DNA of 64,000 nucleotides from Eledone cirrhosa (GCA_964016885.1 CAXHJY010001283.1:11970-75969), one strand, 5' to 3'. Counted from the first letter of the stretch, positions 1-64,000 are shown. Numbers and translations are program-made. Notes: generated by a model not told the origin, from the letters alone.

Positions 1-147
1 CACGAATAAAAGCATCCAGTCCATGCTGTAAAATGAAGGGGTAGATAGGGCCCCTGAATCCAGTAAGACACCCTCTCTAGTGCTGGTGTTAGGAAGGGTA
101 TCCAACTAGTATAATAAATGCCAAAATTATGAGCACAACAAATAAGA

Positions 148-189
<42 letters not shown>

Positions 190-397
190 ATAGATAGAAA
201 TAAACACACAAAGAAGTGACAGAGAGGAATAGAAAAATCTAAAGCAATGCAATAAAAACAAACTAAATGGAAGCAAACTACATTTAGAATAGCACATGTC
301 AACCTAAGCATAAAGCAAGACTATGTTACAAAAATTAGAAATCAAATCCAGGTTCACCTGCAATGTATACATATATACATACACACACATATATACT

Positions 398-1490
398 TGT
401 CTAAGACTAAAGTTCTAGTATGTAGAAAGGAAAATAGAGCACAGGTACCCTCTGGGAAATGGCCATGCTCACTGTGTAAGAAAATAGTAGGTAGAAACTC
501 CATATGTCCCAAATGCAAACTATGTATACATAAAAGATGTAGTGGGATCACAGGTAAGCTATCTAAGAATGTAGATTTTATATGTGGCCGATGCTCAGGT
601 GCAATAAGTAGCAGGTGCCCACAGGATACTAGCTCCTTCTGATGGTTCTATAGAAATAGTAGGCGCTTTCCATTACCTGGGGGACAAAATCAGCAGTGGA
701 GGAAGGTGTTCTGAAAGTACAGTAGCCAGAGTTAGAACGAGATGGAAAAAGTTCAGAGAGCTAATACCGCTGTTGGCCACAAGGGTTTTTTCTCTAAAAG
801 TGAAAGGCAGATTGTATGATGCTTGTATACGAACAGAGATATTACATGGTAGTGAGACATGGGCATTGTGTGGTGAAGACTTGCGTAGATTAGAAAGAAA
901 TGAAGCTTGCATGCTCTGATAGATGTGTAATAGTAATATACGCGAACAGCGAAGCATAAAAGAATTGAGAAACAGACTAAGCACAAGAGGTATCAAATGT
1001 GTTCTGTAGAGGAGATTACGTTGGTATGGACATGTGATGGGTCTGAAGGATGACAGCTGTATAAAAAAGTGCAGAGCAATGAAAATTGATGGAAGCTATG
1101 GAGTGGGTAGACCAAGAAAAATCTGGGATGAGGTGATAAAAACCTGACCTTGCCCACTTACACCTCTCTAGGACAATGACACTGCATCGAGATCTTTGGC
1201 ACCATGCAGTTGTACAGAAGACCTGCCTTCCCTTACGTTCGAAGTTAAATCTACAGTCAGTAGGCACTACTTAACCCAATTTACACCCCATCCTCCCATT
1301 TCCATTCCGTCCATTGTGTTGACACAACAGTCCACAGTATAAATGTGGTGGGTGTTAGGAAGGGCAACCAGCTGTAAAAAACTGCCAGAGACATTTCCGT
1401 ACGAGTGAGACACGGTCTCCCGACCATTCCCGCATCAAATGGAACAAAACTGTCTAACCGATGCTAGCAATGATGACAATGATGATGATA
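398..1490 (+). mobile_element. RTE-clade LINE, lineage A, 5'-truncated degraded copy (PHD finger, RT C-terminus, 3'UTR, GAT tail)
   Basis: KTKVL-CxxC...HKRC, HGSETW and RWYGHV motifs with stops; ggaagggca motif and gatgat tail; TA tracts on both sides. Confidence 0.9.
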
Positions 1491-1668
1491 CATATATATA
1501 ATAATACAAGGACAATTTGTTAGGCCTTCATTATGTTTATTGATTGGTGACATACGTTTTGCTATTGATCAGTTCAACAAATCGTCCTTGTATTATTATA
1601 TTACACTGTCTAGCTCTACACCTCAATACTGATGTGAACCTACAGTAACTTCATGTTACACTACCTGG

Positions 1669-1701
<33 letters not shown>

Positions 1702-1735
1702 ACCAGTACATTGTTATGTTTTTCTGTTCAATTTC

Positions 1736-1797
1736 TAGCTATCTGATGAGGCCATAGCTGTTGTATAATGGTTATCACCGAAATATATATAACAGCG
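1736..1797 (+). ncRNA. Hammerhead ribozyme-like motif (Penelope pLTR type), degenerate
   Basis: gctat-CTGATGA-stem II (gccat/atggt)-GAAA-tatatata-acagc, followed by AATAAA. Confidence 0.5.
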
Positions 1798-1849
1798 ACT
1801 ATAAATAAACAAAGTTAATTTTAACCTGTTGACTTACACTTGTTTACCA

Positions 1850-2400
1850 CAATCACCATCACCATTTTACATCCGCTTTTCCTTGCTTGCAAGGTCCGGG
1901 TAGGTCCTATTCAGCACAGCATCTCTCCATTTGTCACAGTCCTTCGTCATCTCCACCGTGAGTTTCAGCGATCTGAGATCAGCTCTCACCACCTCCGCCC
2001 ATGTTTTTCGTGGTCTTCATCTACTGCGTCTTCCTTCCACTGGCATTTCTTGGTACTTCTTTACCCAGCGGTTATCCTCCATGTGCATCACATGTCCATA
2101 CCATAGCAGTCTTCTCTCCCGCAAACCACATCTTATCCCTCTTATACACAGTTTCTCTCTCAACACAGCACATGTCCATACCATCTCAGTCTTCTCTCCC
2201 ACACACTACAACTTATCCCTCTTATACACAGTTTCTCTCTCAACACATCCATGCTTGGTCGTTCACGTACATTGACATTGAACATCCAACGGAGCATACT
2301 TGCTTCATTTCTCTCCAGCCGTCACATATCCTCTGCAGTTGCTGCCCATGTCTCACTACCATGCAGCATCGCGCATTTCACACAGGTACATATAACCGTC
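1850..2400 (-). mobile_element. RTE LINE lineage B 3' fragment with a short internal duplication (about 2090-2245)
   Basis: LREKLCIRGIRC..RR.LWYGHV; 3' end cttgcaagcaaggaaaagcggatgtaaaatggtg. Confidence 0.85.
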
Positions 2401-2494
2401 CTTTATATATATATATATATCTATATATATACTCATACAAGTGAACATCAATGCTATTGTAAAGTTAAGCCAGTGCAGAAATTACAGAAGAAAA

Positions 2495-2699
2495 GAATAA
2501 TAATATTAATAATTGCTTCTACTTTAGGCACAAGGCCAGCAATTACCCAGTACATTACTGGTTCTTTATTTTATCGACCCCGTAAGGATGAAAGGCAAAG
2601 TTAACCTCGACGGGATTTGAACTCAGACCGTAAAGGGACGTAACTATGCTGGAAAGCATGGCGTCCGACTCTCTACCGATACTGCCAATCCACCGCCCT
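2495..2699 (-). mobile_element. tRNA-derived SINE, family 2
   Basis: A-box tggcagtatcgg, B-box gttcaaatcc, central gcctttcatccttacggggtcgataaaat domain, (ATT)n-like tail; second copy at 40445-40612. Confidence 0.75.
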
Positions 2700-3089
2700 A
2701 CTTTTGGCACAAGGCCAACAACTACCCCAGTGTATTACTGGTACTTAATACTAAACTTTATAATAATAAAAACGCTGATATACATTGTTACAAGTAGTGG
2801 AAGCTGTTACTGATTTAAAAAACAGAGACATGCACAAGTGTTTGTCATTATTATCATCACTATTATGTAAGAATCTTTGTTAAGTTCCAAACACCCCTGT
2901 TCTGTGACTTAAATAACAGAGACATGCACATAGAAAGAGTTAACCTCCTTCGCAAGGTGGGGACATAACTACACCTCTCCTACTGCAGAGGATGAAGGGG
3001 TGGAGCCAGAGCTAGCTGTAATAGTGCATATTGAAATAGAAGCCGTGAAACAAACAGTGTGTGTGTGTGTGTACACACACACATACATA

Positions 3090-3440
3090 ATTCGTTTTTG
3101 AATTTGTTTTGTGAGATTTCTTATCTGAAACCGTGTGTTGAAACAGATTCTGTTATACTTTGGGAGGGTCATGTTGCCAATAAAAACACACACCTGTTGG
3201 TTTTCACTCCATTTTATTACAAAAACAAGATGGTGTAAAACAGAACAAAGGAAAGATGCAAAACAAAAACCTAGTCACTGAGAAGGTCACAGAATGTGTG
3301 ATGAAAGAGCTTTGATAATATATAAACAACCTTCCGGTTACCAAACCAACCAACCGGAAATTTATAATAAATTGAAGTGAAAACCAACATGTGCGTGTGT
3401 TTCTATTGGTAGTATATAGCCCTCCCAAAATTACAATATA
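3090..3440. mobile_element. Penelope-like element terminal (pLTR) pieces in inverted arrangement, with a degenerate hammerhead near 3275-3310
   Basis: 3150-3212 is an imperfect inverted copy of 3372-3437; CTGAGAA-gtcac...gtgat-GAAA; homologous to 21531-21690 and 61215-61285. Confidence 0.6.
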
Positions 3441-3544
3441 TATATATATATATATATACAACAATATATATATATATATGCTTCGTTTTTGAATTTGTTT
3501 TGCAAAATTTTTTATCTGAAAACATTTGTTTTTATGTATTTAAT

Positions 3545-4270
3545 TATGTGTTTACTTGTCACTAGTTAGTTGTTCGTTCTATCTGTGTGTCTGATTTGTT
3601 TTGTTAGTTTGGTTTTTGTATGTGTCTGTATGCTTTCATTTTGTCCTTAATTACTAGTGATGTTGCTATCCCATCCAGCATCTGAGTGAGTTTCTTTATC
3701 AGAGTCCAAGTCTCAGACTCGTACAGCAGCACAGACTCCACTGTAGCAACGAAGAAACGGATCACTCCAATGGTGGATGGTTGCTACACGAGAATGCTGA
3801 GGATGGCTCTGAACATTAATCAGTATACACTGAGGATGAAGAACTCAGAGTTGTATGGGAGCCTCCCAAAAGTCAGTTCGAAAGTAGCACAGAGGAGACT
3901 GAGGTTAGCTGGACATGCTCACTGACATCCAGAGTTGACATTGCAGTCAGTGCTCCTGTGGGAGCCCCTGCATGGACACACTAGAAGAGGAAGACCAAGG
4001 TTAACATCTGTTGATGCCCTAAGGACAGACACTGGTCTGTTGGAGATGCAGGACATGGCAGCGATAATGAGGGACGGAGACCACTGGAGAGAACTTGTCC
4101 ATGGATCTCGGCAGTTTTACCCGCCCTAGATAGATAGATGTTGCTATTCCACTCATGTTTTCTGTTTAATTTTGGTTGGAGTTCGTTTATATTTGTCACC
4201 TCTGTGATTTGCCTGAGCATTGCATCTTTTCTGTGTGTGGATATAATTTTTATCTCTGTTCTCTAATACA
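3545..4270 (-). mobile_element. Penelope-like 3' fragment (GIY-YIG C-terminus-like LRQITE...PKLNRKHEW) interrupted by an RTE insertion
   Basis: Collinear with the uninterrupted copy at 21740-21945. Confidence 0.6.
3670..4137 (+). mobile_element. RTE LINE lineage C (no PHD), 5'-inverted short insertion with TSD gatgttgctat
   Basis: DGCYTRMLRMAL, RRLRLAGH and GRPR motifs; (taga)n tail; 3670-3762 inverted; TSD at about 3660-3669 and 4138-4147. Confidence 0.88.
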
Positions 4271-5454
4271 TATATATATAGGTATGTATATATATGAATG
4301 GCGATTTGAGACTTAATTTTTCTAATAACCAATATTTCACTAACTTATTAATTTGTGTCTGAGATACATTGGCCGAGTGCTTATGGTGGGAATTTTCGTC
4401 TCCTGCCATCACATAAATTTATAAATTGGTAGCCAATCAGGGGACAGCATTGTGATGCGTAGAGATTCCAGTTGATAATCGCTTCACTGTGTTGGCCGCC
4501 ACATACAGTCATAGCCGGCATGGACTGGAGTTGAATTCTGTCGATTGATTGGTTATTGATTAGGCGAAACCCGCTGCTGAAACCACATGCGCCGATTATG
4601 CATTGTTGCATAATATATGCAGACAGAGGGTGCTGTGCACTCTACTGCTGCATCAAGTGTGGCCGAAACTCGAGTTTGATAAAGATTGAAGATACCCCTT
4701 TACGTGTGTTGTATTGAAGCGAATAACTATGTGTCTACTCTGGGAGTGTATCCTACATTACCTATTGAGTACGCTGAGATTCAACTGGTCCTAGCAGTGA
4801 TAACTATACTAGGTCTATCAACTTATTATATATATATACTACACACAGAGATAAGTGCATGCACAGTGTAGAGAGAGAGAGAGAGAGGGGGCGGGGCGGA
4901 TGTGTTGTTTAAAAAATAAAAAAACCAGCAAAAACAAAACAAAACTAAAATAACAACAAACAAATTCTATCTGCCTTCTTCCTTCTCCTACACCCCCGTA
5001 CACATTGCATATGTAAGGAGGTGCAACATCTGCAAACGCACAAGTGCAGTCATGCAGGTTATGTAAACTTACCCCACAAATGGTGTGCTGTATACAGGTG
5101 TCCGATGGACGAGAAGAAGCCTGCAACGGCTTCATTGTTGGTGCGTCGATGTTGGATGCCTCGAGCCCTAACAGGAGAATTACAGGAAGAGGTATGTGGG
5201 AAAGGTGGGTTTTTTTTTTTTTATTAATTAAATTAAATAAAAAAAAACAAAAAAACATGTTATAAAATTTCTTTGCAGGCGCAACAACAATAAGAAAAAA
5301 ATATATATAAAATGTGGGTAATATTAAATATTATCCAATTACATGTATGAGAATAACTCAATGTAAAATAACAAGTATGCTACAGAGCTGAGATACTTTA
5401 TAAACAACAGTGTTTTAGAACATTTAATTACTTACGATCAGTTCATCAAAGCAC

Positions 5455-5740
5455 AGTTATCCCAGTTTCCTGAGTTACCTTCTCCTAGAAGAATGCTTGG
5501 ACAAAGGCTGGGGTCCTTCACTCCTAGGGGTTTAACCACGCGATCGGGTATCCAGGCCAATTTTTTCTATGTCCCCACGCATATATACACACATGATTGA
5601 CTTCTTACTAGTTAGGCAAATACTAAGGCATACTCCGGGGAAGAATGTACCCCCCAACATAGGTTAGTCGTTAGTGACATCTCAATAACCAAGAGACAGA
5701 ATGAGACACACAGGAAGGTCTGGAAGCTAAAGGACCTTTC
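5455..5740. mobile_element. Composite: inverted dispersed repeat joined to the RTE lineage B endonuclease C-terminal fragment
   Basis: 5597-5738 reads IDFLLVR..NTKAYSGEECTPQHRLVVSD..VWKLKD; same composite at 27290-27590. Confidence 0.7.
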
Positions 5741-6555
5741 ATCATCATTTTACGTCCGCTTTTCCCTGCTTGCAAGGGTGGGACGGGTCTTATTCAGCAC
5801 AGCATCTCTCCACTTGTCACGGTCCTTCGTCATCTCCACAGTGAGCTTCAATGATCTGATGTCTGTTCTCCCCACCTCCGCCCATGTTTTTCGTGGTCTA
5901 CCTCTACCACGTCTTCCTTCAACTGGCATTTCCTGGCACTTCTTCACCCATCGGTCACCCTCCATGTGCATCACATGTCCATACCACCTCAGTCTCCTCT
6001 CCCGTACACTACATTCTATCCCTCTCTGACACAGTTTCTCTCTCAACACATTCATGCTGGGTCGTTCACGCACATTGACATTGCACATCCAACGGAGCAT
6101 GCTTGCCTCATTCCTCTTCAGCCGTCGCATATCCTCTGCGGTTGCTGCCCATGTCTCACTACCATGCAGCATCGCGCTACTCACACAGGCATCATACAAC
6201 CAGCCTTTCGTACGCAGAGAGAAACCCTTCTTCGTCAAGAGAGGAAGCAGCTCCCTAAACTTTTTCCAACCCGTCCTTATTCTAGATACTATGGCCTCGG
6301 AACACCCTCCTCCCATGCTAATCTGATCTCCTAGGTACCGGAAGCTATCCACCACTTCTATAGCACCCACCTGCATTTGAAAAATGTGTCTATCAATGCG
6401 ACTTCTGTCTAATTTCCCTGTACATCTACTGCATACGTATTTCTCCCTGCCTGTTAGTTTGCCTGCTATCCCACTACATCTCTTGTGTACCCAGGATCTG
6501 CATTGTGTGCATTTTATAGAATTTATGCCAGTTCCTTTTCTGCATATCGAACATG
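5740..6555 (-). mobile_element. RTE LINE lineage B 3' portion (PHD finger plus RT C-terminus)
   Basis: ORF 5750..6613: [43 protein letters not shown], ending [12 protein letters not shown] followed by a GAT tail. Confidence 0.93.
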
Positions 6556-6768
6556 CTGTGCAAGTGGAGAGATTACTGATTACATTAGACAGTGTAACAC
6601 AATCTCTCTTCAATTTCTGTGCATATTGTCAATTACAATTTTATTTGATGTATCATATCTACATGTATATATATTTGCATATAATATCAATATACACATT
6701 ACACATGCTAGCAGAAAACCACTTGAAGCGTGGTTTTTCTGCTAGTAAAAACAATATCGATTACTTAC

Positions 6769-6800
6769 CAATTGTTGCCCCATTCAATCATTGTACCAGG
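6769..6800 (-). CDS. NIPSNAP: NIPSNAP coding micro-exon (32 nt; PGTMIEWGNN-W)
   Basis: ttcttccag acceptor, gtaagt donor; PGTMIEWGNNW is a hallmark NIPSNAP motif. Downstream exons were not found and probably lie left of the window. Confidence 0.95.
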
Positions 6801-6934
6801 CTGGAAGAAAAAGAAATTGAGAAATATATCTTAGACAACAATAACACAGGACCAACATCTCTGGAGTTATTCAGTAATACAGAAGACCCACATTCAAATG
6901 AGCACAGACTAAAGCATACATACAGTATGGACCA

Positions 6935-7978
6935 ACTTCACCCGCCCCTTCCATATTCCACCCCTCACACACACACCTCCCCAATCCACTACACCCTTCC
7001 CATCAAAGTACCTAGTACACACTGTAAAGTGGTCATGTAGGTGTCACAACAAAAAGTACTCAGTCCACACTGTAAAGTGGTCATGTAGCTGTCACAACAA
7101 AAAGTACCCAGTACACACTGTAAAGTGGTCATGTAGGTGTCACAACAACAAGTACCCAGTACACACTGTAAAGTGGTCATGTAGGTGTCACAACAACAAG
7201 TACCCAGTACACACTGTAAAGTGGTCATGTAGGTGTCACAACAAAAAGTACCCAGTACACACTGTAAAGTGGTCATGTAGGTGTCACAACAAAAAGTACC
7301 CAGTATACACTCTAAAGTGGTCATGTAGGTGTCACAACAACAAGTACCCAGTACATACTGTAAAGTAGTCATGTAGGTGTCACAACAAAAAGTACCCAGT
7401 ACACACTGTAAAGTGGTCATGTAGGTGTCACAACAAAAAGTACCCAGTATACACTCTAAAGTGGTCATGTAGGTGTCACAACAAAAAGTACCCAGTACAT
7501 ACTGTAAAGTGGTCATGTAGGTGTCACAACAAAAAGTACCCAGTACACACTGTAAAGTGGTCATGTAGGTGTCACAACAAAAAGTACCCAGTACACACTG
7601 TAAAGTGGTCATGTAGGTGTCACAACAAAAAGTACCCAGTACACACTGTAAAGTGGTCATGTAGGTGTCACAACAAAAAGTACCCAGTACACACTGTAAA
7701 GTGGTCATGTAGGTGTCACAACAAAAAGTACCCAGTACACACTGTAAAGTGGTCATGTAGGTGTCACAACAAAAAGTACCCAGTACACACTGTAAAGTGG
7801 TCATGTAGGTGTCACAACAAAAAGTACCCAGTACATACTGTAAATGAGGTTGGCATTAGGAAGGGCATCCAGCTGTATGAGCAAGAAGTAGTCACCTGAC
7901 CTAACATTGCCCACAACAGGACAACTCATCTAACCCATGCTAGAGTGGAAACATGAACATTAAACGGTGATGATGATC
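6935..7978 (+). repeat. RTE/SINE-type 3' tail whose 48-bp subrepeat is expanded to about 17-18 tandem copies
   Basis: Unit actgtaaagtggtcatgtaggtgtcacaacaaaaagtacccagtacac at 7005-7845, followed by the normal tail (ggaagggcatccagctgt...aacggtgatgatgat). Confidence 0.92.
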
Positions 7979-8009
7979 TCAGCTATGACAATATGGAAAC
8001 CTTATATAT

Positions 8010-11000
8010 CACTCTGTAAAGTGGTAGTGTTGGTGTCATGATATAATACACCCAGTACACTCTGTAAAGTGGTAGTGTTGGTGTCATGATAGAATACACC
8101 CAGTACACTCTGTAAAGTGGTAGTGTTGGTGTCATGATAGAATACACCCAGTACACTCTGTAAAGTGGTAGTGTTGGTGTCATGATAGAATACACCCAGT
8201 ACACTCTGTAAAGTGGTAGTGTTGGTGTCATGATAAAATACACCCAGTACACTCTGTAAAATGTTAGTGTTGGTGTCATGATATAATACACCCAGTACAC
8301 TCTGTAAAGTGTTAGTGTTGGTGTCATGATATAATACACCCAGTACACTCTGTAAAATGTTAGTGTTGGTGTCATGATATAATACACCCAGTACACTCTG
8401 TAAAATGTTAGTGTTGGTGTCATGATATAATACATCCAGTACACTCTGTAAAGTGGTAGTGTTGGTGTCATGATATAATACACCCAGTACACTCTGTAAA
8501 GTGGTAGTGTTGGTGTCATGATAGAATACACCCAGTACACTCTGTAAAGTGGTGGTGTTGGTGTCATGATAGAATACACCCAGTACACTCTGTAAAGTGG
8601 TAGTGTTGGTGTCATGATAGAATACACCCAGTACACTCTGTAAAGTGTTAGTGTTGGTGTCATGATATAATACACCCAGTACACTCTGTAAAGTGGTAGT
8701 GTTGGTGTCATGATAGAATACACCCAGTACACTCTGTAAAGTGGTGGTGTTGGTGTCATGATATAATACACCCAGTACACTCTGTAATGTGGTAGTGTTG
8801 GTGTCATGATATAATACACCCAGTACACTCTGTAAAGTGTTAGTGTTGGTGTCATGATATAATACACCCAGTACACTCTGTAAAGTGGTAGTGTTGGTGT
8901 CATGATATAATACACCCAGTACACTCTGTAAAGTGGTAGTGTTGGTGTCATGATAGAATACACCCAGTACACTCTGTAAAGTGTTAGTGTTGGTGTCATG
9001 ATATAATACACCCAGTACACTCTGTAAAGTGTTAGTGTTGGTGTCATGATATAATACACCCAGTACACTCTGTAAAGTGGTAGTGTTGGTGTCATGATAT
9101 AATACACCCAGTACACTCTGTAAAGTGGTAGTGTTGGTGTCATGATAGAATACACCCAGTACACTCTGTAAAGTGTTAGTGTTGGTGTCATGATATAATA
9201 CACCCAGTACACTCTGTAAAGTGTTAGTGTTGGTGTCATGATATAATACACCCAGTACACTCTGTAAAGTGTTAGTGTTGGTGTCATGATATAATACACC
9301 CAGTACACTCTGTAAAGTGGTAGTGTTGGTGTCATGATATAATACACCCAGTACACTCTGTAAAGTGGTAGTGTTGGTGTCATGATATAATACACCCAGT
9401 ACACTCTGTAAAGTGTTAGTGTTGGTGTCATGATAGAATACACCCAGTACACTCTGTAAAGTGTTAGTGTTGGTGTCATGATATAATACACCCAGTACAC
9501 TCTGTAAAGTGTTAGTGTTGGTGTCATGATATAATACACCCAGTACACTCTGTAAAGTGGTAGTGTTGGTGTCATGATATAATACACCCAGTACACTCTG
9601 TAAAGTGGTAGTGTTGGTGTCATGATAGAATACACCCAGTACACTCTGTAAAGTGTTAGTGTTGGTGTCATGATATAATACACCCAGTACACTCTGTAAA
9701 GTGGTAGTGTTGGTGTCATGATATAATACACCCAGTACACTCTGTAAAGTGGTAGTGTTGGTGTCATGATAGAATACACCCAGTACACTCTGTAAAGTGG
9801 TGGTGTTGGTGTCATGATAGAATACACCCAGTACACTCTGTAATGTGGTAGTGTTGATGTCATGATATAATACACCCAGTACACTCTGTAAAGTGGTAGT
9901 GTTGGTGTCATGATAGAATACACCCAGTACACTCTGTAAAGTGGTAGTGTTGGTGTCATGATAGAATACACCCAGTACACTCTGTAAAGTGGTAGTGTTG
10001 GTGTCATGATATAATACACCCAGTACACTCTGTAAAGTGGTAGTGTTGGTGTCATGATAGAATACACCCAGTACACTCTGTAATGTGGTAGTGTTGGTGT
10101 CATGATATAATACACCCAGTACACTCTGTAAAGTGGTAGTGTTGGTGTCATGATATAATACACCCAGTAAACTCTGTAAAGTGGTAGTGTTGGTGTCATG
10201 ATAGAATACACCCAGTACACTCTGTAATGTGGTGGTGTTGGTGTCATGATAAAATACACCCAGTACACTCTGTAAAGTGATAGTGTTGGTGTCATGATAA
10301 AATACACCCAGTACACTCTGTAATGTGGTGGTGTTGGTGTCATGATAAAATACACCCAGTACACTCTGTAAAGTGATAGTGTTGGTGTCATGATATAATA
10401 CACCCAGTACACTCTGTAAAGTGGTAGAGTTGGTGTCATGATATAATACACCCAGTACACTCTGTAAAGTGGTAGTGTTGGTGTCATGATATAATACACC
10501 CAGTACACTCTGTAAAGTGGTAGTGTTGGTGTCATGATATAATACACCCAGTACACTCTGTAAAGTGGTAGTGTTGGTGTCATGATAGAATACACCCAGT
10601 ACACTCTGTAAAGTGGTAGAGTTGGTGTCATGATATAATACACCCAGTACACTCTGTAAAGTGGTAGTGTTGGTGTCATGATATAATACACCCAGTACAC
10701 TCTGTAAAGTGGTAGTGTTGGTGTCATGATAGAATACACCCAGTACACTCTGTAAAATGGTAGTGTTGGTGTCATGATATAATACACCCAGTACACTCTG
10801 TAAAGTGGTAGTGTTGGTGTCATGATATAATACACCCAGTACACTCTGTAAAGTGGTAGTGTTGGTGTCATGATAGAATACACCCAGTACACTCTGTAAA
10901 GTGGTAGTGTTGGTGTCATGATAGAATACACCCAGTACACTCTGTAAAGTGGTAGTGTTGATGTCATGATATAATACACCCAGTACACTCTGTAAAGTGG

Positions 11001-14000
11001 TAGTGTTGGTGTCATGATAGAATACACCCAGTACACTCTGTAAAGTGGTAGTGCTGGTGTCCTGATATAATACACCCAGTACACTCTGTAATGTGGTAGT
11101 GTTGGTGTCATGATAAAATACACCCAGTACACTCTGTAAAGTGGTAGTGTTGGTGTCATGATAGAATACACCCAGTACACTCTGTAAAGTGGTAGTGTTG
11201 GTGTCATGATATAATACACGCAGTACACTCTGTAAAGTGGTAGTGTTGGTGTCATGATAGAATACACCCAGTACACTCTGTAAAGTGGTAGTGTTGATGT
11301 CATGATATAATACACCCAGTACACTCTGTAAAGTGGTAGTGTTGGTGTCATGATAGAATACACCCAGTACACTCTGTAACGTGGTAGTGTTGGTGTCATG
11401 ATATAATACACCCAGTACACTCTGTAAAGTGGTAGTGTTGATGTCATGATAGAATACACCCAGTACACTCTGTAAAGTGGTAGTGTTGGTGCCATGATAT
11501 AATACACCCAGTACACTCTGTAAAGTGGTGGTGTTGGTGTCATGATAGAATACACCCAGTACACTCTGTAAAGTGGTAGTGTTGGTGTCATGATAGAATA
11601 CACCCAGTACACTCTGTAAAGTGGTGGTGTTGGTGTCATGATAGAATACACCCAGTACACTCTGTAAAGTGGTAGTGTTGGTGTCATGATAAAATACACC
11701 CAGTACACTCTGTAAAGTGGTAGTGTTGGTGTCATGATAGAATACACCCAGTACACTCTGTAAAGTGGTAGTGTTGATGTCATGATAGAATACACCCAGT
11801 ACACTCTGTAAAGTGGTAGAGTTGGTGTCATGATAGAATACACTCAGTACACTCTGTAAAGTGGTAGTGTTGGTGTCATGATATAATACACCCAGTACAC
11901 TCTGTAAAGTGGTAGTGTTGGTGTCATGATAGAATACACCCAGTACACTCTGTAAAGTGGTAGTGTTGATGTCATGATAGAATACACCCAGTACACTCTG
12001 TAAAGTGGTAGAGTTGGTGTCATGATATAATACACCCAGTACACTCTGTAAAGTGGTAGTGTTGGTGTCATGATATAATACACCCAGTACACTCTGTAAA
12101 GTGGTAGTGTTGGTGTCATGATATAATACACCCAGTACACTCTGTAAAGTGGTAGTGTTGGTGTCATGATAGAATACACCCAGTACACTCTGTAAAGTGG
12201 TAGAGTTGGTGTCATGATATAATACACCCAGTACACTCTGTAAAGTGGTAGTGTTGGTGTCATGATATAATACACCCAGTACACTCTGTAAAGTGGTAGT
12301 GTTGGTGTCATGATAGAATACACCCAGTACACTCTGTAAAATGGTAGTGTTGGTGTCATGATATAATACACCCAGTACACTCTGTAAAGTGGTAGTGTTG
12401 GTGTCATGATATAATACACCCAGTACACTCTGTAAAGTGGTAGTGTTGGTGTCATGATAGAATACACCCAGTACACTCTGTAAAGTGGTAGTGTTGGTGT
12501 CATGATAGAATACACCCAGTACACTCTGTAAAGTGGTAGTGTTGATGTCATGATATAATACACCCAGTACACTCTGTAAAGTGGTAGTGTTGGTGTCATG
12601 ATAGAATACACCCAGTACACTCTGTAAAGTGGTAGTGCTGGTGTCCTGATATAATACACCCAGTACACTCTGTAATGTGGTAGTGTTGGTGTCATGATAA
12701 AATACACCCAGTACACTCTGTAAAGTGGTAGTGTTGGTGTCATGATAGAATACACCCAGTACACTCTGTAAAGTGGTAGTGTTGGTGTCATGATATAATA
12801 CACGCAGTACACTCTGTAAAGTGGTAGTGTTGGTGTCATGATAGAATACACCCAGTACACTCTGTAAAGTGGTAGTGTTGATGTCATGATATAATACACC
12901 CAGTACACTCTGTAAAGTGGTAGTGTTGGTGTCATGATAGAATACACCCAGTACACTCTGTAACGTGGTAGTGTTGGTGTCATGATATAATACACCCAGT
13001 ACACTCTGTAAAGTGGTAGTGTTGATGTCATGATAGAATACACCCAGTACACTCTGTAAAGTGGTAGTGTTGGTGCCATGATATAATACACCAAGTACAC
13101 TCTGTAAAGTGGTGGTGTTGGTGTCATGATAGAATACACCCAGTACACTCTGTAAAGTGGTAGTGTTGGTGTCATGATAGAATACACCCAGTACACTCTG
13201 TAAAGTGGTGGTGTTGGTGTCATGATAGAATACACCCAGTACACTCTGTAAAGTGGTAGTGTTGGTGTCATGATAAAATACACCCAGTACACTCTGTAAA
13301 GTGGTAGTGTTGGTGTCATGATAGAATACACCCAGTACACTCTGTAAAGTGGTAGTGTTGGTGTCATGATAGAATACACCCAGTACACTCTGTAAAGTGG
13401 TAGTGTTGGTGTCATGATAGAATACACCCAGTACACTCTGTAAAGTGGTAGTGTTGGTGTCATGATATAATACACCCAGTACACTCTGTAAAGTGGTAGT
13501 GTTGGTGTCATGATAAAATACACCCAGTACACTCTGTAAAGTGGTAGTGTTGGTGTCATGATATAATACACCCAGTACACTCTGTAAAGTGGTAGTGTTG
13601 GTGTCATGATAGAATACACCCAGTACACTCTGTAAAGTGGTGGTGTTGGTGTCATGATATAATACACCCTGTACACTCTGTAAAGTGGTAGTGTTGGTGT
13701 CCTGATATAATACACCCAGTACACTCTGAAGTGGTGGTGTTGGTGTCATGATAGAATACACCCAGTACACTCTGTAAAGTGGTAGAGTTGGTGTCATGAT
13801 AGAATACACCCAGTACACTCTGTAAAGTGGTGGTGTTGGTGTCATGATATAATACACCCAGTACACTCTGTAAAGTGGTAGAGTTGGTGTCATGATATAA
13901 TACACCCAGTACACTCTGTAAAGTGGTAGTGTTGGTGTCATGATATAATACACCAAGTACACTCTGTAAAGTGGTAGTTTTGGTGTCATGATAAAATATA

Positions 14001-16700
14001 CCCAGTACACTCTGTAAAGTGGTAGAGTTGGTGTCATGATATAATACACCCAGTACACTCTGTAAAGTGGTAGAGTTGGTGTCATTATATTACACACCCA
14101 GTACACTCTGTAAAGTGGTAGTATTGGTGTCAAGATAGAATACACCCAGTACACTCTGTAAAGTGGTAGAGTTGGTGTCATGATATAATACACCCAGTAC
14201 ACTCTGTAAAGTGGTAGAGTTGGTGTCATTATATTACACACCCAGTACACTCTGTAAAGGGGTAGTGTTGGTGTCATGATAAAATACACCTAGTACACTC
14301 TGTAAAGTGGTAGTGTTGGTGTCATGATAGAATACACCCTGTACACTCTGTAAAGTGGTAGTGTTGGTGTCATGATAGAATACACCCAGTACACTCTGTA
14401 AAGTGGTAGTGTTGGTGTCATGATATAATACACCCAGTTCACTCTGTAAAGTGGTAGTGTTAGTGTCATGATAAAATACACCCAGTACACTCTGTAAAGT
14501 GGTAGTGTTGGTGTCATGATAGAATACACCCAGTACACTCTGTAAAGTGGTAGTGTTGGTGTCATGATATAATACACCCAGTACACTCTGTAAAGTGGTA
14601 GTGTTGGTGTCATGATGGAATACACCCAGTACACTCTGTAAAGTGGTGGTGTTGGTGTCATGATATAATACACCCTGTACACTCTGTAAAGTGGTAGTGT
14701 TGGTGTCCTGATATAATACACCCAGTACACTCTGTGAAGTGGTGGTGTTGGTGTCATGATAGAATACACCCAGTACACTCTGTAAAGTGGTAGAGTTGGT
14801 GTCATGATATAATACACCCAGTACACTCTGTAAAGTGGTGGTGTTGGTGTCATGATATAATACACCCAGTACACTCTGTAAAGTGGTAGAGTTGGTGTCA
14901 TGATATAATACACCCAGTACACTCTGTAAAGTGGTAGTGTTGGTGTCATGATATAATACACCAATTACACTCTGTAAAGTGGTAGTGTTGGTGTCATGAT
15001 AAAATATACCCAGTACACTCTGTAAAGTGGTAGAGTTGGTGTCATTATATTACACACCCAGTACACTCTGTAAAGTGGTAGTATTGGTGTCATGATAGAA
15101 TACACCCAGTACACTCTGTAAAGTGGTAGAGTTGGTGTCATGATATAATACACCCAGTACACTCTGTAAAGTGGTAGAGTTGGTGTCATTATATTACACA
15201 CCCACTACACTCTGTAAAGGGGTAGTGTTGGTGTCATGATAAAATACACCTAGTACACTCTGTAAAGTGGTAGTGTTGGTGTCATGATAGAATACACCCT
15301 GTACACTCTGTAAAGTGGTAGTGTTGGTATCATGATATAATACACCCAGTACACTCTGTAAAGTGGTAGTGTTGGTGTCATGATAAAATACATCCAGTAC
15401 ACTCTGTAAAGTGGTAGTGTTGGTGTCATGATAGAATACACCCAGTACACTCTGTAAAGTGGTAGTGTTGGTGTCATGATATAATACACCCAGTTCACTC
15501 TGTAAAGTGGTAGTGTTAGTGTCATGATAAAATACACCCAGTACACTCTGTAAAGTGGTAGTGTTGGTGTCATGATAGAATACATCCAGTACACTCTGTA
15601 AAGTGGTAGTGTTGGTGTCATGATAGAATACATCCAGTACACTCTGTAAAGTGGTAGTGTTGGTGTCATGATATAATACACCCAGTACACTCTGTAAAGT
15701 GGTGGTGTTGGTGTCATGATATAATACACCCTGTACACTCTGTAAAGTGGTAGTGTTGGTGTCATGATAGAATACATCCAGTACACTCTGTAAAGTGGTA
15801 GTGTTGGTGTCATGATATAATACACCCAGTACACTCTGTAAAGTGGTGGTGTTGGTGTCATGATATAATACACCCAGTAAACTCTGTAAAGTGGTAGTGT
15901 TGGTGTCATGATAGAATACATCCAGTACACTCTGTAAAGTGGTAGTGTTGGTGTCATGATAGAATACATCCAGTACACTCTGTAAAGTGGTGGTGTTGGT
16001 GTCATGATATAATACACCCAGTAAACTCTAAAGTGGTAGTGTTGGTGTCATGATAGAATACATCCAGTACACTCTGTAAAGTGGTAGTGTTGGTGTCATG
16101 ATAGAATACATCCAGTACACTCTGTAAAGTGGTGGTGTTGGTGTCATGATAAAATACATCCAGTACACTCTGTAAAGTGGTAGTGTTGGTGTCATGATAG
16201 AATACACCCAGTACACTCTGTAAAGTGGTAGTGTTGGTGTCATGATAGAATACATCCAGTACACTCTGTAAAGTGGTGGTGTTGGTGTCATGATAAAATA
16301 CATCCAGTACACTCTGTAAAGTGGTAGTGTTGGTGTCATGATAGAATACACCCAGTACACTCTGTAAAGTGGTAGTGTTGGTGTCATGATAGAATACATC
16401 CAGTACACTCTGTAAAGTGGTGGTGTTGGTGTCATGATAAAATACATCCAGTACACTCTGTAAAGTGGTAGTGTTGGTGTCATGATAGAATACACCCAGT
16501 ACACTCTGTAAAGTGGTAGTGTTGGTGTCATGATAGAATACATCCAGTACACTCTGTAAAGTGGTGGTGTTGGTGTCATGATAAAATACATCCAGTACAC
16601 TCTGTAAGGTGGTAGTGTTGGTGTCATGATAGAATACATCCAGTACACTCTGTAAAGTGGTGGTGTTGGTGTCATGATAAAATACATCCAGTACACTGTA
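8010..16700. repeat. 48-bp satellite array, about 180 copies, inside a NIPSNAP intron
   Basis: Unit actctgtaaagtggtagtgttggtgtcatgatataatacacccagtac; one 2-bp deletion near 13728. Confidence 0.98.
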
Positions 16701-16930
16701 AGGAATTAGTGCTGCAGCTTATGTAGGTTTAGTCGGTCTCCTACAAGGATGTATCTCATAGGAGGTCTTGGATGTTTTAATAATAGGGACCCCAGTCCTA
16801 CCATGAAAAGCAATGTGAAATGAAGTGAATTGCTCAGAAATGCAATACACAATTCTGTCCACAAATCATGTAGGTGAATCGGGGGTGTAGATATGATGTG
16901 AAATTTAACAGAAGACTGAGAGGATGTGGG

Positions 16931-18489
16931 CAGGGCCGTCTTAACGCATGGGCACGCTGGGTAGTTGCCCGGGGGCCCCACGAGGATAGGGGGCCCATGC
17001 TAATCTATGTATGTAGCGACCACCTCTCTAAAGTGTTTTTTTTAAAAAGTTCTGGCAAAATGGTATTAAAATTAATATAATTTTTCTTTACAAAACTGGT
17101 CACTCCTTCAAACCGTACACCAGCCACTTTTTAAAATATTTGTTATAATAAATATATTAATTATAACCTCATAATACTGGCAACAACAACATTTTTTTTA
17201 ATATAAAAATTCCCTACATAATAAAAAAATTTTAATTAGAATATTTAGTTTCTGTGGCAATTGAGCATCATGATACCATTACAGTTTTTTGTTTGGTAAG
17301 ATTTGAATGGCGACCCTCAGGGAATATTTGGTTTAACCCTTTAGTGTTCAAACCGCCCGAAAACACCCACACTAAACATTTATTCTAAAAATAAACAAAC
17401 CATCATCAAAATCTCGTCAATTCGAGACTGCTGCAAGATTAGGCCTTTACCGTGAAAATTAACACTTAATATAGTGAAACAACTTAAAACAACAAGTGTT
17501 TTTTTAACTTTGAAAGTGCAAGTAGCGATACCGACTTTGAAGGTTTTATACATGGCGACATTCAGAATAAACAAGAAACAAATGATAATATTAGTGATTT
17601 ATCATCAAATGAATCAGATGTTTATATTTCTGAAATTTCGTCCGACGATGATTGTTTTGAAAGTGAAAATGAAGGAGATCTCCAGGACGCCATTGAAAAT
17701 ATTACAGCAATGTGGTTGAAAAATACCACACCAATATATGTTCCTGATTTTATTTAAATTACTGGTCCACAACACACATTACCTCCCGATGCTAAAGCAC
17801 TGGATTATTTCTTTTTGTTTTTACCACAAACTTTCTTCTAAGTTGTGGCAGAAGAGATTAATCGATATGCCCAACAACAGATTTCAAATCAGGTAAAACC
17901 CGATCTGTTATGGCGACCAACAGATGTTGCAGAAATGCAAGCATTTTTTACCGTAAATAATATGTTCGGTATAAAACAATTTCCAAGACTGTGGAGGAGA
18001 AAGTTCATTTTCAAGACTGAGACTTATAAAAAATCAGCTTCACAGCAGTGTTTGAACTGGCTTTCACTCATGTGTATGGAAAATGAAATCCTGAAAACCA
18101 TTGACTTCAAGCCAATTATAAAGCAATTCTCTTCAAAGAAATTTCGCAAATATTTGTATTGACCACCTGATTATTAATAAATAGTTCATCGTAATTTGAT
18201 ACTGCGCGATCTCTGTCTGTATGTTTTATGAATTGAATATCATTTGTGCTGAAATTTTTGTGTTTTTCAAGGCTCATGTTATATTGTTCAAACGTTTGTG
18301 TTAATTAATCTTTGATGTACCACATGTTTTTAATGTATAAACACTGATTTCGTTGGAAATACCAATACAATGAATATATCTTTAATTATATTGATCATTT
18401 GTATTTTTATTCCTGTGAGTGGTTGTGTAGGTAGGGGCCTCAGTGCTCTGCTTTGTCCGGGGGCCTATAATGCTGTTAAGATGGCCTTG
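16931..18489 (+). mobile_element. Non-autonomous hAT DNA transposon with remnant C-terminal dimerisation domain
   Basis: TIRs cagggccgtcttaac / gttaagatggccttg; 8-bp TSD gatgtggg at 16923-16930 and 18490-18497; ESSFSRLRLIKN...LNWLSLMCMENEILKTIDF at about 17995-18160. Confidence 0.88.
17333..17990 (+). mobile_element. piggyBac 5' fragment nested in the hAT element
   Basis: TTAA-CCCTTT start; acidic N-terminus, then ALDYFFLFL..AEEINRYAQQ..W.PTDVAEMQAF (PGBD-like transposase N-terminus). Confidence 0.75.
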
Positions 18490-18519
18490 GATGTGGGGTA
18501 TATCTCTGGTCTGACTTAC

Positions 18520-18663
18520 CTTCAAAACATAACTTCGCAACTCATAGATGTGACTGCGACTGGCTGATGGTGTTTCACGTGGCCAAAAACTAAAACGCAA
18601 TAGAATCTGGTTACGTCGAGAACGTAACATCTTGTTACGTTTTGATCGGAACTCCAAGAAGTC
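18520..18663 (-). CDS. NIPSNAP: NIPSNAP coding exon (144 nt; [27 protein letters not shown]...[10 protein letters not shown])
   Basis: ttttattgcag acceptor, gtaagt donor; SRxNQxLLxFSFW and IYELRSY motifs; phase 0/0. Confidence 0.95.
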
Positions 18664-19039
18664 CTGCAATAAAAAAATAAGAGATGTGATATAGCATGTG
18701 AGTAAATGAGTGAGAGAGAGAGAGAGAGAGTATAGAGTAAGTGTGTGTGAGAGACAAAGACACATACACACAAATATATATTCGTAAGTATGGAAAAACG
18801 GATGTAAAAACGATGATGATCACACACACACATATGTATATGAGTGCTACTGATAACATGTAACCCAGTACAACCTGTTGCATGGGAGGGTCTCGGCGAC
18901 TAAACCGGCAACCCCACCAAGTTTACTTGGTGAGGAGGGTGATTCTGGACACCCTGCAGGACAAAAAATAAAACCTGACAAAGGGTGGAAGAACTCATAA
19001 GAGTCAATGGCCATCCAAAAATGTGTAAAGATGTATTCT

Positions 19040-20905
19040 AGGGTGAGTAAAATTCCCCGAGATCCATGGAGAAGTTCTCTCCAGTGGTCTCTGTCCCTCA
19101 TTATCGCCGCCATGTCCTGTGTCTCCAACAGACCAGTGTCTGTCCTTAGGGCATCAACATACGTTAACCTTGGTCTTCCTCTTCCAGTGTGTCCATGTAG
19201 GGGCTCCCACAGGAGCACTGAGTGCAATGTCAACTCTGGATGTCGGTGAGCATGTCCAGCTAACCTCAGTCTTCTCTGTGTCACTTTTGAGCTGACTTTT
19301 GGGAGGCTCCCATACAGCTCTGAGTTCTTCATCCTCAGTGTATACAGATTAATGTTCAGAGCCATCCTCAGCATTCTCGTGTAGCACCCGTCCACCATCT
19401 GAGTGAGTTTCTTGGTCAGTGTCCAAGTCTCAGACCTGTACAGCAGCACAGATTCCACTACAGCAATGAGTGCCTGAGATGGAGAAGAAGCTCAGGGACA
19501 ACCAGAACGGCTTCAGAGAGGGAAGATCAACCACCAGTCACATCCTGATGCTGAGGAGGATATTATAGGGAGATAGAGCAAAGTGCCTTCCTGCGGTCAT
19601 GGTTTTCATTGACTTTAGGAAGGCCTTTGATTCTGTGGACCGTTACTGCCTGATGAAGATCTTACAGGCTTATGGCATCCCCAAGAAGATAGTGGACCTG
19701 ATATCACTGCTCTACACCAACACCCAAGTCATTACACCTGATGGGATGACAGAGTTCTTTGAGATACTGTCTGGAGTGCTCCAGGGAGATACATTGGCTC
19801 CCTACCTTTTTATCATCGTAGTGGACTATTGTATGCACCTTGCACTGGAGAAACACCAGGACTCTGGCTTTACTGTAGCACCGGCTCAGAGCAGGAGAGT
19901 TAGGGCGAAAAAGGTATCGGATGCTGAATTTGCCGACGACAGTTTTAATAATAATAATAATAATAATAATGAAATATTGTGTACAGTGCTCAGGTGCACT
20001 ACAACTCATCAAAAAGTGTATGTATAGTACATAGGGTAATGTACAAACATCAGGAAAATGAACAGTGCAAGAGTCATGATATACACATAATAATGAAATT
20101 ATTGTGTAAAGTGCTCAGGTGCACTACAACTCGTCAAAGGTGTATGTATAGTACATAGAATAATACACAAATGTCAGGGAAGTACATGTGTGTATGTGTT
20201 AGCTGTAGTGTTGGCGGATCTCGGGAAGCATGGAGGCCTTAAAGGATGCAGTGTCTCGACAGCTAACAACTGATGCAGGTAGTTTGTTCCATGCTTCAGC
20301 AACTCTGAGCGTGAAAAAATGTTTCCGAAAGTCATGGGAACTGTGCTGTTTTCTTACTTTGTAGGCATGTCCACGTGTGTTAGACACATGGAAATCAAAA
20401 AGGTACTCAGGGTTGTTGTTGGCAAGATGGTTAACAATTTTGTGGGTGTTTACCAAGTCAGTTGCCAGGCGTCGGAGCTTCAATGAAACCATGCCCAGGG
20501 AAGCAAGGCGCTCAGAGTATGGTAGATGCCTGATGGAGGGTATTCACTTGGTTGCACGTCTCTGAACAGTTTCCAGGCGGTCAATGTTGGTGACAAATAC
20601 AGTGAAGGAGGCAGAGGATTTGATGCAGGAGGTTGAGACTGTGTCGATGAGTGTGGTGCTGAGAATGAATGAGACTAAAACAAAATATCTGGTAGAGAAT
20701 GTTGAGAAGCCAGAGGGGATCAGTAATGTAGGCGGGAAGCCGCTAGAATTGGTTGAGGGCTTCCTGTATTTGGGAGCAAAGATTGGGAATACAGAAGATG
20801 ATGTGGTTGAGAGGAAGAGAAAGGCCTGGGCGGTGTGCCACAGCTTGAGTTTGGTGTGGAAGTCGGACCTTTGGAAAGACCTGAAAATCCGCCTCTTCAT
20901 TGTAA
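19040..20905 (-). mobile_element. RTE LINE lineage C with inverted 5' part (19468-20905 on +, 3' part 19040-19468 on -)
   Basis: QNGFREGRST, FIDFRKAFDSV, GVLQGDTLAPYLF, EFADD and FLYLG on +; ESVLLY.SETW...RLAGH on -; breakpoints share cattg. Confidence 0.9.
19946..20584 (-). mobile_element. CR1-clade LINE 3' end inserted just after the FADD motif of the RTE-C copy
   Basis: LETVQRRATK, YSERLASLG..SL..RR..DL, NTRGH..K, RKHFFTLRV..WNKLP; (ATT)n tail. Confidence 0.9.
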
Positions 20906-20964
20906 AGATGTATATACATGTGTATGTATGTATATATATATACATGTATTCATGTGTATGTATA

Positions 20965-21215
20965 TGCACGGGGACATACAAATAATTGGACTGGATACCC
21001 ACTTGCGCGGTTAAACCACTGGGAGTGAAGGACCCCTAGCCTTTGTCAGGGCATTCTTCTAGGAAAAGGCAACTCAGGAAACTGGGATAACTCCGATATA
21101 AAACCTGTGGCTAAGTAGTTACCGATGATGTTGATCTTTTCTTCTTTTCGGGTTATAGCTACTGTCGCTCAGAGAGTGGGATTGATTCAGTGCACAGTCT
21201 TTCCTCACTTTAAAA
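20965..21215 (+). mobile_element. Dispersed repeat resembling a LINE 5' leader (inverted copies at 5455-5580 and 27228-27420)
   Basis: Three diverged copies in the window; family not identified. Confidence 0.55.
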
Positions 21216-21492
21216 AAGTGAGAGAACGGTCAGAGATACACTGGCTCTTCCGATGATTTTGTTTCAATATTATTATGTATGAATATATATATATTCAGGT
21301 TTGTGGTTCACCACTGTATAGAGCTGGTCTATTCCGTATGGCCAATTGTAATGTAATAATATAGAGAGTACTCAACGTAAGGCAGTTCAACCGTCTTTAT
21401 TTTTGTAGTTGGTGGTGCTATTACGGAGTTAAATATTATAATGAAATGACAGGAGGCTGGATTTACACAAATCCAGCCTCCTGTCATTTCAT

Positions 21493-21525
<33 letters not shown>

Positions 21526-21530
21526 TTATA

Positions 21531-22100
21531 TTGTTATACTTTGGGAGGGTCAAAAACACATGCACCTGTTGATTTTCACTTCAATTTATAAATTTACGGT
21601 TGGTTGGTTCAATAACTGTAAAGTTGTTTATATATTGTCAAAGTTCTTTTGTCACATTCTGTGACCTCCTCAATGACTAAGCTTATATTTTGTGTGTTGT
21701 GTTTAGTTTGCGCATGTGTTACATCCGTGTGTGTGTGTGTTTATTTACTTGTCACTAGTTGGTTATTTGTTCTATCTGTGTGACTGATTTGTTTTGTTAG
21801 CTTGGTTTTTGTGTGTGTCTGTGTGTCTTCATTTTGTCCTTGATTACTAGTGATGTTGCTTTTCCACTCATGTTTTCTGTTTGATTTGGGTTGGAGTTTG
21901 TTTATATTTGTTGCCTCAGCGAGGATATAATTTTTATCTCTATGTTCTTTAATGTGCCCCTATGTTCTATTTTGGGATATTGATGGAGTACTGAGGAGTT
22001 TTTCCAATCCCGGAGTTCTCACTTCCTTTCTCCTTTGGTTGTCTCACATGATAGATTCTTTGAACAGATGATTATTGAGCTTTGTGCAGAGAATCATTAT
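21531..22100 (-). mobile_element. Penelope-like element 3' end/pLTR with degenerate hammerhead (about 21640-21680)
   Basis: Minus strand SSVLHQY...IEIKII...PKSNRKHEW; TTGAGGA-gtcac agaat gtgac-AAAA. Confidence 0.6.
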
Positions 22101-22146
22101 TGATATATATTTTATATATATTGATTAAACCTAAAATTAGTATGTA

Positions 22147-22835
22147 TCATCATCATCACCGTTTTACGTCCGTTCTTCCACGCTAGCATGGGTTAGACGA
22201 GTTGTCCTGTTGTGGGCAGTGCCTGGTCGGCTGACCATGCCTTGCTCATACAGGAACTGATTTGCTTGATTTCTACAGCCGGATGCCCTTCCTAACACCA
22301 ACCTCATTTACAGTGAGTGCTGGGTGCTTTTTCGCGGCGCCTACACGTCCACTTTACAGTGTGGGCTGGGTGCTTTTTTTGCCGTGGCACCTCCACGACC
22401 ACCTTGTGGTGGGGGGTGTGGGGGCATATTGTGTATATGCTTCAGCTTGTACCCATGGGAGGTCGGGTACTCTGTATTACTGCGTGACGCCAGAAGTCAC
22501 GATCGTGTGTCATTGCCTTTGAGAGGTGTAATTGGGTAAGGTCGGCTTTTATCACCTCATCCCAGGTTATCTTGGGTCTCCCCACTCCGCGGTTTCCATC
22601 GACTTCTAGTGTTCTGCACCCTTTTATGCAGCTGTCATCCTTCATACGCATCACATGTCCATACCAACACAACCACCTCTCCTGCACACAGCATTTGATT
22701 CCTCTTATGCTCAGTCTCCCTCTCAATTCATTTATGCTTTGTCGTTCACGTATATTACTGTTACACATCCATCGGAGCATGCAGGCTTCGTTTCTCTCTA
22801 ATCTACGTAAGTCTTCCACCTTCAGCGCCCAGGTC
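22147..22835 (-). mobile_element. RTE lineage A (subfamily A2) 3' fragment
   Basis: ORF 22442..22819 and 3'UTR closely similar to 37960-38654. Confidence 0.92.
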
Positions 22836-22894
22836 TGTATGTATATATATATATAAAAATAAACTTTTTAATATGTATGTGTGTGTGTAATATA

Positions 22895-23310
22895 TCCATC
22901 ATTGTCAATTAACGCCCATCTTCCACGCTAGCATGGGTTTTGCCCCAATTAGAGGCAAGTTGTGTCGGGTGATTGTGTCTCACTCTAAAGGAGAGTTTCG
23001 GGCTGGTTTTCTACAGCTGGATGCCCTTCCTAATGCCAACCACATTTACAGTGTGGACTGGGAGCCTTTTTACCATGTCTCCTCCACAATCACTTTACAG
23101 TGTGGGCTGGATGTTCTCTACAGTGTGGACTAGGGAGGGGGAAAAAGATGTGGACAGGGTAGTAGGGGAGATATGGTTACTGCTAAGGGAGGTGGATGAG
23201 AGGGGATAGCAGGTTGAGGAAGATGTTGCCTACTAGGTATAAGTCTTATCCCTAGAACAATGGAGGGTGGGTCTTCTGTAAAACTGCATAGCACCAAAGG
23301 TCAAGGTCCT
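22895..23310 (-). mobile_element. RTE lineage A 3'UTR-only fragment
   Basis: Homologous to 43300-43720. Confidence 0.8.
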
Positions 23311-23312
23311 GA

Positions 23313-23350
<38 letters not shown>

Positions 23351-23382
23351 TTTTGATATATATATGTGTGTGTAATATATAT

Positions 23383-25946
23383 CATCATCATCATCGTTTA
23401 TCTTCCACGCTAGCATGGGTTAGATTGTTTTGTCCCACTTGAGGCGAGATTGATCAGGAGACCGTGTCTCACTCGTACAGAACTGTCCCTGTCAGGTTTT
23501 CCACAACTGGTGCCCTTCCTAATGCCAACCACATTTACAGTGTGGACTGGGAGCCTTTTTACCGTGACTCCTCCACAACCACTTTACAGTGTAGACTGGG
23601 TCCTTTTTATCGTGTCACCGACATGACCACTTTACAGTGGATGGAAATGAGAGGATGGAGTAGGGTGTGAGGGGTGGGGTGTGTATTTGGTTAAGAGGTG
23701 CCTACTGTCTGTAGGTTTAAGATTGTTTGCAAGGGAAGGCAGGTCTTCTGTACAACTGCATGGCGCCAAAGACCTTGATCCAGTGACATTGTCTTAGAGA
23801 GGGGTAAGTGAGCAAGGTCAGTTTTTATCCCCTCATCCCAGATTTTTCTTGGTCTACCCACTCCGTAACTTCCATCAATTTTCATTGCCCTGCACTTTTT
23901 TATATAGCTGTTGTCCTTCATATGTATCACATGTCCATACCAACGCAATCTACTCATGGAATTTCTACCTACTCCTTTCTTACACACTGAGCATGGCCCT
24001 TTCCCTGAGGGCACCTGTGCCCTATTCTCCTTTCTACAAACTAGAACTTTAGTCTTAGACAAGTTAACTTTAAGGCCTTTCGATTCTAGGCCATGCTTAC
24101 ATGTTTGGAATTTCTTCTCTAGTTCAGCCATAGATTCAGCTATGAGAGTTAGATCATCTGCATATAGAAGTTCCCATGGGCAGCCAATCTTAAACCCCAC
24201 TGTTAATAAACAGGAGGGGGCTAAGGATGGAGCCTTGGTGAACACCAACTTTTATGCTAAATTCTTCACTGTATTCATTGTTAATTTTAACCTTACTGAC
24301 TGTTTCTTTATACATGGCTTGTATAGCTCTCACAAGCCATTCATCTACACCTAGTTTTCTAAGGGCCCACCAGATAATGGAGCAGGGGACTCTGTCAAAG
24401 GCTTTCTCCAAGTCAACAAAAACTTAGAGGGGTTTACTTTTAGCTAGGTACTTCTCCTGTTGTTGCCGTACAAGGAAAAGAGCGTCTGTGGTACTTTTAC
24501 CTGACACAAACACAAACTGCATTTCATCTAGATCAATTCTCTCTCTGATTAGTTGTGTTATAACTTTTTCTGTGACCTTCATGACCTGGTCAACTAATTT
24601 AATACCTCTCTAGTTTTCTCGATCTAGGGCATCTCTTTTACCCTTGTAACAGTTGACGATGTTGCTGCTATGCCAGTCATTTGGTATGACCTCATTCAGT
24701 ATAACTTAGTTTACTATCCGGGTGACCATAGTATGTCCCACCATTCCAGATGCTTTCAACATCCCAGCAACTATCTCCGAAGGCCCAGCTGCCTTGCCTG
24801 TCTTCATATCTTTGATTACCTTACTTACTACACTACCATCAACTTGCACTGCTGGTCCTTCTATTGGATCATTTAGTAGTCTCTCGTAGTGACACTTCCA
24901 AGCTATCTTATCAGTATCAGTGAGGGCAAGTACACCATCGTCATTACGGACGCACATCTTCCTGGCAATATAATTCTCCTTGACATATTGCCTCACAATC
25001 CTGAACACTCCATGTCTTTGACCCTCACGTAGTAGAATATACTTGAACTTACTATCTTCTGCTTCCCTGTTTGCGAAGTACACTCGTCTCCTAGCTACCC
25101 AATAGAGTTCTCTACTATCCCCATCCTGCCATTCTTTCCAAGCCTGCTTTTTGCCCTTGATGGACTCCTCCACCTTACTGTTCCACCACCATGTCACTCT
25201 CCTCCTACCTATAGGTCTGCTCCAGCCACAGATTTCATCTGTCGCCTTCAACAGGTTAAATTTCAAGAATTCCCACTGTTCCTCTATATTGTATGTCTCT
25301 AATTGCTCTTCCTTACTGTCAAAAGCATCAAGTAATATGCTTTTAAATTTGTTACTGGCTGTGGGGTCCTTCAACTTCCATATTCTTCTCAAGGTAGTCC
25401 TCCTCTGTCGTCGAGTACATCTGGTCCTGACTATGAGGTCACTAACTATGAGGCTATGTTGGGAGGTGCATTCTTCGTGAGGGAGGGACTTAGTGTTTAC
25501 AACAGACACTCTGTCACGTCTTCTAGTAAGGATATAATCTATCTGGCTGGCGTGTTCCCCTGATCTATTGGTGATGAAATGATTGTCTTGTTTTTTTGAA
25601 GTTTGTGTTACAGATAGTTAGGTTATTAGCGTCACAGGATTCCAGGATTCTGAAGCCTTCTTCATTTCTATTACCAACCCCATAGCCTCCATGGATTCCG
25701 TCATAGCCATCACTATGTTGTCCAATGTGACCGTTTAGGTCGCCAGCAATAATTTTGTAGTCACTGTCAGTTACTTGGGAGGTAGCGAGCATTAGCAACT
25801 CATAGAACCTGTCTTTTATAACATCTGGTAGTCCAGATTGGGGTGCATAAGCAGATATTATTGACACAGTTGTTCTATTTAGAACTAGTCTTATTTTAAT
25901 TATTCTGTCATTCACTCTATTAATGGCAATTACCTTATCTACCCAT
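23383..25946 (-). mobile_element. RTE lineage A, long degraded copy (APE endonuclease, RT, partial PHD, 3'UTR)
   Basis: [27 protein letters not shown] and YADD motifs; frameshifts and an internal deletion. Confidence 0.93.
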
Positions 25947-26433
25947 TTATATATATACATATATAGTTGGCGTTCCTTCGGCAACTGTTGAAACCAGCGC
26001 AATGATTCATCTACCATCTCTTCTAATGAAGTGAAAAGAAATTTTCAAAGATGTTGCTTTAATAACTTGAACACCTAACGATCACAAATTTAAGTTGAGA
26101 CAATAGGGTGATTGTCACTATTCTCCTCTGGAAAATATCTTTTGTGGATTGAGCAGTTCGATGCATGAATTATAAACTCACAAGAATGACAATAAAATAA
26201 TTATACATAGGCCTGTGACAAAATACAGCATTCATACAGAATATCGCACACATACAACAAAGTTCAAATTCCAACTAATATTAACTACATTTACTGCTAT
26301 ATACGGCACAACCTACTATACGTTATTGCCACGCCAAATATATATACACACATACATACATAGAGAGTGGATAGGAAAGGTTTAAGACAACGAAAGATTA
26401 GTACAAATTTATAGAGAAACAACCACAATTTAC

Positions 26434-26504
26434 CTTGTCAGTTCTATACTTCACTGTGGCATTGTTTAATGCTGGGTAGCCACCATCGTATTCCCAGATG
26501 TGAA
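26434..26504 (-). CDS. NIPSNAP: NIPSNAP coding exon (71 nt; I-HIWEYDGGYPALNNATVKYRTDK)
   Basis: atacag acceptor, gtaaat donor; HxWxYxGGYPAL motif. Confidence 0.93.
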
Positions 26505-26559
26505 CTGTATGGTAGAAAAAACAAAAATGTAAAATTTACAGAAGCTTACACCAATTTAA

Positions 26560-27075
26560 GCTTAACTGGTGTCCTACGAGGTTTTGGGTGTTTTAATGAT
26601 AGGGACCCCAGTCCTATCATGTTACATCTCATACCTATGTAGGTTTAGCTGTTCTCTTACAAGGTTGTATCTCATAGGAGGTTTCTTGGGTGTTTTAATG
26701 ATAGGGACCCCAGTCCTATCATGAAAAGACAGGACACCAGTCTTTTGCGAGAGTCAACCTCCAGTTGTTGCTGGTACTCATTTCTTTTCAGCTGTGTGGA
26801 CTTGAGCAATGTGAAATGAATTTCTTAACCCCTTAGCATTTAAACCGGCCAGAATTCTCTCACCTATTTCTGTTCAAACCATTCATCGCCAGCTGCTCAT
26901 AATAACTGCTCATGATAAATAATATCAAAATCTTACAGATTCAATTTCATGTAAAATAATTATGTGAAATAAAGTGTTTACCATGAAAACACAATAGTAC
27001 ATATAGAGTAAGGTAAATGCTAAAGGGCAACCTTATGATTGTGAGTTCAACACCTTAGCCATTAGGCCACGGACT
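26560..27075 (-). mobile_element. Degraded SINE (family 1 variant tail) interrupted by a piggyBac-type MITE at about 26825-27030
   Basis: gagcaatgtgaaat core and head remnant; MITE ends ttaa-ccccttagcattta / taaatgctaaaggg. Confidence 0.6.
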
Positions 27076-27170
27076 TTCATTTTTGCAACAGTCCTGATAG
27101 AAACATAAATATTCAGATATATGCATAACTCAAGCTAGCATAGAAAGTGGATGTTTAACGATGATGATGA

Positions 27171-27220
<50 letters not shown>

Positions 27221-27432
27221 ATATATATAACCCGAAAAGAAGAAAAGATCAACATCATCGGTAACTACTGAGCTGCAGGTTTTATATCGGAGTTATCCCA
27301 GTTTCCTGAGTTGCCTTCTCCTAGAAGAATGCCCTGACAAAGGCTAGGAGTCCTTCACTCCCAGTGGTTTAACCGCGCGATTGGGTTTCCGGGCCAATTA
27401 TTTCTATGTCTGCACGCATATATACACACATG

Positions 27433-29810
27433 ATTGACTTCTTGCTAATTAGGCAAATACTAAGGCATACCCTGGGGAAGAATGTACCGCCCAACACAGG
27501 TTAGTTGTTAGTGACATCTCAGTAAGCAAGAGATGGAATGAGACATACAGGAAGGTGTGGAAAAAAAAAGTCTGGAAGCTAAAAGACCTTTCACTTAAAT
27601 ATAAATTTAGGAAAGCCCTTCAAGATGTGTATGACGAAAAAGAAGACGATTTAGAATTGTATGACATAGATGATAACTGGAATTTCTTACGTGACAACTT
27701 ACTGCAGGCTACTGATGAAACTTGTGGCTGGAGCAGAGCTCCAATCAGACAGAGAGTGAACTGGTGGTGGAACAGCACAGTAGATAAGGCCATTAGAGAC
27801 AAAAGACTAGCATGGAAGGCTTGGAAAAAGGGTGGGAGTAGGGAAGGATATACAGCCGCTAAGAGAGAAGCTAGACGTCAGGTGTACTTAGCACACAGGG
27901 AGGCGGAGAGTAGGGGGTTTGCCAATGTTCTGCGACGGGAAAATCAGAGGCGTGCGGTGTTCCACATTGCAAGGCAGTGTGTCAATGCAAATCAGGATAT
28001 TGTGGGAGATAAATGTGTCCAGGATGATGCCGGTGTACTTAGTGTCACGAATGATCAGAAAAAGGAGGCCTGGAAATGTCATTATGAGAGACTGGTGAAT
28101 GTGGAGAACGAATGGGAGAGAGAGAAATTACCCTTAATAGATCCGACAGAGGGACCAGCTATTGAGATTGACGAATATAGGGTCCAAGAGGTGATTAGGG
28201 AAATGAAAAATGGTAAGGTTGCTGGACCATCGGGGATAGTTGCTGAGATGCTGAAGGCATCAGGGGACGTAGGCACTAAACTGGTTGCACGCATCATCAA
28301 TCAGGCTATATATGGTGGTGTCATACCCAAAGACTGGTGCAGCAGTATTCTCATAAATTGCTACAAAGGTAAAGGGAATGCTCTGGAGAGGAGCAATTAT
28401 AGGGGTATAAAACTGATAGATCAGGTTATGAAAGTGGCAGAAAGGATATTAGCACAACTAATTAGAGAAAGGGTCAAACTAGATGAGATGCAGTTTGGTT
28501 TTGTGCCTGGGAAGAGTACAACAGATGCCCTCTTCTTGGTGAGACAATTACAAGAGAGGTTCTTAGGGAAAAATAAGCCACTATACTTAGCCTTTGTTGA
28601 CCTAGAGAAGGCCTTTGACAGGGTACTCCGATCTGTCATCTGGTGGTCCCTAAGGAAACTAAGTGTTGAAGAATGGCTTGTGAGGACAGTGCAAACTTTG
28701 TACAGAGGTACTGTCAGTAAAGTCAGGGTAAGAATGGAGTTTAGTGAGGAATTCCAGATTCAAGTAGGAGTACATCAAGGTTCGGTCCTCAGCCCACTCT
28801 TATTCATTATAGTCCTCCAAGCCATAACAGAGGAGTTTAAGACTGGCTGTCCATGGGAACTTCTCTATGCTGACGATCTGGTTCTTATAGCAGAATCAGT
28901 AGAGGAGCTAGAGAATAAATTCTAGCTATGGAAACAGCAGTTGGAAGCAAGAGGACTGAGAGTGAACGAAGCTAAGACAAAAATGTTGATGAGTAGAAAA
29001 GAGGAAATGGCTATGTTCGATATGCAGAAAAGGAACTGGCATAAATTCTATAAAATGCACACAATGCAGATACTGGGTACACAAGAGATGTAGTGGGCTA
29101 GCAGGCAAACTAACAGGTAGGGAGAAATACGTATGCAGTAGATGTACAGGCAAATTAAACAGAAGTCTCATTGATAGACAAATTTTTCAAATGCAGGCAG
29201 GTGCTATAGAAGTGGTGGATAGCTTCCGGTACCTAGGAGATCAGATTAGCATGGGAGGAGGGTGTTCCGAGGCCATAGTATCTAGAATAAGGATGGGTTG
29301 GAAGAAGTTTAGGGAGCTGCTTCCTCTGTTGACGAAGAAGGGTTTCTCCCCGCGTACGAAAGGCCGGTTATAAGATGCCTGTGTGAGGAGCGCGATGCTG
29401 CATGGTAGTGAGACATGGGCAGCAACTGCAGAGGATATGCGACGGCTGGAGAGAAATGAGGCAAGCATGCTCCGTTGGATGTGCAGTGTAAATGTGTGTG
29501 AACGACCCAGCATGAATGTGTTGAGAGAGAAACTGTGTCTGAGAGGGATAGAATGTAGTGTATGGGAGAGGAGACTGAGGTGGTATGGACATGTGATGCG
29601 CATGGAGGATGACCGATCGGTGAAGAAGTGCCAGGAAATGCCAGTTGAAGGAAGACATGGTAAGAGGTAGACCACGAAAAACATCATATCGTTGAAGCAC
29701 ACGGTGGAGATGACGAAGGACCGTGAAAAGTGGAGAGATACTGTGCTGAATAAGACCCGTCCCACCCTTGCAAGCAGGGAAAAGCAGACGTTAAATGATG
29801 ATGATGATAA
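27433..29810 (+). mobile_element. RTE lineage B, long copy (endonuclease end, RT, PHD, C-terminus, GAT tail)
   Basis: ORF 27555..28925 with QFGF, DLEKAFD, GVHQGS and YADD, then disrupted PHD and C-terminus. Confidence 0.95.
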
Positions 29811-30114
29811 TATAAAACTCAAAACTAAAACTGAATACTAACTAATACTTATTACTAATTTATACTTATTCCTAATTAAACTATTTTTCACTGGGAAAAA
29901 TTTGTCAGCATTTTCTTTTCCTTTTTTACTAATATATATATATATATGTGTATTTTAATTATGTCTCATATAAAATAATACAACTGGCTATCTGCAAAAT
30001 ACATATAGTTAGCACCCTAAACATAAAATTGGGATTATACTAAGGTATATCCTAATGTTTGTTGAGTGAGATGGAAGCCAGTCAGAGTATAGCTTAAAGC
30101 TTTCTCTGTTAATG

Positions 30115-30147
<33 letters not shown>

Positions 30148-30454
30148 GTTGTAGTTTGCTTGAAGCATTGTTGAATAGGAAACACAAATTTAAATAATTT
30201 TGAAAACCATACAATGCACTAGAAAATTAAAATTGCTAAGATAACAATACAATCTTACCTTAGCAAATTTAATAATCCCAAATATTTTCAGGTTTAAAAA
30301 CCCATTATAAAAGGAGTATCCCTGCAAGAGACTTCAAGGCTCAATCGGAGATGACTTGTTAGGAAGACAGATTTAAGTTAAACGAAATGAAAAGAGGTTA
30401 AAATTTTGAGCGTGCATCAAGGAGAATATTTCAACAATGTTGACAATAACATCA

Positions 30455-30652
30455 AGTCCACACTGTAGAGTGGTCTTGTAGGTGCCACAGTAAAAAAGCA
30501 CCCAGTACTCACTGTAAATGAGGTTGGTGTTAAAAGGACATCCAGCTGTAGAAATCAAACCAAAATCAATTTTGTATGACCTGGCACTGCCCACAACAGG
30601 ACAACCCGTGCTAGAGTGGAAAAATGGACGTAAAACGGTGATGATGATGATG

Positions 30653-30655
<3 letters not shown>
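30455..30655 (+). mobile_element. RTE/SINE 3' tail fragment
   Basis: actgtaaatgaggttggtgtt...catccagctgtagaaa...gatgatgat running into a TA tract. Confidence 0.8.
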
Positions 30656-30688
<33 letters not shown>

Positions 30689-30734
30689 CACACACACATA
30701 TATATATATGTATATGTGTCCATATACTACTCAC

Positions 30735-30826
30735 TGGCTTCATCTTGGTCACCAACTTCTACTGTAAAACTTCCCACCAACTGGGCGCCCCATTGTTTCT
30801 CATGTACCAATTTTTGGAACTCATTG
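30735..30826 (-). CDS. NIPSNAP: NIPSNAP coding exon (92 nt; NEFQKLVHEKQWGAQLVGSFTVEVGDQDEA-I)
   Basis: tttgcag acceptor, gtgagt donor; LVG...GDQDxA NIPSNAP motif; phases match. Confidence 0.92.
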
Positions 30827-31402
30827 CTGCAAAATACCATTTAGAAAGAGATGAAGCAAGACAGCTGAAAATGGAAGGAAAAAAATGTTTTATTAATATG
30901 GCTGGTTAAAAATTAATTATTTTTTGTTTCTTCATCAACACCTATCTTTCTTCTAGAATTCCTTACAAACGTGCATATATAGACATACATACATGAAGAG
31001 AATATATTGGTGCATTCTACAATGCCAAAGACAGGCTCAAGAGGATTCTTCTGTCATATCAAAGAGATGACAACTTTCTTACAGCTGGTTTTGTGATAAA
31101 ATACACCCAGTACACTCTGTAAAGTTGTTGGTGTTAGGAAGGGCATCCAGCTGTAGAAACAGTGCCAAATAAAGGGTTGAAAGGAATCTTCTGCTGGGTC
31201 AAGGACATGACGATTTCCCTAGTTCGTTACGTAAAATGGTTGGTGTTAGGAAAGACATCTAGCTGTAGAATCCATGTGAAAAATTGTAACATACAAATAA
31301 AATATGGTCTTCTAATCTATTTAGACAGGCAGTAACTTTGAATAAGAACAGACTTCCAACACAGAAAGTCGATGTAAAATGATAATGATGATGATATAAT
31401 AT

Positions 31403-32475
31403 GTTAACGCTTTTAGCATTTAAACTGTTCGTATCCAGCCAGAATTCCCTCACATCTTTCTGTTCAAACTGGCCACTCATACTTGTGTTAAGGTATTGTT
31501 CTCAAAATAAATATCAAAATCTTGTAGATTCGATATTATGTGAGATAATCTTCTTCACCCACTTATTCCCGAAGAGGTCATGGAGTCAGAGTCCTGAAAC
31601 ACTCCAGTTGATCATGTGAGAAGCAACGATCTCCAACTGGATCCCCAAGTGAGACCAGCCAAGCTCATGGATGTTATTCAACCATCTTGCTCAGGGTCTA
31701 CCCCTGGGTCTCCTGCCAGTTGTTTTCGTCCTTAAAATCTGTCTGGTGATTCTTTCCTGAGACATTCTAAACACATATAGTATCAGAGCTGTGACATCTC
31801 CATTCAGAGATTCTTTCCTGAGACATTCTAACCACATGTCATAGTATCAGAGCTGTGATCTCTCAATTCAGAGATTCTTTCCTGAGATATTCTAACCACA
31901 TGTCATAGTATCAGAGCTGTGATCTCTCAATTCAGAGATTCTTTCCTGAGACATTCTAACCACATGTCATAGTATCAGAGCTGTGATCTCTCAATTCAGA
32001 GATTCTTTCCTGAGACATTCTAACCACATGTCATAGTATCAGAGCTGTGATCTCTCAATTCAGAGATTCTTTCCTGAGACATTCTAACCACATGTCTGTA
32101 GTATCAGAGCTGTGATCTCTCAATTCAGAGATTCTTTCCTGAGACATTCTAACCACATGTCCATAGTATCAGAGCTGTGATCTCTCAATTCAGAGATTCT
32201 TTCCTGAGACATTCTAAACACATATAGTATCAGAGCTGTGACATCTCCATTCAGAGATTCTTTCCTGAGACATTCTAACCACATGTCATAGTATCAGAGC
32301 TGTGACATCTCCATTCAGAGATTCTTTCCTGAGACATTCTAACTACATGTCATAGTATCAGATCTGTGATCTCTCAATTTAGAGATTCTTTCCTGAGACA
32401 TTTTAACCACATATCATAGTATCATAGCTGTGATACAATAGTAGATATAGATTAATGTAAACGCTAAAGAGTTAA
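31403..32475. mobile_element. piggyBac-type MITE (TTAA ends) hosting an RTE fragment and a 64-bp tandem array
   Basis: ttaa-cgcttttagcattta ... taaacgctaaagag-ttaa; left end similar to the 26825 MITE. Confidence 0.6.
31748..32435. repeat. 64-bp tandem repeat (about 11 copies) derived from RTE coding sequence
   Basis: Unit attcagagattctttcctgagacattctaaccacatgtcatagtatcagagctgtgatctctca; contiguous with an RTE 3' end on the minus strand at 31550-31790. Confidence 0.9.
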
Positions 32476-32689
32476 AACTTGCTATTATAATTCTAGCCAA
32501 AGAAATAGCCATCCCAAAGTAACAGATTAAATAAAGTTTCATTTTATTTTTATTATACACACTTTTCCAAAATATTTTGCATCAGTTCATTTTAGCAAAC
32601 TTTTTTCACAAGCAAAAAAGTTGGGGAAAAAAAAAAAAAAAAAAAAAAAAAAATGTATATCCAAATATTTAACTGTATGGAAAATGGTA

Positions 32690-33312
32690 GTTGTTACATC
32701 TCACACCTATGTAGGTTTAGCTGGTCTCCTACAAGTTTGTATCTCACAGGAGGTTTCTTGGGTGTTTTAATGATAGGGATCCCAGTCCTATCATGTTGTT
32801 ACATCTCACACCTATGTAGGTTTAGCTGGTCTCTTACAAGGTTGTATCTCACAGGAGGTTTCTTGGGTGTTTTAATGATAGGGACCCCAGTCATATGATG
32901 TTACATCTCACACCTATGTAGGTTTAGCTGGTCTCTTACAAGGTTGTATCTCACAGGAGGTTTCTTGGGTGTTTTAATGATAGGGACCCCAGTCATATCA
33001 TGTTACATCTCACACCTATGTAGGTTTAGCTGGTCTCTTACAAGGTTGTATCTCACAGGAGGTTTCTTGGGTGTTTTAATGATAGGGACCCCAGTCCTAG
33101 CATGTTGTTACATCTCACACCTATGTAGGTTTAGCTGGTCTCCTACAAGTTTGTATCTCACAGGAGGTTTCTTGGGTGTTTTAATGATAGGGACCCCAGT
33201 CATATGATGTTACATCTCACACCTATGTAGGTTTAGCTGGTCACCTACAAGGTTGTCTCTCACAGGAGGTTTCTAGGGTGTTTTAACGATAGAGACCCCA
33301 GTCCCATGATGA
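32690..33312. repeat. About 102-105-bp tandem repeat (6 copies) derived from a SINE 3' region
   Basis: Unit gttacatctcacacctatgtaggtttagctgg...atgatagggaccccagtcctatcat; dispersed copies at 16720-16810 and 26560-26722. Confidence 0.88.
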
Positions 33313-33483
33313 AAAGTCTCCCTCTTTGGTGGGAATGAAGATGGTGGTTGTGATGGTGATGGTGTTAATGGTGTTGCTATTCATGTTGGTGATGGTGGTA
33401 ATGATGGATTTGGTAGTGGTGGTGATGGTGGTAATGGTGATAGTGATTGGGTAGGGGATGACCTAGAAAAGACCACTACTTAC

Positions 33484-33529
33484 TATTGGGCGAGATATTC
33501 TTCCATACATTCTGGCTTGACACAGTGAA
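33484..33529 (-). CDS. NIPSNAP: NIPSNAP coding exon (46 nt; V-HCVKPECMEEYLAQ-Y)
   Basis: tttccag acceptor, gtaagt donor; matches NIPSNAP HxVKPEC motif; phase-compatible with both neighbours. Confidence 0.9.
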
Positions 33530-33749
33530 CTGGAAATATAGTAAACAGAAGGATGTGAGAGAAATATACATACATATATATACACACATACATATATATA
33601 TATCATCATCATTTAATGTCGATCTTCCAGGCTCGCTTGGGTCAGACAGGAATTGTCCCACTTGAGGCCACATTGGTCGAGTGACTGTCTCGCTTGTAAT
33701 TGACAGTATCTGACAGGTTTATATATATGTATATATATATACATATATA

Positions 33750-34372
33750 TATCATCATCATCATCATTTTATGTCCTGCTTGCAAGGGTGAGATGGGTCC
33801 TATTCAGCACAGCGTCTCTCCACTTGTCAGGGTCCTTTGTCATCTCCTCGGTGAGTTTCAGCGATCTGAGGTCTGGTCTCACCACCTCAGCCCATGTTAT
33901 TCGTGATCTCCCTCTACAGGGATTTCTTGGCACTTCTTTACCCAGCGGTCATCCTCCATACTATCTCAGTCTTCTCTCCTGCACACCACAACTTATCCCT
34001 CTTATACCCAGTTTCTCTCTCAACACATCCATGCTTGGTCGTTCACGCACATTGACATTGCATATCCAACGGAGCATGCTTGCTTCATTTCTCTCCAGCC
34101 GTCACATATCCTCTGCAGTTGCTGCCCATGTCTCACTACCATGCAGCATCGCGCATCTCACACAGGTACATATAACCGGCCTTTCGTTCATAGGAAAAAA
34201 CCCTTCAGAGGAAGCAGCTCCCTAAACTTCTTGCAACCTGTCCTTATTCTAGATACTATAGCCTTGGAGCACGCTCCCCACTTGCTAATCACCTAGGTAT
34301 CAGAAGCTATCAACCACCTCTATAGATCCTACCTGCATTTGAAAAACGTGTCTATCACTGCCACTTCTACTA
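33750..34372 (-). mobile_element. RTE lineage B 3' fragment (a lineage A tail piece lies at 33602-33720)
   Basis: Homologous to 1850-2400 and 5740-6400. Confidence 0.85.
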
Positions 34373-34482
34373 TCGATTTTTTTTTCGTTCAGATCTAGCT
34401 GTTGAAACGGGTGGAGCTCAGCCATCGGGATCCCAAATTTTTCATATGCATATACACTCACATGTATATATATTTGAGATAG

Positions 34483-34920
34483 GTGTGGAAGTCGGACCTT
34501 CGTAAAGACCTGAAGATCTGTCTCTTCATTGCTGTAGTGGAGTCTGTGCTGCTGTACAGGTCTGAGACTTGGACACTGACCAAAAAACTCACAATGCTGA
34601 GGATGGCTCTGAATGTTAATCAGTATACACTGAGGATGAAAAACTCAGAGCTGTACGGGAGCCTCCCAAAAGTCAGCTCGAAAGTAGCACAGAGGAGACT
34701 GAGGTTAGCTGGACATGCTCACCGACATCACTACACTCAGTGCTCCTGTGGGAGCCCCTGCACGGACACACTAGAAGAGGGAGACCGAGGTTGACATATG
34801 TTGATGCCCTAAGGACAAGCACTGGTCTCTTTGAGACGCAGGACATGGCAGCGATGATGAAGGACAGAGACCGCTGAAGAGAAATCGTCCATGGATCTCG
34901 GGAATTTTACCCGCCCCAGA
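34483..34920 (+). mobile_element. RTE lineage C 3' fragment
   Basis: ORF 34483..34794 ESVLLYRSETW...RRLRLAGH; same 3' end as near 4127. Confidence 0.88.
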
Positions 34921-35237
34921 TATATATATATATATATACACACAAACATATCGATACGTTTATGACTTTATATAATCAAAATTTCTCCTTAGTGACACGA
35001 CTTCTCTCTCTCTCTATATATATATATAAACATTTGCCCATATTAATAAAAACATTTTTAGACTTTCAGAAGCTGATATGTAAAACTGTTGAAGCAAAAT
35101 ATTGGAATTCGAATTCTCTGAAAACCTACATCGAATTAACAGTTCTAGATGTGCTCACTCATATATCAGTTACATAACTATTAATCCTTTAATTGTGAAA
35201 TTGGTGTATTCATTTAATTTATTAATTTCACTCTCTC

Positions 35238-35435
35238 CAACATGAATGGACCTGTTACTTTTATCTAAAGACATTTTTTCCAATTTCACCCCACCCGTCC
35301 CTTCAATCTATCTTATTTCTCATTCTTTCTTCTGATGAAGGACTAGCATCGGAAACGTTCAGACCCTCTTCCTGCTATTTCAAGCGTTAACCTAATATAT
35401 TCTTTCCATATACTGATTGTGTTGTTTCTGTTTAC

Positions 35436-35440
<5 letters not shown>
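35238..35440 (+). mobile_element. Penelope pLTR fragment with hammerhead core at about 35328-35363
   Basis: tctt-CTGATGA-aggac..-GAAA-cgtt; paralogous to 48890-49095. Confidence 0.65.
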
Positions 35441-35476
<36 letters not shown>

Positions 35477-36825
35477 GAAATGACTTCTACAGGACTAGAA
35501 CTGTTTCATTCGGAAGAAATCATCAGGAAAGTAGAGGGCTTTCCTGATGATTTCTTCCGAATGAAATGTTTTGACGTTTATAAGCATTGTTATGGACCAC
35601 GTCCATTATTCGCATTTTTCACCCTTCGGAGGTGTTCTGATAGCGCAATCCCCACGAATACCGGGGAACAACTGTATTTCAAATATCTTCAAATGTTTCC
35701 TTTCTCTCATATTATAAACTTGCATAAAAAACCCTCAAAAACTTGAAATTTATTTTTTAGTTATGTCTATTAATATATGTGTGTGTCTATTAATGTATGT
35801 GTCTATTAATGTATGTGCGTGTCTATTAATGTATGTATGTGTCTATTAATGTATGTGACTATTAATGTATGTAAGTGTCTATTAATGTATGTATGTGTCT
35901 ATTAATGTATGTGTCTATTAATGTATGTAAGTGTCTATTAATGTATGTATGTCTATTAATGTATGTACGTGTCTATTAATGTATGTAAGTGTCTATTAAT
36001 GTATGTATGTGTCTATTAATGTATGTATGTGTCTATTAATGTATGTATGTGTCTATTAATGTATGTGACTATTAATGTATGTAAGTGTCTATTAATGTAT
36101 GTATGTGTCTATTAATGTATGTGTCTATTAATGTATGTAAGTGTCTATTAATGTATGTATGTCTATTAATGTATGTACGTGTCTATTAATGTATGTAAGT
36201 GTCTATTAATGTATGTATGTGTCTATTAATGTATGTACGTGTCTATTAATGTATGTACGTGTCTATTACTGTATGTAAGTGTCTATTAATGTATGTATGT
36301 GTCTATTCATGTATGTAAGTGTCTATTAATGTACGTGTGTGTCTATTAATGTATGTATGTGTCTATTAATGTATGTGTCTATTAATGTATGTATGTGTCT
36401 ATTAATGTATGTATGTGTCTATTAATGTATGTATGTGTCTATTAATGTACGTGTGTGTCTATTAATGTATGTATGTGTCTATTAATGTATATATGTGTCT
36501 AATAATGTATGTAAGTGTCTATTAATGTATGTATGTGTCTATTAATGTATGTATGTGTCTATTAATGTATGTATGTGTCTATTACTGTATGTGTCTATTA
36601 CTGTATGTATGTGTCTATTAATGTATGTATGTGTCTAGTAATGTATGTGTGTGTCTATTAATGTATGTGTGTGTCTATTAATGTATGTATGTGTCTATTA
36701 ATGTATGTATGTGTCTATTAATGTATGTATATGTCTATTAATATATGTATATGTCTATTAATGTATGTGTCTATTAACATATGTATGTCTATTAATGTAT
36801 GTATGAGTCTATTAATGTATGTATA

Positions 36826-37172
36826 GAGGCACATGGCTTAGTGGTTAGAGCATTGGCCTTGCAATCGAAAGGTTGTGAGTTCAATTCTCAGACCGGGTGA
36901 TGTGTTGTTTCCTTGAGCAAGACACTTTATTTCACATTGCTCCAGTTTACTCAGAAGTAGAAATGAGATGATAGGCACTGGGGTCCATATCATTCCACTG
37001 CAAAGTGGTCGTGGAGGTGCCACGGCAAAAAAGCACCCAGCACTCACTGTAAATGAGGTTGGTGTTAGGAAGGGCATCCAGCTGTAGAAATGAAGCCAGA
37101 ATCAGTTCCTGTCCCACCCTTGCAAGCAGGGAAAAGTGGATGTAAAATGAAATGATGATGATGATGATGATG
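36826..37172 (+). mobile_element. Full-length tRNA-derived SINE, family 1 (CORE-like centre, RTE-type tail)
   Basis: A-box tggcttagtgg, B-box gttcaattc, ccttgagcaagacactt CORE-like segment, RTE 3' modules, GAT tail. Confidence 0.88.
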
Positions 37173-37440
37173 TCTATTAATGTACGTATGTGTCTATTAA
37201 TGTATGTATGTATATGTCTATTAATGTATGTATGTGTCTTAATGTATGTATGTGTCTATTAATGTATGTATATGTCTATTAATGTGTGTATGTCTATTAA
37301 TGTATGTATGTCTATTAATGTATGTATGTATATTAATGTATGTAAGTGTCAATTAATGTATGTATGTGTCTTAATGTATGTATGTGTCTATTAATGTATG
37401 TGTGACTATTAATGTACGTGTGTGTCTATTAATGTACGTA

Positions 37441-38654
37441 TTCCAAACCTGGAAGCAGGGACTAGAGAGAAAGGGCCTCAAAGTCAACATGACAAAGACT
37501 AAGGTCCTTATAAGTAGACGAGAAAACAGAACCCAGATCCCCTCAGGGAAATGGCCTTGCTCAGTATGTAGGAAAGGTGTAGGTAGGAACTCCATTCTTT
37601 GCCCCAAATGCAAACAATGGGTACACAAGAGATGTAGCGGGATCTCAGGAAGCTTAATTAAGAATGTAGGATTCACATGCAGCAGCTGTGCTGAAACAGC
37701 AAGCAAACAGCCACAGGAAACAAGTACCACCAATCTCTGGGAGGGCCCTGTAGAAACAGTAGACAGCTTCTGCTACCTAGGTGACCGAATTAGCAACGGA
37801 GGTGGGTGCTCAGAAAGTACAATAACTAGGGTAAGAACGGGATGGAAGAAGTTTAGGGAACTACTACCACTGCTAGCTGCAAAAGGCTTCTCCCTCAGAA
37901 TGAAAGGCAGACTGTATGATGCGTGTATCCGAACAGCGATGTTGCATGGTAGTGAGACCTGGGCGCTGAAGGTGGAAGACTTACGTAGATTAGAGAGAAA
38001 CGAAGCCTGCATGCTCCGATGGATGTGTAACAGTAATATACGTGAACGACAAAGCATAAATGAATTGAGAGAGAGACTGAGCATAAGAGGAATCAAATGC
38101 TGCGTGCAGGAGAGGCGGTTACGCTGGTATGGACATGTGATGCGTATGAAGGATGACAGCTGCATAAAAAGGTGCAGAGCACTAGAAGTTGATGGAAACC
38201 GCGGAGTGGGGAGACCCAAGATGACTTGGGATGAGGTGATAAAAGCCGACCTTACCCAACTACACCTCTCAAAGTCAATGACACACGACCGTGACTTCTG
38301 GCGTCACGCAGTAATACAGGGTACCCGACCTCCCATGGGTACATGCTGAAGCATATAAACAATATGCCCCCCCCCCCCCCACCGCAAGGTGGTCGTGGAG
38401 GTGCCACGGCAAAAAAGCACCCAGCCCACACTGTAAAGTGGACGTGTAGGCGCCACGAAAAAGCACCCAGCACTCACTGTAAATGAGGTTGGTGTTAGGA
38501 AGGGCATCCAGCTGTAGAAATCAAGCCAGATCAGTTCCTGTATGAGCAAGGCATGGTCAGCCGACCAGACACTGCCCACAACAGGACAACCCGTCTAACC
38601 CATGCTAGCGTGGAAGAACGGACGTAAAACGGTGATGATGATGATGATGATGAT
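37441..38654 (+). mobile_element. RTE lineage A2, young 5'-truncated copy with an open PHD plus C-terminal frame
   Basis: ORF 37378..38349; 3'UTR with short subrepeats; GAT tail. Confidence 0.95.
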
Positions 38655-40239
38655 GTGTCTATTAATGTATGTATGTGTCTATTAATGTATGTATGTGTCT
38701 ATTAATGTATGTGTGTGTCAATGTATGTGTGTGACTATTAATGTATGTGTGTGACTATTAATGTATGTGTGTCTATTAATGTATTTATGTGTCTATTAAT
38801 GTATGTGTCTATTAATGTATGTATGTGTCTATTAATGTATGTATGTGTCTATTAATGTATGTATGTGTCTATTAATGTATGTATGTGTCTATTAATGTAT
38901 GTGTCTATTAATGTATGTATGTGTCTATTAATGTATGTATGTGTCTATTAATGTATGTATGTGTCTATTAATGTATGTGTATGTCTATTAATGTGTGTAT
39001 GTCTATTAATGTATGTATGTGTCTATTAATGTATGTATGTGTCTATTAATGTATTTAAGTGTATATTAATGTATGTGTCTATTAATATATGTATGTGTCT
39101 ATTAATGTATGTATGTGTCTATTAATGTATGTATATGTCTATTAATGTATGTGTGTCTATTAATGTATGTATATGTCTATTAATGTATGTGTGTGTCTAT
39201 TAATGTATTTAAGTGTCTATTAATGTATTTAAGTGTATATTAATGTATTTATGTGTCTATTAATGTATTTATGTCTATTAATGTATGTGTGTCTATTAAT
39301 GTATGTATATGTCTATTAATGTACGTGTGTGTCTATTAATGTATTTAAGTGTCTATTACTGTATGTACGTGTCTATTAATGTATGTATGTGTCTATTAAT
39401 GTATGTATGTGTCTATTAATGTATGTGTGACTATTAATGTACGTGTGTCTATTAATGTATGTATGTGTCTATTAATGTATGTATGTGTCTATTAATGTAT
39501 GTATGTGTCTATTAATGTATGTATGTGTCTATTAATGTATGTGTGTCTATTAATGTATGTATGTGTCTATTAATGTATGTATGTGTCTATTAATGTATGT
39601 ATGTGTCTATTAATGTATGTACGTGTCTATTAATGTATGTACGTGTCTATTAATGTATGTACGTGTCTATTAATGTATGTACGTGTCTATTAATGTATGT
39701 ACGTGTCTATTAATGTATGTATGTGTCTATTAATGTATGTATGTGTCTATTAATGTATGTGTGACTATTAATGTACGTGTGTCTATTAATGTATGTATGT
39801 GTCTATTAATGTATGTATGTGTGTATTAATGTATGTGTGTCTATTAATGTATGTGTGTCTATTAATGTATGCGTCTATTAATGTATGTATGTGTCTATTA
39901 ATGTATGTATGTGTCTATTAATGTATGTATATGTCTATTAATGTATGTATGTGTCTATTAATGTATGTATGTGTCTATTAATGTATGTGTGTCTATTAAT
40001 GTATGTGTCTATTACTGTATGTATGTGTCTATTAATGTATGTACGTGTCTATTAATGTATGTACGTGTCTATTAATGTATGTACGTGTCTATTAATGCAT
40101 GTATGTGTCTATTAATGTGTGTATGTGTCTATTAATGTATGTATGTGTCTATTAATGTATGTATGTGTCTATTAATGTATGTGTGTCTATTAATGTATGT
40201 ATGTGTGTGTGTTTCACATGTTATTTTGAATAATTTTTG

Positions 40240-40405
40240 AATAGGCTTCATAGCCGGTAAACCCAACCCTAAAGGGACGCAATAGGCTTCTTATCCGGTA
40301 AACCCAACCCTAAAGGGACGCAATAGGCTTCGTATCTGGTAAACCCAACCCTAAAGGGACGCAATAGGCTTCGTAGCCGGTAAAGCCAACCCTAAAAGGA
40401 CGCAA
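40240..40405. repeat. 41-bp tandem repeat, 4 copies
   Basis: aataggcttcgtagccggtaaacccaaccctaaagggacgc at 40240, 40281, 40322 and 40363. Confidence 0.9.
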
Positions 40406-40444
40406 CTCTCGCCGGGATCCCGGAAACTAATAAATAGTTTATAC

Positions 40445-40612
40445 TTCTGACACAAGGCCAGCAATTACCCAGTGCGTTTCTGGTACTTTATTTTATCGAC
40501 CCCGTAAGGATGAACGGCAAAGGTAACCTTGGCGGGATTTGAACTCAGAATGGCAAGGGCCGTAACTCCATGCATCAAAGCATGGCGTCCAACCCTCTAC
40601 CGATACTGCCGT
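40445..40612 (-). mobile_element. tRNA-derived SINE family 2 copy
   Basis: Homologous to 2528-2690. Confidence 0.75.
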
Positions 40613-40694
40613 AGTGTTTCAGAACCCATGTAGTGATTACTGCCCTTAACCCTTGTCCTGACTTTCTGTAAAATTCTTAATCTCGAAAATTTTT

Positions 40695-40993
40695 GTGACA
40701 CCTCCACGACCACTTTACAGTGGGAGGGGGTGGGGGCATATTGCCTATATGCTTCAGCTTGTATCAGTGGAAGTTGGGTCTTCTGTATTACTGCGTAACA
40801 CCAGAGGTCACAGCCCTGTGTCATCACCTTTGAGAGGTGCATTTTGGGTAAGGCCAGCTTTTATCACCTCATTCCAGGTCTTCTTGGCTCGCTCCACTCC
40901 AAGGCTTCCATCGACTTCTAGTGCTTTGCACCTTTTTATTTTGCTGTCATCCTTCATATGCATCACATGTCCATACAAACGCAATCTCCTCTG
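40695..40993 (-). mobile_element. RTE lineage A C-terminal fragment
   Basis: RRLRLYGHVMHMKDDS motif. Confidence 0.85.
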
Positions 40994-41322
40994 TATACAT
41001 TTATATGTATGAGTATATAAACATAAATACACATACATTCACACGTCGCTGCGAGAAAGAGTGTTTTTTTTTCGATGTAGCGAGGAATTTGGGCTGCTTG
41101 GGGTTCAATTTTCGTTTGTTGTACTGAAATATTCATTGTAATGAATTATCTTTGTTTTAATAAGCTTGTGGCGGGGATTGAAAAAAAAGTTTGTTATACT
41201 GAAAAATTCATTATAATGGTATTTGTTATAACAGAATTTTACCTGTAGAACAAGCATAAAACTAATATTTCTTCAATGTACTATGTCTTTTGTTATTTAT
41301 ATTTTCCTTTTGCATATATATA

Positions 41323-41983
41323 TCTATATATATAAAAGAGAGATGTTTATTGGTTGGTTGAATCACAGAAATACAAACACACACATCTAAAGAGAGAGAC
41401 ACAGAGGGAGAGGCAGAAAGAGAGAGAGAGATAGGCTGTTATACAGAGAGAGATACAATTAAAGTGTTAGATATTCACAGAGAGAGAGTAACGTCCCACA
41501 AAAGTTTAGAAATGGCTTAAACTATAGACCCTTTGATTTATAGGAAAGTTTAACAATATTGTGTTAACTTTATAAAGTCTTTGATTTTACAGAACAAAGA
41601 AAAACTGATACTATTTGAAATTAATCTACCCTCCAGCTTTTATCCAGATACTACTTACAGTCCGTACTAACGAAGCAACACTTCAGAAGAAATGTTATGT
41701 CATATATTGCTGTGTTTCAGATGACCTCCTTTGGAACTGAAAAAGATCATACTGACTGCGGTTATTTCACATTTTAAATCCAAGGCCAATGCTACCATTT
41801 AATCAGCAGTTTACTCCCCCAGACTAATAAGGAAGTTTTATGATTGTTTTTATATCTCTCTCATACACACACACCCACACATTACGGTCTCACCTCATAC
41901 CAGACAACACACCCACTACAGTTGTTTTCTCTTTTATCCATCTCTTAACTATTCTCCCAGGTGAAGCTGGGTACCTCAGCTAG
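41323..41983 (+). mobile_element. Non-autonomous Helitron
   Basis: 5' A|TC start (tctatatatataaaag); 3' hairpin cccag-gtgaag-ctggg about 10 nt before CTAG|T. Confidence 0.65.
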
Positions 41984-42002
41984 TATATATATATGTATAT
42001 AT

Positions 42003-42305
42003 ATCATCATCATCACCATTTTACGTTGATTCTGCCACGCTAGCATGGGTTAGACAGGTTGTCCTGTTCTGGGCAGTGTCCGGTCGGCTGACCTTGTCTT
42101 GCTCATATGGGAACTGATTCTGACTTGATTTCTACAGTTGGATACCTTCCTAACACCAACCTCATTTACAGTGAGTGCTGGGTGCTTTCTTTTCTGTGGC
42201 GCCTACAGGACCACTTTACAGTGTGGGCCGGGTACTTTTTTGTCGTGACTCCTCCACGACCACTTTGCAGTGGCAGAGGATGGGGGCATATTGCCTATAT
42301 TCAAC
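42003..42305 (-). mobile_element. RTE lineage A 3'UTR fragment
   Basis: CAT tail and 3'UTR motifs. Confidence 0.8.
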
Positions 42306-42314
42306 TTTGGCTGG

Positions 42315-43720
42315 GTCCATCAGGTCTCTGTTCTTAGCCCTCTTCTGTTTATTATCGTTCTGCAGGCAATAACGGAGTTTAAGACTGGCTGTCCATGGGA
42401 ACATCTGTATGCAGATGACCTAACCCGTATAGCCAAATCTATAGCTGAACTAGAGATGAAATTCCAAACCTGGAAGCAAGGCCTAGAATCTAAAGGTCTT
42501 AAAATCAACCCTGGCAAAGACTAAAGTCCTAGTAAGTAATAGGGATAACAGAGTACAGATCTCCTCTGGGAAATGGCCCTGTTCAGTGTGCAGAAAAGGA
42601 GTAGGTAGAAATTCCATTCTATGTTCCAAATGCAAGCAATGGGTACACAAGAGATGTAGTGGGATCTCAGGCAGGCTAACAAAGAATGTAGGTTTTACTT
42701 GTGGCCGGTGCACAGGGGCAGTAAGTAGCAAGAACCCTCAGGATATAATCACCTTCAAATGCTCAGAGGGTTCAGTTGAAGTGGTAGATAGTTTCTGTTA
42801 CCTGGGAGACTAAATCAGCAATGGGGAGGTGGTGGGGTTGTTCTGAAAGTAGCCAGAGTGAGATCGGGTTGGCAAGAGTTCATGGAGCTACTACTGCTGC
42901 TCACTACAAAAGGTTTTCCCCTCAAAAGGAAAGGCAGACTCTATGATACATGTATACAAACAACAATGTTTCATAGCAGCGAGACCTGGGCACTGTGTGC
43001 TGAGGACCTGCAAAGATTGGAAAGAAATGAAGCCTCCATACTTCACTGGATGTGCAATAGCAATATACGTGGACGGCAAAGTATAAATATACTATAGGAG
43101 AAATTAGACATAAGAGCAATCAGATGTGTTCAGGAGAAGAGATTACATTGGAATGGACATGTGATGTGTATGAAAGATGACAGCTGTATAATAAGGTGCA
43201 GAGTGCTCAAAGTTGATGGTAACCATGGTGTGAGCAGGCCTAGGAAGACTTGCGATGAGGTGATAAGAGCTGACTTTGCACAATTACACCTCACTCTGGT
43301 GCTATGCAGTTTTACAGAAGACCCACCCTCCATTGTTCTAGGGTTGAGGCATATACCTAGTAGGCAACATCTTCCTCAACCTGCTATCCTCTCCCATCCA
43401 CCTCCCTTAGCAGTAACCATATCTCCCCTACTACCCCGCCCCACTCTCCCTAGTCCCCACTGTGTTGTGTCGGTGACACAACAAAGGTACCCAGTCCACA
43501 CTGTAAAATGGACATGTAAACGACATGACAAAAAGTACCCAGCACACACTGTAAATGTGGTTGATGTTAGGAAGGGCATCCAGCTGTAGAAAACCAGCCC
43601 GAAACTCTCCTATATGAGCAACATATGGTCACTCGACCCAACTTGCCTCTAATTGGGACAAACCCGTTTAACCCATGCTAGCATGGAACATAAACATTAA
43701 TCGATGATGATGATGATGAA
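42315..43720 (+). mobile_element. RTE lineage A degraded copy (RT, PHD, 3'UTR)
   Basis: [18 protein letters not shown] cysteines, GAT tail ending 30 nt from a NIPSNAP donor site. Confidence 0.9.
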
Positions 43721-43750
43721 CAACACTATAGGCAACAGGGAATGTCTTAC

Positions 43751-43905
43751 CTTGTAACTCATTAACTGTCTCCTTGGAAGAAAGCTGACTTGAATGAGAC
43801 TCACTGGTTGTTGGTAGGGTGCGGACCCTGAGAAGGTTTTTTAGCCATCCACGGCTTTCTTCAGCTTCTGCAGGTTGACTTCCCTGGGCAGATACTGCAT
43901 AAGTC
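43751..43905 (-). CDS. NIPSNAP: NIPSNAP-family gene, first visible coding exon (155 nt; TYAVSAQ...RGWLKNLLRVR...HSSQLSSKETVNELQ)
   Basis: tgcag acceptor and gtaaga donor on minus strand; peptide resembles the NIPSNAP N-terminal WLxxL...HSxxLxxKET motif; final G joins the next exon in frame (G+TT=Val). Confidence 0.85.
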
Positions 43906-43946
43906 CTGCACAATACATCAATAATGAGAAAATATGATTAATAAAC

Positions 43947-44716
43947 TCTGAAAGGCAGATTGTAAGATGCTTGTATACGAACAGCTGTTACATGGCAGTG
44001 AGACTTGGGCATTGTGTGCAGAGGAACTACACGAACAGCAGAAATTAGGAATAAGAGGGATCAGATGTTGTTTACTTGAGAGAAGACTATGTTGGTATGG
44101 TCATGTGATGCGCATAAAAGACAACAGCTGTATAAAAAAGTGCAGGGCGATCAAAATTGATGAAAGCTATGAAGTAGGTAGACCCAGAAAAACCTGGGAC
44201 GATTTGATAAATTCCGACCTTACACACTTACACCTCTCTAAGACAATGTCACTGGACCAAGATCTTTGGTGCCATGCAGTAATACAGAAGACCCGCCTTG
44301 CCTATGTACAAAGCAAAACCTACAGTCAGTAGGCACCTCTTAACCAAATATACACCGCAACTCACTACCCCTACTCCATCCCACCCCCCACTCCTACCAA
44401 CACCACCCTTTCTCTGTAAAGTTATGTTGGTACCACAACATCCAGTCCTAAATAAACTAGGTTGTGTAGGTGTCACAAGAAAATACACACAGTCCACACT
44501 GTAATGTGGCCGTGTAGGTAACACGGTAAAAACCTCCCAGCCCACACTGTAAATGTGGTTGGTGTTAGGAAAGGCATCCGACCGTAGAAAACCTGCCAGA
44601 TAATTCTATACGAGCGAGACATGGTCACCCGATCAAATTTGCCTCAAGTGCGACAATCCTGTCTAACCAATGCTAGTGTGGAAGATGGACGTTAAACGAT
44701 GATGATGATGATGATA
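43947..44716 (+). mobile_element. RTE lineage A 3' fragment
   Basis: HGSETW, WYGHV, 3'UTR and GAT tail. Confidence 0.88.
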
Positions 44717-44994
44717 AATATGGTTAACTTGCATAAAATAAAGATGCACAGAAAATGATTGACGCAAACATATGATTAAATCTAATGAATGTCACTGCCT
44801 ATGGTTTTCAAATATTTTTGAAAATAATAAAGAATTTGGAGGGATTTCAAAATTAACGTTCTCATTATTAATTTGGTGTTTGGAACATAACTTAAAGGTT
44901 CTTACATAAAATGGAAAGTTTTTAGTTAAATATAACACTTTAACATAAACAGTTTTGTATCACAGAACCAGGAGTGTCAAGGACAAAACTTATC

Positions 44995-46103
44995 ACTGTA
45001 AAGTGGTTATGTAGATGTCACAACAAAAAGTACCCAGTCCACACTGTAAAGTGGTCATGTAGGTGTCATAACAAAAAGTACCCAGTCCACACTGTAAAGT
45101 GGTCATGTAGGTGTCACAACAAAAAGTACCCAGTATACACTGTAAAATGGTCATGTAGGTGTCACAACAAAAAGTACCCAGTACACACTGTAAAGTGGTC
45201 ATGTAGGTGTCACAACAAAAAGTACCCAGTACACACTGCAAAGTGGTCATGTAGGTGTCACAACAAAAAATAGCCAGTACACACTGTAAAGTGGTCATGT
45301 AGGTGTCACAACAAAAAATAGCCAGTACACACTGTAAAGTGGTCATGTAAGTGTCACAACAATAAGGACCCAATACCCACTGTAAAGTGGTCATGTAGGT
45401 GTCACAAGTATCCAGTACATACTGTAAAGTGGTCATGTAGGTGTCGCAACAAAAAGTACCCAGTCCACACTGTAAAGTGGTCATGTAGGTGTCACAACAA
45501 GTACCCAGTACACACTGTAAAGTGGTCATGTAGGTGTCGCAACAAAAAGTACCCAGTCCACACTGTAAAGTGGTCATGTAGGTGTCACAACAAGTACCCA
45601 GTCCACACTGTAAAGTGGTCATGTAGGTGTCGCAACAAAAAGTACCCAGTACACACTGTAAAGTTGTCATGTAGGTGTAACAACAAAAAGTACCCAGTAC
45701 ACACTGTAAAGTGGTCATGTAGGTGTTGCAACAAAAAGTACCCAGTACACACTGTAAAGTTGTCATGTAGGTGTCGCAACAAAAAGTAACCAGTACACAC
45801 TGTAAAGTGGTCATGTAGGTGTCGCAACAAAAAGTAACCAGTACACACTGTAAAGTGGTCATGTAGGTGTCACAACAAAAAGTACCCAGTCCAAACTGTA
45901 AAGTGGTCATGTAGGTGTCATGACAAAAAGCACCAAGCGTGTATGTGGTTAGTGTTAGGAAGGGCATCCAGCTGTAGAAATCTAGCTAGAAACAGTTCTA
46001 TATGAGCAAGACAGTCACCTGACCCAACTTGCCTCCAATGGAACAAACCTGTATAACCCATGCTACCGTGGAACATGGACGTTAAACAATGATAAATGAT
46101 GAT
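44995..46103 (+). repeat. Second RTE/SINE tail with an expanded 48-bp (some 42-45-bp) subrepeat, about 20 copies
   Basis: Same unit as 7005-7845, followed by ggaagggcatccagctgtagaaa and a tail. Confidence 0.92.
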
Positions 46104-46114
46104 ATGTATGTATA

Positions 46115-49095
46115 TATCCATGCATCTTTCCAGTCTCATTTTCACCAAAACAAAATAAAAGTCACATCACCTTTTTAAGTGGCTGTCTCCACCATCACCT
46201 CAAGTTCCACCCCACCTCTTACTTTGCTCCCACCACTGAGCTCATCCTTATCCACTCCTCTTGCCAGCTCATGCAGGCGACTATCCAATCAATACTCGAC
46301 CGAGATCTCCCCAAGGCCTACCTCCACCCCCTCATCCAATTCATCCTTTACCTCAATCGCCACCTCTTCAATTTCCTCACTTCCATTAAAAACAAGAAAC
46401 TCCACTCACTCCACTCCCCACCACCACCCATACTCATATCACCTCCAACCCTAACCCCTCTATCCCGTCACCTACCATCCCCTTTCCTCTCCCCACCACT
46501 GAATCTGCACACGCTTTGCCCAACCACCTTAATCCCTCTTCCTCTCTCACATCCCTGCACTGTAGTCATCATACCCCAGGACGTACCACTCCCCGAAGCT
46601 GAGTGTTCCCTCCTCGCCCATGGTTTGCATTTTATACCAACCACATCTACCTGCAATGAGTTTCACACACGTACAGATATTGAAGGGTTCTTTCGTTGAT
46701 TAAAGCTGAAAGCTTTTTTTCACGACACAGACGGATGACTTCACTCGTCTCAGTCACCAGCAATCAGACTGGACGCCGAGCTCTGGCCAGTTCACCACCC
46801 TCGACTCCTTTGTCGATACTTGTCGACGTACTGTGAACCGCTTCCGTTTCCACCAGCATTCTCGTCGCTCTAACATTACGCTGGCTGAGCTCTCTGCAAC
46901 CCACAGCATCGCGATGACATTGTCATCAAACCCGCTGACAAAGGTGGCACTGTGGTGGTTTGGAGCGCTGACCTTTATAAGGCTGAGGCCCTTCACCAAT
47001 TCACGATACCCTTTTTTATTGCCCTTTATCCTCCAACCCCACTCTTGGCTATCAACAACTCGTGCCCTCCACCTCCACCAGCTCATCTCCTCCTCTCTCC
47101 TACCCCCCTCCCCAACCACAAACCTCATAGTATGCACCTCTCGTACACCCACCATCTACTTCCTCCCCAAAATACACAAACAAAATAATCTCGGCCGTCC
47201 TATCGTTTCTGCGTGCAACTGCCCCACCAAGATAATTTCCGAGTATTTAGACACCATCCTTGCCCCGTTGGTCGGCAATATCCCCTCCCACATCCACAAT
47301 ACTAATCATGCCCTTAGACTCTTCAACTCTTTCTCCCTCCCCTCCCCAGCCCCTCTCGCCTTCTCTTTACCCTGGACATCACCTCTCCCTATACCGTCAT
47401 CCCTCATGATGGCCTCCAACAATTTTTAGACTTAAGCCCTACCTCTGACCCCAGCATTACCACTCTTCTCCGCCTGGCTGAGCTTGTTCTCACCCTCAAT
47501 GGGTTTTCCTTTTCCGGTGAATTCTATCAGCAGGTCTCTGGGTAGCGATGGGACCCAGAATAGGACCAAACTATGCCAACTTGTTTGTTGGCTATGTCGA
47601 AGCCCAGATCTTCTCCCAGTATGCTGGACCGACTCCTGAGCTATATGGTCGTTATATTGACAACTGTATCGGTGCCACCTCTCTATCACGTGAACAGCTC
47701 GACTGCTTTCTATCTTTTGTCCTATCTTTCCATCCTGCTCTCACCTTCACCGATTCTTGCCTCTTTTCTAGATATCTCTCTATCTATCACTCTCACCACA
47801 CCCTCTCTACTTCCGTCTATAAACCAACAGACTCCCACTCTTATCTCGACTTCACCTTCTCCCATCCAAACCACACCAAACACTCCATACGCTATTCCTA
47901 ATTCCCATCTTTGTCGGCTCTGTAGCCAGGACGATTTCAAAGCCCATTCCCTTCACATGGCTTCCTGCTTCATCCAACATAGATATCCCTCCACCCTGAT
48001 CAAAGCTGCTCTCACCCACGCCCATGAAATTAACCACCCCATCACCCTGGCGACATATCCTCTGTTCCTTCCGCACTCTTCTCTTCTTGTTTTTTCCTAA
48101 CCCACCTATTACCATATTTAAGCGCGCCCGTAACCTCCTGGTAGATAGTTCCTTTATGTCCTCTTCCACGACTCCACCTGGCTCTCATCCTTGTTCTTGT
48201 CCCCGCTGCAACACTTGTCCTTTCATTTCCAACCTTACAGGCCCTAACGGATTATTCCATATCCGCCACTCCTTCACATGCACCTCCACCCACATTGTCT
48301 ATGCCCCCCCCCCCCCCCCCCCCTGTTCCCTTTGCGGAGCCTTATACATCAGACAAACGGGACACCGTTTTGCTGAACATTTGAGGAACATACAACTCGG
48401 TTTGGATACTCCCGTTCTTCTGGTCATTCTTCCCTACATGTCTCAGTCCTGGGTGTCACTTTACATCACAGATCACAGGCCTCGTGCACTAGGACTCAAC
48501 AGAGTCTGATTTACCGCCTTGGGTCCTGTTTCCCTCATGAACTCAACTCCCCTCCCCAATTTCTTTAATACCCCGTCCGTTATCACACACACTTGTACAT
48601 TCACCCCTAGATTTCTATCACTCTTTCATGATCATAAACATACTCTTACAACTAATACAGACCAACAAAATACACACACTCCACTTTTCCCTTCACAGCT
48701 CTGTATACACACACACCCCCTTATAGTAACATACTTTTGCTCATAGCTTCGTACTTACAAGCACACACAATCTTCTACTTACATATACACACACGCGCAC
48801 AAGTATAGCTCTTTATACAAAACATTTTTTTTTGTATTGCAGTTAGACACGCTCTATCGCCAGCATCAACAGTTTTGCAAGAGATGTCAACATGAATGGA
48901 CCTATTATTTTTATCTAAAGAGATTTTTTCCAATTCCACCCCGATTGTCCCTTCAATCTATTTTATTTCGCATTCTTTCTTCTGATGGACTAGTGTCCGA
49001 AAAGTTAAGACCCTCTTTCTGCTATTTCAAGCGTTAACCTAATATATACCTTCCATATACTGTACCGATTGTGTTATTTCAGTTTACCTTTTACA
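46115..49095 (+). mobile_element. Penelope-like retroelement (Neptune-type), near full length but degraded: RT plus GIY-YIG, with 3' pLTR
   Basis: KPADKGG, YFLPKIHK..GRPIVS, G.AMG...PNYANLF, RYID, YKPTDSHSYL, CxxxRCxxC linker, IVY..C..C.ALYI.QTG..RF.EH; decayed hammerhead at about 48978-49010. Confidence 0.9.
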
Positions 49096-49103
49096 TATAT
49101 ATA

Positions 49104-49318
49104 TGAAGAAGTGCCAGGAAATGCCAGTTGAAGGAAGACGTGGTAGAGGTAGACCACGAAAAACATGGGCGGAGGTGGTGAGAACAGACCTCAGATCATT
49201 GAAGCTCACGGTGGAGATGACGAGGGACCGTGACGAGTGGAGAGATGCTGTGCTGAATAAGACCCGTCCCACCCTTGCAAGCAGGGAAAAGCGGACGTAA
49301 AATGATGATGATGATGAT
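49104..49318 (+). mobile_element. RTE lineage B extreme 3' end
   Basis: ORF 49103..49300 ending [12 protein letters not shown], then GAT tail. Confidence 0.9.
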
Positions 49319-49323
49319 ATATA

Positions 49324-50437
49324 TCATCATCATCATCACCATCACCATTTTACGTCCACTTTTCCACGCTAGCGTGGGTTAAACGGGTTGTCCTGTTGTT
49401 GGCCATGCCAGGTCAGGTGACCATGTCTTGCTCATACGGGAACTGATTTTGGCTCAGTTTCTACAGCTGGATGCCCTTCCTAACACCAACCTCATTTACA
49501 GTGAGTACCGGGTGCTTTTTTACCGTAGCGCCTACACAGGTGCTTTCTTGTCGTGACACCTCCATGACAGTGGGAGAGGGTTGGAGTGTATTGTCTATAT
49601 GCTTCAGCTTCGGCTTGTACGCATCTTCTGTATTACTGCGTGACGCCAGAAGTCACGGTCCTGTGTCATCACCGTTGAGATGTAATTGGGCAAGGACAGC
49701 TTTTATCACTTCATCCCAGGTCTTCTTGGGTCTCCCCACTCCGCGACTTCCAGCGCTCTGCACCTTTTTATGCAGCTGTCATCCTTCATATGTATCACAT
49801 GTCCATACCAACGTAACCTCCTCTCCTACATACATTTGATTTCTCTTATGCTCAGTCTCTCTCTCAATTCGTTTATGCTTTGCTGTTGGCATATATTACA
49901 ATTATACATCCATCAGACCATGCAGGCTACGTTTCTTTCTAATCTATGCAAGTCTTCTACAGACAGCGCCCAGGTCTCACTTCCATGTAACATTGCTGTT
50001 TGTATGCATGTATCATACAGTCTGCCTTTCATTTTGAAGGAAAAGCCTTTTGCAGCTAGCAGTGGCTCCCTGAACTTCTTCCATCCTGTTCTTACGCTTG
50101 TTTCCTGTGGCTGTTTGCTGCTTACTGTCCCGGCACAGCTACATGTAAAGCCTATATTCCTAACTAAGCTTCCTGAGATCCCACATCTCGTGTACCCATA
50201 GTTTGCATATGGTGCAGAGGATAGAGTTCCTACTAACACCTTTCCTATATACTGAGCAAGGCCATTTACCTAAGGGTCTGCCTTTCATTTTGAGGGAAAA
50301 GCTTTTTGCAGCTAGCAGTGGTAGTAGCTCCCTGAACTTCTTCCATCCCATTCTTACACTGCTTAATGTACTTTCAGAACACCCGCCTCCGCTGCTAATT
50401 CGGTCACCTCGGTAGCAGAAGCTGTCTACTGTTTCTA
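49324..50437 (-). mobile_element. RTE lineage A2, degraded and internally rearranged copy
   Basis: PHD and GWKKFRE segments out of order; tail-to-tail with the preceding element. Confidence 0.85.
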
Positions 50438-50589
50438 CATATATATATATATATGTACATACATATAAATCAGATGGATTCAACAGAGTACTCGATACTT
50501 GGGGTAGTAGAGTATGGTTACATTATAAAGAGTCATGACCCCGACGGCCGAGTTCCTGCCGTTTCAACAGCTGGTTCCTGATTCTGGAA

Positions 50590-51075
50590 TGGTTTGTCTT
50601 GCTGCCTGAATGCCGGTCGCTTTGCACATCACACAGAGCTAAACCTCATTTTTAAGAGAGCTTTGGCCCAAGCAAAAATCCCCTCAATTTTGGAACCATC
50701 TGGTTTGTCCAGAATTGATGGGAAAAGACCTGATGGCCTTACCCTGTGCCCCTGGTCGAGAGCAGATGCCTTGTCTGGAACGTCACACTTAGCGACTTTT
50801 TTGCTTCTTCCCACATCACGGATGCTGTGGTTAGTGTGAGAGCCACAGCTTCTGCAGCCGAACGGAGCAAAATCCTAAAATACCGTGATCTGCCGGCCAA
50901 CTACATTTTCCAGCCTGTGGCGTTCGAGGGAGTCGGGCTACTGACTGCGTGATACCTATCTTCACTGTTGGCTCGCCTAACAGAGGTAACTGGTGATGCT
51001 CCTGAGGGTGCTTGGTTGTTCCAGTACCTCAGCCTCGCCATCACACGAGGTAACGCTGTGAGCATGTAGGCTTGC
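50590..51075 (+). mobile_element. Restriction-like endonuclease C-terminus of a CRE-type non-LTR retrotransposon
   Basis: GRxxxHxxLN...EPxGL..DGKRPDG...W.VT...K..KY..L...Y.F.PVAFE...LFQ.LSLAI.RGNA, with frameshifts. Confidence 0.8.
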
Positions 51076-51224
51076 CTCAAAAGTTATTAGAGAGGTTTCC
51101 CAATGCTCCTCGCAATATTATCTTTTGCTCTGGTAGTGGCTCAACTATCCAACCCTTTCGCCTGCCTTTTGTTGTATGTGGTGCTAGATGTGTGTATTAC
51201 CTGTTTGTTTTTTTCCCCTTCAGA

Positions 51225-51620
51225 TCCAGCGCATAGGTCGACCCCTAAAATTCTGAGATATAATTCAGGTTTAAGCCTATATTCGTCGGATAAGACGACC
51301 GGCACTCTCAGTCGCAAGTTAAGTTCTAACTCCGAGTAAACCATCCTACCCTTACCTTAATGAACCTATGGTAACCTACCCTATGAGCTATGACAAGTCG
51401 TTGATATTATAATCTCTGCGTTAAATAGATTTAACAAATATGAGACTCAGTAGAAAATAATTGTGGTAGGCTGCTAGAGTTAGGTAAGTGGTGTACAACA
51501 AGTGTTAGGCAGGCCATCTCACTGTTTACCCCTTTATATTCGTCGGACAAGTCGACCCCTGGTTTTGGAAAGATTTTTTTAGGCTCCAAATGTCGACTTG
51601 TATGCCGGTATATACGGTAT
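51225..51620. mobile_element. Tc1/mariner-type MITE remnant
   Basis: Right end gtcgacttgtatgccggtatatacggTA; internal repeated tatattcgtcgga(t/c)aag(a/t)cgacc. Confidence 0.5.
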
Positions 51621-51631
51621 ATATATATATA

Positions 51632-52667
51632 TAAATTACAGAATAATCAAAACTATGTTCAAAACCTTTTATTGCTGACAATCGTTTCTTCCAAACTTTC
51701 ATTTGGAATCATCGGAGCACTAGTAAAGTTTAGACATATAATTAACCTCCTATTCCACAGAACAATTGTAAAGATACATAGATGTTAGTGTTGTTATTAA
51801 CAGTGTCATATTTAGAGAGTGAAGATGATATCAGTATAAGTGGATGCAACAAAGATTATAAAAGAATAATACAACAATTATAGAGGAATTAAAGAAGAAA
51901 GTTACTCACAAAACGAGGACATTAGCAGTACATATACAAGCGTATAGAAAGTGCAGATGTGTTAGGCATGTACAGAATAACCAGGTAAGAAACAAGCAAT
52001 GGTACTCGGCATATATATCTCACAGTATGGCAAAGGTATCACATAATACAATACAGGTATAAAAGCATATTAAGCAGACAGAGATGCATGTGTTGTATGA
52101 AAAGCGGTTTCTATGAAGTTTATGGTGGATGCAATGTGATAATTGTTCCGGTAATGTTCAAATGTACATGTGTTGTGAGTATTAATATTAAGGTTTTCCT
52201 TTCCATTACATTGGTTAAATTTTAGTAAATGTTTATCAGTAGCTACAACTATGGATTGTATATTGGTCCTATTACAATCTTATCAAGGGCTCGAGTTAGA
52301 CAGATCACTCTAGAACAACTCGAGCCCTTGATAAGATTGTAATAGGACCAATATACAATATACTCACACCACATGCACATTTGAACATTACCGGAACAAT
52401 TATCACATTGCATCCACCATAAACTTCATAGAAACCGCTTTTCATTTGTTGCATCCACTTATACTGACATCATCTTCACTCTCTAAATATGACACTGTTA
52501 ATAACAACACTAACATCTATGTATCTTTACAATTGTTCTGTGGAATAGGAGGTTAATTATATGTCTAAACTTTACTAGTGCTCCGATGATTCCAAATGAA
52601 AGTTTGGAAGAAACGATTGTCAGCAATAAAAGGTTTTGAACATAGTTTTGATTATTCTGTAATTTAT
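51632..52667. repeat. About 1-kb asymmetric inverted repeat (probable Penelope inverted pLTR) with a hammerhead in each arm
   Basis: Arms near-identical, centre 52298-52316; right arm lacks two blocks present in the left arm. Confidence 0.85.
52579..52625 (+). ncRNA. Type I hammerhead ribozyme motif (CCGAUGA core variant); mirror copy at 51673-51719 (-)
   Basis: Stem I tgct/agca, core CCGATGA, 7-bp stem II ttccaaa/tttggaa, GAAA, stem III ac-gatt-gt, GUC site, then AATAAA. Confidence 0.7.
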
Positions 52668-52813
52668 ATTCCGGCTCTGTAAAACATCTGATGTATTTAC
52701 ATTGAGCTATTTTCCTTACTGGTAATAAGGTGGTAATGAATTACTGACCTTTCCTGTTTATAATTATATATAGTGTATATATAAGTATAAATATTATTAT
52801 TATATATATATGA

Positions 52814-53150
52814 TCATCATCATTTCATTTTACGTCCACTTTTTCCCTGCTTGCAAGGGTGAGACGGGAACTGATTCTGGCTTGATTTCTAGAGCTGGAT
52901 GCCCTTCCTAACACCAACCTCATTTACAGTGAGTGTTGGGTGCTTTTTTTGGCATGGCACCTCCACGACCACTTTGCAGTGGTGCATATGGACCCCAGTC
53001 CTATCATCTCATTTCTACAGCTGAGTAAACTGGAGCAATGTGAAATAAAGTGACTTGCTGAAGGAAACAACACATCACCCGGTCTGAGAATTGAACTCAC
53101 AACCTTTCGATTGTAAGCCCAATGTTCTAACCACTAAGCCATGTGCCTCC
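52814..53150 (-). mobile_element. SINE family 1, full copy
   Basis: Reverse complement of 36826-37172; flanked by TA tracts. Confidence 0.9.
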
Positions 53151-53155
53151 ATATA

Positions 53156-53282
<127 letters not shown>

Positions 53283-53297
53283 GTATATATATATATA

Positions 53298-53628
53298 TCA
53301 TCATCATCATCATCATCTCATTTTACGTCCACTTTTCCCTGCTTGCAAGGGTGGGACGGGAACTGATTCTGGCTTGATTTCTAGAGCTGGATGCCCTTCC
53401 TAACACCAACCTCATTTACAGTGAGTGCTGGGTGCTTTTTTGCCGTGGCACCTCCACGACCACTTTACAGTGGAATGATAGGGACCCAGTCCCTATCATC
53501 TCATTTCTACAGCTGAGTAAACTGGAGCAATGTGAAATAAAGTGCCTTGCTCAAGGAAACAACACATCACCCGGTCTGAGAATTGAACTCACAACCTTTT
53601 GATTGCAAGGCCAATGCTCTAACCACTA
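53298..53628 (-). mobile_element. SINE family 1 copy, slightly 5'-truncated
   Basis: Same sequence as 52814-53150; TA tracts on both sides. Confidence 0.9.
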
Positions 53629-54243
<615 letters not shown>

Positions 54244-56413
54244 TCATCATCATCACCATCATCATCAGGTTTAGCGTCCGTGTTCCACGCTTGCATGGGT
54301 TTGGACGGGGGTTTTCCCACTTGAGGCAAGAGTGGTTGTCTTGCTCGCATAGGACTGTCTGGCGGGTTTTCTACAGTTGGATGCCCTTCCTAACACCAAC
54401 CACATTTACAGTGTGGGGCTGGGAGGTTTTTACCGTGTTGCCTACACGGCCACATTTACAGCGTGGACTGTGTGTTTTTTGTCGTGACACCTACACGATC
54501 TCATTTGTTTCGGCCTGGATGTTGTGGGACCAACATAACTTTACATTGAAAGGGGCGGTGTGGGTGGGGTGGAGGTGGTGGGACGGGGGTGTGTTTTGAT
54601 AGAGATGCCTACTGACTGTAGTAGGTTTTTACTTTGTATTTAGGTAAGGCGGGTCTTCTCTATTACTGAGTACCGCCAAAGGTCTCGGTCCAGTGACATT
54701 GTCTTGGAGAGGTGTAAGCGTGTGAGGTCGGAATTTATCAGCTCGTCCCATGTTTTTCTGGGTCTGCCTACTCCGTGGCTACCGTCTATCTTTATTGCCC
54801 TGCACTTTGTTATACAGCTGTCGTCTTTCATGTGCATCATGTGACCGTACCAACGTAGCCTTCTCTCGAGTAAACAACATCTGATCCCTCTTATTTCTAA
54901 TTTTTTCCTTAGTTCGTTTATGCTTTGCCGTTCACGTATATTACTATTGCACATCCAGCGGAGCATGCAAGCTTCGTTCCTCTCTAGTCTGCGTATATCC
55001 TCTGCACACAATGCCCAGGTCTCACTGCCATGCAGCATTGCTGTTCGTATGCAGGCATCGTATAACCTGCCTTTCATTTTTAGGGAGAACCCTCTAGCGG
55101 CTAATAGTGGTATAAGCTCTCTGAACTTTTTCCATCCAGTTCTGACTCTAGCTACTGTACTTTCAGAGCACCCTCCCCCACTGCTGATTTTGTCACCCAG
55201 ATAACGGAAGCTGTCCACTATTTCTATAGAACCCTCTGCGCAGTTGAAGGAGCTAGTATTTTGTGGGCACTTGCTGCTACTTATTGCACCAGAGCACCGG
55301 CCACATGTAAAATCTATGTTCTTAGTTAGCTTACCTGTGATCCCACTACATCTTTTATGCACCCATACTTTGCATTTGGGACATAAAATGGAGTTTCTAC
55401 CTACGCCTTTCCTACACACTGAGCATGGCCATTTCCCCGATGGGACTGCCGCCTTATTTTCTTTCCTACAAACTAGAACTTTAGTCTTAGCCAGGTTAAT
55501 TTTAAGGCCTTTTGATTCTAGGCCGTGCTTCCACGTTTGGAATTTCTTCTCTAGTTCGGTCGTTGATTCAGCTATGAGCGTTAGATCATCTGCGTATAGG
55601 AGTTCCCATGGGCAGCCGGTCTTGAACTCCTCTGTTATAGCCTGAAGGGCAATAATAAATAGTAGGGGGCTAAGAACAGAGCCCTGATGGACACCAACTT
55701 TTACGCTAAACTCTTCACTATATTCGTTGTTAATTCTAACCTTACTGACTGTTTCTTTATACATGGCTTGTATAGCTCTCACAAGCCATTCGTCAACACC
55801 TAGTTTTCTAAGAGACCACCAGATAATGGAACGGGGGACTCTGTCGAAGGCTTTCTCCAAGTCGACGAAAGCTAAGTATAGGGGTTTACTTTTAGCTAGG
55901 TACTTCTCCTGTAGTTGTCGTACAATGAAAAGAGCGTCTGTGGTACTTTTGCCTGACACAAACCCGAACTGCATTTCATCTAGATCAATTCTCTCTCTGA
56001 TTAGTTGCGCTATTACTTTTTCCGTGACCTTCATGACCTGGTCGATTAATTTAATGCCTCTATAGTTACTCCTATCTAGGGCATCTCCTTTTCCCTTATA
56101 GCAGTTAACGATGATGCTGCTACGCCATTCCTTCGGAACAACCCCATTCTGTACGACTTGGTTAACTATCCGGGTGACCATGGTGTGTCCCACCGAACCA
56201 GATGCCTTCAGCATCTCAGCAACTATTTCCGAAGGCCCAGCCGCCTTACCCGTCTTCATATCCTTGATTGCCTTACTTATTATACTACCCTCGACTAACA
56301 CTGCTGGTCCCTCTATTGGGTCGATCTGGGGGAGACTGTCTTTCTCCCATTTGTTCTCCTCATTTAGAAGCCTTTCGTAGTGACACTTCCAAGCTACCTT
56401 CTTATCAGCGTCG
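54244..56413 (-). mobile_element. RTE lineage A, young copy with an uninterrupted RT-PHD-C-terminal frame
   Basis: ORF 54640..56793 from TDADKK onward has no stops; 3'UTR and GAT tail. Confidence 0.97.
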
Positions 56414-56427
56414 GTATATATATATAC

Positions 56428-56458
<31 letters not shown>

Positions 56459-56487
56459 CATATATACATATACATATATATATATAC

Positions 56488-56520
<33 letters not shown>

Positions 56521-56551
56521 CATATATTTATATATATATATACATATATAC

Positions 56552-56606
<55 letters not shown>

Positions 56607-56703
56607 CATATATACATATATATATATACATATACATATATATATATACATATACATATATATATATATACATATACATATATATACATATATATATATA
56701 TAA
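56414..56703. repeat. (TA)n/(TACA) microsatellite between two divergent RTE copies
   Basis: Direct observation. Confidence 0.95.
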
Positions 56704-59700
56704 ATAATAATATCTGCGTATGCACCCCAATCCGGACTGCCCGGCACTATAAAAGACAGATTCTATGAGACACTGATGCTCACTACCTCCCAAATATCTG
56801 ACAGTGACTATATAATTATTGCAGGCGACCTAAATGGTCACGTTGGGCAACATTGTGACGGCTACGACGAAATCCATGGAGGCTATGGGTTTGGTACTAG
56901 AAATGAGGAAGGCTCCAGAATCCTGGAATTCTGTGATGCAAATAACCTAACTATCTGTAACACTAACTTCAAAAAACGTGACAATCACCTGATCACCTAT
57001 AGATCCGGGGAACACACAAGCCAGGTAGATTATATCCTTACCAGAAGACGTGACAGAGTGTCTGTTGTAAACACTAAATCCCTCCCCCATGAAGAATGCA
57101 CCTCCCAACATAGACTGATAATTAGCGACCTCATAGTCAGGTCGAGACGTACTCGACAGCAGAAGAGGACTATCCTCAGGAGAAAAATATGGAAGCTAAA
57201 GGACCCCACAGCCAAAAATAAATTTCAAAACATATTACTTGATGCTTTCGACAGTAAGGAAGAACACTTAGAGTCGGACAATATAGAGGGACAGTGGGAA
57301 TTTCTGAAAGCAAACCTGCTGTTGGCCACAGACGAAGTCTGTGGCTGGAGCAGGCCTGTAGGCAGGAGGAGAGTAACATGGTGGTGGAACAGTAAGGTGG
57401 AGGAGTCAATTAAGGCCAAAAAGCAGGCTTGGAAAGTATGGCGGGATGGGGGAAGTAGAGTAGACTATCAAGTGGCCAGGAGGGAAGCTAGGAGAGAAGT
57501 GTACTTAGCAAGAAGGGAAGCTGAGGAAAGAAAGTTCAAGCATGTCCTACAACGCGATGACCAAAAACGTGAGGTGTTCAGGATTGCTAGGCAATGCGTC
57601 AAGGAAAACCGTGATATTGTCGGGGAGAAGTGTGTACTTAACGATGATGGCATACTTGCCATCACCGACACTGATAAGAAGGCAGCTTGGAAGTGTCACT
57701 ATGAAAGGCTACTAAATGAGGAGAATAAATGGGAGAAAGACAGTCTCCCCCATGTCGACCCAATAGAGGGACCAGCAGTGTTAGTCGAGGGGAGTATAAT
57801 AAGTAAGGCAATCAAGGATATGAAGACAGGTAAGGCGGCTGGGCCTTCGGAAATAGTTGCTGAGATGCTGAAGGCATCTGGCACGGTGGGACACACCATG
57901 GTCACCCGCATAGTTAACCAAGTCGTACAGAAATGGGGCTGTTTCCGAAGGACTGGCATAGCAGCATCATCGTTAACTGTTATAAGGGTAAAGGAGACGC
58001 CCTAGATAGGAGTAACTATAGAGGCATTAAATTAATCGACCAGGTCATGAAGGTCACAGAAAAAGTAATAGCGCAACTAATCAGAGAGAGAATTGACCTA
58101 GATGAAATGCAGTTCGGGTTTGTGTCAGGCAAAAGTACCACAGACGCTCTTTTCATAGTACGACAACTACAGGAGAAGTACCTAGCTAAAGGTAAACCCC
58201 TCTACTTAGCTTTTGTCGACTTGGAGAAAGCCTTCGACAGAGTCCCCCGCTCCATTATCTGGTGGGCTCTTAGAAAACTAGGCGTTGACGAATGGCTTGT
58301 GAGGGCTATACAAGCCATGTATAAAGAAACAGTCAGCAAGGTTAGAATTAACAACGAATATAGTGAAGAGTTTAGCGTAAAAGTTGGCGTCCATCAGGGC
58401 TCTGTTCTCAGCCCCCTACTATTTATTATTGCCCTTCAGGCTATAACAGAGGAGTTCAAGACAGGCTGCCCATGGGAACTCCTATACGCAGACGACCTGA
58501 CACTCATAGCGGAATCAATGGCCGAGCTAGAGAAGAAATTCCAAACATGGAAGCACGGCCTAGAGTCAAAAGGACTTAAAATTAACCTGGCTAAGACCAA
58601 AGTTCTAGTTTGTAGGAAAGAAAACAAGGCGGCGGTCCCTTCTGGGAAATGGTCGTGCTCGGTGTGTAGGAAAGGCGTAGGTAGAAACTCCATTTTGTGT
58701 CCTAAATGCAAAGTATGGGTGCATAAAAGATGTAGTGGGATCACAGGTAAGCTAACTAAGAACATAGATTTTACATGTGGCCGGTGTTCTGGTGCAATAA
58801 GTAGCAGCAAGTGCCCACACAATACTAGCTCTTTCAATTGCGCAGAGGGTTCTATAGAAATAGTGGACAGCTTCCGTTACCTGGGCGATAAAATCAGCAG
58901 TGGGGGAGGGTGCTCTGAAAGTACTGTAGCTAGAGTCAGAACTGGTTGGAAAAAGTTCAGAGAGCTTATACCACTATTAGCTGCTAAAGGGTTCTCCCTA
59001 AAAATGAAAGGCAGGTTGTACGATGCCTGCATACGAACAGCAATGTTGCATGGCAGTGAGACCTGGGCATTGTGTGCAGAGGATATACGCAGACTAGAGA
59101 GGAACGAAGCTTGCATGCTCCGCTGGATGTGTAACAGTAATATACGTGAACGGCAAAGCATAAACGAACTAAGGAAAAAATTAGAGATAAGAGGGATCAG
59201 ATGTTGTTTACTCGAGAGAAGGCTACGTTGGTATGGACACGTGATGCGCATGAAAGTCGATAGCTGTATAACAAAGTGCAAGCCAATAAAGATAGACGGT
59301 AGCCACGGAATAGGCAGACCTAGAAAAACCTGGGACGAGCTGATAAACTCCGACCTCACACACTTACACCTCTCCAAGACAATGTCACTGGACCGAGACC
59401 TTTGGCGGTACTCAGTAACAGAGAAGACCCGCCTTGCCAGTAGGCATCTCTAACAAAATACACCCCGTCCCACCACCACCACCCCCACCCCATCCACACC
59501 ACCCCGTCCTATGTAAAGTTATGTTGGTGCCGCGCCATCCGGGCCGAAACAAATGAGATCGTGTAGGTGTCACGACAAAAAAACACACAGTCCACGCTGT
59601 AATGTGGCCGTGTAGGCAACACGGTAAAAACCTCCCAGACCCACACTGTAAATGTGGTTGGTGTTAGGAAGGGCATCCAACTGTAGAAAACCTGCCAGAC

Positions 59701-59814
59701 AGTCCTATGCGAGCAAGACAATCACTCTTGCCTCAAGTGGGACTACCCCCGTCCAAACCCATGCAAGCGTGGAACACGGACGTTAAACGTTGATGATGAT
59801 GATGATGATGATGA
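56704..59814 (+). mobile_element. RTE lineage A, young near-complete copy (APE endonuclease, RT, PHD), one frameshift near 57935
   Basis: SAYAPQ, GDLNGH, QVDY, SQHR; ORFs 56776..58005 and 57933..59453. Confidence 0.97.
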
Positions 59815-61875
<2,061 letters not shown>

Positions 61876-61887
61876 GTATATATATAT

Positions 61888-62972
61888 ATCATCATCATCA
61901 TCATTTTACGTCCGCTTTTCCCTGCTTGCAAGGGTGGGACGGGTCTTATTCAGCACAGCATCTCTCGACGCGTCACGGTCCCTCGTCATCTCCACCATGA
62001 GCTTCAATGATCTGAGGTCTGTTCTCACCACCTCCGCCCATGTTTTTCGTGGTCTACCTCTACCACGTCTTCCTTCAACTGGCATTTTCTGGTACTTCTT
62101 CACCCATCGGTCATCCTCCATGCGCATCACATGTCCATACCATCTCAGTCTCCTCTCCCGTACACTACATTCTATCCCTCTCAGACACAGTTTCTCTCTC
62201 AACACATTTATGCTGGGTCGTTCACGCACATTTACACTGCACATCCAACGGAGCATGCTTGCCTCATTTCTCTCCAGCCGTCGCATATCTTCTGCGGTAG
62301 CTGCCCATGTCTCACTACCATGCAGCATCGCGCTCCTCACACAGGCATCATACAAACGGCCTTTCGTACGCAGGGAGAAACCCTTCTTCGTCAACAGAGG
62401 AAGCAGCTCCCTAAACTTCTTCCAACCCGTCCTTATTCTAGATACTATGGCCTCGGAACACCCTCCTCCCATGCTAATCTGATCTCCTAGGTACCGGAAG
62501 CTATCCACCACTTCTATAGCGCCCTCTCGCATTTGAAAAATGTGTTTATCAGTGCGACTTCTACTGTTTAATTTCCCTGTACATCTACTGCATACATATT
62601 TCTCCCTGCCTGTTAGTTTGCCTGCTATCCCGCTACATCTCTTGTGTACCCAGGACCTACATTGTGTGCATTTTATAGAATTTATGCCAGTTCCTTTTCT
62701 GCATATCGAACATGGCCATTTCCCTGACGGAATCAGGGTTTTGTCCTCTTTTCTACTCATCAACACTTTTGTCTTAGCTAGATTTACTCTCAGTCCTCTT
62801 GCTTCCAACTGCTGTTTCCATAGCCGGAATTTATTCTCTAGCTCCTCTACTGATTCTGCTATAAGAGCCAGATCGTAAGCATAGAGAAGTTCCCATGGAC
62901 AGCCAGTCTTAAACTCCTCTGTTATGGCTTGGAGGACTATAATGAACAAGAGCGGGCTGAGGACCGAACCCT
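61888..62972 (-). mobile_element. RTE lineage B, young 5'-truncated copy (YADD changed to YAYD)
   Basis: ORF 61906..62949 with intact PHD finger; TA tracts on both sides. Confidence 0.95.
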
Positions 62973-63780
<808 letters not shown>

Positions 63781-63829
63781 AGTTAAATATTTTTATATTA
63801 TAATATATAGTATAAATGAATTATGTTAA

Positions 63830-64000
63830 AGTAATTTTCTACACAAAACGAAGGTTATAGAGAAAATTGAGGTTGGTAATGGCACATGGAATATATAAGA
63901 GACAGAATACTTTTTTGTGAAAAAACATAATTTTATAAGGTAAGGAAATAATAAAGGGTATAAAAAATGACCGGTTTCGATGGGTCTGCAAAGCCATCTT
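63830..64000 (-). mobile_element. Probable Penelope pLTR with a hammerhead cut by the window edge
   Basis: Minus strand AAGA-tggc...ccatc-GAAA-ccggtc. Confidence 0.45.

What the first reader, a model, noticed from the sequence alone, without database searches (positions are those of the whole stretch)
58656..58787. RTE LINEs carrying a PHD-type zinc finger inside the reverse transcriptase
Seen: a C-x2-C-x10-C-x2-C-x4-H-x2-C-x14-C-x2-C domain ([28 protein letters not shown]...CGRC) lies between the late RT motifs [11 protein letters not shown] and [11 protein letters not shown]. All eight ligands keep identical spacing in divergent lineages A (54640..56793, 57933..59453) and B (61906..62949, 5750..6613), while the residues between them differ. 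Lineage C in this window has only a short linker at the same spot (KTKYLVENVEKPEGISNVGGKPLELVEGFLYLG), an internal control that the finger is an insertion. Established: C4HC3 is the PHD signature; PHD fingers in LINEs are best known from CR1/L2 ORF1, and RTE ORFs usually lack a C-terminal Cys-rich domain. Inference: a chromatin-reading or nucleic-acid-binding module (it is K/R-rich) grafted into the RT could steer integration or recognise the element's RNA. I cannot tell whether this has been described elsewhere.
Basis: partly seen in the sequence, partly recalled or inferred. Interest (0 to 1): 0.78.

Follow-up and report, generated by a model that had tools for sequence, protein, structure and literature searches.

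The report
LINE polymerase with built-in PHD finger
An abundant jumping-gene family with thousands of near-identical copies carries a conserved PHD zinc finger inside its reverse transcriptase, and its copies sit mostly in CpG-depleted DNA, so the finger likely steers insertion by docking on the chromatin of what are probably active, methylated genes.

Summary
Confirmed. A C4HC3 PHD finger (above the Pfam cut-off; predicted PHD fold) lies in frame between RT motifs 6 and 7 of single-ORF APE-RT LINEs, where R2's target-DNA-reading 6a loop sits. It marks one lineage: 81 of 84 close relatives picked by the RT core keep it; 0 of 36 distant ones have it. It is under purifying selection. It keeps four of five Pygopus methyl-lysine pocket positions but is basic and lacks two key acids. 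It is not needed for (TA)n landing: finger-less lineage C lands there too. New result: flanks of finger-bearing families are CpG-depleted (41 of 54 loci below o/e 0.6) against 9 of 56 for finger-less RTE-like families, in both young and old comparisons; random loci 12 of 35 (the contrast with random weakens under the strictest masking). Best reading: a chromatin-docking module biasing insertion to methylated gene bodies (0.5). Binding is untested, and the contrast is one lineage against two. Ten literature searches found no description; Repbase and Dfam could not be checked.

The parts
58656..58787 (+). C4HC3 PHD finger inserted in the RT, first to last Cys; the aromatic residue of the predicted pocket lies just before it at 58650-58652
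57918..59453 (+). RT-bearing frame of a lineage-A copy (511 aa): RT core, YADD at 58485, finger, thumb and C-terminal helices; no C-terminal zinc knuckle found by Pfam
58572..58604 (+). RT motif 6 ([11 protein letters not shown]), start of the beta-hairpin that carries the finger
58872..58886 (+). RT motif 7 / primer grip (FRYLG), after the finger
56704..58005 (+). 5'-truncated APE endonuclease and linker of the same copy; frame break near 57930-57945
59454..59791 (+). 3' UTR of the element
59792..59815 (+). (GAT)n tail, followed by an imperfect (TA)n array to about 61216
55294..55425 (-). finger in a second lineage-A copy (54250-56414)
62581..62712 (-). finger in a lineage-B copy
6422..6553 (-). 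finger in a lineage-B copy truncated just upstream of it
29014..29145 (+). finger in a broken lineage-B copy
37558..37689 (+). finger in a lineage-D copy (third young family)
42580..42711 (+). finger in an old lineage-E copy
466..594 (+). decayed finger, one residue short
20677..20775 (+). finger-less motif 6-7 linker of lineage C (control)

Best explanation
A lineage of single-ORF APE-RT LINEs carries a conserved, basic PHD finger at the tip of the RT motif 6-7 hairpin, and this finger likely docks the element's protein-RNA complex on nucleosomes of what are probably methylated, transcribed gene bodies, biasing insertion there. Shown: the insertion, its PHD identity, its conservation, and the CpG-depleted surroundings of copies. 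Predicted: the fold. Inferred: (1) the finger faces upstream target DNA, by analogy with R2's 6a loop at the same site; (2) its Pygopus-like pocket holds a methylated lysine, probably of histone H3, while the basic surface grips nucleosomal DNA; (3) CpG-depleted DNA marks methylated gene bodies; (4) the finger, not another part of the element, causes the bias. The fine choice of (TA)n within that compartment would come from the APE and tail microhomology, as in finger-less lineages.
For: Position: the match to R2Bm RT ends at its residue 666-668, and R2Bm loop 6a, residues 672-677 between motifs 6 and 7, reads upstream target DNA and is needed for nicking (PMC10499050, passages). The model places the folded finger (pLDDT 73-88) between strands 223-232 and 305-321 of an otherwise R2/L1-like RT. 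Pocket: the best PHD match by profile is Pygopus (E 1.2e-6; Z 5.8, rmsd 2.5 A over 50 residues, tied with TAF3, ARID5, PHF23 and BPTF). Pygo's K4me cavity is W366, Y341, D352, V350, A356 (PMC2726290, passages). By the alignment, the equivalents in 106 finger-bearing rows are W 105, aromatic or His 97, V 90, S/A/C 106, and I357-equivalent I 98. Net charge is positive in 106 of 106 rows, mean +6.0. Selection: finger pN/pS 0.18-0.32 with near-saturated synonymous sites, first half as constrained as the RT core; 6 of 7 differences inside the finger in four other runs are synonymous. Location: CpG o/e below 0.6 in 24 of 35 young finger loci against 4 of 19 young finger-less loci (Mann-Whitney p=2.5e-4), and 17 of 19 old finger loci against 5 of 37 finger-less C loci (p=1.9e-6); finger against random 41 of 54 against 12 of 35 (p=0.0025). 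CpG loss tracks TpG/CpA gain (rho -0.75, 138 loci). In O. bimaculoides, methylation marks bodies of expressed genes and not transposons (PMC9476566, passages).
Against: No binding was shown. The finger lacks the D352 equivalent (loop two residues shorter), and none of the four commonest residues at the E360-equivalent site is acidic, although E360 is needed for H3 binding in Pygo. H3-reading PHD pockets are usually acidic and this one is basic. H3K4me3 promoters would be CpG-rich, the opposite of what is seen, so the mark would have to be another one. The location contrast is one finger lineage (A, B, E are kin) against two finger-less lineages that differ in every other domain too. Against random loci the effect weakens under the strictest masking (35 of 45 against 16 of 28, p=0.07) and for young copies unmasked (21 of 40 against 14 of 35, p=0.17), so part of the contrast may be finger-less families avoiding this compartment. 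The first small test did not separate finger from C (46 against 16 loci, p=0.18). No gene annotation or methylome of this genome was available. The finger's place in the complex rests on motif equivalence, not on a superposition.
Confidence: 0.5

Rival explanations
1. The finger binds nucleic acid only: it is an enlarged 6a-type clamp on upstream target DNA (possibly sensing methylated CpG), or on the element's RNA, and its aromatic pocket stacks on bases or methyl groups, not on a histone lysine.
For: Basic in 106 of 106 rows, with near-invariant KG, NS and HK/R; acidic H3-anchoring residues missing; R2's 6a loop at the same site contacts DNA with His and Lys; two PHD fingers that bind DNA and not histones are known (PMC6222470, passages). 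Methyl-CpG sensing would also give the CpG-depleted flanks.
Against: The two known DNA-binding PHDs are atypical C3HC2H domains lacking histone-binding residues, whereas this one is canonical C4HC3 with four of five Pygo cavity positions kept. No sequence-specific target was seen beyond (TA)n, which finger-less elements share.
Confidence: 0.28
2. The finger serves RT mechanics or binds a non-histone host protein (as Pygo PHD binds BCL9), and the CpG-depleted location comes from another domain, from the timing of expression, or from nesting of copies beside older kin.
For: Only one lineage-level contrast is available; finger loci carry more LINE sequence nearby than random loci (mean 0.12-0.16 against 0.05); the contrast with random is weak under strict masking.
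Against: The bias holds in young (0.2-0.5% divergence) and old families and after masking all shared repeats (35 of 45 against 10 of 40, p=2.7e-7). Conservation is highest on the pocket half of the finger, not the half that binds BCL9 in Pygo.
Confidence: 0.17
3. The finger is what targets the element to (TA)n microsatellites.
For: 44 of 77 finger copies have TA-rich 3' flanks against 6% background; the point estimate is above lineage C's.
Against: Finger-less lineage C is also strongly TA-associated (7 of 18 linked ends, p=0.19 against finger lineages; 4 of 6 long-frame copies), and 33 of 77 finger copies are not in TA-rich sites.
Confidence: 0.05

Closest known systems
RTE-clade LINEs (single ORF, APE + RT, short tandem 3' tail), nearest being finger-less fish elements from Hemibagrus (Expander/Rex3-like; that label is recalled, not from a call)
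   Same: One 1084-aa ORF with APE and RT, (GAT)n tail, no recognisable ORF1; 45% identity in the RT core and collinear on both sides of the insert.
   Different: The motif 6-7 linker is 93-100 residues with a PHD finger instead of 32.
RTE-2_OV of Octopus vulgaris (PMC9115989; passages and section 8 read)
   Same: Full-length, single-ORF, recently active octopus RTE with a zinc finger.
   Different: Its finger is a terminal C2H2, listed after EN and RT; the passages read mention no PHD domain or intra-RT insertion.
R2Bm RT loop 6a (PMC10499050; passages)
   Same: An insertion between RT motifs 6 and 7 used for target choice in R2; same site by alignment.
   Different: 6a is a six-residue loop that reads a DNA motif in an RLE-type, site-specific element; here it is a folded two-zinc domain in an APE-type element without strict site specificity.
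PHD fingers of CR1/L2 LINEs (PMC4120745; passages)
   Same: A PHD in a LINE, proposed there to help general genome targeting, with no functional study known to those authors.
   Different: Those lie in ORF1 or at the N-terminus of the single ORF or ORF2, in the Jockey group; none is described inside the RT in the passages read.
Pygopus PHD finger (PMC2726290; passages)
   Same: Best profile match; Y341, V350, A356, I357 and W366 equivalents are kept.
   Different: No D352 or E360 equivalent, shorter loops, basic instead of acidic surface; embedded in a polymerase.

Membership tests
PHD finger | C4HC3 ligand pattern | tested here: met
   All eight ligands present in 106 of 106 aligned finger-bearing rows; 39 of 42 rows match the spacing pattern, 32 with exact spacing.
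PHD finger | Pfam PF00628 above gathering cut-off, ahead of C1 and RING models | tested here: met
   27.8-33.1 bits against cut-off 24; C1 and RING models below their cut-offs.
PHD finger | Cross-brace fold with a two-stranded sheet | tested here: met
   Predicted model pLDDT 90-95 over the finger; top matches are PHD domains: TAF3 rmsd 1.9 A over 47 columns but E 0.038, Pygo Z 5.8. Scores are modest, as for any 50-residue domain. Zinc binding itself not tested.
H3K4me-reading PHD (Pygo/TAF3/BPTF type) | Methyl-lysine cavity: wall Trp, second aromatic, hydrophobic base | tested here: met
   Trp 105 of 106, aromatic or His 97, Val 90, small residue 106; by sequence alignment only.
H3K4me-reading PHD (Pygo/TAF3/BPTF type) | Acidic residues anchoring H3 A1/R2 and K4me2 (Pygo E360, D352) and an acidic binding face | tested here: not met
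   D352 site deleted; commonest residues at the E360 site are S, T, G, Q; net charge positive in all 106 rows.
H3K4me-reading PHD (Pygo/TAF3/BPTF type) | Binding to methylated H3 tail | not testable with these tools
   Needs a binding assay.
C1 domain | His about 12 residues before the first Cys pair and H-x2-C-x7-C ending | tested here: not met
   No conserved upstream His; a terminal C-x2-C pair follows after 13-15 residues; Pfam C1 below cut-off. The C1 pattern is recalled.
RTE-clade LINE | Single ORF encoding APE then RT | tested here: met
   1084-aa ORF with PF03372/PF14529 and PF00078; 20 of 20 loci picked for long frames show it; upstream of it in L050 only one 112-aa low-complexity ATG frame.
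RTE-clade LINE | Short 3' UTR ending in a simple tandem repeat | tested here: met
   About 340-base UTR and (GAT)n tail in 20 of 20 long copies and 30 of 30 further A loci.
RTE-clade LINE | RT groups with named RTE reference elements in a tree | tested here: inconclusive
   The tree holds no named Repbase references; nearest finger-less relatives are unnamed Hemibagrus elements whose Expander/Rex3 identity is recalled.

The most novel reading that the evidence does not exclude
A widespread, undescribed lineage of RTE-type LINEs has built an epigenetic reader into the target-sensing 6a position of its polymerase and uses it to home to the methylated, transcribed gene-body compartment of animal genomes: the LINE counterpart of chromovirus integrase chromodomains, with an unusual basic PHD that may read a gene-body mark or methylated DNA together with the nucleosome.
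Probability: 0.35. Interest if true: 0.85.

Novelty: new variant of a known kind. Interest (0 to 1): 0.68.

Why it matters
APE-type LINEs are generally thought to choose sites through the endonuclease alone, and the role of PHD fingers in LINEs has been proposed but, per PMC4120745, not tested. This family offers a clean test: a 64-residue insertion at a site known to sense target DNA in R2, a finger-less sister lineage, many intact near-identical copies, and a measurable genomic bias. If true, a major share of intron growth in this 3-Gb genome would be steered by an element-encoded chromatin reader, and the RT motif 6-7 hairpin would be shown to tolerate a whole targeting domain, which matters for retrotransposon-based gene insertion tools.

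Tried and rejected
Chance or artefact: rejected; the finger is in frame in 150 of 150 scored genome matches and in unrelated hosts. C1 or RING identity: rejected. Finger-driven (TA)n targeting: not supported; the count of 18 of 32 for lineage C included 3' ends of neighbouring copies and is replaced by 7 of 18 (11 of 29 loci had no linked end). Promoter/H3K4me3-island targeting: flanks are CpG-poor, not CpG-rich. Age as the cause of the CpG contrast: tested with old finger family E and a young finger-less family, not supported; the youth of that family is inferred from tied scores and intact 1,125-1,254-aa frames, not measured. CpG transition excess inside copies (A 4.1, D 4.8, E 3.9, B 2.3, F 2.8, C 1.9) is inconclusive, because counts share one reference copy per family. 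Phage records hold no match to the finger. No RNA holder was listed for the stretch. Cluster look-ups gave almost no host names. Literature: ten searches, of which some aimed at prior description, found none; Kapitonov and Jurka 2003 and Kapitonov et al. 2009 were not held. PMC3747384, PMC9004415, PMC12988792 and PMC9329655 (passages) added nothing on an intra-RT PHD.

Full report
1. Observation. The Cys/His pattern is at 58656-58787 in frame within a 511-aa RT frame (57918-59453), between [11 protein letters not shown] and FRYLG. Pfam calls it PHD above the curated cut-off, in this copy and in lineages B and D; C1 and RING models stay below theirs. The window holds 10 finger-related stretches. 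This copy itself is dead: 5'-truncated, with a frame break near 57930-57945, ending in a (GAT)n tail and (TA)n array.

2. The element. The own genome (3.0 Gb) gave 72,543 candidates for the finger region; the 150 scored were all 100% identical over 143 aa. The B and D queries gave similar candidate numbers and 150 of 150 scored at 99-100%; the candidate sets overlap and are not copy numbers. Twenty loci picked for long frames all held a 1085- or 1099-aa stop-to-stop frame with APE, RT and PHD; in L050 no convincing ORF1 lies upstream. Copies differ from one reference copy by 0.2% (A, 43 copies), 0.5% (B, 28) and 0.35% (D, 18), so three finger families are recently active.

3. Spread and origin. 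Searches with the finger region gave 10 longer and 29 similar-length proteins, 39-64% identical, including a catfish gene model and Octopus proteins. To avoid selecting for the finger I searched with the RT core alone (2180 hits, best 120 listed). Of 84 at 60% or more, 77 matched the full pattern, 4 more have a finger with altered spacing (read by eye), 1 is degenerate, 1 frameshifted and 1 lacks it. Of 36 near 45%, 34 have no finger and 2 are truncated; nearly all are copies of one Hemibagrus family, so they count as one or two lineages. The linker is 93-100 residues against 32. In a 53-row RT-core tree (30 of the 77 finger rows drawn at random, 4 of the 36 distant rows, plus variants, octopus-like lineages and 9 earlier hits) the finger-bearing rows lie on one side of a branch (93/82; the finger-less fish group 97/82), and the two finger-less exceptions nest among finger rows as decayed copies. 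One gain in a common ancestor is the simplest reading; the root is midpoint only and lineage C is on a very long branch.

4. Selection. Between families A, B and D synonymous sites are near saturation (pS 0.70-0.83); finger pN/pS is 0.18, 0.25 and 0.32 with bootstrap intervals below 0.6, the first half 0.08-0.20, like the RT core (0.09-0.13), while the linker after the finger is 0.60-0.75 with intervals reaching 1. In contigs of four other public runs, 6 of 7 differences inside the finger and 25 of 29 overall are synonymous.

5. Structure and position. AlphaFold2 on a 42-row alignment gave pLDDT 83.8, pTM 0.79; the finger (73-88) sits between strands 223-232 and 305-321, with flexible linkers. 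The rest matches R2 and L1 RTs. The finger alone (106 rows) reached pLDDT 90-95 over its core and matches PHD domains at modest scores. The sequence match to R2Bm ends at its residue 666-668; R2Bm's 6a loop, 672-677, lies between motifs 6 and 7, reads the upstream motif and is needed for nicking (PMC10499050, passages). I could not superpose coordinates, so the finger's facing of upstream DNA is inferred.

6. What kind of PHD. The best profile match among solved PHDs is Pygopus. Pygo's methyl-lysine cavity is W366, Y341, D352, V350 and A356, and E360 and I357 are also needed (PMC2726290, passages). By the pairwise alignment, the family keeps W (105 of 106), an aromatic or His (97), V (90), S/A/C (106) and I (98), but the D352 site is deleted, the E360 site is mostly S/T/G/Q, and net charge is +1 to +11, mean +6.0 (rows were chosen for having an intact finger). 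So a methyl-lysine-like pocket survives on a basic surface. The two DNA-binding PHDs in PMC6222470 (passages) are atypical in fold, unlike this one. It works like a reader in outline but fails one defining feature of H3K4me readers, so I do not file it as one.

7. Where copies lie. TA-rich 3' flanks: A 18 of 30, B 16 of 29, D 10 of 18; finger-less C 7 of 18 linked ends; random 241 of 4000 windows; finger against C p=0.19. The finger is therefore not needed for (TA)n use. CpG content differs. An exploratory test on short flanks showed finger loci below random (p=5e-5, windows not independent) but not below C (p=0.18). On new 5-kb flanks (20 A, 20 B, 40 C, 35 random, all on the four largest contigs) the finger-against-C difference was p=7e-6. 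Because C is older, I added 20 loci of an old finger family (E, 83-90% aa) and 20 of a young finger-less BovB-like family (F; that label is recalled). After masking LINEs and low complexity, and dropping loci with under 1000 bases left (4 A, 1 B, 3 C, 1 E, 1 F), median CpG o/e was A 0.53, B 0.44, E 0.38, C 0.74, F 0.75, random 0.72; below 0.6: 41 of 54 finger, 9 of 56 finger-less, 12 of 35 random. Young against young p=2.5e-4, old against old p=1.9e-6, finger against random p=0.0025. Finger against finger-less held unmasked (p=4e-6) and with all shared repeats masked (p=2.7e-7), but finger against random fell to p=0.02 and 0.07. The 0.6 line was taken from the gap in the data; the rank tests do not use it. 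CpG loss tracks TpG/CpA gain (rho -0.75), the signature of germline methylation. In O. bimaculoides methylation marks bodies of expressed genes and not transposons or promoters (PMC9476566, passages). Elements 0.2-0.5% diverged cannot have caused depletion over 5 kb, so the compartment predates them (inference). The weakness is that A, B and E are kin: this is one contrast against two outgroups.

8. Mechanism. Most likely (0.5) the finger tethers the ribonucleoprotein to nucleosomes of methylated gene bodies through a methyl-lysine pocket plus basic DNA contacts, after which the APE nicks AT-rich DNA nearby. Rivals: nucleic-acid-only binding, including methyl-CpG sensing (0.28); a mechanical or host-protein role with the bias from elsewhere (0.17); (TA)n targeting (0.05).

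9. Known systems and novelty. Closest are finger-less RTE-type LINEs, R2's 6a loop, CR1/L2 ORF1 PHDs (PMC4120745, passages) and Pygo PHD. RTE-2_OV has a terminal C2H2, not this finger (PMC9115989, passages and section 8). Seven searches aimed at prior description found none, but the RVT_1 + PHD pairing is already in precomputed domain tables and Atlas clusters, Repbase and Dfam were out of reach, two key papers were not held, and no supplements were read; I put about 40% on the architecture being noted somewhere, much less on the pocket analysis or the location bias. The scan had no note on this sequence; one note describes a Tudor-plus-finger insert in a Perkinsus LINE RT, unchecked here. Verdict: real, a new variant of a known kind, interest 0.68.

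Noticed in passing
L121, L112, L100, L093, L128, L130, L125, L038 (finger families); L083 (lineage C): The same locus-specific micro- or minisatellite unit (about 9-32 bases, not always TA-based) is tandemly repeated on both sides of very young insertions or right after the tail. Either such arrays are preferred targets or insertion amplifies the target duplication; it is not finger-specific.
   Followed up: partly
window 7010-7814 and 8010-16697: A 48-base satellite of 17 and 181 copies that by eye resembles an internal repeat of the elements' 3' UTR; a similar array lies near 44944-45985. Possibly LINE-derived satellite DNA; not aligned.
   Followed up: partly
L118-L121, L123-L126, L128-L131: Twelve lineage-D copies are 5'-truncated at the same point in the RT. 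The query began at such a junction, so this is partly selection, but it hints at a truncation hot spot.
   Followed up: no
window 58560-58960: Near-identical DNA is listed in public runs labelled with 14 coded organisms and three environmental metagenomes; two of four laid runs cover all 30 bins. Close kin or horizontal spread; cannot be told here.
   Followed up: partly
proteins P0001, P0011, P0130: A catfish slc22a21 gene model contains a finger-bearing element, and bacterial MAG records (Herbaspirillum; Thiodiazotropha from a lucinid clam) hold such elements, most likely as host contamination.
   Followed up: no
window 46103-48509: Broken frames that by eye resemble a Penelope-like RT and GIY-YIG endonuclease; label recalled, not scanned.
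   Followed up: no
L274-L277, L204, L232, L240: A second young, finger-less RTE-like family with many intact frames of about 1,200 aa (23,665 candidates); used only as a control.
   Followed up: partly
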